In this document: positions 1-41,067 of the stretch, piece by piece | How positions within the stretch are numbered: position 1 is the first letter of the stretch | Layout: every line of letters starts with the position of its first letter | DNA from: an uncultured Coriobacteriia bacterium | GTDB lineage: Bacteria > Actinomycetota > Coriobacteriia > Coriobacteriales > QAMH01 | DNA length: 41,067 nucleotides | Direction of reading: 5' to 3' | NCBI GenBank assembly: GCA_949879855.1 | Contig: CATLBX010000003.1 | Coordinates: forward strand, 1-41,067 | Notes under the pieces: model-generated | Databases searched by the model: none | Seen by the model: the letters and a program-made list of their open reading frames with translations, nothing else | What the model was told of the DNA's origin: nothing | Translations under genes and position numbers: made by a program

Positions 1-3000
1 CCCGGCCGCGGCTGGTACCTCGTGGGCTGGGACGTCACCTACGTCACCGGTGACGGCTCGGTCAACACCCAGACCGGTCTCGACGTCAACGCGCCGGCCA
101 CCTTCCAAATCCTCGGTCCCACCACCTTCCTCGCGCGCTGGAAGGAAGCCATCATCGTCAACTACCTGCCGGGCGACCACGCTGCCGACGGCGCCTTCCC
201 CGATCCGGCTGTCGAGAACGAGACGATCTTCACTCACGTGGCTCCGCTGGGTAAGTTCCCCGCCTACGCCAACAGCATCGGCGCGCTGCCCGAGGGTGCT
301 GTGGATGCCGACGGCGCGAGCTGGTACTTCGCCGGTTGGGAGATCCATTGGAAGCTGCGTGGCCAGGAAGGCTACGTGGGCGATGCCGTGAGCATCTTCC
401 AGGTCGACCTCTCCCAGGTCGCCGACCTCACCGTCGTGTTCCCCGGCAAGGCCGAGGGTGACGAGCGCGTCTACGACATCGACGTCATCGCCCTGTGGGC
501 ACCGGCTGACTACTACGTCATCTTCGACGCCAACGAGCCCGAGGGTGCCGATGCCCATACGGGCATCATGCCTCCCAAGCAGGGCTTCCTCTTCGACTCG
601 AAGATCGCGCTCACCAACAACGCCTACGTGGTCAGCGGCTACACCTTTGCCGGTTGGAACACCAAGGCCGACGGCACGGGCACGTCCTATGCCGACGGCG
701 CGGTGACCGGCATCCTCGAGAGCTTCTCCGACTGGTTCAGCACCGATCCCGAGAAGACCCTCAAGCTCTTTGCCCAGTGGACGGCCAAGACCTATGACGT
801 CACCGTCGACCTGCGCGACGGCGCTCCCGGCACCCTTTCCGCCGGCACGAGCGGCGTCAAGGACTTCATCGCCCAGACCATCACCCTGGGCACGGCGAGC
901 CACGTGGTCTACGTCGCCACCGAGACCTACGGCGTGGGCGTGGAATCGGCCATCAACCTGGTCGTCAACAAGGGCTATCGCCTGGCTGGCTGGGAGTGGA
1001 GCGCCGTCAAGGACGATGGCACCACGGTCACCGGCACCGTCACCGTGGACGACGGCGATGCCAACTTCGGCCTCGGCAAGCTCACGGTGCTCGGCACCGT
1101 CACCGCCTACGCGGTCTTCGAGCAGCTCTCCAGCGTGAGCTATCTGCCCGGCGACCATGGCAATTGGACCGGCACGGCCACCACGGGCGGCACCGGTACC
1201 TTCTTCGACGACATTCGCATCGGCTCGGCCGTCCCGACCTTCGGCACCGGCAACGACGCCCTGCTCGTCGACGTTCCCGGTCTGGGCAAGCTGCCCGGCG
1301 CCGATGACGACTCCAACTGGCTGTTCAATGGCTGGCGCGGAAGCGACGGCAAGGTCTATGCCAATTACGTCATTCCCACCGACGTGCTGGTCACCGCCGG
1401 CGGCATGACCTTCACGGCCCTGTGGGTGGCCAAGGACCAGACCCTCACGCTCAACGCCAACGGCGGCGCGTTCGCCAACGGCACCGCCGACACCATCACG
1501 GCCATCGCCAAGACCGACGTCACCCTGCCCGGCACTACCGACGTCGTGCTCACCGGTTGGATTCTCGACGGCTGGTCGCTCGCGGCCGGTGGCGCGATCC
1601 TCTACGCGCCGGGCGAGACCATCAAGATGCCCACGGCTCCCACTACGCTGTTCGCGCATTGGAAGCAGGACTACGTCGAGGTCTCCTACGAGGTCAAGGC
1701 CGACGGCTCCAACTACTACGGCCACATCACCGGCCCGGCTGGCGCCGGCAACGGCATCGTGTGGGTCGAGCAGACGGTCTCCGACCCCCGCGGCACCTAC
1801 GTGCCGGCCTACGCCGATCCCTCCTACGACAAGCTCGTCAACATCAAGGGCACCCAGTCGCTGTCCGCCGTCTCCGGCGACGCGCTCGACCCGGCCAACC
1901 TCTCCAACATGCTCTACGCCGGTCCGTTCACCCTCACCGCCAACGCCTTCGAGGGCTACCGCTTCGTGCGCTGGGTCGATGAGGACGGCAACGAGGTTTC
2001 GACCAATCCCTCGCTGCTCGTCACGCGCGACACCCTCACTGGTCGCTACAAGGCGCATACCTACTACGCGATCTTCGCCGAGCTCGAGAGCGTCACCATC
2101 GACTACACCGTCTCCGACAGCAACGTCGTGTGGGTCGACTTCGCGACCGAGGCCGTGCCCCCCGTCTCCGGTAACCCGCGCACCAACGTCGCCCATGTCT
2201 CGGCCGGCTACGTGATCGAGGGCTGGTACGACGCCGCGGGCAACAAGGTCGGCAGCGGCGACAGCTTCACGCCGAGCCGCGGCGCCGACGGCATGTACGT
2301 CGCCGGCTCCTACGTCGTGCGCGTCATCCCCAAGACCGACACGCCGTTCGTCATCGAGTACTGGCTGCAGGACACCACCGGCGCCTTCGTCAAGGATGCC
2401 GCCTCCACCGTCAACGGCACCGGCTCCACCGACCTCGTGCTCACCATCAACGCCGACGGCACCATCTCTGGCGTGCCCGCCGACGGCGTCATCACGCTGC
2501 CTGCCGGCAACCTCATCCTGAGCTTCGCCGGCCACAGCTTCAGCGCCTCGGCCTCCACGCTCACCGGTGCCATCGCCGCCGACGGCAGCCTGGCGCTCAA
2601 GCTCTACTACACCAACAACACGCTCACCAACCCGACCATCATCTACAACGCCGGTACGGGCGGCTCGGTCACGCTCGGCAGCGAGCAGATCGACATCACC
2701 GTGACGCCCATCCCGTCGCCCATCGGCTCCACGCCCGTCGCGGCTCCCGGCTACCAGTTCAGCCACTGGCAGGTGGGTGACGACCCCGACATGCAGCTGA
2801 ACATCGGCATCTCCTCGCTCTTCACCCCGCCCACGCCCGATGGCGGCTGGCTCGAGAAGACCGTGTACGCCTACACGGCCATCTTTATCGAGCTTCCGTC
2901 CATCACCATCAACTACGTCGCGGGCACCGGTGGTAGCGTCTCGCTCGGAAGCGAGAGCGTGAGGCCCGCCACGGGCACGCCCGCCGGCTCCCTTGCCACG

Positions 3001-6000
3001 GCCAACTCCGGTTACGCGTTCGACCACTGGGAAGACGAGTTCGGCAACGTCGTCATGTACGACGCCACCAACAAGGCCCCGGCGCACCTCGTGCCGCCGC
3101 GCAACGCCGACGGCGTCTTCGTCGCGACCACCTACACGGCCATCTTCGTCGCCCTGCCCGTCGACTACACGGTGCAGCATTACAAGGTCGACCGCTACGG
3201 CAACGTGACGCTCGTCAGGACCGATACCGACCAGGCCTACGCCGGCACCACCGTCACCGCCACGCCCATCGACACCACCGCCGACGGGCTGTGGGCCGGC
3301 TACACCTACGCGCCCGGCCACTCTGGCGAGGTCTCCGTCGGCGTCGTCATGGTCAACCCCACGCTCGTCCTCAAGCTCTACTACACTGCCAACTCCGACA
3401 CGCCCTACGTCGTGTATCGCTACCAGCTCGACGGCAACGGCGTGTTCACGCAGCTGCCCAGCGAGAGCTACACCGGCTACACCGACGACACCGTCACCAC
3501 GACGCCCAACGTGCCGGTCGGCTACCAGCTCGTCGCCGACGGCACCTACGCCTCCGGCATCCTGGCCGGCATCCCGACGCAGCTCGCCACCCAGCTCGCC
3601 GGCATGTTCACCGGCGACGGCAAGCTCGTCCTCATCCACGTCTTCGAGGCCGTCAAGGTCCAGTACGTCGTCAACTACTGGAAGATTCCGGGCTCGGCCC
3701 TCACCCAGGGCGACCCGCTGTCCTTCAAGGCGCCGGCCGCGCCGAGCCAGACCTTCTACGACTACACGGGCGTGAGGGTCACGGCCGTGCCGCCTTCCAT
3801 CCCCGGCTACACCTACGTGCTGCCCAGCGCCCATCGCGAGATGTACCCCAGCGTCGACACCGGCGTGGTGCTCGGTGACGGCACGCTCGTCCTCAACCTC
3901 TACTTCGAGGCCGACTACCACACGCTCACCCTCGTTCCCAACACGGGTGCCGGCGCGGGCACCTGGGCACCCGGTTACTCGGCCTTCGGCTCGACGCTGC
4001 TGCGCAGCGAGACCGAGACTACGCTGCCCACCACCACGCACCTGCGCAATCCCGGCTACACCTTCAAGGGCTGGGCCACCGAGAACGGCGGGGCCGTCGT
4101 CCACGCCCCCGGCGCGACCATCGCCATCGGTACGGCCGACATCACGCTCTACGCCGTGTGGGAGGCCAACACCGATACGCCCTACACCATCGAGCGCTAC
4201 CAGCTCAACGCCGATGGCACCATCACCAAGCTGCCCAACCTGACGGGCACGGGCACCACGGGCGAGTCGGTCACCACCGTGCCGGTCGCTCCCGATGGCT
4301 ACCAGGTTCCCACCACCGACTACATCACCGGCCTGTGGGACGGCAACCCGGTCTACCGCATCGACGAGATTCTCACCGGCGTCATCACCGGCGACGGCAA
4401 GCTCAAGCTCGTGCACGTGTTCATCCCCGTGGCGGGCAACTACGTCGTGAAGATCTTCAAGGTCGATGGCATGGGCAACGCCATCCAGGTCGACGTGGAC
4501 GGCAACGAGCTGGCCGCGGGCGACGTGCTGCTCGAGGGCTACAAGCATGCCGGTGCCGTCGGTTCCAACGTCATCGTCGACTCCGCGAGTGCCACCGACA
4601 CCCCCGGTTTCATCTACCACGCCTACGCTTCCAACCCGCCCCGTGGCTACAGCTACCTGGGCGATGCCGTGAGCTTCGTTGTCAACGGCAAGACCTACCT
4701 CACCATCGCCTCGGGCGTGATCGGCGACCAGACCCTCGAGCTCGTCATCTACTTCGAACCCAACACCTACGAGCTCACCTACGTCACCGGCGATCCCACC
4801 GATCCGGATGCGGGCAAGTGGGTCGGCGCGGGCGACTCCTCGCCGGCCACGCAGTTCGGCTACGAGCTCAACGTGCCCGCCAACGGCACGCTGGCCGTGG
4901 TCACCCGCACGGGCTACGAGCTTCTGGGTTGGACCACCGTCGCCACCTACAGCGTGCGCGCCGATGGCACCATCGTCGCCGCCGGCACCGACGGCCTCGA
5001 CGTCAAGGAAATCGTGAACGCCCGCGGCCAGGAGGCCATCGACGTCGCCACCTGGCTCGCCACCCTGGCGGCCGGCACCTACTACGCCGCGGGCGACACC
5101 TTCAAGATGCCGGCCAACGACATGAGCCTCTACGCGGTGTGGACGCCCACGCTCACCAACTACTACGTGAACCGCTACAGCGTGGCCAAGGATGGCTCGG
5201 TCACCCTCATCGACTCGGTGACGCGCACCGCTCCCACCCACACCACGGCTGCGGCCACCGATGCCGACAAGGAGATCGTCGGACAGTTCTACCGCGTCCC
5301 GGGTGGCGCGGAGCCGTCCAGCATCGACTCGGTGCTCATCACGCCCGATGGCCTGGCCATGATCAAGCTGTACTTCGACGTCACCGCCGACACCGAGTAC
5401 ACGGTCGAGTTCCTGCGCTACACGGGCACCGGTCTCATCGAGCCCATCAACGCCTTCAAGGCCAACGCGACGAGCGCGGGCGGCGCGGCCGTCTACGACG
5501 AGACCGCCACGGCCAATCCGTCCGGTGCCGACACCAACATGCTGCTGTTCAGGGGCTACGCCAACACGCGTATCTACGTCGACCAGAACGGCACCGACAC
5601 GCAGCTCATCTACTACAACAACTGCCTGGCCAAGATCGCGGCGGCCGCCATCACCGGCTACGCCTACGATGCCACCTTCTCCACCGTCATCGACGGCAAG
5701 ACCTACACCACGATGGCCACGGGCATCATCGGCGCCGGCGGCGCCCTCAAGCTCACGCTCGTCTTCGCCGCGCAGCAAAACGACCTCATCTACGATGTGA
5801 ACGCCGCCGAGGATGCGGCCAAGGGCAACGCCGGCTGGGTCATCTCCGACCAGTCGCCCAAGCCCGCCCCGCGCACCGGCAGCACCGTCACCCTGCCCGA
5901 CGCCACGACGCTGTACCGCTTCGGCTATGTCTTCGGTGGCTGGAACACCATGGCCGACGGTTCGGGCGACACCTATGCGGCCGGCGCGAGCTTCGTCACC

Positions 6001-9000
6001 GGCAACACCGCCCAGACGCTCTACGCCGTGTGGACGCCGGGCAACGCCGACTACTTCATCGACTACTACAAGGTGCGCGGCGATGGTACCGTCGAGCTCT
6101 ATGATTCCGTGATCCTGACGGGAATCACGGAGCGGACCGTGACCGTCACCGACGAGCAGAAGAACTACCGCATTCCCGAGGGTTACGCCTATGCCGCCGG
6201 CCATAGCGGCGAGGTCCTTTCGGGCGTCGTTACCGGCTGGTCGGGCAACAGGGCGGGCGACACCTCGGGCGCGCTGCACCTCAAGCTCTACTACGAGCCC
6301 ACCAACAGCACCGAGTACCGCGTCGTGCGCTGGGCCGCCACCGGTGACGGCAAGCTCGTGGCCGTCGACGCCAACGGCAACCTCAACTTCGACATCGCCC
6401 TCGAGCCCACTGCCGACGGCAGGCTCGTGCAGCTCGACGCCAAGGGCAATCCCGTTGCCTGGCTCAACGCCGACGGCACGCAGTACGTCATCACGTCCAC
6501 CGAGCATCGCCAGGTGTTTGATGCCGACGGCAATCCCGTCCGACAGCCCGTGATCGGCGAGGACGGCAACCCCGTCAAGGACGAGAGCGGAAACGTCGTC
6601 TACGAGGACGTCTACGAGGACGTTACCGTCTACAACGTCCAGTACCGTTATTGGTCGCTTCTGCCCAACGGCTCCGTCGTCCCGCTGGACGTGGCCGGCA
6701 TCGTCGACGCGACCTTCGGTGCGAAATTCCTCGATGGCAATGGGTGCATCACCTCCACGCTCGACGGCGTCACCTACCACCTGCCGGCGTTTGCCACGCC
6801 GTTCCTCATCGTGCACGCCAACGGCAAGGCCGACGCCATGGCCAATGCCGCCGCGACGACCGATGAGGTCACGGCCAATCCCAACGTCAACGCCCACGAT
6901 AACGTCGCGATCCAGGGCTTCGAGTTTCTGGTGCACGGTTCCACGACGCGTCTGGGCGATGCCGCCGAGACCAAGGTCACGACCGTGGCCCAGGGCTCCA
7001 TCGCCGCCGACGGCAGCCTCGTGCTCACGCTCTACTACTACGCGGTGCGCTCCATGCTCACCTTCGACCCGGGCACCGGCGCCGATGGCAGCACCGTGGG
7101 TAGCTGGTTCAATGGCGAGGACCTTTCGGCCGAGTACATGCCCAACGAGGTCGTGACGCTGCCCACCGGCACCAACCTGCGCCGTCCCGGCTACACGCTC
7201 GCCGGTTGGACCACCATCAAGAACTTCGTCGAGAACATGGGGACAGACCCCCGCTTCTCGATCGGCTCCGACGGCGACAGCCTCGTGGGCGTCGCCATGG
7301 GCCAGACGGCCATCGACCTGCAGGCCTGGCTCGCGACGCTCGGTGGCCAGTACTTCACCACCACCTTCACGATGCCGCGCGGTGCGACCACGCTGTATCC
7401 GGTGTGGCTGCCGCGCAACGACACCGTCTACACCGTCGAGTACTACAAGCATCGCGGCGATGACACCGTCGTGCTCGATGCCACCGTCCAGTACACGGGC
7501 ATGACCGATACGCTCGCCAAGGCCGGCCTCGTCTCCACGGGCATGGTCGACGGCGTCGCGGTCGATGACGTGAACCGCTACGGCACGGCCTTCTACAAGC
7601 TCGTCGACAAGGACGGCAATCCCGTCCTCACGGTGACCGACAAGAACGGCAAGGTCTGGACGGCGCTTCTCAGCTTCAACATCGCCGCCGACGGCTCCAC
7701 CGTCCTCAAGGTCATCTACGAGGCCCAGGAAATCGACTACACCGTCATCTGGTACAAGTTCACCGGTAACGAGGCCTTCGTCGAGGCCAAGACCGAGACG
7801 CGTCGCGGCCTGGTCGACGGCCCCGTGTCGGTCACCGATGCCGACCTCAAGGTCGCCTTCGACGGCTACAAGTACTATCCCGGCTTCTCGCTCAGGGGCC
7901 AGCGCGAGCTCCTCTCCGCCGACATCGCCTCCGACGGGTCCACCATCCTCAAGATCTTCTACGAGGCCCAGGACGTCACGCTCTTCCTCGACCTCGGCAG
8001 CTTCGGTGCCTGGTCGGGCCAGGAGCACGACGCCGACAAGTACAAGGCCGACCGTACGGTCAAGCTCTCCACGCTCGTCGAGCGCCCCGGCTATGACTTC
8101 ATCGGCTGGGCTTCCATCGCCGACGGCAAGGATACGAAGGGCAGCGCTTCGATCACGTTGGCCGATGCGATGCTCAAGGCGCTCAACGACGCCATCGCCG
8201 CCGGCACGACGACGCTCGATGCCAACGGCAACATTGTGTTCGCCTATGATGGCTCCGGCATCACCCTCATCCTCGCCAGCGGCGACGGCAACTACACGCT
8301 CGGCGCCGTCAACGTCACGCTCTATGCGGTGTGGAAGGCGCGCAACGATAGCGTCTACACCGTGCAGCACTACCGCGTCACCGGCGACGGCACGCTCAAG
8401 CCGGTCATCACCGATACCTACACGGGCATCACCGACGATCCCATCAACGTCAGCGCCGAGCATTACGACTACGTGGCGGGCACGGGCAACACGGCGGGTA
8501 ACGTCGCCGCGTTCCAGGGCTACGCCTACGCCCCCGGCTTCAGTAAGGTAATCGGGGGACAGACCCTCGCCGAAATCGCCGCGGGCACGATCCTCGCCGA
8601 CGGTTCCCTCGTGCTCAAGCTCTATTACGAGGCCATCGACCAGTCCATCACGCTCAACACCGGCGCGGGCGCGTGGAACGGTAGCGAGAACTTCTACAAC
8701 GCCACCTGGAACGCGGACAAGACGCAGGGCGTCGATAACACCGTCAAGACCGAGACGACGCTCACCGTTCCGAGCCGCGATTCCGCATCGCGTCCGGGCT
8801 ACACGCTCGTCGGATGGACGACGATTACCACCTACGACATCGTGGGCGGCAAGATCACCGCCGGCTCGCGTTACAACATCGCCGACGCGACCGGCCAGAC
8901 CGCGCGCGACGTGGTTGCGTGGCTCGAGAGCCTCAACGCCGCGCTCGCCGCCAATCCCATCACGGGGGGGACAGACCCCAACGCCGGACGCCAGTACTTC

Positions 9001-12000
9001 GCCTGCGGCACTTCCTTCGTGCTGCCGGCCGGTGGTGCGACGCTCATCGCCGTGTGGCAGGCCAACACCAACACGACCTACACCGTCGAGCACCATAAGC
9101 TCGTGATGGATGCCGCCGGCAACGTCGTCGACACGATCGTGCTCACCGAGAACCTCACCGGCATCACCGACGAGCAGGTCACGGGCATCGCCCAGACCTA
9201 CGCCGGCTACACCTTCGTGGCCAACGGGCAGACGGCCTACCCCGGCCAGGCCTACGTGACCTTCGCCCAGGGCACCATCGCCGGTAACGGCAGCCTCGTG
9301 CTCAAGCTCTACTACCGTGCCAACACCAACACGAAGTACACGGTCGAGCGCTGGATCGCGAGCGCCGACGGCAAGCAGCTCACCAAGGTCGACGAGAAGG
9401 TCCTGACGGGCACCACTGACACCTCCGTCACGCCCGGCTCCACCAATCCGCTGGGCTACACCCTCGATAACAGCTTCGTGCCCTCCACGATCTCGGGTAC
9501 GGGCGCGTGGCCCAACGCGGCCATTCCGACCGCCATCATCGCCGGTGACGGCACCACGAGGATCATCCAGTTCTACGTGCCCATCGACGTGCTCTACACC
9601 GTCGAGTTCTATCGCTACACCGGTGACGGCAAGGTCCTGCCCTTCAATGGCTTCGAGGCCAGCGCCGGCAAGAACTACGCCGAGTTCATCGCCGGAGGGT
9701 CTGTCCCCGTCTTCATCGCTGGCACCTCCACCGGTGCGGCCACCAACGTGATCAAGGGCTGGGGCAAGACCTCCTCGACGCTGTCGGTCGACCGCCCCGC
9801 CGGCATCAGCGCCTCGGCCGGATTCACCTACGCGCACCTCAACCTCTCGGCCGCCGAGAACGCCAACTTCATCGGCTACACCTATGACGAGGCCTTCGAG
9901 CAGGTCATCGGTGGCGTCACGTACAAGACGATCGCCCAGGGCGTCATCCTCGCCGACGGCAGCCTGGTGCTGAAGCTGTTCTACGTGCCCGAGACGCTCT
10001 CGGTCACCTACAACACCGGCAGCGCCTCCACGACGGTCACCTTCCAGAAGAACCACACGTCGGAGTCGACCTTCAAGCTGCCGCTCGAGACCACCGAAGG
10101 TCCGGTCGTCGACCGCGCCGGGTACACGCTGGTGGGCTGGACCGTCGCGAGTCACTACACCGGGTCGGGCACGGCCGAGAGCCCGTTTGCGCTGGCCGCC
10201 GCCAACGCCGCCGGCGCCAAGTCCATCAGCGCCGCCACCGGCTACGAGGCCCAGCGCCTCGCCGCCTGGCTCGCAACGTTGGGGACAGACCCCGACTTCG
10301 CGACGCATTGGGGACAGACCCTCACGCCCGATCTGGCCGCCCAGATGGGCAAGACCTACTACGCTCAGGGCTCGTCCTTCAAGATCGGCGTGCTGTCGAT
10401 GAACCTGTACGCGGTCTGGACGCCCACGGGCACCACCGAATACACGGCCGACATCTACAAGATCAAGGGCGACGGCACGATGGAACTCGTCGGCACCAAG
10501 ACCTACACCAACGGCGTTGCCGACGAGGACACCAACACGCTGGCCAAGCTGCCTGCCCAGAGCAGCGCGGACGTCTACGACAAGTCGCTCGACACCGAGT
10601 TCGGCCTGGCCGGCTATCGCTGGGTCGCCTCCACCGAGGATGGCCAGACCATCGACGCCGGCATGCCGGCCAACACCATCGCCCACGCCATCGTCAGCGC
10701 CAACGGCACCACCAAGCTCATCTTCATCTTCAGGGCCATCGAGGTCGAGTTCCAGGTCAAGCGCTACCGCGTCGACGGCGACGGCAACATCATCGAGGTC
10801 GATGTCGACGGCAATGACATCACCGACGATGCCACCGCCAAGCGCTTCACGCACAAGGGTCTCACCGACGCCAACGTCAACGTGACCGCCACGGCCGATG
10901 ACATGGCCGGCACCGATGCCAGTGGCTTCAAGGGCGGCTGGTACTACTTCATCGACAACCTCGACAACGTCGGCATGGTCACCGCTCTCGACGGCAGCCT
11001 CATCGCGGCCTTCACCTATGACGCGACCTACGCCGGCAACCTGTCCACGGGCGTCATCGCCGGTGACGGCAGCCTCGTCCTCAAGCTCTTCTACCTGCCC
11101 GGCAACTTCACCTTCGCGCTGGATCCCGGTGCCGGCACGTGGGGGACGGACCTCTTCGACGCGGCCCAGACCCAGGAGGGCACGCTCGAGACCACGACGA
11201 GCATCTGGTATCGCCACTACGGTGCCAGCACCACCATCACGCTTCCCACGGCCAGCGAGCTCACGCGCGAGGGCTACGTGCTCGCGGGCTGGATGGTCGG
11301 CAACGACGTCGAGAACGCGATGCGCTTCGACGTGCTCGGTCCGGTCATCACCTACACCATGCCGGTGGGCGAGGTCATGCTCAGGCCGATTTGGACCGGC
11401 CTCGAGACGGCCTACATGGTCTATCACGTCAAGGTGCGCGGCGACGGCACGCTCGAGTACTACATCGGCTCCAACAAGGTGGCCGCCGGCACCGGCGAGA
11501 TCGTCCGCGGCACCACCGGCCTGACCGCGCAGGTGACCGCCAACAGCTACGCCGGCTACGAGGCCATCGCCGACCTCGTGAGCTACACCTACGTTGGCGC
11601 CGACGGCATCAGCCACACGGTCACGACGGCCGCCAACGTGCTCATTGAGTGGGGCGGCGCCTTCGACGGTGTCAACAAGGGCAAGACCGCGGTCTACATC
11701 TACTACAAGCCGCTCGTCGTGAAGTACACGGTCGAGCACTGGGCCATCTCCGGCGACGGCACGCTCTACGCCATCGACGCGGACGGCAACCTCCTGCGCG
11801 ATGCCAACGGCAACCTCGTGGCGAGCCCCAACGCCGTGCGCGGCGAGCACGAGGGCTACTCTGACGCCCACATCTACGTCCTAGGGTCTGTCCCCGCTGA
11901 TGCGGTCGCGGGCACCTACACGACCTATAGCCCCTGGAGCATCGCCGGTTACGAGTACGTGCTCGGCACCATCGCGAGCATCAACGGCAAGGGTCCGTGG

Positions 12001-15000
12001 ACCGATGGCATGCTGACGAGCGGCATCTACGTCGCGCCCGACGGCACGCTCGTCCTCAAGCTCTACTACGTCGCCAAGAACCTGACGCTCACCTACGACC
12101 CGGGCGCCAACGGTTCCATCACCGCCGGTGGCAATCAGGGGACAGACCCCGTCGATGTCACGCATCGCGCCGACCACACCTTCAAGCTGCCCGCAGCCAC
12201 CGATGAGAAGCTCACCGTGAGCCGTCCGGGCTACGTGCTCAAGGGCTGGACGACGCTCATGAGCTACGGCGTCGCCGCCGATGGCAGCATCGTCTCGGCC
12301 GATACCGCCGGCGCCATCGTCAAGCTCATCGCCGACGCCAAGGGCGCCGAGGCCGAGGCCGTCATCGCCTGGCTCGAAAAGCTGGGGACAGACCCCCAGG
12401 GCCGTCCGTACTACTACCTCAACGGCGCGACCTTCCTCATGCCCACCGCCAACGAGACCCTGTACGCGGTCTGGACGCCGCGCTCCGACATCGTCTACAC
12501 CGTCGAGCACTGGCTCATCACCGGCGATGGCACCTTCTCGCCGCTGGACAAGAACGGCAACGTCATCCGCGACGCCAACGGCGCGCTCGTCACCGGCACG
12601 CCCAACACGAGCGCCGACGCCTCCGACACCACCAACGCGGCCTACCGCGTCACCTACAACAACGGCAAGTCCGACGTCGTCTTCGACCTCGACGCCATCG
12701 GCGGCTACACCCGCACGGTCGCCGGCTACACCTACCTGCTCAACAACGCGAGCTTCACCATCGCGGGCGCGACGGGCACCACCTACGCCGTGAAGACGAT
12801 CAGCGCCGACGGCAAGACGGTCTTCTACCTGTTCTACCGTGCCAACGAGAACACGATCCGCTTCGAGGTCGGTTCGCTCGGCACCATCGACGGCGGCACG
12901 CTCGACGCGACCGAGAACGTCAACTTCATCACGCAGAAGCACTACACCGACGACAGCTTCGACCTGGCAGATGTTCCCACCCCGACGCGTCCCGGCTACG
13001 ACTTCCTCGGCTGGACCATCGCCGACAAGAAGGGGACAGACCCCATCAACGACGCGATGGGCTACACCGCCCAGCAGATCGTCACCTGGCTCGAGGCCCA
13101 GAACGCGGGCAAGGGGACGTACCTCAAGCTTTTCTTCAAGTCGGGCACGAACTTCACCTACCTCACGCCGACCGGCGACATCATCCTGCGCGCCGTGTGG
13201 ACGCCGCAGCTCGTCGACTACACGATCAATCGCTGGAAGGTCACCGGTAACGGCGACAAGGTTGAGCTCGACTCCGTCACCTACAAGGGCTACGCCGACA
13301 CCGAGGTCCGCTTCGATGCCGCCAAGACCGAGTACAAGGACGGCATCACTTACCTCAAGGTCGACGTGCCCACGGGCTATCGCTTCCTGGCCGCGGGTAC
13401 GAGCGAGATCTACACCGGCACCAACAAGCTGACCCAGTCGTTCAGGACCGACGCCTACGGCAACGTCCTTCCCAACGGCACGGCGAAGTTCACGCTCTGG
13501 TACCTGCCGAAGACCTTCAAGCTCGAGCTCGAGCTCGGCACCTTGGGTACCTGGAACGACACCACGACGGGCACCAACACCGGCACGCTGAAGACCGTCG
13601 AGTATGACGCGGAGTCCGTCCACGAGATGCTCGGCTACCTCTCCGCGAGCCGTCCGGGCTATACCCTCGTTGGTTGGTCGTCCAGCGACTTCAGCGCGCT
13701 CAAGGGCGAGGCGTCGCAGGCCAAGTGGCTCGAACTCGCCGCCTCGGTTGTCGGCGCGGACTGGGTGCGCGTCACCACGGTCCTGAAGTCCGATGCCACG
13801 GGCACGTCGCTGACCGGCTACACCTACGCCTACATCGCCAACAGCTACGAGAACATCAAGTACATGTACACGATGGGTCTCGCGGGCGTGAAGTTCTACG
13901 CCGTGTGGCGCGCCAACGACGACACGGTCTACTACGTCGACCACGTCCGCTGGGAGGGCAACAGCACCGCCAAGACCACCATCACCGAAGAGTTCCGCGG
14001 CATGACCGACAAGAACTACACGGCCACCCCGTTCAACACCATGCTCGCCGATCCGCGCTTCAACACCAGCTTCACCGGCTACGGCTACAACGGCACGGAT
14101 CCCAAGCCCAGCACGGCCACGAAGGCGGTCACCGGCGACGGCACCATGCGCATCACGCTCAACTACTTCGCCCAGAAGCTCAACCTCACGCTCGAGTCCA
14201 CCGGCGGCACCTGGTCGACGACCTGGAATCCCGAGCACCTGACCGAGTCGAGCTTCAACCTGCCGACCAACGCCGACATCAAGCGCCCGGGCTACACGCT
14301 CGTGGGCTGGTCGACCACCAATCCCGACGATGGCCTGACTGGCAACATCAAGGGCCTCGCCTCGCAGGTCAAGGCCGGCCAGCTCGCGGCGATCACCGGC
14401 AACGACACCGCCAACGGCGGCGCCAACTGGATCACGGTCGCCACGACTTCCGACGGCAAGACCTACGTCTTCGTCACGCCGGGCTACAAGATGCCAACGA
14501 GGGGACAGACCCTGTACGCCGTCTGGTACGCCAACAACGACACGAAGTACGCGGTCGAGCGCTGGGTCGTCTCCGGTGACGGCGTCCGCTACGCCCTCAA
14601 GGCCGACGGCACGCTCGAGCGCGACGCCAACGGCCTGCTCGTGACCAGTGACAAGGCCGACAGCGCTCATTCGCTGAGCTACGTGGGCACCACCGACGAG
14701 GAGGCGTGGGCCGACGCCATCGACGGCTCCATCGTCTACCGCACGAACGACACCCTGCTCACCATCACCGGCTACGCCTATGCCGCCGATGGCGAGACGA
14801 TCGTCGCCAAGGACGGCGTCGTGACGATTGGGGGACAGACCCTCAAGACCGACGCCCGCGCGACCATCACCGGCGACGGCAAGATGACCCTCGTGCTCTA
14901 CTTCAAGCCGCTGCAGTTCACGCTCGACTTCTACATCGGCGCGACGAGCACGCCCAACCTGAGCGCCACGCCGGCGCGGGCCACGCTCTATGCCGACCAG

Positions 15001-18000
15001 ACCTACACGCTGCCCACCTCGACGGTGACGCGTAGCGGCTACACGCTCAAGGGCTGGACGAACAGCCAGTACGCGAGCGGTGTCGATGCGGCCACGATCA
15101 TCTCCGACCTCAAGGGCATCAAGTCCCAGAACGCCTACACGGCCGTGAGCGCCAGCACGGGCCGCGACGCCGTGACCGGCAAGGTCTTCACCGCCGTGAC
15201 AAGCGGGGGACAGACCCTCTACATCATGCCGACGGGCAACGTGACGCTCTACGCCACCTGGCGCGCCAACGACGACACGCAGTACCTCGTCGAGCGCTGG
15301 GTCGTCTCCGGCGATGGCACCCGCTATGCGGTCACCTCCGACGGCAAGCTCATCCGCGATACCAACGGCAAGCTCGTGACCAGCTCGACTGCCGATGCGA
15401 GCCACGTCGTCAAGCACGTGGGCATCACCGACGAGGAGGCCTGGGCCGACGCGAACGTGGCCGGAACGAGCTACCGCAACGACGATTCCGCGCTCACCTT
15501 CGCCGGCTACGCCTTCGCGGCCAACGGCGAGACGGTCATCGCCAAGGACGGCGCGACCGCCTTCACCACCATCGCCCGCAAGGTCATCACCGGCGACGGC
15601 AAGATGGTCCTCGTGCTGTACTACAAGCCCAAGCTCAACACCATCACCTTCAACTTCGGCAGCGGCACGAGCACCGGCGCGCCCGCGACGATGCAGGTCT
15701 ACACCGACCAGACCGTCGAGCTGTCCGCCGATGCCGAGCGCACGGGCTACGACCTGGTCGGCTGGTCCAACGTCTCGACCTACAGCGTGAAGGTCGACGG
15801 CGCCACCACGGCCACGACCGTCAACGTCGGCACCTCCAAGGGCCTGGCCTCCCAGGCCGCCGCCGACGCGGCCAAGGCCAATACCAAGCGCACCTCCGAC
15901 AAGGGCGCCGCCTTCACCGCCGTGACAATCGGGGGACAGACCCTCTACATCATGCCGACCGACGCGAGCATCACGCTCTACGCCACCTGGCGCGCCAAGT
16001 CCGACACCGTCTTCTACGTCGACCGCTACAAGGTCACCGGTGACGGCGTGGTCGTGCCCATCGACGCGAACGGCAAGGACCTCGCGGCCCTCGTCTCGCT
16101 GCGCTTCACCGGCGTCACCGACGAGACCGCCACCGCCGGCGCCAAGAGCGGCCCGAAGCCCTGGAACACCGCCGCCTACGGCACCCTGGCCGGCTACTAC
16201 ACGATCGCCAACGGCACGAGCGACCGCGTCATGCTCAAGGACGGCAGCGGCTACGTCGTCATGACCACCATCAGCGCCGGCGTCATCGCCGGTGACGGCA
16301 GTCTGCACCTCGTCGTCTACTACTTCCCGCTGGCAGACCGCGTCCTCGACCTCGACGTCGGCGACGGCACCTGGGAGCCCGGCAAGGAATCCCAGTACAG
16401 CGGCAACAAGCACGCCACCGAGTCGAGCTTCACGCTGCCCACCAACGCCGACGTCAAGCGCCCGGGCTACACGCTCGTGGGCTGGGCCATCGACAAGAAC
16501 GGCCTCATGGCCGCCGGAAAGGACACCGCCAAGGGCGCGGCGTCGCAGAAGTCCTACCTCACGCTCGCCGCCGGCAAGACCGGTTACATCGCCGATGGCG
16601 GCGCCGAGTGGATCGCCGTGATTTCCGGCTACGATGCGTCGACCTTCACCTACACCTTCATCGGCGCCGATGACGTCATCTACGTCATGCCCACGAACGC
16701 CAAGGTCATGCTGCGTGCCGTGTGGCGCGCCAACGACAACACGCCGTATTACGTGTCGCGTTGGGGCATCAACGGCGATGGCATCGCCTTCCCGTTCAAG
16801 CAGGACGGCACGGTCGACATGAACGGCGACCAGATCGTGATTCATGACGATCCTGCGTGGATCAAGGCCAACTACGTCGTCCACTACGGCATCACCGACG
16901 AGATTGCCTGGGCCGATGCGAACGTCGACGGCGTCTCCTATCGCAACGCCGACAACATCGAGGTGAACGGCTACAGGTACCTCCCGACCGACGATCCCGC
17001 GTTCGACTCGATCGGCGGCAGCCTCAACACGATGGCCCGCGCGGTCATCAAGGCCGATGGCAGCATGGTGCTCATGCTCTACTACAACGCCAAGGACAAC
17101 ATCACCTACTCCGTCTACCACGTGCGCGTCACCGGTGACGGCACGGTCAAGAACCTCGTCAAGCAGGAGTTCATGAAGAAGAACAACTCCTACGTCACCG
17201 TCGACAACCTCGATTACAACGGCCTCGACGACAGCCGCTTCCTCGGCTACGAGTACGTCGACTCCATCGTCATCAACGGCGTCACCTACTACTCGCATAT
17301 TGCCGGTAACGTCTACGACGGCCTCATCCTGTATCGCTACTACAAGGCCATCTACGACGAGGGTGACAAGGGCATCCACCTCGAGCTCAATCCCGGAATG
17401 GGCATCTGGGTGAACACCGGCGAGTCCACGCCGTCGATGATTCCCGGCACCTCGAACAGCTCGCACGACACCTTCGCCGCCGAGACCACGATCACGCTTC
17501 CGGGCGCCGACCAGCTCTATCGTCCCGGCTACGAGTTTGTCGGATGGTCCGACATGCCCGACGGTGCGGATGCGAAGGGCAACTACTCCGTGATCACGTC
17601 CGACCACCTGATGAGCGTCGATCCCGAGACGGGCCAGTACACCGATGTGCTGCGCGCCCTCATCATGAGCCTGCTCTCGCAGCGCATGGAGGATGCCGAG
17701 AACAGGGCGATCGAGGTCGATGGCGACAACCCGACCTACAAGTTCCTCGACCATCTCTACATCGCGCCCGACGGCAAGTTCCTCGTCCCGACCAAGACCA
17801 TCAGGCTCCACGCGATCTGGCGCGCCCGCACCGACACGAAGTACACGGTCAGCCATTGGTGGGTCGACCAGTACGGCGTGGCGCACGAGATCGAGGACAG
17901 CAGGCTCAACCTCGAGGGCATGACCGACGAGAACGTGTACGGCTCCAAGCTCGACGACAACCATGAGGCCGTCGCCGGTTACACGTACGTGAAGGAATAC

Positions 18001-19776
18001 CAGGGCGCGATCGTGCTCGTGCGCGACAAGAACGGAAACGCCGTCCAGGAGACCGACGAGTACGGCAACCCGCTGTTCAATGCCGATGGCCTGCCCATCT
18101 TCAAGTACGCCTACCAGCCGGCCATCGACGCGTTCGGCACGCTGCTCGCCCGCGGCATCGAGTTCGACAACCTCAACGGCGACGGCAGCACGCACCTGCG
18201 CTTCTACTACATCGCCAACAACAACACGAGATACTACGTCGAGCGCTGGGTCATCACCGGTGACGGCACGCTCGTGCCGCTCAAGGCCGACGGCACCGTT
18301 CCCCATGACGCGAACGGCAACCTGCTCGTCCACGACGCGAAGTGGGCCGAGGGCCAGCGCCTCGTCTACGTCGGCTTCACCGGCGAGATGGCGTGGGCGG
18401 ACGGCGTCGACGCGAGCGTGACCTACCGTCATCTCGATAACATCCCGGTCCTGGGCTACACCTACCTCCCGCACGGCCAGAGCGTGACAATCGGGGGACG
18501 TACCTTCACGACCCAGGCGCGCGCGATGATCGCGGGCGACGGCTCGACGGTCCTGGTCCTCTACTACGTCTTCGACGAGTCGACCCTCGTCCTCGACCCC
18601 GCCAACGGCCTCTGGACCAACACCGATGGCAAGGAGGGGACAGACCCCGCATGGTCGACTGGCAACCTGGGGACAGACCCCGACGCGCCGCGCAAGACGC
18701 TCGAGCAGCTCATCGCCGAGCAGATCGCCGCCGCTACCAAGGTGCTCTATGCCGCCGGCGGCAACATCGCCCTCGACGATCCGCGTCGCCTGCCCATCAC
18801 GCTCAAGTACGGCACCGATGCCCAGATCATGCTCCCGACCGCCGACCAGCTCCTGCGCAACGGCTACGTTCTCATCGGCTTCGTCGACGGCAACGGCAGG
18901 CAGTACGCGCCCGGCTACATCTTCACGATGCCCAGCTCCAGCATCAGGCTCATGGCCCTGTGGGCTCCCATCATCTACACCATCACCTTCGACAAGAACG
19001 ATGACGTGGCGACCGGCGCCGCGCCCGAGCAGCGCTACGAGTACGGCTCGGCGGGGACGCGCCTTGACGACGTCGATTTCGAGCGCCGCAACGGAACGCT
19101 CCTCGGATGGGCGTTCTCGCCCGACGCGGCCAGGCCCGACTTCACCGTCGGCCAGCTGATGTCGGCCCTGCTCGAGAGCGGCGTGCTCGGCCTCGTGAGG
19201 GGCGATGGCATCGACGATCCCGCGACGGCCATGTACCTGCTCGCGGCCATGGCCGGCAATGGCGGCAACGCCATCAAGCTGTATGCGATCTGGGACGTCG
19301 AGCGCCACGTCGCGGGCCTCGAGGGCTTCGAGCCCGATGTCGATGACTTCGGCCACTTCGTCACCGAAGGCGAGTATCCGGGAGGCAAGATCACGATTGA
19401 TTCGGATGGCGTCGAGCCGGGCTTCACGCTCTCGCCCGATGACGTCCTGATCGAGCTCAACCCGGACTACTACATCAAGGGCTGGAACGTGATTCGCGAT
19501 GGCGTGACCACTTACATCGAGGGCGCCGACGCGATCTTCTCGGTGACGATGGACAGTGACGTGATTTTCGCCCCGGTCTTTGGCAACTATGCCGAGGAGG
19601 AGGCCGAGGAAAGGGCACGTTACCTCGCGCAGCTCGCTGCGTACGGGACGCCCAGGACCGGTGATGACGTCATGGGCACGATGGGTCACGAGGCCGCGGT
19701 CGGGCTGCTGGCACTCCTCATTCTGGTTCTGCTCATCCGCCGTCGCAGGCAAGAGACGCCAAGCCGGGGACGATAG
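1..19776 (+). CDS. Giant cell-wall-anchored surface protein/adhesin, 5'-truncated by the window edge; Listeria-Bacteroides (InlB B-type) repeats alternating with MucBP-like modules
   Basis: Frame 1 is open from nt 1. Codons 1-7 (PGRGWYL) already continue the repeat signature, so the GTG at 22 is not the true start. The stop is TAG 19774-19776. By eye there are roughly 25-30 copies of the signature (R)PGY.(L/F).GW...DG....Y..G......LYA(V/T)W. Between them are paired ~90-130 aa modules that begin ..Y.V..(Y/W)...GDG and end DGS.VL.LYY. The C-terminus has a TPRTG motif, a hydrophobic helix and an RRRR tail. Confidence 0.9.
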   Translation, partial: PGRGWYLVGWDVTYVTGDGSVNTQTGLDVNAPATFQILGPTTFLARWKEAIIVNYLPGDHAADGAFPDPAVENETIFTHVAPLGKFPAYANSIGALPEGAVDADGASWYFAGWEIHWKLRGQEGYVGDAVSIFQVDLSQVADLTVVFPGKAEGDERVYDIDVIALWAPADYYVIFDANEPEGADAHTGIMPPKQGFLFDSKIALTNNAYVVSGYTFAGWNTKADGTGTSYADGAVTGILESFSDWFSTDPEKTLKLFAQWTAKTYDVTVDLRDGAPGTLSAGTSGVKDFIAQTITLGTASHVVYVATETYGVGVESAINLVVNKGYRLAGWEWSAVKDDGTTVTGTVTVDDGDANFGLGKLTVLGTVTAYAVFEQLSSVSYLPGDHGNWTGTATTGGTGTFFDDIRIGSAVPTFGTGNDALLVDVPGLGKLPGADDDSNWLFNGWRGSDGKVYANYVIPTDVLVTAGGMTFTALWVAKDQTLTLNANGGAFANGTADTITAIAKTDVTLPGTTDVVLTGWILDGWSLAAGGAILYAPGETIKMPTAPTTLFAHWKQDYVEVSYEVKADGSNYYGHITGPAGAGNGIVWVEQTVSDPRGTYVPAYADPSYDKLVNIKGTQSLSAVSGDALDPANLSNMLYAGPFTLTANAFEGYRFVRWVDEDGNEVSTNPSLLVTRDTLTGRYKAHTYYAIFAELESVTIDYTVSDSNVVWVDFATEAVPPVSGNPRTNVAHVSAGYVIEGWYDAAGNKVGSGDSFTPSRGADGMYVAGSYVVRVIPKTDTPFVIEYWLQDTTGAFVKDAASTVNGTGSTDLVLTINADGTISGVPADGVITLPAGNLILSFAGHSFSASASTLTGAIAADGSLALKLYYTNNTLTNPTIIYNAGTGGSVTLGSEQIDITVTPIPSPIGSTPVAAPGYQFSHWQVGDDPDMQLNIGISSLFTPPTPDGGWLEKTVYAYTAIFIELPSITINYVAGTGGSVSLGSESVRPATGTPAGSLATANSGYAFDHWEDEFGNVVMYDATNKAPAHLVPPRNADGVFVATTYTAIFVALPVDYTVQHYKVDRYGNVTLVRTDTDQAYAGTTVTATPIDTTADGLWAGYTYAPGHSGEVSVGVVMVNPTLVLKLYYTANSDTPYVVYRYQLDGNGVFTQLPSESYTGYTDDTVTTTPNVPVGYQLVADGTYASGILAGIPTQLATQLAGMFTGDGKLVLIHVFEAVKVQYVVNYWKIPGSALTQGDPLSFKAPAAPSQTFYDYTGVRVTAVPPSIPGYTYVLPSAHREMYPSVDTGVVLGDGTLVLNLYFEADYHTLTLVPNTGAGAGTWAPGYSAFGSTLLRSETETTLPTTTHLRNPGYTFKGWATENGGAVVHAPGATIAIGTADITLYAVWEANTDTPYTIERYQLNADGTITKLPNLTGTGTTGESVTTVPVAPDGYQVPTTDYITGLWDGNPVYRIDEILTGVITGDGKLKLVHVFIPVAGNYVVKIFKVDGMGNAIQVDVDGNELAAGDVLLEGYKHAGAVGSNVIVDSASATDTPGFIYHAYASNPPRGYSYLGDAVSFVVNGKTYLTIASGVIGDQTLELVIYFEPNTYELTYVTGDPTDPDAGKWVGAGDSSPATQFGYELNVPANGTLAVVTRTGYELLGWTTVATYSVRADGTIVAAGTDGLDVKEIVNARGQEAIDVATWLATLAAGTYYAAGDTFKMPANDMSLYAVWTPTLTNYYVNRYSVAKDGSVTLIDSVTRTAPTHTTAAATDADKEIVGQFYRVPGGAEPSSIDSVLITPDGLAMIKLYFDVTADTEYTVEFLRYTGTGLIEPINAFKANATSAGGAAVYDETATANPSGADTNMLLFRGYANTRIYVDQNGTDTQLIYYNNCLAKIAAAAITGYAYDATFSTVIDGKTYTTMATGIIGAGGALKLTLVFAAQQNDLIYDVNAAEDAAKGNAGWVISDQSPKPAPRTGSTVTLPDATTLYRFGYVFGGWNTMADGSGDTYAAGASFVTGNTAQTLYAVWTPGNADYFIDYYKVRGDGTVELYDSVILTGITERTVTVTDEQKNYRIPEGYAYAAGHSGEVLSGVVTGWSGNRAGDTSGALHLKLYYEPTNSTEYRVVRWAATGDGKLVAVDANGNLNFDIALEPTADGRLVQLDAKGNPVAWLNADGTQYVITSTEHRQVFDADGNPVRQPVIGEDGNPVKDESGNVVYEDVYEDVTVYNVQYRYWSLLPNGSVVPLDVAGIVDATFGAKFLDGNGCITSTLDGVTYHLPAFATPFLIVHANGKADAMANAAATTDEVTANPNVNAHDNVAIQGFEFLVHGSTTRLGDAAETKVTTVAQGSIAADGSLVLTLYYYAVRSMLTFDPGTGADGSTVGSWFNGEDLSAEYMPNEVVTLPTGTNLRRPGYTLAGWTTIKNFVENMGTDPRFSIGSDGDSLVGVAMGQTAIDLQAWLATLGGQYFTTTFTMPRGATTLYPVWLPRNDTVYTVEYYKHRGDDTVVLDATVQYTGMTDTLAKAGLVSTGMVDGVAVDDVNRYGTAFYKLVDKDGNPVLTVTDKNGKVWTALLSFNIAADGSTVLKVIYEAQEIDYTVIWYKFTGNEAFVEAKTETRRGLVDGPVSVTDADLKVAFDGYKYYPGFSLRGQRELLSADIASDGSTILKIFYEAQDVTLFLDLGSFGAWSGQEHDADKYKADRTVKLSTLVERPGYDFIGWASIADGKDTKGSASITLADAMLKALNDAIAAGTTTLDANGNIVFAYDGSGITLILASGDGNYTLGAVNVTLYAVWKARNDSVYTVQHYRVTGDGTLKPVITDTYTGITDDPINVSAEHYDYVAGTGNTAGNVAAFQGYAYAPGFSKVIGGQTLAEIAAGTILADGSLVLKLYYEAIDQSITLNTGAGAWNGSENFYNATWNADKTQGVDNTVKTETTLTVPSRDSASRPGYTLVGWTTITTYDIVGGKITAGSRYNIADATGQTARDVVAWLESLNAALAANPITGGTDPNAGRQYFACGTSFVLPAGGATLIAVWQANTNTTYTVEHHKLVMDAAGNVVDTIVLTENLTGITDEQVTGIAQTYAGYTFVANGQTAYPGQAYVTFAQGTIAGNGSLVLKLYYRANTNTKYTVERWIASADGKQLTKVDEKVLTGTTDTSVTPGSTNPLGYTLDNSFVPSTISGTGAWPNAAIPTAIIAGDGTTRIIQFYVPIDVLYTVEFYRYTGDGKVLPFNGFEASAGKNYAEFIAGGSVPVFIAGTSTGAATNVIKGWGKTSSTLSVDRPAGISASAGFTYAHLNLSAAENANFIGYTYDEAFEQVIGGVTYKTIAQGVILADGSLVLKLFYVPETLSVTYNTGSASTTVTFQKNHTSESTFKLPLETTEGPVVDRAGYTLVGWTVASHYTGSGTAESPFALAAANAAGAKSISAATGYEAQRLAAWLATLGTDPDFATHWGQTLTPDLAAQMGKTYYAQGSSFKIGVLSMNLYAVWTPTGTTEYTADIYKIKGDGTMELVGTKTYTNGVADEDTNTLAKLPAQSSADVYDKSLDTEFGLAGYRWVASTEDGQTIDAGMPANTIAHAIVSANGTTKLIFIFRAIEVEFQVKRYRVDGDGNIIEVDVDGNDITDDATAKRFTHKGLTDANVNVTATADDMAGTDASGFKGGWYYFIDNLDNVGMVTALDGSLIAAFTYDATYAGNLSTGVIAGDGSLVLKLFYLPGNFTFALDPGAGTWGTDLFDAAQTQEGTLETTTSIWYRHYGASTTITLPTASELTREGYVLAGWMVGNDVENAMRFDVLGPVITYTMPVGEVMLRPIWTGLETAYMVYHVKVRGDGTLEYYIGSNKVAAGTGEIVRGTTGLTAQVTANSYAGYEAIADLVSYTYVGADGISHTVTTAANVLIEWGGAFDGVNKGKTAVYIYYKPLVVKYTVEHWAISGDGTLYAIDADGNLLRDANGNLVASPNAVRGEHEGYSDAHIYVLGSVPADAVAGTYTTYSPWSIAGYEYVLGTIASINGKGPWTDGMLTSGIYVAPDGTLVLKLYYVAKNLTLTYDPGANGSITAGGNQGTDPVDVTHRADHTFKLPAATDEKLTVSRPGYVLKGWTTLMSYGVAADGSIVSADTAGAIVKLIADAKGAEAEAVIAWLEKLGTDPQGRPYYYLNGATFLMPTANETLYAVWTPRSDIVYTVEHWLITGDGTFSPLDKNGNVIRDANGALVTGTPNTSADASDTTNAAYRVTYNNGKSDVVFDLDAIGGYTRTVAGYTYLLNNASFTIAGATGTTYAVKTISADGKTVFYLFYRANENTIRFEVGSLGTIDGGTLDATENVNFITQKHYTDDSFDLADVPTPTRPGYDFLGWTIADKKGTDPINDAMGYTAQQIVTWLEAQNAGKGTYLKLFFKSGTNFTYLTPTGDIILRAVWTPQLVDYTINRWKVTGNGDKVELDSVTYKGYADTEVRFDAAKTEYKDGITYLKVDVPTGYRFLAAGTSEIYTGTNKLTQSFRTDAYGNVLPNGTAKFTLWYLPKTFKLELELGTLGTWNDTTTGTNTGTLKTVEYDAESVHEMLGYLSASRPGYTLVGWSSSDFSALKGEASQAKWLELAASVVGADWVRVTTVLKSDATGTSLTGYTYAYIANSYENIKYMYTMGLAGVKFYAVWRANDDTVYYVDHVRWEGNSTAKTTITEEFRGMTDKNYTATPFNTMLADPRFNTSFTGYGYNGTDPKPSTATKAVTGDGTMRITLNYFAQKLNLTLESTGGTWSTTWNPEHLTESSFNLPTNADIKRPGYTLVGWSTTNPDDGLTGNIKGLASQVKAGQLAAITGNDTANGGANWITVATTSDGKTYVFVTPGYKMPTRGQTLYAVWYANNDTKYAVERWVVSGDGVRYALKADGTLERDANGLLVTSDKADSAHSLSYVGTTDEEAWADAIDGSIVYRTNDTLLTITGYAYAADGETIVAKDGVVTIGGQTLKTDARATITGDGKMTLVLYFKPLQFTLDFYIGATSTPNLSATPARATLYADQTYTLPTSTVTRSGYTLKGWTNSQYASGVDAATIISDLKGIKSQNAYTAVSASTGRDAVTGKVFTAVTSGGQTLYIMPTGNVTLYATWRANDDTQYLVERWVVSGDGTRYAVTSDGKLIRDTNGKLVTSSTADASHVVKHVGITDEEAWADANVAGTSYRNDDSALTFAGYAFAANGETVIAKDGATAFTTIARKVITGDGKMVLVLYYKPKLNTITFNFGSGTSTGAPATMQVYTDQTVELSADAERTGYDLVGWSNVSTYSVKVDGATTATTVNVGTSKGLASQAAADAAKANTKRTSDKGAAFTAVTIGGQTLYIMPTDASITLYATWRAKSDTVFYVDRYKVTGDGVVVPIDANGKDLAALVSLRFTGVTDETATAGAKSGPKPWNTAAYGTLAGYYTIANGTSDRVMLKDGSGYVVMTTISAGVIAGDGSLHLVVYYFPLADRVLDLDVGDGTWEPGKESQYSGNKHATESSFTLPTNADVKRPGYTLVGWAIDKNGLMAAGKDTAKGAASQKSYLTLAAGKTGYIADGGAEWIAVISGYDASTFTYTFIGADDVIYVMPTNAKVMLRAVWRANDNTPYYVSRWGINGDGIAFPFKQDGTVDMNGDQIVIHDDPAWIKANYVVHYGITDEIAWADANVDGVSYRNADNIEVNGYRYLPTDDPAFDSIGGSLNTMARAVIKADGSMVLMLYYNAKDNITYSVYHVRVTGDGTVKNLVKQEFMKKNNSYVTVDNLDYNGLDDSRFLGYEYVDSIVINGVTYYSHIAGNVYDGLILYRYYKAIYDEGDKGIHLELNPGMGIWVNTGESTPSMIPGTSNSSHDTFAAETTITLPGADQLYRPGYEFVGWSDMPDGADAKGNYSVITSDHLMSVDPETGQYTDVLRALIMSLLSQRMEDAENRAIEVDGDNPTYKFLDHLYIAPDGKFLVPTKTIRLHAIWRARTDTKYTVSHWWVDQYGVAHEIEDSRLNLEGMTDENVYGSKLDDNHEAVAGYTYVKEYQGAIVLVRDKNGNAVQETDEYGNPLFNADGLPIFKYAYQPAIDAFGTLLARGIEFDNLNGDGSTHLRFYYIANNNTRYYVERWVITGDGTLVPLKADGTVPHDANGNLLVHDAKWAEGQRLVYVGFTGEMAWADGVDASVTYRHLDNIPVLGYTYLPHGQSVTIGGRTFTTQARAMIAGDGSTVLVLYYVFDESTLVLDPANGLWTNTDGKEGTDPAWSTGNLGTDPDAPRKTLEQLIAEQIAAATKVLYAAGGNIALDDPRRLPITLKYGTDAQIMLPTADQLLRNGYVLIGFVDGNGRQYAPGYIFTMPSSSIRLMALWAPIIYTITFDKNDDVATGAAPEQRYEYGSAGTRLDDVDFERRNGTLLGWAFSPDAARPDFTVGQLMSALLESGVLGLVRGDGIDDPATAMYLLAAMAGNGGNAIKLYAIWDVERHVAGLEGFEPDVDDFGHFVTEGEYPGGKITIDSDGVEPGFTLSPDDVLIELNPDYYIKGWNVIRDGVTTYIEGADAIFSVTMDSDVIFAPVFGNYAEEEAEERARYLAQLAAYGTPRTGDDVMGTMGHEAAVGLLALLILVLLIRRRRQETPSRGR
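3163..18960 (+). repeat. Intragenic protein-level super-repeat: one LB repeat followed by 1-2 MucBP-like modules, about 16-17 units of variable length
   Basis: The junction LYAVW(T/R/E)(A/P)N(T/D)DT.Y.V(E/D)(R/H)(Y/W) recurs, for example near 4150, 5140, 6030, 7400, 8330, 9050, 10410, 12470, 13195, 13900, 14520, 15255, 15985, 16725 and 17815. Units are diverged (neighbouring units about 50-60% aa identity by eye), so this is not a recent perfect DNA tandem repeat. Confidence 0.7.
7239..18681 (+). repeat. 16 in-frame copies of the GGGGACAGACCCC mini-hairpin element inside the giant CDS, plus 2 degenerate copies
   Basis: Core start positions are 7239, 8554, 8964, 9697(-), 10281, 10310, 11884(-), 12138, 12384, 13032, 14501, 14830, 15205, 15931, 18636 and 18669. 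Degenerate copies are at 11141 and 18493. They translate as GTDP or GGQTL in forward orientation and GSVP in reverse. I saw none in nt 1-7238. Confidence 0.85.
19645..19773 (+). other. Candidate sortase sorting signal (LPXTG-variant TPRTG, TM helix, positively charged tail)
   Basis: The C-terminal sequence is ..AAYG-TPRTG-DDVMGTMGHE-AAVGLLALLILVLLI-RRRRQETPSRGR. TPRTG is encoded at 19648-19662. Confidence 0.55.
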
Positions 19777-19778
19777 GC

Positions 19779-19938
19779 GGGGGACAGACCCTCGGCAGGC
19801 GGGGGACAGACCCCCGCTTCGTCCGCCGGTGAAAGAATGGGGACAGACCCCCGATTGCCAGCTCCCATATCCGCCGGTGAAAGAATGGGGACAGACCCCC
19901 GCTTCGTCCGCCGGTGAAAGAATGGGGACAGACCCCCC
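19779..19938 (+). repeat. Cluster of 5 mini-hairpin elements immediately after the giant gene stop codon
   Basis: Cores are at 19779, 19801, 19839, 19887 and 19924. The last three share the composite unit ccgccggtgaaagaatGGGGACAGACCCCCgcttcg, with 48- and 37-nt spacing. Confidence 0.9.
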
Positions 19939-20000
19939 GCTTCGAATCTCCGCATCTGCCCCCATGGTTCGCCCAAGCCCGTGTCGTCACGAAGCGATGC

Positions 20001-20006
20001 TATAAT
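20001..20006 (+). promoter_or_regulatory. Candidate -10 box (TATAAT) for the 20044 gene
   Basis: A perfect TATAAT lies 38 nt upstream of the ATG, in the context TATAATTGCC. The same context is seen at 23382. No convincing -35 box was found. Confidence 0.3.
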
Positions 20007-20043
20007 TGCCCGAGCAGACTGACCTTCGAAAGGCACCAAACGC

Positions 20044-20697
20044 ATGAATAACGAGCCAATGTACAACGCGTTCATCAAGAACCGCGAGCAGGTGGACAAT
20101 CAGTCGTCAAAACCCAGGAACAAACGCAAGGGCGATCGCGTCAAGGCGGACGATCTTCCCGACTTCGATTTCGACGTCGAAGAGCCGGGTGAAGATGTCG
20201 CGAGTGGTTTTGCCCAGGGCCCGGTAGTCGGTGTCGACAGGACGCTTGGAAGCTATCCGGAGTTTCTCAGGCACGACGTCGAAGACGACGCCTTCGATGC
20301 TTGTGACGAGCCGCTTACCAGCGAGCCGTTCGAATTCGAGGACGGGTGCGTCAGCCTGCCTCACCCCGACGTCTTCAACTCGTATCCTCCCGAGGTACAG
20401 CGTAAGATCATGGAATGGACCGATCGTGACATCCGTGCCCGTCGTGATGACGAATCGCGCCGCCAAGACGCGATATTGCGAGCCAACATCGCACGCGACA
20501 AAACGAAGATGGCCGTTCCCGTCGTCATCGTCATCCTGTGCATCGTCTGTGCGGCGATTACCGGCCTGTATACGAAAAACGCGCTCTTCGTGATCGCGTT
20601 TCTCGTCGTTGCGCTCGTCGTGATCATCGCGCTTTTCGTGAGCCGCTACGAGCAAAGCAGGCGCGGTCACTTCCACTCTCAATACCCAAAGCCATAG
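20044..20697 (+). CDS. Hypothetical membrane protein, DUF2335-like
   Basis: The 217-aa ORF has an acidic N-terminal half. It then carries YPPEVQRKIMEWTDRDIRARRDDESRRQ followed by two hydrophobic helices, which resembles DUF2335 from memory. A strong terminator follows. Confidence 0.55.
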   Translation: MNNEPMYNAFIKNREQVDNQSSKPRNKRKGDRVKADDLPDFDFDVEEPGEDVASGFAQGPVVGVDRTLGSYPEFLRHDVEDDAFDACDEPLTSEPFEFEDGCVSLPHPDVFNSYPPEVQRKIMEWTDRDIRARRDDESRRQDAILRANIARDKTKMAVPVVIVILCIVCAAITGLYTKNALFVIAFLVVALVVIIALFVSRYEQSRRGHFHSQYPKP

Positions 20698-20715
20698 GGC
20701 AGGCTTACGTCGCAC

Positions 20716-20743
20716 AAGAGCCCCTTCCCGGGGCTCTTTTTTT
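20716..20743 (+). terminator. Rho-independent terminator
   Basis: An 8-9 bp stem (AAGAGCCCC / GGGGCTCTT) with a 5-nt loop is followed by a T7 run. Confidence 0.7.
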
Positions 20744-20769
20744 CGTGCCATCAACCAGGAGTCTCAAAT

Positions 20770-20829
20770 GGGGGGGTCTGTCCCCCTATTGCCACCTGCA
20801 GCCGAGTTCTTGATCGGGGGTCTGTCCCC
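20770..20829 (-). repeat. Two reverse-orientation mini-hairpin elements upstream of the RAYT-like gene
   Basis: GGGGGGGTCTGTCCCCC lies at 20770-20786 and GGGGGTCTGTCCCC at 20816-20829. Their reverse complements read ggtggcaataGGGGGACAGACCCCC and ggtgctaatgaGGGGACAGACCCCC. Confidence 0.9.
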
Positions 20830-20998
20830 TCATTAGCACCGAGGCAGTGGAGGCATGGTCGTATCCGCATTTACTCGGAAATCGCTCCGTTTCGACTTCG
20901 ATCGATGTCCGAGATTGCTCAGATTCCCGGGGTGGTTTGCTCGGATGTTTCCGATGTAGCCTATTTCCGCAGAAGGCCTGACGGAAAGGAGGTGCAGT

Positions 20999-21796
20999 GT
21001 GCCGCGCCAGCCACGCAGACAATCGTCAACCGGGTATTACCACATCACGAACCGTGGCGTTGGCAAAGCGCGGGTCTTTAACGACGGCAACGATCACTCG
21101 TTCTTCATAGATTGCCTGCGGCTTGCACAGCGGGTCTGTCGCTTCAAGGTTCTCGCATATTGCATAATGACCACGCATTTCCATATCGTCATCAAGTGCG
21201 AGGGCGCCGTTCCAACATCCCTTTTCCAGAGCATAGGAGCACGGTTTTCGGCCTATTACCACAAGAGGCACAAATGCTCTGGGCAAATATTCCAGGGCCG
21301 CTTTCGCAGCGAGGCAATCGAGACGGACAGACACCTTCTCTCTGCGATTCGCTATGTATGGCGCAATCCCGTCAAGGCCCACCTCTGTTCCTGCTTGGCC
21401 GCCTATCCGTGGAGTAGCTACAATTTTCTGGGCAAGTCGGGTGGCTTAATCGACGACGAGCTTCTTTGCAGCTTCATGAGCGCCGATGAGTGGAGGGCCT
21501 TCGCGTTGCAGGAAGTGGACGACCGCCATCTCGAGCCTTTTTCCCTGCGACTGTCGGACAGTTCCGCTCGGAAGCTGGTTCGTGAAGGGTGCCGGCAGTT
21601 CGGCGGTGTGCCAAGGGATGCTCTCGAGAAACCAGAGTGCCCTCCTGCACTTGCCGTGTGCCTGGATGCGGGGATGACCGTGGCGCAAATTGCCAGAATC
21701 CTGAACATCACCGCAACCGGTATGTATCGCGCATTGCGGAAATGGGGCCGGCAGGTTCCGAGGGCATGCACCCTCGAGGCGTCGAGCAGTCCGTAA
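20999..21796 (+). mobile_element. Y1/HUH tyrosine transposase of the IS200-like superfamily, RAYT-like (REP-associated), with a C-terminal HTH region
   Basis: The start is GTG 20999, preceded by GGAAAGGAGG. The HUH motif is H60-F-H62 (TTHFHIVI). The block GQIFQGRFRS is present, and the catalytic-Tyr motif is IR-Y119-VWRNPVKA...YPWSSY. The C-terminal region MTVAQIARILNITATGMYRALRKW looks like an HTH. No TnpB/IS605 orfB partner is present. Confidence 0.8.
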
Positions 21797-21801
21797 TCAG
21801 G

Positions 21802-21825
21802 CAAACAATCGGGATTGACCGCCCC
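21802..21825 (+). repeat. Possible decayed forward copy of the element just after the RAYT stop codon
   Basis: The sequence caaacaatcgggattgaccgcccc compares with the consensus tgacaatcgggggacagacccc. The 5' extension matches, but the core has about 2 substitutions and 1 insertion. This call is weak. Confidence 0.25.
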
Positions 21826-21890
21826 GTCCCTCGAAAGATTTGGTACCCTGTCGAATAACAAACCAATTAACCTTCCGAGAGGATAATGAA

Positions 21891-23156
21891 ATGCCCCAGG
21901 ACATGATAAGCGTCGACGAAGCACGCCAAAGAACGATTGCCCTCGCGAGCGAAGCTCGTTTCAGGACGCCGGTCGAGAAGGTTGACCTGTTCGCTGCCGT
22001 CGGACGTGTTGCCGCAGCAGACCTTTCGAGCGATATCGACGTCGCGCCATTCGACAATACGGCAATGGACGGTTTTGCCGTGGTCGCGTCCACCCTCGCG
22101 GGTGCGAGTGAGGACAGCCCGGTCGAGTTGGACATCGTCGATTGGGTCGGCGCGGGGGTTGTCAGCCAGGTTGTCCTCAAACCCGGCGAGGCGATTCGCA
22201 TCATGACGGGCGGTATCATGCCTGAAGGGGCCGATGCCGTTGTCAAGATAGAGGATACGACCTTCACCGGAGACGGTGGCGTGGGCGAGCGTGTCCGCAT
22301 ATGCGCTCCCGTGACCAAGACGAACGTGCGCAAGGCGGGCGAAGAGGCCAAAGCGGGCGATGTCGTCGTCCGCAAGGGCGAGGTGATTCGCGCCGCGACC
22401 GTCGGTTTGCTCGCAAGTACCGGAAACACGACCATCCCCGTGCACGCCCGTCCCAAAGTCGGCGTTATCAGCATCGGTACCGAGCTCGTTGCGCCTCCGG
22501 CAAAGCCCGAACCGGGAAAGATTCGTGATGCGAATGCGTACGTGTTAGGCGCCTACGCGCTTGATCTCGGATGCGAGGTGAACCTATACCCGATTGTCGA
22601 AGATGATGAGACGGCCATTCGCGCCCTGTTCGAGCGGGCGATTGACGAGTGCGACTTCGTCGTTTCGAGCGGCGGGGCGAGCAACGGCGACTTCGATTAC
22701 GCCATCGAGACCATACGCGAGTTGGGCGAAGTCGTCTTCGACTGCGTGAGCCTGAGGCCGGGCAAGGCCCAGGCATTCGGTTGCGTGGGCGACACGCTCG
22801 TCGAAGTTCTTTCGGGTAATCCCGCTGCCGCGGCGGTGGGCTTCCAGCTTTTCGGTCGTCCTGCACTACGCGCCATGCAGGGATTCGCGGAGCTTGACCG
22901 TCCGGTCAGCGACGCCGTTCTTGCGCAGCCGACGCGCAAGAAGGAACCCCGCGCCTTCTATCAGAGGGGACATCTCGAGGTGGGGGAGGATGGCCAGCTG
23001 CTCGCATGCCAGGAGGAAAAGCAGTCGTCCGCCCTGCTGTCGGAGATGAATCGCAGCACCGTGCTCATCGAGCTTCCGCAAGGCACCGGCACGTTCGAAG
23101 CCGGGACGCCGGTCAAGTGCCTCCACTTGGATATTGACGAGGGCGTCGTTATCTAG
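21891..23156 (+). CDS. moeA: Molybdopterin molybdenumtransferase MoeA
   Basis: ATG 21891 follows GAGAGGA. The N-terminus is MPQDMISVDEARQ... Family-typical blocks are present: PFDNTAMDGFAV, IMTGGIMPEGADAVV, ISIGTELV and SSGGASNGDFDY. Confidence 0.85.
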   Translation: MPQDMISVDEARQRTIALASEARFRTPVEKVDLFAAVGRVAAADLSSDIDVAPFDNTAMDGFAVVASTLAGASEDSPVELDIVDWVGAGVVSQVVLKPGEAIRIMTGGIMPEGADAVVKIEDTTFTGDGGVGERVRICAPVTKTNVRKAGEEAKAGDVVVRKGEVIRAATVGLLASTGNTTIPVHARPKVGVISIGTELVAPPAKPEPGKIRDANAYVLGAYALDLGCEVNLYPIVEDDETAIRALFERAIDECDFVVSSGGASNGDFDYAIETIRELGEVVFDCVSLRPGKAQAFGCVGDTLVEVLSGNPAAAAVGFQLFGRPALRAMQGFAELDRPVSDAVLAQPTRKKEPRAFYQRGHLEVGEDGQLLACQEEKQSSALLSEMNRSTVLIELPQGTGTFEAGTPVKCLHLDIDEGVVI

Positions 23157-23180
23157 GCCCAGCGACACGTTGATAGTAGA

Positions 23181-23211
23181 AACCGCCTCCTTCGCGAGGC
23201 GGTTCTTTTTT
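23181..23211 (+). terminator. Rho-independent terminator after moeA
   Basis: A 9-bp stem (AACCGCCTC / GAGGCGGTT) with a 6-nt loop is followed by a T6 run. Confidence 0.7.
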
Positions 23212-23228
23212 GCCCCCGATGGCAGCAT

Positions 23229-23299
23229 GGGGACAGACCCTCTTATGTCATACGTAATAATCCGGGGACAGACCCCCGACAATAAGGGGACAGACCCCC
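23229..23299 (+). repeat. Cluster of 3 forward mini-hairpin elements
   Basis: Cores are at 23229, 23264 and 23286. They are followed by a 12-nt direct repeat, cccgaatccgac x2. Confidence 0.9.
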
Positions 23300-23381
23300 G
23301 AATCCGACCCCCGAATCCGACCACCCTCAAACCCTCTCGAAGCTCAGGGGATGTCCGCCTCTTCCGCATGGTCGCGCTGGG

Positions 23382-23387
23382 TATAAT
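23382..23387 (+). promoter_or_regulatory. Candidate -10 box (TATAAT) for the LarE-like gene
   Basis: TATAATTGCC lies 31 nt upstream of ATG 23418. The -35 box is weak. Confidence 0.3.
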
Positions 23388-23417
23388 TGCCTCGACAAAA
23401 CCATTTCGAGGAGACCG

Positions 23418-24248
23418 ATGTCCGTCCAAACTCCAAACGAGAAGTACGACGCCCTGGTCATCCGCCTTCGTTCCCTCAAGAGCGTGGCGGTTGCCTTTTC
23501 GGGCGGCGTTGACTCCGCGTTGCTGCTGCATGCCGCGCACGAGGCGCTTGGCGATAGGACGGTTGCGATTACGGCGCGATCGCGCCTTTTTCCGCAACGC
23601 GAACACGACGAAGCCGTTGCGTTTTGCAGTGACCGCGACATCCCGCACGTCATCGTCGACACGCACGAGCTCGAAGACGAGGCGTTCCGGCAAAATCCGC
23701 CCAATCGCTGCTATCTCTGCAAAACGGGGCTACTGCGCGTCATCGTCGATGTTGCGACCGGGCGCGGGGCCGAACATGTCGTCGAGGGGTCGAACACTGA
23801 CGACGAGAGCGACTACCGTCCAGGTGCCCAGGCGATACTCGAGCAGGGGGTGATGAGCCCGCTCAAAGACGCCGGTCTCTCAAAGCGCGAGATACGCGAT
23901 TTGTCGCGAGAGAAGGGCCTTCCCACCTGGAACAAGCAGTCGTTCGCGTGTCTTGCGTCGCGTTTTGCGTTCGGCGAGGTCATTAGCGAGGAGCGCCTCG
24001 ACATGATCGACGCAGCGGAGCAGGTTCTTCTCGAAAGGGGAATTCGGCAAGTTCGCGTGCGCTTCCATGGGCCAATTGCGCGCATCGAGGTGCAGCCGGA
24101 CGATTTCGCGCGTCTTGTCGATCCGGATGTTCGAGAGGATGTCACCCGAAACATCAGGGCGCTTGGATTCAAGTACGTGACGCTTGACCTTGAAGGCTAC
24201 CAGACAGGCAGCATGAACATGACAATTGGGGGACAGACCCCCAATTAA
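23418..24248 (+). CDS. PP-loop ATP-utilising enzyme, LarE-like (sulfur transferase family)
   Basis: The SGGVDS PP-loop is present (AVAFSGGVDSALLL), as are RCYLCK and the LarE-type cysteine motif SFACLASRF. The last 8 codons (NMTIGGQTPN) are encoded by a copy of the repeat element. Confidence 0.75.
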   Translation: MSVQTPNEKYDALVIRLRSLKSVAVAFSGGVDSALLLHAAHEALGDRTVAITARSRLFPQREHDEAVAFCSDRDIPHVIVDTHELEDEAFRQNPPNRCYLCKTGLLRVIVDVATGRGAEHVVEGSNTDDESDYRPGAQAILEQGVMSPLKDAGLSKREIRDLSREKGLPTWNKQSFACLASRFAFGEVISEERLDMIDAAEQVLLERGIRQVRVRFHGPIARIEVQPDDFARLVDPDVREDVTRNIRALGFKYVTLDLEGYQTGSMNMTIGGQTPN

Positions 24249-24450
24249 GACCCTCAACCGAGATCCCCAACTGAAATCCCCAGTTGCCTCCCATTAAACG
24301 GGTTCCAATCGCCCGGAAGCCCACCCTCCCGCCTCTGGCCGATGTGCCGTCTCGCTCCCCATCGTCCTCAATCGTGCCGACCGCGCAAGCTCGTGACCGA
24401 TGCCCTATACTTGCAATCAATCTATCTATCGTTTTGCACAAGGAGAGCTC

Positions 24451-24870
24451 ATGAGCGAATCACGCGCAGGTTGGTATCCGGACCCTTCGGGCAATCCGTC
24501 GAAGCTTCGATACTGGGACGGAAGCCAATGGACCGATGACTATGCGGATAGCCCCTCGAACGCGCAGGATACGCCGGCATCCGAAGAGGCCCTATGCCAG
24601 GTGCAGGCTGTCGACAGCGCGCAGGTTTCATATGGCATGACCTCGCAGGACTCGACGCTGCGCCTCATCGCCTTCGTTTTCTGCCTCATTTCTACCGTGA
24701 CGGCGGGATGGATGCTCATTCCTTTGGCGTGGATGATTCCGATGTCCGTGCATGCCTGGGGAATTTACAAGGGCAAGAAGCCGAACACCGTCGCGTTTGG
24801 CGTGTGCACGCTGATTTTCGTGAGCCTCATAGGTGGCATACTGCTCCTTGTCTCCAAAAAGGACGCCTAG
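24451..24870 (+). CDS. Membrane protein with an N-terminal DUF2510 (GWYPDP...WDG..WT) motif
   Basis: ATG 24451 follows AAGGAGAG. The motif reads GWYPDPSGNPSKLRYWDGSQWT. The C-terminal half contains 2-3 hydrophobic helices. Confidence 0.65.
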   Translation: MSESRAGWYPDPSGNPSKLRYWDGSQWTDDYADSPSNAQDTPASEEALCQVQAVDSAQVSYGMTSQDSTLRLIAFVFCLISTVTAGWMLIPLAWMIPMSVHAWGIYKGKKPNTVAFGVCTLIFVSLIGGILLLVSKKDA

Positions 24871-24903
24871 CTTCATTCCGCAAGATGATGGGTGGGTGAC
24901 AAA

Positions 24904-25028
24904 GGGGGGACAGACCCCCCTCTTCGTGCCGCCCCCCATCCCGCGCACCTCCAAGCGCCTGCTCGACTTGGAGGCCGAGTAATCGCGCACTGCGATTCTT
25001 CCTGCGTAACAATATGGGGACAGACCCC
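24904..25028 (+). repeat. Two forward mini-hairpin elements
   Basis: ggtgacaaaGGGGGGACAGACCCCCC lies at 24904-24920 and has 6-bp arms. cgtaacaatatGGGGACAGACCCC lies at 25016-25028. Confidence 0.9.
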
Positions 25029-25140
25029 GCATTCCCCGCACACTTTATTCAGTTCGTCATATAGTGTGCACGTACGCCACACAATGGCCACCAGCCCTGC
25101 GTCATGACAACGCGGGAGAGAGCGGAAGTGGGTTCACCTT

Positions 25141-26445
25141 ATGAAGACCAGCAAGATCAAGAAGGCCGACGGCAAGATCATCCTCGAGGTGACCGCCAAC
25201 GCTGATGACGTCAACAGGGCATTCACCCTCGCAGAATTCGACTTTGCCAACTCGATGGGCATCAATCCCGAGCCCGGGAAGACCATCGAGCAGGTCGCCG
25301 AGGAGAAGATGGGCATCAAGAACCTCGACTCCATCATCGAGGCCAACGCCGTCGAGGCGCTCGCGCCTTTCGCGGTCGACCAGAGCGGCATCGCCCCGGC
25401 GTTCCCTCCGCATCCCACGCCCAGCACGGCGCTCAAGCGCAATCAGGAATTCGCCTTCACCATGGAGGTGACCCCCAAGCCGGATTACGAGCTCACCTCG
25501 TACGATCCCGTCGAGATCACTCTTCCCGAATTCACCATCAACGAGGCCGAGGTCGACGCGCAGATCCAGCAGCTTGCCGAGCGCAACACCACTTACGTCG
25601 CCGCCGACCCCAAACCGCTTGCGAAGGGGGACGCGTGCCTCCTGTCCATCAAATGCTACGAGGACGGCAAGGAGCTCACTGGCCTCACCACCGAGGGACG
25701 CACCTACGTTGCGGGCGAGGGGTACATGCCCGCCGACTTCGACGCGCACATCTTCGGCATGGAGCCGGGCGAGACGCGCAAGTTCGTCTTCGAGGGCCCG
25801 AGCGTTGACGAGAATTACAACGAGTTCACGCAGAAGTTCGACTGCGAGGTCACGCTGAAGGAGATCCAGAAACCCGTCACTCCCACCATCGATGACGAGT
25901 GGCTTGCGACGAACCTTCCCATGTACAAGAATCTCGAGGACTTGCGCGGCGAGATTCGCAGGAGCATCGAGCATCGCGATTCCGAGCAATACGAGGCGTA
26001 CAAGCGCCAGATGGTCGCAAGCGCGCTTGGCGAGCGCTTCGAGGGCAAGATCGCCGACGAGGTGTACGAGAACGCGCGGGACAACCTCATGAAGAACATC
26101 CGTATGGGCCTTCAACAGCAGGGCATGAGCTGGGAAGACTACGTGCAGCAAAACGGCGGCGAACAGCAGATGAACATGATGCTCATGCTGCAGACGCGCG
26201 AGATGGTCGTGCAGGGGTACGCGCTCGATGCGATCTTCCGTCATGAGAACCTCGGCCTTTCCGAGGACGATATCGACGAGGCATGCCATATGATGGCGCC
26301 CCAGGTCAACCCCAAGCAGGTTCGCCAGCAGATTGAGAACGAGGGCAAGAACTTCGTGCTCCGCGAGTCCGCGGAGCGTCTCAAGGCGAACAAGTGGGCC
26401 GCTGACCAGGCGAAGGTCACCATCCAGAAGCAGCCGCAGGCCTAA
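25141..26445 (+). CDS. tig: Trigger factor
   Basis: The 434-aa protein has a three-domain layout. A central FKBP-like block reads KGDACLLSIKCYEDGKEL...FGMEPGETRKFVFEGP, and the C-terminal arm domain is helical. The assignment is by eye. Confidence 0.75.
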   Translation: MKTSKIKKADGKIILEVTANADDVNRAFTLAEFDFANSMGINPEPGKTIEQVAEEKMGIKNLDSIIEANAVEALAPFAVDQSGIAPAFPPHPTPSTALKRNQEFAFTMEVTPKPDYELTSYDPVEITLPEFTINEAEVDAQIQQLAERNTTYVAADPKPLAKGDACLLSIKCYEDGKELTGLTTEGRTYVAGEGYMPADFDAHIFGMEPGETRKFVFEGPSVDENYNEFTQKFDCEVTLKEIQKPVTPTIDDEWLATNLPMYKNLEDLRGEIRRSIEHRDSEQYEAYKRQMVASALGERFEGKIADEVYENARDNLMKNIRMGLQQQGMSWEDYVQQNGGEQQMNMMLMLQTREMVVQGYALDAIFRHENLGLSEDDIDEACHMMAPQVNPKQVRQQIENEGKNFVLRESAERLKANKWAADQAKVTIQKQPQA

Positions 26446-26472
26446 TTGACGCCAACATAGCGCGAGGAAATC

Positions 26473-26511
26473 CGCGCCGAAGGGGATCCGCCTCCTTCGG
26501 CGCCTTCTTTT
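26473..26511 (+). terminator. Rho-independent terminator after tig
   Basis: A 10-bp stem (GCGCCGAAGG / CCTTCGGCGC) is followed by cttcTTTTT. Confidence 0.65.
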
Positions 26512-26521
26512 TGATGGCAGC

Positions 26522-26672
26522 CGGGGGACAGACCCTTCCACATCACCGCAGGCGAAAACCGGGGGACAGACCCCTAATTCCGGTTCCGGTGCTCCATTCG
26601 TGACAGCCGGGGGACAGACCCCTCCATGAACCGATTCCATGAACCGACCCCGCAAACCGGGGGACAGACCCC
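26522..26672 (+). repeat. Cluster of 4 forward mini-hairpin elements between convergent genes
   Basis: Cores are at 26522, 26560, 26609 and 26659. Two copies share the 3' flank CTCCATG(A/G)A. Confidence 0.9.
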
Positions 26673-26711
26673 TCCATGGAGACCCCCGCGAACCCCATAT
26701 GTCGCCGCATG

Positions 26712-26759
26712 CAAAAAGACACCGAAGAGACCGTTGGGCAGGAGAGGTCTTCTTCGGTG
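26712..26759 (-). terminator. Rho-independent terminator for the minus-strand FKBP operon
   Basis: About 13 bp of stem (26720-26732 pairing with 26746-26759, one bulge). The A5 run at 26713-26717 gives a U-run on the minus-strand transcript. Confidence 0.6.
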
Positions 26760-26795
26760 CCTTTCTCGGCAGAGGACTTAAAGGGGGATGGTGGG

Positions 26796-27221
26796 TCAGT
26801 CCTTCACTTCGAGGAGCTTGACCCAGTACACGATGTCCTTGCCTGCGAGAGGGTGGTTGAAATCGATGGTGGCCACCTGGTTCTCAACGCTCACCACCTT
26901 TGCCGGAATCGGCTCGATATTGCGCGGGGAGGTCCATCCGATGTACTCGCCAACAGGCAGGTTTTCACCGTTGGGAACCTTGTAGGTGGGGAAATGCTGC
27001 ACGGCGCTCTCGTCGTATTCGCCGTAGGCGTCGGCTGCGGCGAGCTCGACGGTGCGCTCCTCGCCCGGCTCCATGTCGAGCAAGGCGTCCTCGAGGGCCT
27101 TCATGACCTGGCGTCTGCCGAGGACGATCTCGTGGGGCGCGCCTTCGCAGTCGTCGAAAACCTCGCCGTCGGGAAAGCTGCCGCGATACAGAAAGCGTGC
27201 GGTCTGTCCTTTGTCTGCCAT
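26796..27221 (-). CDS. FKBP-type peptidyl-prolyl isomerase, SlyD-like
   Basis: The start MADKGQTARF is preceded by GAAAGGA. An insert-in-flap-like segment is present, together with the C-terminal block IDFNHPLAGKDIVYWVKLLEV typical of SlyD/FkpA-type FKBPs. The longer 184-aa ORF start has no RBS. Confidence 0.8.
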   Translation of the reverse strand: MADKGQTARFLYRGSFPDGEVFDDCEGAPHEIVLGRRQVMKALEDALLDMEPGEERTVELAAADAYGEYDESAVQHFPTYKVPNGENLPVGEYIGWTSPRNIEPIPAKVVSVENQVATIDFNHPLAGKDIVYWVKLLEVKD

Positions 27222-27285
27222 GCCGGTCCTTTCGTTGCGCAGGCAACGTCGCGAAAGACGCCTCTGCTCGTTCGAGGATGGTTGT

Positions 27286-27450
27286 CTAGTGCCAGCGCTG
27301 CGAGGTGAGGAAGAATCCCTCGACGGGCTTGATCTCGCTGTCATCGTCAACGAGATCGGCGGCGAGCTCCTCGGCGTTGTTGCAGATTGCGCTCACGGGA
27401 GCTTCGATCTCTTCGACCTCTGTCTCTTGGGTAATCTTCTCGTCAGCCAT
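27286..27450 (-). CDS. Small acidic hypothetical protein (54 aa)
   Basis: My own translation is MADEKITQETEVEEIEAPVSAICNNAEELAADLVDDDSEIKPVEGFFLTSQRWH. A very strong SD (GAGGAGAGGAAACC) precedes the ATG. It lies 64 nt upstream of the FKBP gene on the same strand. At 54 aa it is shorter than any ORF listed in the supplied track. Confidence 0.4.
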   Translation of the reverse strand: MADEKITQETEVEEIEAPVSAICNNAEELAADLVDDDSEIKPVEGFFLTSQRWH

Positions 27451-27684
27451 GGTTTCCTCTCCTCTTCATCGGATGCAGGGCCGCCAGACTCTGGCGAGTG
27501 CGCCCTCATCACCTATGCGAGAGCGACCCGTATGAAATTCCGGCGTCCATCAGATGGTAGTTCCCAGCTCAGCGCCTGCATATCGTATGAAAGGTATGAG
27601 ATTGGTCGCGAACTATCAAACTCCCCGCTCGATGACTTGCTGCTCACCGAGACGATAGGGTGTGCATCGATGATGGGTAACGGA

Positions 27685-27747
27685 GGGTCTGTCCCCGGAT
27701 TACCAACATCATCCCATGGCGAAGGTCGTGACGAAGGGTCTGTCCCC
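27685..27747 (-). repeat. Two reverse-orientation mini-hairpin elements in the divergent intergenic region
   Basis: GGGTCTGTCCCC occurs at 27685-27696 and at 27736-27747. Confidence 0.9.
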
Positions 27748-27778
27748 TTTTTCCCAGAGAGACATTCAGGAGGAAATC

Positions 27779-29050
27779 GTGATTCGAAACGTCGATGGTG
27801 ATTCCGGCGCAAGCGAAGGTGCGCGGAGGTACCAGAATCCGGTGCTCGTGGGCATCGTCTTGCTCGTATCCGGAATATCGGTGGCGATGATCCAGTACAA
27901 GGTCCCCACCATCATGACGAATCTCATGGGCATCTTCTCGATGGATGCGGCGACGGCCTCGTGGCTCATGTCGATTTTCACGCTCGTGAGCATCTTCGTC
28001 GCGTTGCCCGCGGGTGCCCTTGCACAGCGTTTCGGAGCCAGGCGGATGCTCGTCGTCGCATGCGGCATCGCCATCCTCGGTTCGCTCGTCGGCCTTGTCT
28101 CCGAAACGAGCCCGATGCTCATCGTTTCGCGGGCGATCGAAGGCGCCGCGCTTACCATCCTCACGACATGCGGACCGATTATCGTCCAGCAGAACGTGAG
28201 TCCCGAGAAGGTCGGCACCTCGATGGGCATCTGGGGCATCTGGGGATGTCTCGGGTCCACCGTCGCGGCCGTTCTCACGCCGACCGTTTTCGGCATGTGG
28301 GGATTTGACGGTCTCTGGATCGCGTTTGCCGTGGTCAGCGGCGTTGCGGCTGTCCTCGTCCTGGTCTTTATCCGCAAACCCCCGTCCGCCCCTGCAGCGC
28401 CCGAGGGTCTGTCCCCCAATCGCCATGCGCCCCAGGGGTCTGTCCCCGCAATGTCAGATGGGGCAACGATTGTCGAGAAGCCGCGCTATCGCGACATGTT
28501 CTCCAGGGACATGTTCCTGTTCTTCGGGGCCTTCGTCGTCTACAACATCTGCATGCTCGCGATTCTGGCGTTCGTCCCCACGATTCTGCAGATGCAGGGC
28601 TTCGATCCGACGCTCTCGGGCATCATCAGCACGGCGCCCATGCTGCTCTCGATCATATCATCACCGCTCTTCGGAGTTGTCTCCGACAAGATCGGCCGCA
28701 ACAAGCCACTGCTGATCATCGCCATGCTCGTCATGGGCCCCTGCACGTTTTTGCTCTACACGCAGACTGGGCCGTTGCTCTGGGTGGGCGTCTTTGCGAT
28801 GGGGCTGCTCGGCATGGGCGGCATCGGTCAGTATCTCTCGGGATTCACGAAGCTGCTGCCGAGCCCCGACCTCGCGTCGGTGGGCATGGGAGTGCTTGTC
28901 ACGTTCCAAGGCGTCGGTCAGTTCCTCGGCACGTTTTTCGTGCAGATGCTCCTGGGGCCGCAGCTGACCGAATGGTGGTTTGCCGGCATGGTGCTCATGT
29001 TCCTCGGCTTCGTCGGCACGGCGCTCATCGCCCTGTGCAGGCTACGGTGA
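27779..29050 (+). CDS. MFS transporter
   Basis: I prefer the GTG at 27779, which lies 5 nt after AGGAGGA. The ATG at 27716 has no RBS and would translate through a repeat copy. The protein has 12 predicted hydrophobic segments and a central loop. The stop TGA 29048-29050 lies inside the GGTGACAA extension of the next repeat copy. Confidence 0.8.
   Translation: MIRNVDGDSGASEGARRYQNPVLVGIVLLVSGISVAMIQYKVPTIMTNLMGIFSMDAATASWLMSIFTLVSIFVALPAGALAQRFGARRMLVVACGIAILGSLVGLVSETSPMLIVSRAIEGAALTILTTCGPIIVQQNVSPEKVGTSMGIWGIWGCLGSTVAAVLTPTVFGMWGFDGLWIAFAVVSGVAAVLVLVFIRKPPSAPAAPEGLSPNRHAPQGSVPAMSDGATIVEKPRYRDMFSRDMFLFFGAFVVYNICMLAILAFVPTILQMQGFDPTLSGIISTAPMLLSIISSPLFGVVSDKIGRNKPLLIIAMLVMGPCTFLLYTQTGPLLWVGVFAMGLLGMGGIGQYLSGFTKLLPSPDLASVGMGVLVTFQGVGQFLGTFFVQMLLGPQLTEWWFAGMVLMFLGFVGTALIALCRLR
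28405..28447 (-). repeat. Two reverse-orientation mini-hairpin elements in frame within the MFS central loop
   Basis: GGGTCTGTCCCCC lies at 28405-28417 and GGGGTCTGTCCCC at 28435-28447. They encode ..PEGLSPNRHAPQGSVPAMS.. between the two six-helix halves. Confidence 0.85.
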
Positions 29051-29056
29051 CAACGA

Positions 29057-29190
29057 GGGGACAGACCCCTGGCTGGCCGGACTGACAATGAGGGGACAGA
29101 CCCTCAGTTGGTTAGGCTCCTAGTTAACGGCGCGTGATAAGAAGGGGACAGACCCCCGACTAAACGGACTGGCAATGAGGGGACAGACCC
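29057..29190 (+). repeat. Cluster of 4 forward mini-hairpin elements
   Basis: Cores are at 29057, 29092, 29144 and 29179, with the extensions ggtgacaacga-, actgacaatga-, cgtgataagaa- and actggcaatga-. Confidence 0.9.
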
Positions 29191-29436
29191 TCGGATCGCC
29201 CCCCGATTGCCTCGTTCGCATTTAGACGCTTCTCACCATCCTCTCACCTGCGCGTTTGTCGCACATATCACATGCGTCATACTTTTTATACGATGGTTTC
29301 GCCTTCCCTCAGACGATATATTGAAACCGCAAGTAGGGGGTTGTGTCGATGCATCATGCGCACTGTGCCTCCCGCGGTCGCGGGGAGTCGCAATGCCGTC
29401 GCGCTGGCCATGCCCTTTATCAAAACGCCACTCTCC

Positions 29437-29448
29437 GGGGGGGGGGGG
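29437..29448. repeat. G12 homopolymer tract upstream of the LuxR-type regulator
   Basis: There are 12 consecutive G, 48 nt before ATG 29497. The tract is immediately followed by the inverted repeat TGCACT-cgc-AGTGCA (29449-29463). Confidence 0.95.
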
Positions 29449-29496
29449 TGCACTCGCAGTGCATGCAGTGCGCTGTGCGAGTCAAGGGGGCGTGTC

Positions 29497-31017
29497 ATGG
29501 GGGAAGTAGTACCAGAGCGGGAAGCCGAACAAACCGCGGAGCGCAAGCCAATCGGCGGCAACGAGGCGGATTTCGAGGCCGTCCTCATCGACGGCATACT
29601 CGGCTTCAGCCTTTCTTTCGGCAACGCCATTCTATTGCTGGTCGGGGCGGTGACGCATGCCGGCTCCTTCTTCGACTCCGCGCTCATCACCGTTATCGCC
29701 GCTCTCGTATCCGCGGCCTTCTTCAAGATCGTCCAGCTCAAGACCGATGCAATCTCCCGGCGCCTTCCGCGCGTCGCCTTCGTATGCTGTCACGCGGCGT
29801 GCTTCCTCGTCGCCATCGTCGGCATGTGCCTGGGGCTCCAGTACCTCATCGCCGTAGCCGCGGCGCTTGGCCTGGCCGACACCCTCATCCTCTACGGGCG
29901 ATTTCTCGCGGCACTCGCCCGCAAGGCCCTCATGCTCGTCGTGGATGCGGCCTTTCTGTATCCCGGCATCATGCTGATGGTCATAGTCAACGTGCCGTGG
30001 CCCTATGACACCGTCATCCTCTCGGCCATGGTGCTCGTCACGATCGTCGTCGCCCTCCTCTTCATCCGGCGGAACTATGACTTCGGCGAACTCATCAGCG
30101 CCGCCGATTCGAAGGCGCGCAGCATCAAGGTCAAGGGCAATGTCCATACGCTCTTCCTCGTCGGCTTCATGATCAGCGCGTTCCTGCTCTTCAACTCGCT
30201 GCCGTTTACCATGGAAATATCGAACACCGCGCTTGGCCTGGCCTTCGCGCTTGCGGGCATCGGATCGCTGCTCATGCGCCAAATCAACGAACGCGGCACG
30301 AAGGACGCGCTGCGCAAGACCATGGGACTCGTCTCCCTCGTCCTGCTCCTGCCGCTCATGCTCGTTCCCGGCGAGATACAGCTCGTGTTGCTCGCGTGCT
30401 ATAGCTGTTACGTCGTCCTCGAGACGCTGACCATACTCGACGCGATTGTCGAAACCGTCCGCTTCAACCTCATCGCGGCCATGTGGCTCATCGGCAAGGA
30501 ATGCTCGGTATTCTTTGGCGGTATAGCTGCTGGCGGGGCGATATTCGCGCTGTTTCCCTGGATCACCCGCGTGCTTGGCCCCGAATACGCCATGCTCATC
30601 CTGTGCATCGTGGTGGCCGCATTTTGCGCGTGGCTGCAGATTAAGGTCAACTACCAGGTCTACCCCTACGAACCCATCATCGAGGAGGAGGTTGACGAGG
30701 AGGTGACCGCTCGCATCGAGCGCAACGGTCGCCGCAAGGACCTCTGGCACCAGAAGATCGATGCCGCCTGCGAGCAATACCGCCTGTCACCTCGCGAACG
30801 CGAGATATTGCCCATCCTGTTGAGGGGCCGCGACGCCAAGTACATCATGGACACCTTCTACATCTCGCAATCCACGGCCAAGACGCATATATACAACATC
30901 TACCGCAAGTTCGGCATCCATTCGCGCCAGGAGCTTCTCGACTTCGTCGAGGATATCGAGTTCATGGAGTTCGAGATGCCCGACGAAGCGGAGCACTCAG
31001 ACGATTCCGCGCAATAA
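29497..31017 (+). CDS. Membrane-spanning LuxR-family transcriptional regulator
   Basis: ATG 29497 follows AAGGGGG. About 10 hydrophobic helices are followed by the C-terminal LuxR/GerE HTH: LSPREREILPILLRGRDAKYIMDTFYISQSTAKTHIYNIYRKFGIHSRQELLDFV. Confidence 0.8.
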   Translation: MGEVVPEREAEQTAERKPIGGNEADFEAVLIDGILGFSLSFGNAILLLVGAVTHAGSFFDSALITVIAALVSAAFFKIVQLKTDAISRRLPRVAFVCCHAACFLVAIVGMCLGLQYLIAVAAALGLADTLILYGRFLAALARKALMLVVDAAFLYPGIMLMVIVNVPWPYDTVILSAMVLVTIVVALLFIRRNYDFGELISAADSKARSIKVKGNVHTLFLVGFMISAFLLFNSLPFTMEISNTALGLAFALAGIGSLLMRQINERGTKDALRKTMGLVSLVLLLPLMLVPGEIQLVLLACYSCYVVLETLTILDAIVETVRFNLIAAMWLIGKECSVFFGGIAAGGAIFALFPWITRVLGPEYAMLILCIVVAAFCAWLQIKVNYQVYPYEPIIEEEVDEEVTARIERNGRRKDLWHQKIDAACEQYRLSPREREILPILLRGRDAKYIMDTFYISQSTAKTHIYNIYRKFGIHSRQELLDFVEDIEFMEFEMPDEAEHSDDSAQ

Positions 31018-31035
31018 GGGGTCTGTCCCCTTATT
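31013..31035 (-). repeat. Reverse-orientation element extended to a perfect 9-bp hairpin overlapping the luxR stop codon
   Basis: The hairpin is AATAAGGGG-TCTGT-CCCCTTATT, and the TAA stop is at 31015-31017. It may act as a terminator or RNA-stabilising hairpin, although no clear U-run follows. Confidence 0.6.
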
Positions 31036-31058
31036 CCCTCCTTCGCATTTCCCCCGGT

Positions 31059-31267
31059 TGACAATCGGGGGACAGACCCTCACGCGTCATCTCTTCGCAT
31101 CATGCTGACAGCCGAGGGACAGACCCCGTCATGCCGTCCCTCGCATCCCGGTTGACAATCGGGGGACAGACCCCCACGCGTCATCTCTTCGCATCATGCT
31201 GACAATCGGGGGACAGACCCCGTCGTGTCGTCCCTCGCATCCCGGTTGACAATCGGGGGACAGACCC
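31059..31267 (+). repeat. Higher-order tandem repeat (about 94-nt unit, about 2.3 copies), each unit containing two mini-hairpin elements
   Basis: Cores are at 31067, 31116, 31161, 31208 and 31255. The unit is ccggTTGACAATCGGGGGACAGACCCyCACGCGTCATCTCTTCGCATCATGCTGACAryCGrGGGACAGACCCCGTCrTGyCGTCCCTCGCATC. Confidence 0.9.
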
Positions 31268-31618
31268 TCGCCCGTCATCGATCCTCCCATCGTCCCCCTC
31301 GCCGCCAGCCTTCGCGTTTCGGGATGAGCGCGACGACCAGAGGGGCTGAACGCGCCCCGACGCTTCCAAAACGGCTGCCCGCGAGCCCTCATACCTGAAG
31401 TTCCATGCTCTGAGCAGGGCATTCGAAACCCACTCACAAAATTTCCACATTTGCGGCCAATTCTCGACTCCGAATAATCCCCGGACAATGAAACCCAAGG
31501 ACACGTGCGCTCGCGCGCATGCGCCCCATCCCCGGGTTGTGCGGTCCGGGGCCGCCGGCGCTCTGGAGAGGACGCCGGTTGGGGAGGGAATGTGATATTC
31601 GATGAAAGAGGAGGAGTT

Positions 31619-32857
31619 ATGTCTGATAAAGCACTGGACAAGTCCAAGTGTATAGACGGAAGCTACGGCTGGGTAGTCGTGCTGTTCACCATGTTGGTCG
31701 GCTTCGTGCCCGGCTCCAACATGGCGAAGGCGATTTCGCTCGCGCCAATCGTCTGCATGAACTTCCAGATCAACGAGGCCACGTTCGGCCTGATCGTCGC
31801 GTCTTTCTACATTATGGGCTTCATCATGGCGTTCCCCACCACGGGCCTCGTCAACAAGCTCGGCATGAAGGGTTCCGTCGCTATTGCCGTCGGCTGCGGC
31901 ATCATTGGCTCCATCATGGGTGCCATGGCCGGCACGAACCTCACGGTCTTCGTCATCAGCCGCGTCGTCGAGGGTGCATCCTTCGGCATCATGGGCGTCG
32001 TGGGCGCATCGTCCATCGGCCCCTGGTTCTCGCCCAAGAAGCGCTCGCTCCCGCTGTCCATCTGGTCCATGTGGGTCGCCGTCTGCATGTGCGTCTGCCC
32101 GATTCTCTTTGGCTGGCTCAACGAGTCCATGGGCGTTGACATGGCGGGCATCTGGTGGGGCACCGCCGTGTACGACCTCGTCGTCGGCATCCTGTTCATC
32201 CTGTTCTACCGTCGTCCGGCCGACCTCGACGCCGTCGAGAACGCCGAGGATCCCACCGGCACCAAGAAGGCGAGCATCTCGCGCGCCCTCAAGAGCCCGA
32301 TGCTCTGGGCACTCGCCCTCATCTTCCTGTTCGACGAGGCCGCCTTCATGGCCATCAACGGCTTCATCGTCCAGTACCTCACCACGCAGCTTGATGCGTC
32401 GCTCGTCCTGGCAAACGCCATCTTCTCGCTGTTCGGCCTCATGGGCGCTCTGACGCCGCCCATCTCCGGTTGGATCACGCAGAAGTGGAACAACCACCGC
32501 TGGGTGCTGCTCGTCGGCCTCTTCATAGCGGTCATCTACACGGCCCTGGTCTTCCAGCTGCAAGACCCGATGCTGTACTACCCGCTGTCCATCCTCGCCG
32601 GCATCGTCGGCGGCGCGGTCCCGTCCATCATCTGGCAGTTCACGCCCAACACCGTCGAGGACGCCGACATTCCGGCGGCCAACGCCTTCATGGCGTTCAC
32701 CCAGAACATCGGCATGACGATCGGTGCCCTCATCATCGGCAACGCCATCGTCATGTGGGGTTGGGGCATGGGTTCGCTCATCGGCATGGTGCCGTTGTAC
32801 ATCATCTGCCTCATCATCTACTTCGCCTTCGGCGTTCAGAAGAAGCTCAAGCTCTAG
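31619..32857 (+). CDS. MFS transporter
   Basis: ATG 31619 follows GAGGAGGAG. The 412-aa protein has about 12 hydrophobic helices. The longer ORF start at 31505 lacks an RBS and is Arg/Gly-rich. Confidence 0.8.
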   Translation: MSDKALDKSKCIDGSYGWVVVLFTMLVGFVPGSNMAKAISLAPIVCMNFQINEATFGLIVASFYIMGFIMAFPTTGLVNKLGMKGSVAIAVGCGIIGSIMGAMAGTNLTVFVISRVVEGASFGIMGVVGASSIGPWFSPKKRSLPLSIWSMWVAVCMCVCPILFGWLNESMGVDMAGIWWGTAVYDLVVGILFILFYRRPADLDAVENAEDPTGTKKASISRALKSPMLWALALIFLFDEAAFMAINGFIVQYLTTQLDASLVLANAIFSLFGLMGALTPPISGWITQKWNNHRWVLLVGLFIAVIYTALVFQLQDPMLYYPLSILAGIVGGAVPSIIWQFTPNTVEDADIPAANAFMAFTQNIGMTIGALIIGNAIVMWGWGMGSLIGMVPLYIICLIIYFAFGVQKKLKL

Positions 32858-32872
32858 CCGCTTCGCGCACGA

Positions 32873-32920
32873 AGGATGCGTCGTCTTTCATGGCGGCGCA
32901 TCCTCGCGCGCGTTCTTTTG
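32873..32920 (+). terminator. Candidate rho-independent terminator after the MFS gene
   Basis: The stem AGGATGCG (32873-32880) pairs with CGCATCCT (32897-32904) and can be extended inward with G-U pairs. It is followed by gcgcgcgTTCTTTT. Confidence 0.5.
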
Positions 32921-33237
32921 CCCTTTGCGCGACGTGAACGGGGACTTGAAAACCGTCGTGTAAATCCCAAGGTCACAGGCACTTTTTCCTGTGCCGTCAG
33001 ACGCGAGGTACGAGGGTATTTTGCGAGGGGTCCACGATTTCCGCACCTGTGTACGATTCTCAACTCGCGCACCTGAGCCCTAGTTTGTACGTGCCGCAAT
33101 CCCTCGGCGGCACCGAAATGTCTCGAGTTCGTATTCCTCGAGTTGACATGAGCATTCGGCTCAAAGGGACGTCTTCCTCGCACAACGGCATGTCGCCGTG
33201 GAAGAACGCCCCGGCTCTTTTGAAAGGAGAGGCGCGT

Positions 33238-33450
33238 ATGTGTTTCAGACCCGCAAGTTTCGAGTCCGAAGGTGACAACCCCTATTTCGTTCCCGGCGAA
33301 GAAGATGCTGGCGTACCTGGCGCTCCCGGAGCACCGGGCGCACCTGGAGCCCCTGGCGCTCCCGGCGCACCTGTAGCCCCCGGCGCACCTGCCGCACCGG
33401 GCGCACCTGCTGCTCCCGGCGCCCCGTCCGCACCGGGCCAGCCGTCCTAA
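33238..33450 (+). CDS. Candidate 70-aa micro-protein with a collagen-like (G/x)AP triplet repeat
   Basis: ATG 33238 lies 5-6 nt after AAAGGAGAGG. The sequence is MCFRPASFESEGDNPYFVPGEEDAGVP(GAP)6 VAP GAP AAP GAP AAP GAP SAP GQPS. The identical aa triplets use varied synonymous codons. The gene lies 108 nt upstream of the molybdoenzyme gene. Confidence 0.45.
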   Translation: MCFRPASFESEGDNPYFVPGEEDAGVPGAPGAPGAPGAPGAPGAPVAPGAPAAPGAPAAPGAPSAPGQPS

Positions 33451-33558
33451 AGCCAGGGCAAGGTGCCGGTTCGCGCCGGCGGGAGTGTCCTTGCCAGACG
33501 ACTGGATCACGAACGCAAAGTGCAATGCAGGTTGAGAGAGAAGAGGAAAGGAAAGAGC

Positions 33559-35898
33559 ATGAAGATTTTCAAAGGTCAGGGCACTGCCGATCTTGGCAAG
33601 CCATGGCGCTTCGAAGAAGACGGCCTCACCGTCACCCGTGGCTGCGCATGGTCTCCCCCGGGATGCCACCCCACCGGATGCGGCATCAAGACCTATGTGA
33701 ATTCCAACGGCGAGCTCGTGCGCGTCGAAGGTGACGAGAACCATCCCATCACCAACGGCCGCCTCTGCGTCCGCTGCCTGACCATCCGCGATTACGTCTA
33801 TAACCCCGACCGTGTGCTCTACCCCATGAAGCGCGCCCGCGAGGACCGTGGCAAGAACAAGTGGGAGCGCATCACCTGGGACGAGGCCTACGACACCATC
33901 GCCGAGAAGGTCAAGTACTTCAAGGACAAGTACGGTGCCGAGTCCATCCTGGTCATGGGTGGCACCGGCCGCGAGGGTGGCCCCATGCTTCCGGCCTACG
34001 CCCATGCATGCCTGGGTACTCCCAACGCCTGCTACACGCAGTCCGGCTACTCCTGCTACATCCCGCGCGTCGCGGGTACCACCTACGTCATGGGCGCCAC
34101 CTATCCCGAGATGGACTACGCGGGCGGCCTACCCGGACGCTATGACGACCCGATGTTCAAGCTTCCCGAGCTCATCGTCTTCTGGGGCAAGGAGCCCCTG
34201 CCGTCCAATGGCGACGGTCTGTTCGGCCACGCTGCCATCGACATGATGCGCCGCGGCTCCAAGCTCATGTCCATCGACCCGCGCGTCAACTGGGTATCGA
34301 CCCGCGCCGACTGGCATCTGCGCCTGCGTCCCGGCACCGACGCCGCCCTCGGCATGGCCATGCTCAACGTGATCATCGAGGAGGACCTCTACGACCACGA
34401 CTTCGTGGACAAGTGGTGCTACGGCTTCGACCAGCTCGCCGAGCGCGTCAAGACCATGCCCGCCGAGAAGGCCGCCGAGATCTGCGGTCTCGACGCCGGT
34501 GAGATCCGCGAGGCCGCCCGCGTCTACGCCGCGGCCAAGCCCGCCCAGATCGCCTGGGGTCTGGCCATCGACCAGAAGTCCAACGGCGTCCAGGCCGGTC
34601 ACTGCATCATGGCCCTCGAGGCCATCACGGGCAACATCGACGTGCCTGGCGGCCAGCTCATCGGTGACGTCAACGACGGTCTCGAGCTCGGCTTCGGCTG
34701 GAACAACCTCGGCCCGGAGCTCCAGAGCAAGATCCTCGGCATCAAGGAGTACCCGGCCTACGTCGGCCTCGTCCTCAACGCGCAGTGCGACATGGTGCTC
34801 GACGCGCTCGAGGCGGGCGACGACGCCAAGTACTACCCGTTCAAGATGGGCGTCTTCGAGGACACGAACTTCCTGGCCGGCACCTGCGCCGCCCAGCCCA
34901 AGCGCTGGCATGACGCCATGGTCAAGAACCTCGAGTGGTGCTTCGGTATCGACGTGTGGATGACCCCGACGATTCAGGCCACCTGCGAGATCTTCCTCCC
35001 GCTGTCCTCGACCGTCGAGCATGACACCGTCGTGTACACGCACTATGGTGCCTCGCCGATCATGGCCGGTGCCGTCAACAAGTCCATCACCGTGGGCGAT
35101 TGCAAGGGCGACTGCGAGATCTTCTACGAGCTCGGCCTGCGCTGCATGCCCATCAACTTCGAGAAGTACAAGGACTACTACGACTTCCTGGCCGACTATC
35201 GCCTCGCCTACAAGAGGACCTTCGAGGAGCTACGCGAGGAGGTCGTGCACCAGAAGACCGAGATGTGCGGTTACTACAAGTACGAGTCCGGCCGCCTGCG
35301 TCCCGACGGCATGCCCGGCTTCAACACGCCCACCGGCCGCGTCGAGCTCTACTCGACGATGTTCCGCCAGTTCGGCGAGGATCCGCTGCCGTACTACGAG
35401 GAGCCGCAGTTCTCGCCGGTCTCCACACCCGACAAGATGGAGGAGTATCCCTTCGTCCTCACCACGGGTGCCCGCACCTACTGCTACTTCCATTCCGAGG
35501 GCAAGCAGATTCCGTACCTGCGCGAGATGAACCCCGATCCGCTGATCGAGATCAATCCCGAGGACGCCCTCAAGCACGGCATCGCCGACGGCCAGTGGGT
35601 CGAGGTCGCGAGCCCGTTTGGCAAGTGTGTCCTCAAGGCCAAGGTCTCCCAGATCGTGAAGCCGGGCGTCGTGCACGCGCAGCACGGCTTCTGGTTCCCC
35701 GAGAAGGATCCCGAGGAGCCCAGCCTGTACGAGGTGTGGCGTTCCAACATCAACGAGCGTATCCCGCACTTCATGGTGGGCAAGCTCGGATTCGGCGCGC
35801 CGTTCAAGTGCCTCATCTGCAGCGTGAAGCCGGTGTCGGAGAACTACGACACCGACATGATGGAGGTTTGGGACCACTTCGGAAAGTTGGTGATCTAG
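33559..35898 (+). CDS. Molybdopterin (bis-MGD) oxidoreductase catalytic subunit, acetylene-hydratase-like clade, no signal peptide
   Basis: ATG 33559 follows GAGGAAAGGAAAGAG. The N-terminal 4-Cys FS0 motif is C-x6-C-x4-C-x28-C (GCAWSPPGCHPTGCG...GRLCVRC). MGD-binding blocks are present: GGTGREGG, IDPRVNW and LRPGTDAAL. A C-terminal molydop-binding block reads PFVLTTGAR..YFHSE. There is no RR twin-arginine motif. Confidence 0.85.
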   Translation: MKIFKGQGTADLGKPWRFEEDGLTVTRGCAWSPPGCHPTGCGIKTYVNSNGELVRVEGDENHPITNGRLCVRCLTIRDYVYNPDRVLYPMKRAREDRGKNKWERITWDEAYDTIAEKVKYFKDKYGAESILVMGGTGREGGPMLPAYAHACLGTPNACYTQSGYSCYIPRVAGTTYVMGATYPEMDYAGGLPGRYDDPMFKLPELIVFWGKEPLPSNGDGLFGHAAIDMMRRGSKLMSIDPRVNWVSTRADWHLRLRPGTDAALGMAMLNVIIEEDLYDHDFVDKWCYGFDQLAERVKTMPAEKAAEICGLDAGEIREAARVYAAAKPAQIAWGLAIDQKSNGVQAGHCIMALEAITGNIDVPGGQLIGDVNDGLELGFGWNNLGPELQSKILGIKEYPAYVGLVLNAQCDMVLDALEAGDDAKYYPFKMGVFEDTNFLAGTCAAQPKRWHDAMVKNLEWCFGIDVWMTPTIQATCEIFLPLSSTVEHDTVVYTHYGASPIMAGAVNKSITVGDCKGDCEIFYELGLRCMPINFEKYKDYYDFLADYRLAYKRTFEELREEVVHQKTEMCGYYKYESGRLRPDGMPGFNTPTGRVELYSTMFRQFGEDPLPYYEEPQFSPVSTPDKMEEYPFVLTTGARTYCYFHSEGKQIPYLREMNPDPLIEINPEDALKHGIADGQWVEVASPFGKCVLKAKVSQIVKPGVVHAQHGFWFPEKDPEEPSLYEVWRSNINERIPHFMVGKLGFGAPFKCLICSVKPVSENYDTDMMEVWDHFGKLVI

Positions 35899-36246
35899 AT
35901 GACGGCCTACGGTCTGCTTATCGATTACGAGTTCTGCACGGGCTGCCAGTCTTGCGAGGTCGCGTGCAAGGAGATTCACAACATCCCCGTGGGGCAGTGG
36001 GGCATCCGCGTGCTTGACGATGGTCCCTGGGAGTGCTCGGACGGCAAGTTCAACTGGAACAAGATTCCGACCCCGACGCGCCTGTGCGACCTGTGCGTCG
36101 AGCGCACGGACAAGGGCCAGCAGCCCTTCTGCGTGCATCACTGCCTGGCCGGCGTCATGCAGTGGGGCACGGTCGAGGACCTTGCCAAGGAGCTCGAGGA
36201 GAAGCCCAACCAGGTGCTTTTCGTGCCCAAGCCCTACCAGTACTAG
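35899..36246 (+). CDS. 4Fe-4S ferredoxin-type small subunit
   Basis: The ATG abuts the upstream stop (TAGATG). The protein carries CTGCQSCEVAC plus CDLC...CVHHC cysteine clusters. It is 115 aa long. Confidence 0.8.
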   Translation: MTAYGLLIDYEFCTGCQSCEVACKEIHNIPVGQWGIRVLDDGPWECSDGKFNWNKIPTPTRLCDLCVERTDKGQQPFCVHHCLAGVMQWGTVEDLAKELEEKPNQVLFVPKPYQY

Positions 36247-36287
36247 CGGGAAGACGGCGTCTCGACCGAGGCGCGCGGGTGACAGGC

Positions 36288-36412
36288 GGGGGACAGACCC
36301 TCACGCATCACGAACGACGCGGTTGGCAAGAAGGGGACAGACCCTTTCACGAGAAAGCGGGGGACAGACCCCTTCGCGCCAACCGCAGGTGAGAAAGAGG
36401 GGACAGACCCCC
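36288..36412 (+). repeat. Cluster of 4 forward mini-hairpin elements
   Basis: Cores are at 36288, 36333, 36359 and 36399. Confidence 0.9.
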
Positions 36413-36449
36413 GCGCGTCATCCGCGAAGCGAGCGAGGATGGAATTTCG

Positions 36450-37157
36450 ATGGACCAGCAGGCTCTGATGCAGCAAACCGAAGACAGGTGCGATAACTAC
36501 GCGATGCTCTCGCGCCTGTTCAGAAGCGAGCTCGACCGCGAGCTCATCGCCGATCTCGTCGAAAGCCCGGCCGCCGAGCCGACGGGCAACACGCACTTCG
36601 ACTCGGGCTACGCACGCCTCCGCTCGTACCTTGACGCCGTCGACGACCTTGATCGTGCCAAGTCGGCGCTAGCGATCGACTACTGCCTCGCGTTCCTCGG
36701 CTACGGGGTCGACCCCGAGAAGGCGGACGAGGCCGGCAGGAATGCCGCCTATCCGTACGAGTCGATCTACCGTACGGGCGCCAAGTCGCTCGGCGGCGAC
36801 CACTGCGCCGAGGTGTCCGACGTGTTCCGCTCCTGCATGTTCATGCCCACCCGCGACCGACTCATCGCCGAGGACCACATCGCGTGCGAGCTCGAGTTCA
36901 TGCAGTTCATGGCCAACGGCGAGCTCGTCGCCCTGCACGATGGCGAACTTGCGGTCGTGCGCGGGACGCAGAAGAAGGAGCTCGAGTTTCTCGAGGGCCA
37001 TCTGCTCGCGTGGGCGGAGAGCTTCAGGCAGGCGGTGGAGCAGTTCGCCGAGACGGACTTCTACGTCGGCTTGCTCGAGATGACGCAGGGCTGGCTTGAA
37101 CTGGACGCGGAGTACCTGCGCGAGGCATGCGCGGAAGAAGGGGAGGATGCATCATGA
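36450..37157 (+). CDS. TorD/DmsD/NarJ-family molybdoenzyme maturation chaperone
   Basis: Family hallmarks are present: YAMLSRLFRSELD near the N-terminus, and the AEDHIACELEFMQFM block (E.DH...ELEFM). Confidence 0.75.
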   Translation: MDQQALMQQTEDRCDNYAMLSRLFRSELDRELIADLVESPAAEPTGNTHFDSGYARLRSYLDAVDDLDRAKSALAIDYCLAFLGYGVDPEKADEAGRNAAYPYESIYRTGAKSLGGDHCAEVSDVFRSCMFMPTRDRLIAEDHIACELEFMQFMANGELVALHDGELAVVRGTQKKELEFLEGHLLAWAESFRQAVEQFAETDFYVGLLEMTQGWLELDAEYLREACAEEGEDAS

Positions 37158-37474
37158 CGACCGATCACGGCCCGGACGGGCGTAACTGGAACAAGAACGA
37201 GGTCGAGTATGACCTTGGCGTCGCCGGTCCCGGCCAGAGCATCGTCATCACCATCACCCGTTCCGTCGCGGTCAAGATCATGGACCACGACAGCTACGAG
37301 CTCTACAAGGCGGGCGAGGACTGCAAGGCCTTTTCAGGCCAGCTCACCTCGTCACCGTACCGGTTCAAGCTGCCGCGCGAGGCACGATGGCACGTGATCA
37401 TCAACCCCCACACCTATTCGGGCACCGCCGAATTCAACGTCCGTCTCATTGACGACGAGGTGCTCGACGGCTAG
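37154..37474 (+). CDS. DUF1883-like small protein
   Basis: The start overlaps the chaperone stop (ATGA at 37154-37157) and is preceded by GGGAGGA. The pattern YDLG..G.G..V.I......V.IMD...Y..YK.G....F.G....SPY.F.LP....WHVII matches my memory of DUF1883. Confidence 0.65.
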   Translation: MTTDHGPDGRNWNKNEVEYDLGVAGPGQSIVITITRSVAVKIMDHDSYELYKAGEDCKAFSGQLTSSPYRFKLPREARWHVIINPHTYSGTAEFNVRLIDDEVLDG

Positions 37475-37484
37475 GGGACGAAGC

Positions 37485-37570
37485 GGGGGACGGACCCTCG
37501 ATCACCGTCGGTGACAAAGAGGGGACAGACCCCCATCGATCGCCGCCGGTGACAAGCAGGGGACAGACCC
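37485..37570 (+). repeat. One degenerate and two intact forward mini-hairpin elements
   Basis: GGGGGACGGACCC at 37485 is degenerate. ggtgacaaagaGGGGACAGACCCCC is at 37521 and ccgccggtgacaagcaGGGGACAGACCC is at 37559. Confidence 0.85.
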
Positions 37571-37660
37571 TCGGCTTGGACCCTTGATTTGCAATTTGGT
37601 TCGTACGGCGCGGCCACGAGGAAAGGCCGGGCCGTTAAGAAGGAGAAGGAGAGTGAAGCA

Positions 37661-40027
37661 ATGGAGTTAAGTGATTACAAGCCAGCTCCAGTAGTGAAGC
37701 TGGACAGCCTTTCCGACGTCAACGACATCGGAAAGCCCTGGCGCTACGAGGACGGCGACTACACCGTCACCCGCACCTGCCCGTGGTCACCCCCGGGATG
37801 CCATCCGGTAGGTTGCGGTCTCAAGCTCTACGTCAACGAGGACGGTAGGCTCGAGCACGTCGAGGGCGACGAGAACCATCCCGTCACCCAGGGTCGCCTG
37901 TGCCCGAGGTGCATCACGCTGAAGGACTACGTCTACAGCCCCGCCCGCATCCTCACCCCGATGAAGCGCGACCGTGCCGAGCGCGGCAACGCCGACGCCT
38001 GGGAGGAGTGCTCCTGGGACGAGGCGTTCGCCATCATCAAGGAGAACTACGAGCGCATCGTCGACCAGTACGGCCCCGAGTCCATCATCGGCATGTCCGG
38101 CACCGGCCGCGAGGGCGGTACCATGTCGCTGTATCCCACCATGGTCTTCGGCACGCCCAACTACTGCTACATGCAGTCCGGTTACGCCTGCTACACCCCG
38201 CGCCTGGCGGCAGCCGCCTACATCACCGGCTCCACCTACTCCGAGTGGGACTACGCCGGCGCCCTGCCCGATCGCTGGGATGACGAGCGCTACACCCTGA
38301 CCGAGGTTCTGGTCATGTGGGGCAAGGCTCCGCTCGAGTCCAACCCCGACGGCTTCTTCGGCCATGCGGTCGTCGACGCCATGCGCCGCGGCACGCGCCT
38401 CATCCAGATCGACCCGCGCGTCAACTGGCTGTCCGCCCGCGCCGACATCTTCATCCAGCTGCGCGCCGGCACGGACACCGCCCTGGCCATGGCCATGCTC
38501 GACATCATCATCAAGGAAGACCTCTACGACCACGAGTTCGTCGAGTACTGGTGCTACGGCTTCGAGCAGCTCGCCGAGCGCGTCGCCACGATGCCCGCCG
38601 AGAAGGCCGCCGAGATCTGCCAGGTTCCCGTCGAGAAGATCTACGCCGCGGCCCGCATGTACGCGAAGGCCAAGCCGGCTGCCATCATGTGGGGTCTGGC
38701 CGTCGACCAGAAGACCGACGGTATGCAGAACAGCCAGTGCATCATCGCGCTGCAGGCCATCACCGGCAACTTCGACCGCCCGGGCGGCCAGCTCGTCCCC
38801 GGTGCCGACGCCGGCCACAACGAGCTCGGCTTCGGCTACAAAGAGTGCATCCCCGACGAGCTCTTCCAGAAGATGATCGGCATGGACCAGTACCCCGCGT
38901 ACTGCAACATGATCCTCAACTCGCAGGTCGACCTCATGCTCGAGTGCCTCGAGACCGACAAGCCCTATCCCATCCGCATGGGCTTCTACATGGCCTCCAA
39001 CCCGCTGTCGAACACCTCGATGGAGCCCAAGCGCTGGCACGACGCCCTGTGCAAGTCGCTGGAGTTCTGCATTGGCATCGACCTGTTCATGAACGCCTCC
39101 ATCCAGGCCACCTGCGACATCTTCCTGCCGATCGCGACCACCGCCGAGCGCGAGGGCACCGTGTTCACGCACTACGCGCCCTGCACGGTCACGGCCGGCT
39201 TCATGCACAAGGCCATCGACTGTGGCGGTCTGCCCTCCGACATGGAGCTCGCCTATCGCCTGGGCAAGTACCTGCATCCGGAGCGCTTCTCCAAGTGGGC
39301 TAACGAGCACGAGCTCGTCGAGGCCTTCCGTCTCGGTGTCGAGAACCACGGCGAGACCTTCGACGAGGTCTCCAAGTGCGTCGTCGCCCAGGTGCCCATC
39401 GAGTACTACAAGTACGAGAAGGGCCTGCTGCGCCAGGACGGCCAGGTTGGCTTCGCCACCCCGACGGGCCGCGTCGAGCTGTGGTCGACCGCCTACAACC
39501 AGTTTGGCGAGGACCCGCTGCCGTTCTACCTCGAGCCCGAGTTCAGCCCGGTCTCCAAGCCGGAGCTCGCCGACGAGTATCCGCTCATCCTCACGACCGG
39601 CGCGCGCACCACGGCGTTCTTCCATTCCGAGAACCGCCAGATTCCCTACACGCGCGAGCTCAATCCCGATCCGCTGCTCGAGATCAACCCCAAGACCGCG
39701 CAGGAGAAGGGCATTGCCGACGGCCAGTGGGTGCGTGTCTGGAACATGTTCGGCGAAGCGCTCATGAAGGCCAAGGTCACCGATGCCGTGGACGAGAAGA
39801 CCGTCCATGGTCAGCACGGCTGGTGGTTCCCCGAGGAGGACGGCAGCGAGCCGAACCTCTACGGCACCTTCCGTTCGCAGATCAACAACCTGTGTCCCAA
39901 CGGCCACATGGGCAAGCTCGGATTCGGCGCTCCCAACAAGTGCCTGATCTGCAACGTCGAGCCTGTGAGCGAGTCGTATGACACCGACATGAATCTCATC
40001 TGGGACAAATTCGGAAAGCTGGTGTAG
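37661..40027 (+). CDS. Second molybdopterin (bis-MGD) oxidoreductase catalytic subunit, paralog of 33559-35898, no signal peptide
   Basis: ATG 37661 follows AAGGAGAAGGAGAG. It has the same FS0 motif (TCPWSPPGCHPVGCG...GRLCPRC) and is collinear with the first enzyme throughout. Identity is roughly 55-65% by eye. Confidence 0.85.
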   Translation: MELSDYKPAPVVKLDSLSDVNDIGKPWRYEDGDYTVTRTCPWSPPGCHPVGCGLKLYVNEDGRLEHVEGDENHPVTQGRLCPRCITLKDYVYSPARILTPMKRDRAERGNADAWEECSWDEAFAIIKENYERIVDQYGPESIIGMSGTGREGGTMSLYPTMVFGTPNYCYMQSGYACYTPRLAAAAYITGSTYSEWDYAGALPDRWDDERYTLTEVLVMWGKAPLESNPDGFFGHAVVDAMRRGTRLIQIDPRVNWLSARADIFIQLRAGTDTALAMAMLDIIIKEDLYDHEFVEYWCYGFEQLAERVATMPAEKAAEICQVPVEKIYAAARMYAKAKPAAIMWGLAVDQKTDGMQNSQCIIALQAITGNFDRPGGQLVPGADAGHNELGFGYKECIPDELFQKMIGMDQYPAYCNMILNSQVDLMLECLETDKPYPIRMGFYMASNPLSNTSMEPKRWHDALCKSLEFCIGIDLFMNASIQATCDIFLPIATTAEREGTVFTHYAPCTVTAGFMHKAIDCGGLPSDMELAYRLGKYLHPERFSKWANEHELVEAFRLGVENHGETFDEVSKCVVAQVPIEYYKYEKGLLRQDGQVGFATPTGRVELWSTAYNQFGEDPLPFYLEPEFSPVSKPELADEYPLILTTGARTTAFFHSENRQIPYTRELNPDPLLEINPKTAQEKGIADGQWVRVWNMFGEALMKAKVTDAVDEKTVHGQHGWWFPEEDGSEPNLYGTFRSQINNLCPNGHMGKLGFGAPNKCLICNVEPVSESYDTDMNLIWDKFGKLV

Positions 40028-40029
40028 AT

Positions 40030-40521
40030 ATGGCAACCTACGGACTTCTTATCGATTACGAGTACTGCACGAACTGCGGTTCCTGCCAGGTCTCCTGCAA
40101 GGAGGAGCATGGCTACCCGGTAGGCAAGACGGGCATCGCCGTCCATGCCGACGGCCCGTGGTACATCGACGATGACAACATCAACTTCAACTACTTCCCC
40201 CTGCCGACAGACCTGTGCGACCTGTGCAAGGACCGCACCGAGCGTGGCCGCGAGCCCATTTGCGTGCATCACTGCCTCGCCAACATCCTGTACTACGGCA
40301 CGGTCGAGGAGCTCTCCAAGAAGCTCGAGGAGAAGCCGAAGCAGATGCTCATCGTCCCGCAGTACATGCCGCGCGTGGCCAGGGGCGAGTTCGTCCACCA
40401 GGAGAACGCGACGGACCTGCACAAGGCCGCTGCCATGGACGTCAAGGGCACGGGCGCCTCGACCTTCGGTGCGCACCGCGCTGACGCCAAGGTCGGCGAG
40501 TACGAGGAGGATGCCGTCTAG
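40030..40521 (+). CDS. 4Fe-4S ferredoxin-type small subunit, paralog of 35899-36246 with a C-terminal extension
   Basis: It carries CTNCGSCQVSC plus CDLC...CVHHC. At 163 aa it is longer than the 115-aa paralog. Confidence 0.8.
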   Translation: MATYGLLIDYEYCTNCGSCQVSCKEEHGYPVGKTGIAVHADGPWYIDDDNINFNYFPLPTDLCDLCKDRTERGREPICVHHCLANILYYGTVEELSKKLEEKPKQMLIVPQYMPRVARGEFVHQENATDLHKAAAMDVKGTGASTFGAHRADAKVGEYEEDAV

Positions 40522-40597
40522 GCGGTATCTGACGAGACATGCTCAGAGCCTTTCGAGGGGGCGCCCGAATCGCCGGGTCGCCCCCTTGGGGGTACTT

Positions 40598-40620
40598 GTG
40601 ACAAGCGGGGGACAGACCCT
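40598..40620 (+). repeat. Forward mini-hairpin element (extended form)
   Basis: GTGACAAGCGGGGGACAGACCCT is identical over 23 nt to the in-CDS copy at 15196-15218. Confidence 0.9.
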
Positions 40621-40630
40621 TGGCCACAGT

Positions 40631-40736
40631 CATTTCGAGCGAAGCGAACGCAGTGAGCGAAGTCGAGAAATCTCGACCGAAACGGTGGGGAGAGGATTCC
40701 TCGCCGCGCGGCCTAGCGGTCGCTCCGCTCGAAGTG
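40631..40736. repeat. 106-nt palindromic element: ~20-nt inverted arms enclosing a 66-nt core with an internal hairpin
   Basis: The left arm catttcgagcgaagcgaacg (40631-40650) pairs with cggtcgctccgctcgaagtg (40717-40736) at 18 of 20 positions, including 1 G-U. The inner hairpin is GTCGAG-AAAT-CTCGAC (40662-40677). Confidence 0.6.
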
Positions 40737-40758
40737 GCAAAAGCCAAGGTGAAAAAGA

Positions 40759-40809
40759 GGGGACAGACCCTTGCGTGTCATTGCTGGTGAGAAGAAGGGG
40801 ACAGACCCC
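40759..40809 (+). repeat. Two forward mini-hairpin elements
   Basis: ggtgaaaaagaGGGGACAGACCC is at 40759 and ggtgagaagaaGGGGACAGACCCC is at 40797. Confidence 0.9.
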
Positions 40810-40830
40810 TGACAGTCAGGAGGGGAAGCC

Positions 40831-41067
40831 ATGGAAGACAATCGAGTCGGCAGGGTAGCCTACATCCGCTACGAGGGCGGCATCCTGGGCGAGCGTCACG
40901 TCGACAAGCACCTGGACGAGCCGCTTGCCGTGCGCATCGGCGCGGGTCGCGTGGTCAAGGGCATCGATGATGCCTTGCGCACCATGGAGGTCGGCGAGAG
41001 CGCGACCCTCATCATCCCTCCCGAGGAAGGTTACGGCGATGCCGATCCCAAGCAGGTCAAGTGGTAT
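40831..41067 (+). CDS. FKBP-type peptidyl-prolyl isomerase (SlyD-like), 3'-truncated by the window edge
   Basis: ATG 40831 follows AGGAGGGGAAGCC. My translation is MEDNRVGRVAYIRYEGGILGERHVDKHLDEPLAVRIGAGRVVKGIDDALRTMEVGESATLIIPPEEGYGDADPKQVKWY, which contains the FKBP signature G.G.V.KG.D.AL..M..GE......P.E.GYG. Confidence 0.75.
   Translation, partial: MEDNRVGRVAYIRYEGGILGERHVDKHLDEPLAVRIGAGRVVKGIDDALRTMEVGESATLIIPPEEGYGDADPKQVKWY

Follow-up and report, generated by a model that had tools for sequence, protein, structure and literature searches.

A conserved small gene of the MCFRP family and the link of that family to soluble molybdoenzyme operons in Coriobacteriia

Introduction

Soluble molybdoenzymes of the catechol-dehydroxylase type act on dietary and host catechols in gut Coriobacteriia. 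The Dodh/Cldh-type enzymes of Gordonibacter are described as smaller and Tat-less, paired with a small 4Fe-4S protein and encoded beside MFS transporters (eLife 2020, PMC7028382). The passages there on these enzymes list the catalytic subunit, the 4Fe-4S protein and the MFS transporter and mention no small gene. In the [NiFe]-hydrogenase chaperone HypC, a conserved N-terminal cysteine is described as essential for carrying cofactor intermediates (PMC10847431).

Here we describe a conserved small gene in a window of 41,067 nt from an uncultured Coriobacteriia bacterium (assembly GCA_949879855.1, contig CATLBX010000003.1, positions 1 to 41,067, forward strand). A preliminary description of this DNA had presented the gene, a 70-codon micro-ORF, as collagen-like and had offered three roles for its product: a regulatory leader peptide, a secreted or modified peptide, or a partner of the enzyme encoded downstream. 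The conservation of the micro-ORF, the family to which it belongs and the genes beside which that family occurs were examined (Table 1).

Results

The locus and the micro-ORF

The micro-ORF adjoins the operon of a soluble, acetylene-hydratase-like molybdoenzyme, with 108 nt between it and the enzyme gene downstream. The 779-aa catalytic subunit has no Tat-like N-terminus by eye, and among solved structures acetylene hydratase is closest to it (2e7z, E = 1.3e-83). By eye, the N-terminal part of the 581-aa regulator appears to contain putative membrane spans. Seven neighbours were scanned against Pfam (the regulator, the MFS transporter, two molybdoenzymes, two Fe-S proteins and the chaperone), and none of them carried a peptide-modifying, protease or peptide-export domain.

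Table 1. Features of the micro-ORF locus, in positions of the window.
Feature	Position	Strand	Basis or remark
581-aa regulator, C-terminal LuxR-type (GerE) DNA-binding domain	29272-31017	+	Pfam GerE, residues 505-558
MFS transporter, 5' of micro-ORF	31505-32857	+	Pfam MFS_1, E = 2.4e-43
Conserved upstream block GTCCACGATTTCCGCACC TGTGTACGATTCTCAACT	33030-33065	+	9-genome alignment
Shine-Dalgarno AGGAGAGG of micro-ORF	33225-33232	+	5 nt 5' of ATG
Micro-ORF, ribbon-less MCFRP-family small protein	33238-33450	+	70 codons + TAA; ATG at 33238, TAA at 33448-33450; product 70 aa
N-terminal MCFRP motif codons (Cys2)	33238-33252	+	
PYFVPG motif codons	33280-33297	+	Kept in orthologues
(xAP)13 repeat, low-complexity proline-rich tail	33319-33435	+	Residues 28-66
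GC-rich nested hairpin between micro-ORF and enzyme gene	33457-33495	+	Folding
Purine-rich leader and ribosome-binding site of molybdoenzyme gene	33530-33558	+	Alignment
Soluble bis-MGD molybdoenzyme catalytic subunit, 779 aa, acetylene-hydratase-like	33559-35898	+	Pfam Molybdop_Fe4S4, Molybdopterin, Molydop_binding
Small 4Fe-4S partner subunit, 115 aa	35899-36246	+	Pfam Fer4_11, Fer4_2
TorD/NarJ-type maturation chaperone	36450-37157	+	Pfam Nitrate_red_del, E = 1.9e-18

The 70-codon frame and its strong Shine-Dalgarno sequence were found as first described. The protein starts with MCFRPASFESEGDNPYFVPGEEDAG and continues into the repeat, for which 15 consecutive x-A-P triplets, six of them exact GAP, had been reported. 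Thirteen triplets are strictly x-A-P; the figure of 15 holds for x-x-P, over 33310-33444, when the preceding GVP and the following GQP are included. Six GAP triplets do stand in a row, but the total is nine. In 4 of the 13 strict triplets another residue (V, A, A and S) stands in place of Gly. Cys2 is the only cysteine, lysine is absent from the tail as from the rest of the protein, the sole arginine is residue 4, the protein is net acidic and there is no hydrophobic signal segment. Tandem Repeats Finder reported arrays of period 9, 18 and 36 at 33308-33438 with matches of only 70-78%, so the repeat copies have diverged at the DNA level. An AlphaFold2 model (mean pLDDT 62, pTM 0.16) contains a single four-residue helix, and its tail is without secondary structure (pLDDT 60-79). 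With the caution due to such a model, the product may be viewed as an acidic, intrinsically disordered protein of 70 residues.

The repeat is written with mixed synonymous codons, as had been noted: Gly is encoded by GGC (9) and GGA (2), Ala by GCA (7), GCT (4) and GCC (4), and Pro by CCT (6), CCG (5) and CCC (4). The reported low GC3 is also evident, and strongly so, at 0.53; six neighbouring genes have values of 0.80-0.91, tuf 0.84 and groEL 0.89. Low GC3 is common to the whole MCFRP family defined below. The A/T-ending codons would most likely prevent a self-complementary, slippage-prone GGC-GCC-CCG repeat.

Conservation of the reading frame

Eight other same-genus genomes contain this locus, and each has an orthologous ORF in frame (9/9 with the window); eight of the nine versions are complete, that of G012 being cut by a contig end. 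The DNA flanking the micro-ORF is only 69-95% identical among these genomes. In the nine-genome alignment the first 57 nt contain nine variable sites, all at codon position 3 and all synonymous, and the N-terminal 19 residues are invariant. Start codon, Shine-Dalgarno sequence and stop are conserved, and the block TCTTTTGAAAGGAGAG, which includes the Shine-Dalgarno sequence, is identical in 9/9 genomes. PYFVPG is invariant except in G001, where Ser takes the place of the final Gly. Orthologue lengths range from 62 to 70 aa, and all length differences are multiples of 3 nt. The alignment indicates that the micro-ORF is a real, conserved coding gene under purifying selection. Selection on the peptide, suggested earlier from codon usage, is thus borne out by the synonymous sites and the in-frame length changes, and the proposed check in related genomes came out in its favour, with the frame kept at 9/9 loci.

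An antisense ORF across the repeat was considered and rejected. This frame, which shares its wobble positions with the micro-ORF, gains a TAG wherever the Tyr codon is TAT, as in eight of the nine genomes, and spans 52-54 aa in several of them.

The exact protein sequences of the window version and of the seven other complete orthologues are absent from a collection of 15 billion proteins. Gene callers appear to miss the micro-ORF, an example of how low GC3 and low complexity can keep an ORF out of annotations.

The MCFRP small-protein family

From orthologues and database relatives we delimited a family of small proteins built from an exact MCFRP[A/P]-x-hydrophobic-acidic motif at the N-terminus, a C4 zinc ribbon in most members, PYFVPG in some, and an (xAP)n tail, for which K-A-P-G-[A/M/Q] is a frequent ending. 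A ribbon-bearing relative used as query matched 389 database proteins at E <= 1e-3. Among the 120 matches listed, an exact MCFRP start is present in 118, two CxxC motifs (the zinc ribbon) in 116 and at least two consecutive xAP triplets in 115. Of the 33 genomes of the window's bacterial family, 31 contain the corresponding DNA pattern of MCFRP and tail, at 93 places in all, compared to 16 places for the reversed-pattern control, 13 of these in one genome.

The window protein begins with MCFRPA (33238-33255), which is the family start of M-C-F-R-P followed by A or P, and its 13 strict triplets form the C-terminal (xAP)n tail; with Cys2 as sole cysteine, it has no C4 zinc ribbon. At least two further ribbon-less forms were found (L065 and L166). 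The closest database relatives, P0121 and P0133, consist of MCFRPA, ribbon, SPYFVPG, tail and PGQ, with PYFVPG following the ribbon. These two proteins and those of subtype B, one of several subtypes in the family, share with the window version the MCFRP[A/P] start, PYFVPG, the (xAP)n tail, an end near ...APGQ and a strong Shine-Dalgarno sequence, and subtype B likewise lies directly upstream of a gene for a soluble molybdoenzyme and a small Fe-S gene. In contrast to all of them, the window protein has no CxxC...CxxC ribbon, no lysine in its tail and a net acidic composition. Judged by these modules, the micro-ORF is a member of an undescribed and uncurated Coriobacteriia small-protein family; somewhat less securely, its lineage may have lost the zinc ribbon and kept the other modules.

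No NCBIfam or Pfam family scored above its cut-off for the window peptide, and of 12 relatives scanned only L073 did so, for the generic Zn_Ribbon_1 and DUF7575. Searched by sequence against the PDB, a ribbon-bearing relative had low-complexity or generic zinc-ribbon matches only, and the clusters retrieved from the ESM Atlas carry the generic name 'zinc-ribbon domain-containing protein'. A full-text literature search for 'MCFRP' gave no bacterial paper, as judged by title or abstract, and no paper joining Gordonibacter, dehydroxylase and zinc ribbon was found; the family is described by no paper or curated model that we found. A family of 130-aa globular proteins encoded near eno and ftsX also starts with MCFRP, so the motif is not specific to molybdoenzyme partners. 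The model of such a protein is mediocre (pLDDT 66, pTM 0.54), and Foldseek found no PDB structure for it at E <= 0.001 (best 0.25).

Flanking DNA

The GC-rich hairpin reported between the micro-ORF and the enzyme gene is present, but its stability does not exceed what composition gives: 33448-33505 folds at -24.4 kcal/mol with z = -1.15, and an equal or better fold was obtained for 31 of 200 dinucleotide shuffles. It begins 6 nt after the micro-ORF stop and has no U tract. A stem-loop 0-6 nt past the stop occurs in all eight orthologues, with sequences that differ among four lineages. As a feature of the MCFRP family, a post-stop hairpin was rejected, with a median z of -0.5 and z < -2 in 9 of 55 cases. 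A copy of a REP/RAYT-associated repeat was also rejected, as a short-word blastn search of 33451-33500 against the whole assembly matched only itself, plus chance matches of at most 17 nt.

The upstream block at 33030-33065 is nearly invariant in the nine-genome alignment while its flanks diverge, and no second copy was found in the genome with up to 8 mismatches allowed; it is a candidate operator or promoter region of the operon. The leader at 33530-33558 is identical in all eight orthologues that reach that far, and the preceding 70 nt vary. Within 32800-33700 there was no Rfam match at E <= 1. A sigma-70 promoter scan gave 0 sites, and a terminator scan gave one (32865-32881), a number no greater than chance.

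Association of the family with soluble molybdoenzymes

Subtype B genes lie 174-422 nt upstream of genes for a 787-aa molybdoenzyme and an Fe-S protein, on the same strand, at 11/11 loci, and subtype C genes about 456 nt downstream of a gene for a 745-aa molybdoenzyme at 6/6 loci. Subtypes C, D and E are positioned after enzyme or Fe-S genes, as is a second copy in the window's own genome (C32:4323-4574), which follows both a molybdoenzyme and an Fe-S gene. Gaps to the enzyme or Fe-S gene are 76-456 nt in many loci. The specific neighbourhoods of subtypes B, C, D and E are kept in both bacterial families examined; related genomes inherit their gene order, and the loci counted are therefore not independent of one another. 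The other family's genome G105 has 20 tail-bearing MCFRP ORFs; a molybdoenzyme homologue is found within 2.5 kb of 18 of them, for 17 on the same strand, where about 15% would be expected by chance (estimated from 69 PF00384 matches in 3.3 Mb).

The association extends to genome content. Among five molybdoenzyme-rich genomes (26-41 Molydop_binding matches each), MCFRP places were found only in G088 (8), and so were all five close homologues of the window enzyme (E <= 1e-100); G097, G111, G090 and G127 had neither. Within the window's family, the enzyme clade is missing from two genomes, G013 and G018, and these are also the two that lack the MCFRP pattern. Gene order and genome content together tie the MCFRP family to operons of soluble acetylene-hydratase-like molybdoenzymes (Cldh/Dodh-type, catechol-dehydroxylase-like), a link that holds for subtypes B-E but for neither A nor H. 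Subtype A, the most widespread and usually present in one copy per genome in the window's family, has a molybdoenzyme within 2.5 kb at 0 of 25 loci and lies 5' of a gene for a 580-620-aa MFS transporter. At locus L084 an MCFRP gene stands between two MFS genes, and LuxR-type genes occur within 2.5 kb at 4 of the 11 subtype B loci searched.

In crude gene calls for the family, the gene that follows has the same orientation in 56 of 64 cases, at a median distance of about 160 nt; this arrangement also fits a first-gene or leader role.

Discussion

Our best explanation, offered tentatively, is that the micro-ORF is a translated gene of the MCFRP family whose product is predicted to act in trans as an accessory, maturation or tethering factor of the molybdoenzyme; it is probably a missing helper of soluble molybdoenzymes. 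The Cys2-bearing N-terminal decapeptide would be a docking or ligand-bearing end, by analogy to Cys2 of HypC, and the polyproline-II-like tail a spacer. Of the three roles first offered, a partner of the enzyme fits best, because the relatives are tied to soluble molybdoenzyme genes at both the locus and the genome level; the leader and the secreted peptide fare poorly. Against a partner role stands subtype A, which is not found beside molybdoenzymes. The window version could also be a degenerating copy, because the zinc ribbon of nearly all listed relatives is absent from it.

A real small protein with a job other than the enzyme itself, as co-factor of the LuxR-type sensor-regulator, partner of the MFS transporter or general stress or adaptor protein, is unlikely yet deserves serious attention; such a gene would travel with substrate-inducible operons only through shared regulation. 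The transporter neighbours of subtype A and of the L084 gene speak for it, as do the position of the window ORF between MFS and enzyme genes with a LuxR-type regulator gene upstream, and the LuxR-type genes near some subtype B loci. It is opposed by a genome-level co-occurrence specific to the soluble enzyme clade and by the tight adjacency to enzyme or Fe-S genes. A purely cis-acting leader ORF, in which translation of the proline-rich frame, as far as the stop just ahead of the hairpin, controls termination, stability or translation of the enzyme mRNA and the peptide has no role in trans, we consider improbable. The strong Shine-Dalgarno sequence, the short distance to the enzyme gene, the use of rare A/T-ending codons, the stem-loops of differing sequence after the orthologues' stops and the co-directional next gene would all suit it. 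A leader-attenuator, however, always precedes its gene and matters in sequence only at its stalling site, and here 19 N-terminal residues are invariant, the MCFRP motif also heads zinc-ribbon proteins (most of the relatives) and 130-aa-domain proteins, and subtypes C, D and E follow enzyme or Fe-S genes. For the terminator or alternative RNA structure that an attenuator would couple to the ribosome's position, the candidate is the hairpin 6 nt past the stop, which is not significant in stability and has no U tract or Rfam match; post-stop folds are not family-wide.

A secreted or post-translationally modified peptide, whether RiPP-like or a collagen-like surface peptide, is very unlikely. The protein is short and repeat-rich, with a conserved 'leader-like' N-terminus, a single Cys and a weak Pfam Collagen match (E = 5e-5); against this, the signal segment and any peptide-modifying, protease or export domain among the seven scanned neighbours are missing, the Collagen score is under its cut-off and Gly does not occupy every third residue. 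Least credible of all is a non-coding 9-bp tandem repeat left open by chance in a GC-rich genome. The period-9 array, an opposite strand that is open across the repeat too, the atypically low GC3 and the lack of exact database copies could be cited for it; the orthologue alignment already contradicts it, as all nine variable sites are synonymous, all indels keep frame and the ATG, Shine-Dalgarno sequence and stop are conserved, and the non-repeat N-terminus is common to hundreds of proteins.

Returning to the trans-acting partner, a bolder form of it, by analogy and something of a long shot, would make MCFRP a portable N-terminal 'Cys2 tag' on factors of a new class that escort or mature cytoplasmic bis-MGD molybdoenzymes. 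Once Met1 had been removed, the N-terminal Cys would bind or carry a metal, an Fe-S cluster or an intermediate of the cofactor, or else become covalently linked, much as Cys2 of HypC serves [NiFe]-hydrogenases, and the proline-rich tail would keep the enzyme close to its transporter or electron donor. If so, what is missing for the production of active soluble catechol dehydroxylases in other hosts would be co-expression of the cognate MCFRP protein. More generally, a conserved small gene tied to the soluble enzyme clade across two bacterial families offers a testable candidate for a part of these systems that has been missing, be it in maturation, electron delivery, tethering or regulation.

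Comparison with known systems

As in collagen-like or XPZ-type regions such as that of the streptococcal beta C protein, Pro occupies every third residue of the window repeat, which has a run of six G-A-P. Unlike collagen-like proteins, the window protein lacks Gly in 4 of 13 triplets, has no signal peptide or anchoring domain and is only 70 aa long. It scores 23.4 bits against Pfam Collagen (PF01391; cut-off 27.2), without the uninterrupted Gly-X-Y of that family, and 16.1 bits against the proline-periodic region NF038253 (cut-off 1700). The initial label 'collagen-like' is not supported.

The window operon resembles the Gordonibacter soluble catechol dehydroxylase operons (PMC7028382) in its Tat-less, acetylene-hydratase-like subunit of about 780 aa, its small 4Fe-4S partner and its adjacent MFS transporter. 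It differs in its small upstream gene, of which the passages on those operons make no mention; the terms 'hypothetical protein' and 'small subunit' have 0 occurrences in the main text of that paper.

With HypC, HybG and HupF the contrast lies in the enzyme class and in the fold, the micro-ORF protein being disordered, not folded, in the AlphaFold2 model. HupF_HypC was not among the Pfam matches listed for the window peptide (E <= 0.001) or for relatives (E <= 0.01, or E <= 1 for six proteins, two of them with the best 25 of more than 40 families). The HypC N-terminal consensus has Cys2, with a Pro a few residues on. The invariant Cys2 of the orthologues and the MCFRP start of nearly all listed relatives invite a comparison that is one of putative mechanism, by analogy, and not of membership. 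Like these [NiFe]-hydrogenase chaperones, MCFRP proteins are small, have an invariant Cys2, are encoded with a large metalloenzyme and occur as specialised paralogues beside specific enzymes.

A conserved small gene precedes the soluble molybdoenzyme

The 70-codon micro-ORF with its Shine–Dalgarno sequence was recovered as the preliminary description had placed it, directly upstream of molybdoenzyme genes, and lies between an MFS transporter gene and the gene for a 779-aa molybdoenzyme. The 15 x-A-P triplets with six GAP described for its tail required partial correction: 13 triplets are strict x-A-P and 15 are reached only as x-x-P by adding the flanking GVP and GQP, and GAP occurs nine times, with six consecutive copies among these. 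At the DNA level, Tandem Repeats Finder reported arrays of period 9/18/36 with matches of only 70–78% (33308–33438). Mixed synonymous codon usage in the repeat was confirmed by counts for Gly (GGC 9, GGA 2), Ala (GCA 7, GCT 4, GCC 4) and Pro (CCT 6, CCG 5, CCC 4), as was a GC3 (0.53) below that of six neighboring genes (0.80–0.91), tuf (0.84) and groEL (0.89). Low GC3 is shared across the family of MCFRP proteins described below (median 0.63, n = 74 ORFs), in which the median share of Ala codons ending in A or T is 57% (74 ORFs). Because a G-A-P repeat in the genome's preferred codons would read GGC-GCC-CCG, in which GGCGCC is its own reverse complement, avoidance of self-pairing and slippage would be the simplest explanation.

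Features of the micro-ORF region and of related loci
Feature	Position	Strand	Description
Regulator	29272–31017	+	LuxR-type DNA-binding domain (Pfam)
MFS transporter	31505–32857	+	Pfam
Shine–Dalgarno	ends 5 nt ahead of ATG 33238	+	AGGAGAGG
Micro-ORF	ATG 33238, TAA 33448–33450	+	70 residues, MCFRPASFESEGDNPYFVPGEEDAG then proline-periodic tail
Hairpin	33457–33495	+	−24.4 kcal/mol, without U tract
Bis-MGD enzyme	33559–35898	+	779 aa, no Tat-like N terminus by eye (Pfam)
4Fe-4S protein	35899–36246	+	115 aa (Pfam)
Chaperone	36450–37157	+	TorD/NarJ type (Pfam)
Second molybdoenzyme	37589–40027		
Second Fe-S gene	40030–40521		
130-aa family, MCFRP protein or tandem paralog	L105:5001–5390		
130-aa family, MCFRP protein or tandem paralog	L112:5001–5399		
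130-aa family, MCFRP protein or tandem paralog	L112:5613–6014		

A 601-nt query around the micro-ORF retrieved the locus from eight other genomes of the genus (69–95% identity). In all eight, an open frame begins at the same ATG and is preceded by the same Shine–Dalgarno sequence, with one copy truncated by a contig end; the products span 62–70 aa and their length differences are always multiples of 3 nt. The first 19 residues are invariant across orthologs, and the nine variable sites within the first 57 nt are without exception synonymous third codon positions. In the 8 of 9 genomes that use TAT for the sense Tyr codon, the antisense frame sharing these wobble positions is interrupted by TAG. 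Judged from these alignments, purifying selection acts on the peptide in the + frame, in line with the selection on the peptide that had been proposed. The synonymous-only variation, conserved frame and antisense TAGs effectively exclude that a GC-rich repeat is open here by chance; we are highly confident that the micro-ORF is a real gene and see hardly any chance that it is not.

Flanking sequences of the micro-ORF

The GC-rich hairpin noted after the stop codon is present; it was missed by both Rfam and a terminator scan. A stem-loop occurs 0–6 nt past the stop in every ortholog, formed by four different sequences in four lineages, a recurrence suggestive of selection on structure. Against this, the window copy is no more stable than shuffled sequences (z = −1.15; 31 of 200 dinucleotide shuffles fold as well) and post-stop hairpins are not a trait of the MCFRP family. 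The hairpin could act as a terminator lacking a U tract, or as a stabilizer setting how much small protein is made relative to enzyme. A genome search showed that it is not one of the REP copies of this genome. GGCAAGG, from its outer arm, occurs 1,028 times on both strands of the window's own assembly, roughly 2.5 times the composition-based estimate, an excess that may reflect coding bias (GGC-AAG-G..).

A 36-nt block (33030–33065), some 200 nt ahead of the micro-ORF, hardly varies within the genus and occurs nowhere else in the genome, and GTACGA-like words were discerned by eye at about 33009, 33052 and 33088; we regard the block as a candidate operator of the neighboring LuxR-type regulator. 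The purine-rich leader GGTTGAGAGAGAAGAGGAAAGGAAAGAGC (33530–33558) ahead of the molybdoenzyme ATG is identical in 8 of 8 orthologs, while the preceding 70 nt diverge freely, and its conservation exceeds that needed for a ribosome-binding site. Elsewhere in the window, an open frame of 6,591 codons (1–19776, +) extends beyond the contig's 5′ end and is overlapped by very long opposite-strand frames (1–11871 and 11881–19965).

The micro-ORF product belongs to a family of MCFRP small proteins

Short secondary matches of the 601-nt query were small ORFs beginning MCFRP, in which a CxxC...CxxC zinc ribbon is followed by an (xAP)n tail often ending in KAPGA, KAPGM or KAPGQ. A degenerate DNA pattern encoding M-C-F-R-P was found at 93 places in 31 of the 33 genomes of the window's family, and the reversed control pattern occurred 16 times in the same 33, 13 of these in one genome. 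That genome (G005, complete, same genus) compares with zero or one control match in each other genome, which suggests a dispersed repeat containing that word by chance. With one ribbon-bearing member as the protein query, at least 389 proteins were matched at E ≤ 1e-3 (8,000 candidates scored). Among the 120 homologs listed, 118 have the exact MCFRP start and the other two carry it internally, their starts probably miscalled; two CxxC motifs are found in 116 and the (xAP)n tail in 115. The six listed with a taxon are each a 'hypothetical protein' of Coriobacteriia, Coriobacteriales or Eggerthellaceae.

The nearest database relatives of the window peptide, P0121 (51% identity) and P0133 (40%), are laid out as MCFRPA, ribbon, SPYFVPG, tail and PGQ. 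Since in the alignment they share the window modules and add a ribbon, the window protein is this architecture with the zinc ribbon removed; forms without a ribbon also arose elsewhere (L065 and L166). Membership of the micro-ORF in the MCFRP family is assigned with little doubt. The window peptide reached the cut-off of no Pfam or NCBIfam model, and only one of the relatives scanned did so, with generic zinc-ribbon models only. None of the eight complete micro-ORF versions has an exact match in a 15-billion-protein collection that does contain a subtype B protein; gene callers seem to miss the micro-ORF, and its low GC3 and low complexity make such an omission plausible. Literature searches found no paper on the family (text matches to 'MCFRP' were none of them bacterial by title or abstract) and none joining Gordonibacter, dehydroxylase and zinc ribbon, and no curated model was found. 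The family is undescribed and of generic build, a zinc ribbon plus a disordered tail, with the window copy ribbon-less and apparently uncalled.

MCFRP genes follow a clade of soluble molybdoenzymes

Eighty loci around pattern matches in the window's family were compared, with homologs of the window proteins placed by tblastn. Subtype B (MCFRPPSFDDMMKKC...) lies 174–422 nt upstream of a 787-aa molybdoenzyme and an Fe-S gene on the same strand (11/11 loci), the same arrangement as in the window, and subtype C follows a 745-aa molybdoenzyme at a distance of about 456 nt (6/6 loci). Subtype E is flanked by an Fe-S gene on one side and another molybdoenzyme gene on the other, and the genome's own second MCFRP gene (subtype D, C32:4323–4574) comes after genes for an 892-aa molybdoenzyme and a 266-aa Fe-S protein. 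In a genome of a different family (G105, 23 pattern matches), 20 MCFRP ORFs carry the tail and 18 of these have a molybdoenzyme homolog no more than 2.5 kb away, 17 on the same strand, against a chance expectation that we estimate at ~15% (69 PF00384 matches in 3.3 Mb). The specific neighborhoods of subtypes B–E are kept in both families. Paralogs and kin are included in all of these counts, which therefore do not represent independent events.

Five molybdoenzyme-rich genomes of the other family, with 26–41 Molydop_binding matches each, were compared. G088 has eight pattern matches and five close homologs of the window enzyme (E ≤ 1e-100), whereas G097, G111, G090 and G127, two of which share its genus, have neither. 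In the window's family, the enzyme clade is absent only from G013 (74% complete) and G018 (90% complete), the same two that lack the pattern. Because of these co-occurrences, we conclude that the MCFRP family tracks the soluble acetylene-hydratase-like clade rather than molybdoenzymes as a whole.

In the orthologous array of G005 (C1:392660–405258), the micro-ORF heads four tandem soluble molybdoenzyme paralogs with 100, 57, 83 and 70% identity to the window enzyme. The window contig ends inside this array (33559–40521), with a continuation perhaps on contig C39 of the window's own assembly.

Members away from molybdoenzymes

Some results run against the enzyme link. Subtype A, the most conserved and as a rule a single-copy gene in genomes of the window's family, has no molybdoenzyme within 2.5 kb in any of 25 loci. 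It lies ~390 nt upstream of a 580–620-aa MFS transporter in a conserved valS/larB-like neighborhood (names read from translations by us). These genes also adjoin a divergent gene of about 110–140 aa, apparently a membrane protein (L070:4281–4604(−), L089:3565–3924(−) and equivalents), and the three-gene arrangement is kept from genus to genus within the family. A family of 130-aa alpha+beta proteins near eno and ftsX shares the MCFRP start without a tail; a tandem paralog begins MPLFKR and lacks the motif. The 130-aa protein matched no Pfam family, and its mediocre model gave no structural match in Foldseek. MCFRP[A/P]-x-hydrophobic-acidic is therefore a portable N-terminal module that is not exclusive to enzyme partners. 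The next downstream gene is codirectional with the MCFRP gene in 56 of 64 cases (the previous gene in 40 of 70; crude gene calls), a pattern that suits an operon member and also a first gene or leader.

Proposed function and comparison with known systems

An AlphaFold2 model of the micro-protein (pLDDT 62, pTM 0.16) contains one four-residue helix only, showing the protein to be disordered. Our leading but tentative reading is a partner that acts in trans on the soluble enzyme system, whether as accessory, maturation factor or tether; its working end would be the conserved decapeptide that bears Cys2, with the polyproline-II-like tail serving as spacer. Another role in trans, as a partner of a regulator or transporter, we consider rather unlikely. 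A cis-acting leader is less likely again. That the product is a secreted or modified peptide is very improbable.

The best solved relative of the window enzyme is acetylene hydratase (2e7z, E 1.3e-83). Catechol dehydroxylases of the Gordonibacter Dodh/Cldh type are described as closest to acetylene hydratase, smaller, without a TAT signal and probably soluble, with a small 4Fe-4S partner and adjacent MFS transporters (PMC7028382, eLife 2020). The window cluster agrees with them in acetylene hydratase kinship, lack of a Tat-like N terminus by eye, 4Fe-4S partner and MFS transporter; a small gene is not mentioned for Dodh/Cldh in the main-text passages of PMC7028382 that we consulted. HypC membership was rejected, as none of the Pfam scans listed HupF_HypC (some showing the best 25 families only) and the model has no fold. 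For the proposed trans-acting partner, HypC/HybG is nevertheless the nearest working analogy: these small proteins are likewise encoded alongside a large metalloenzyme and use an essential N-terminal cysteine to carry the cofactor intermediate (PMC10847431).
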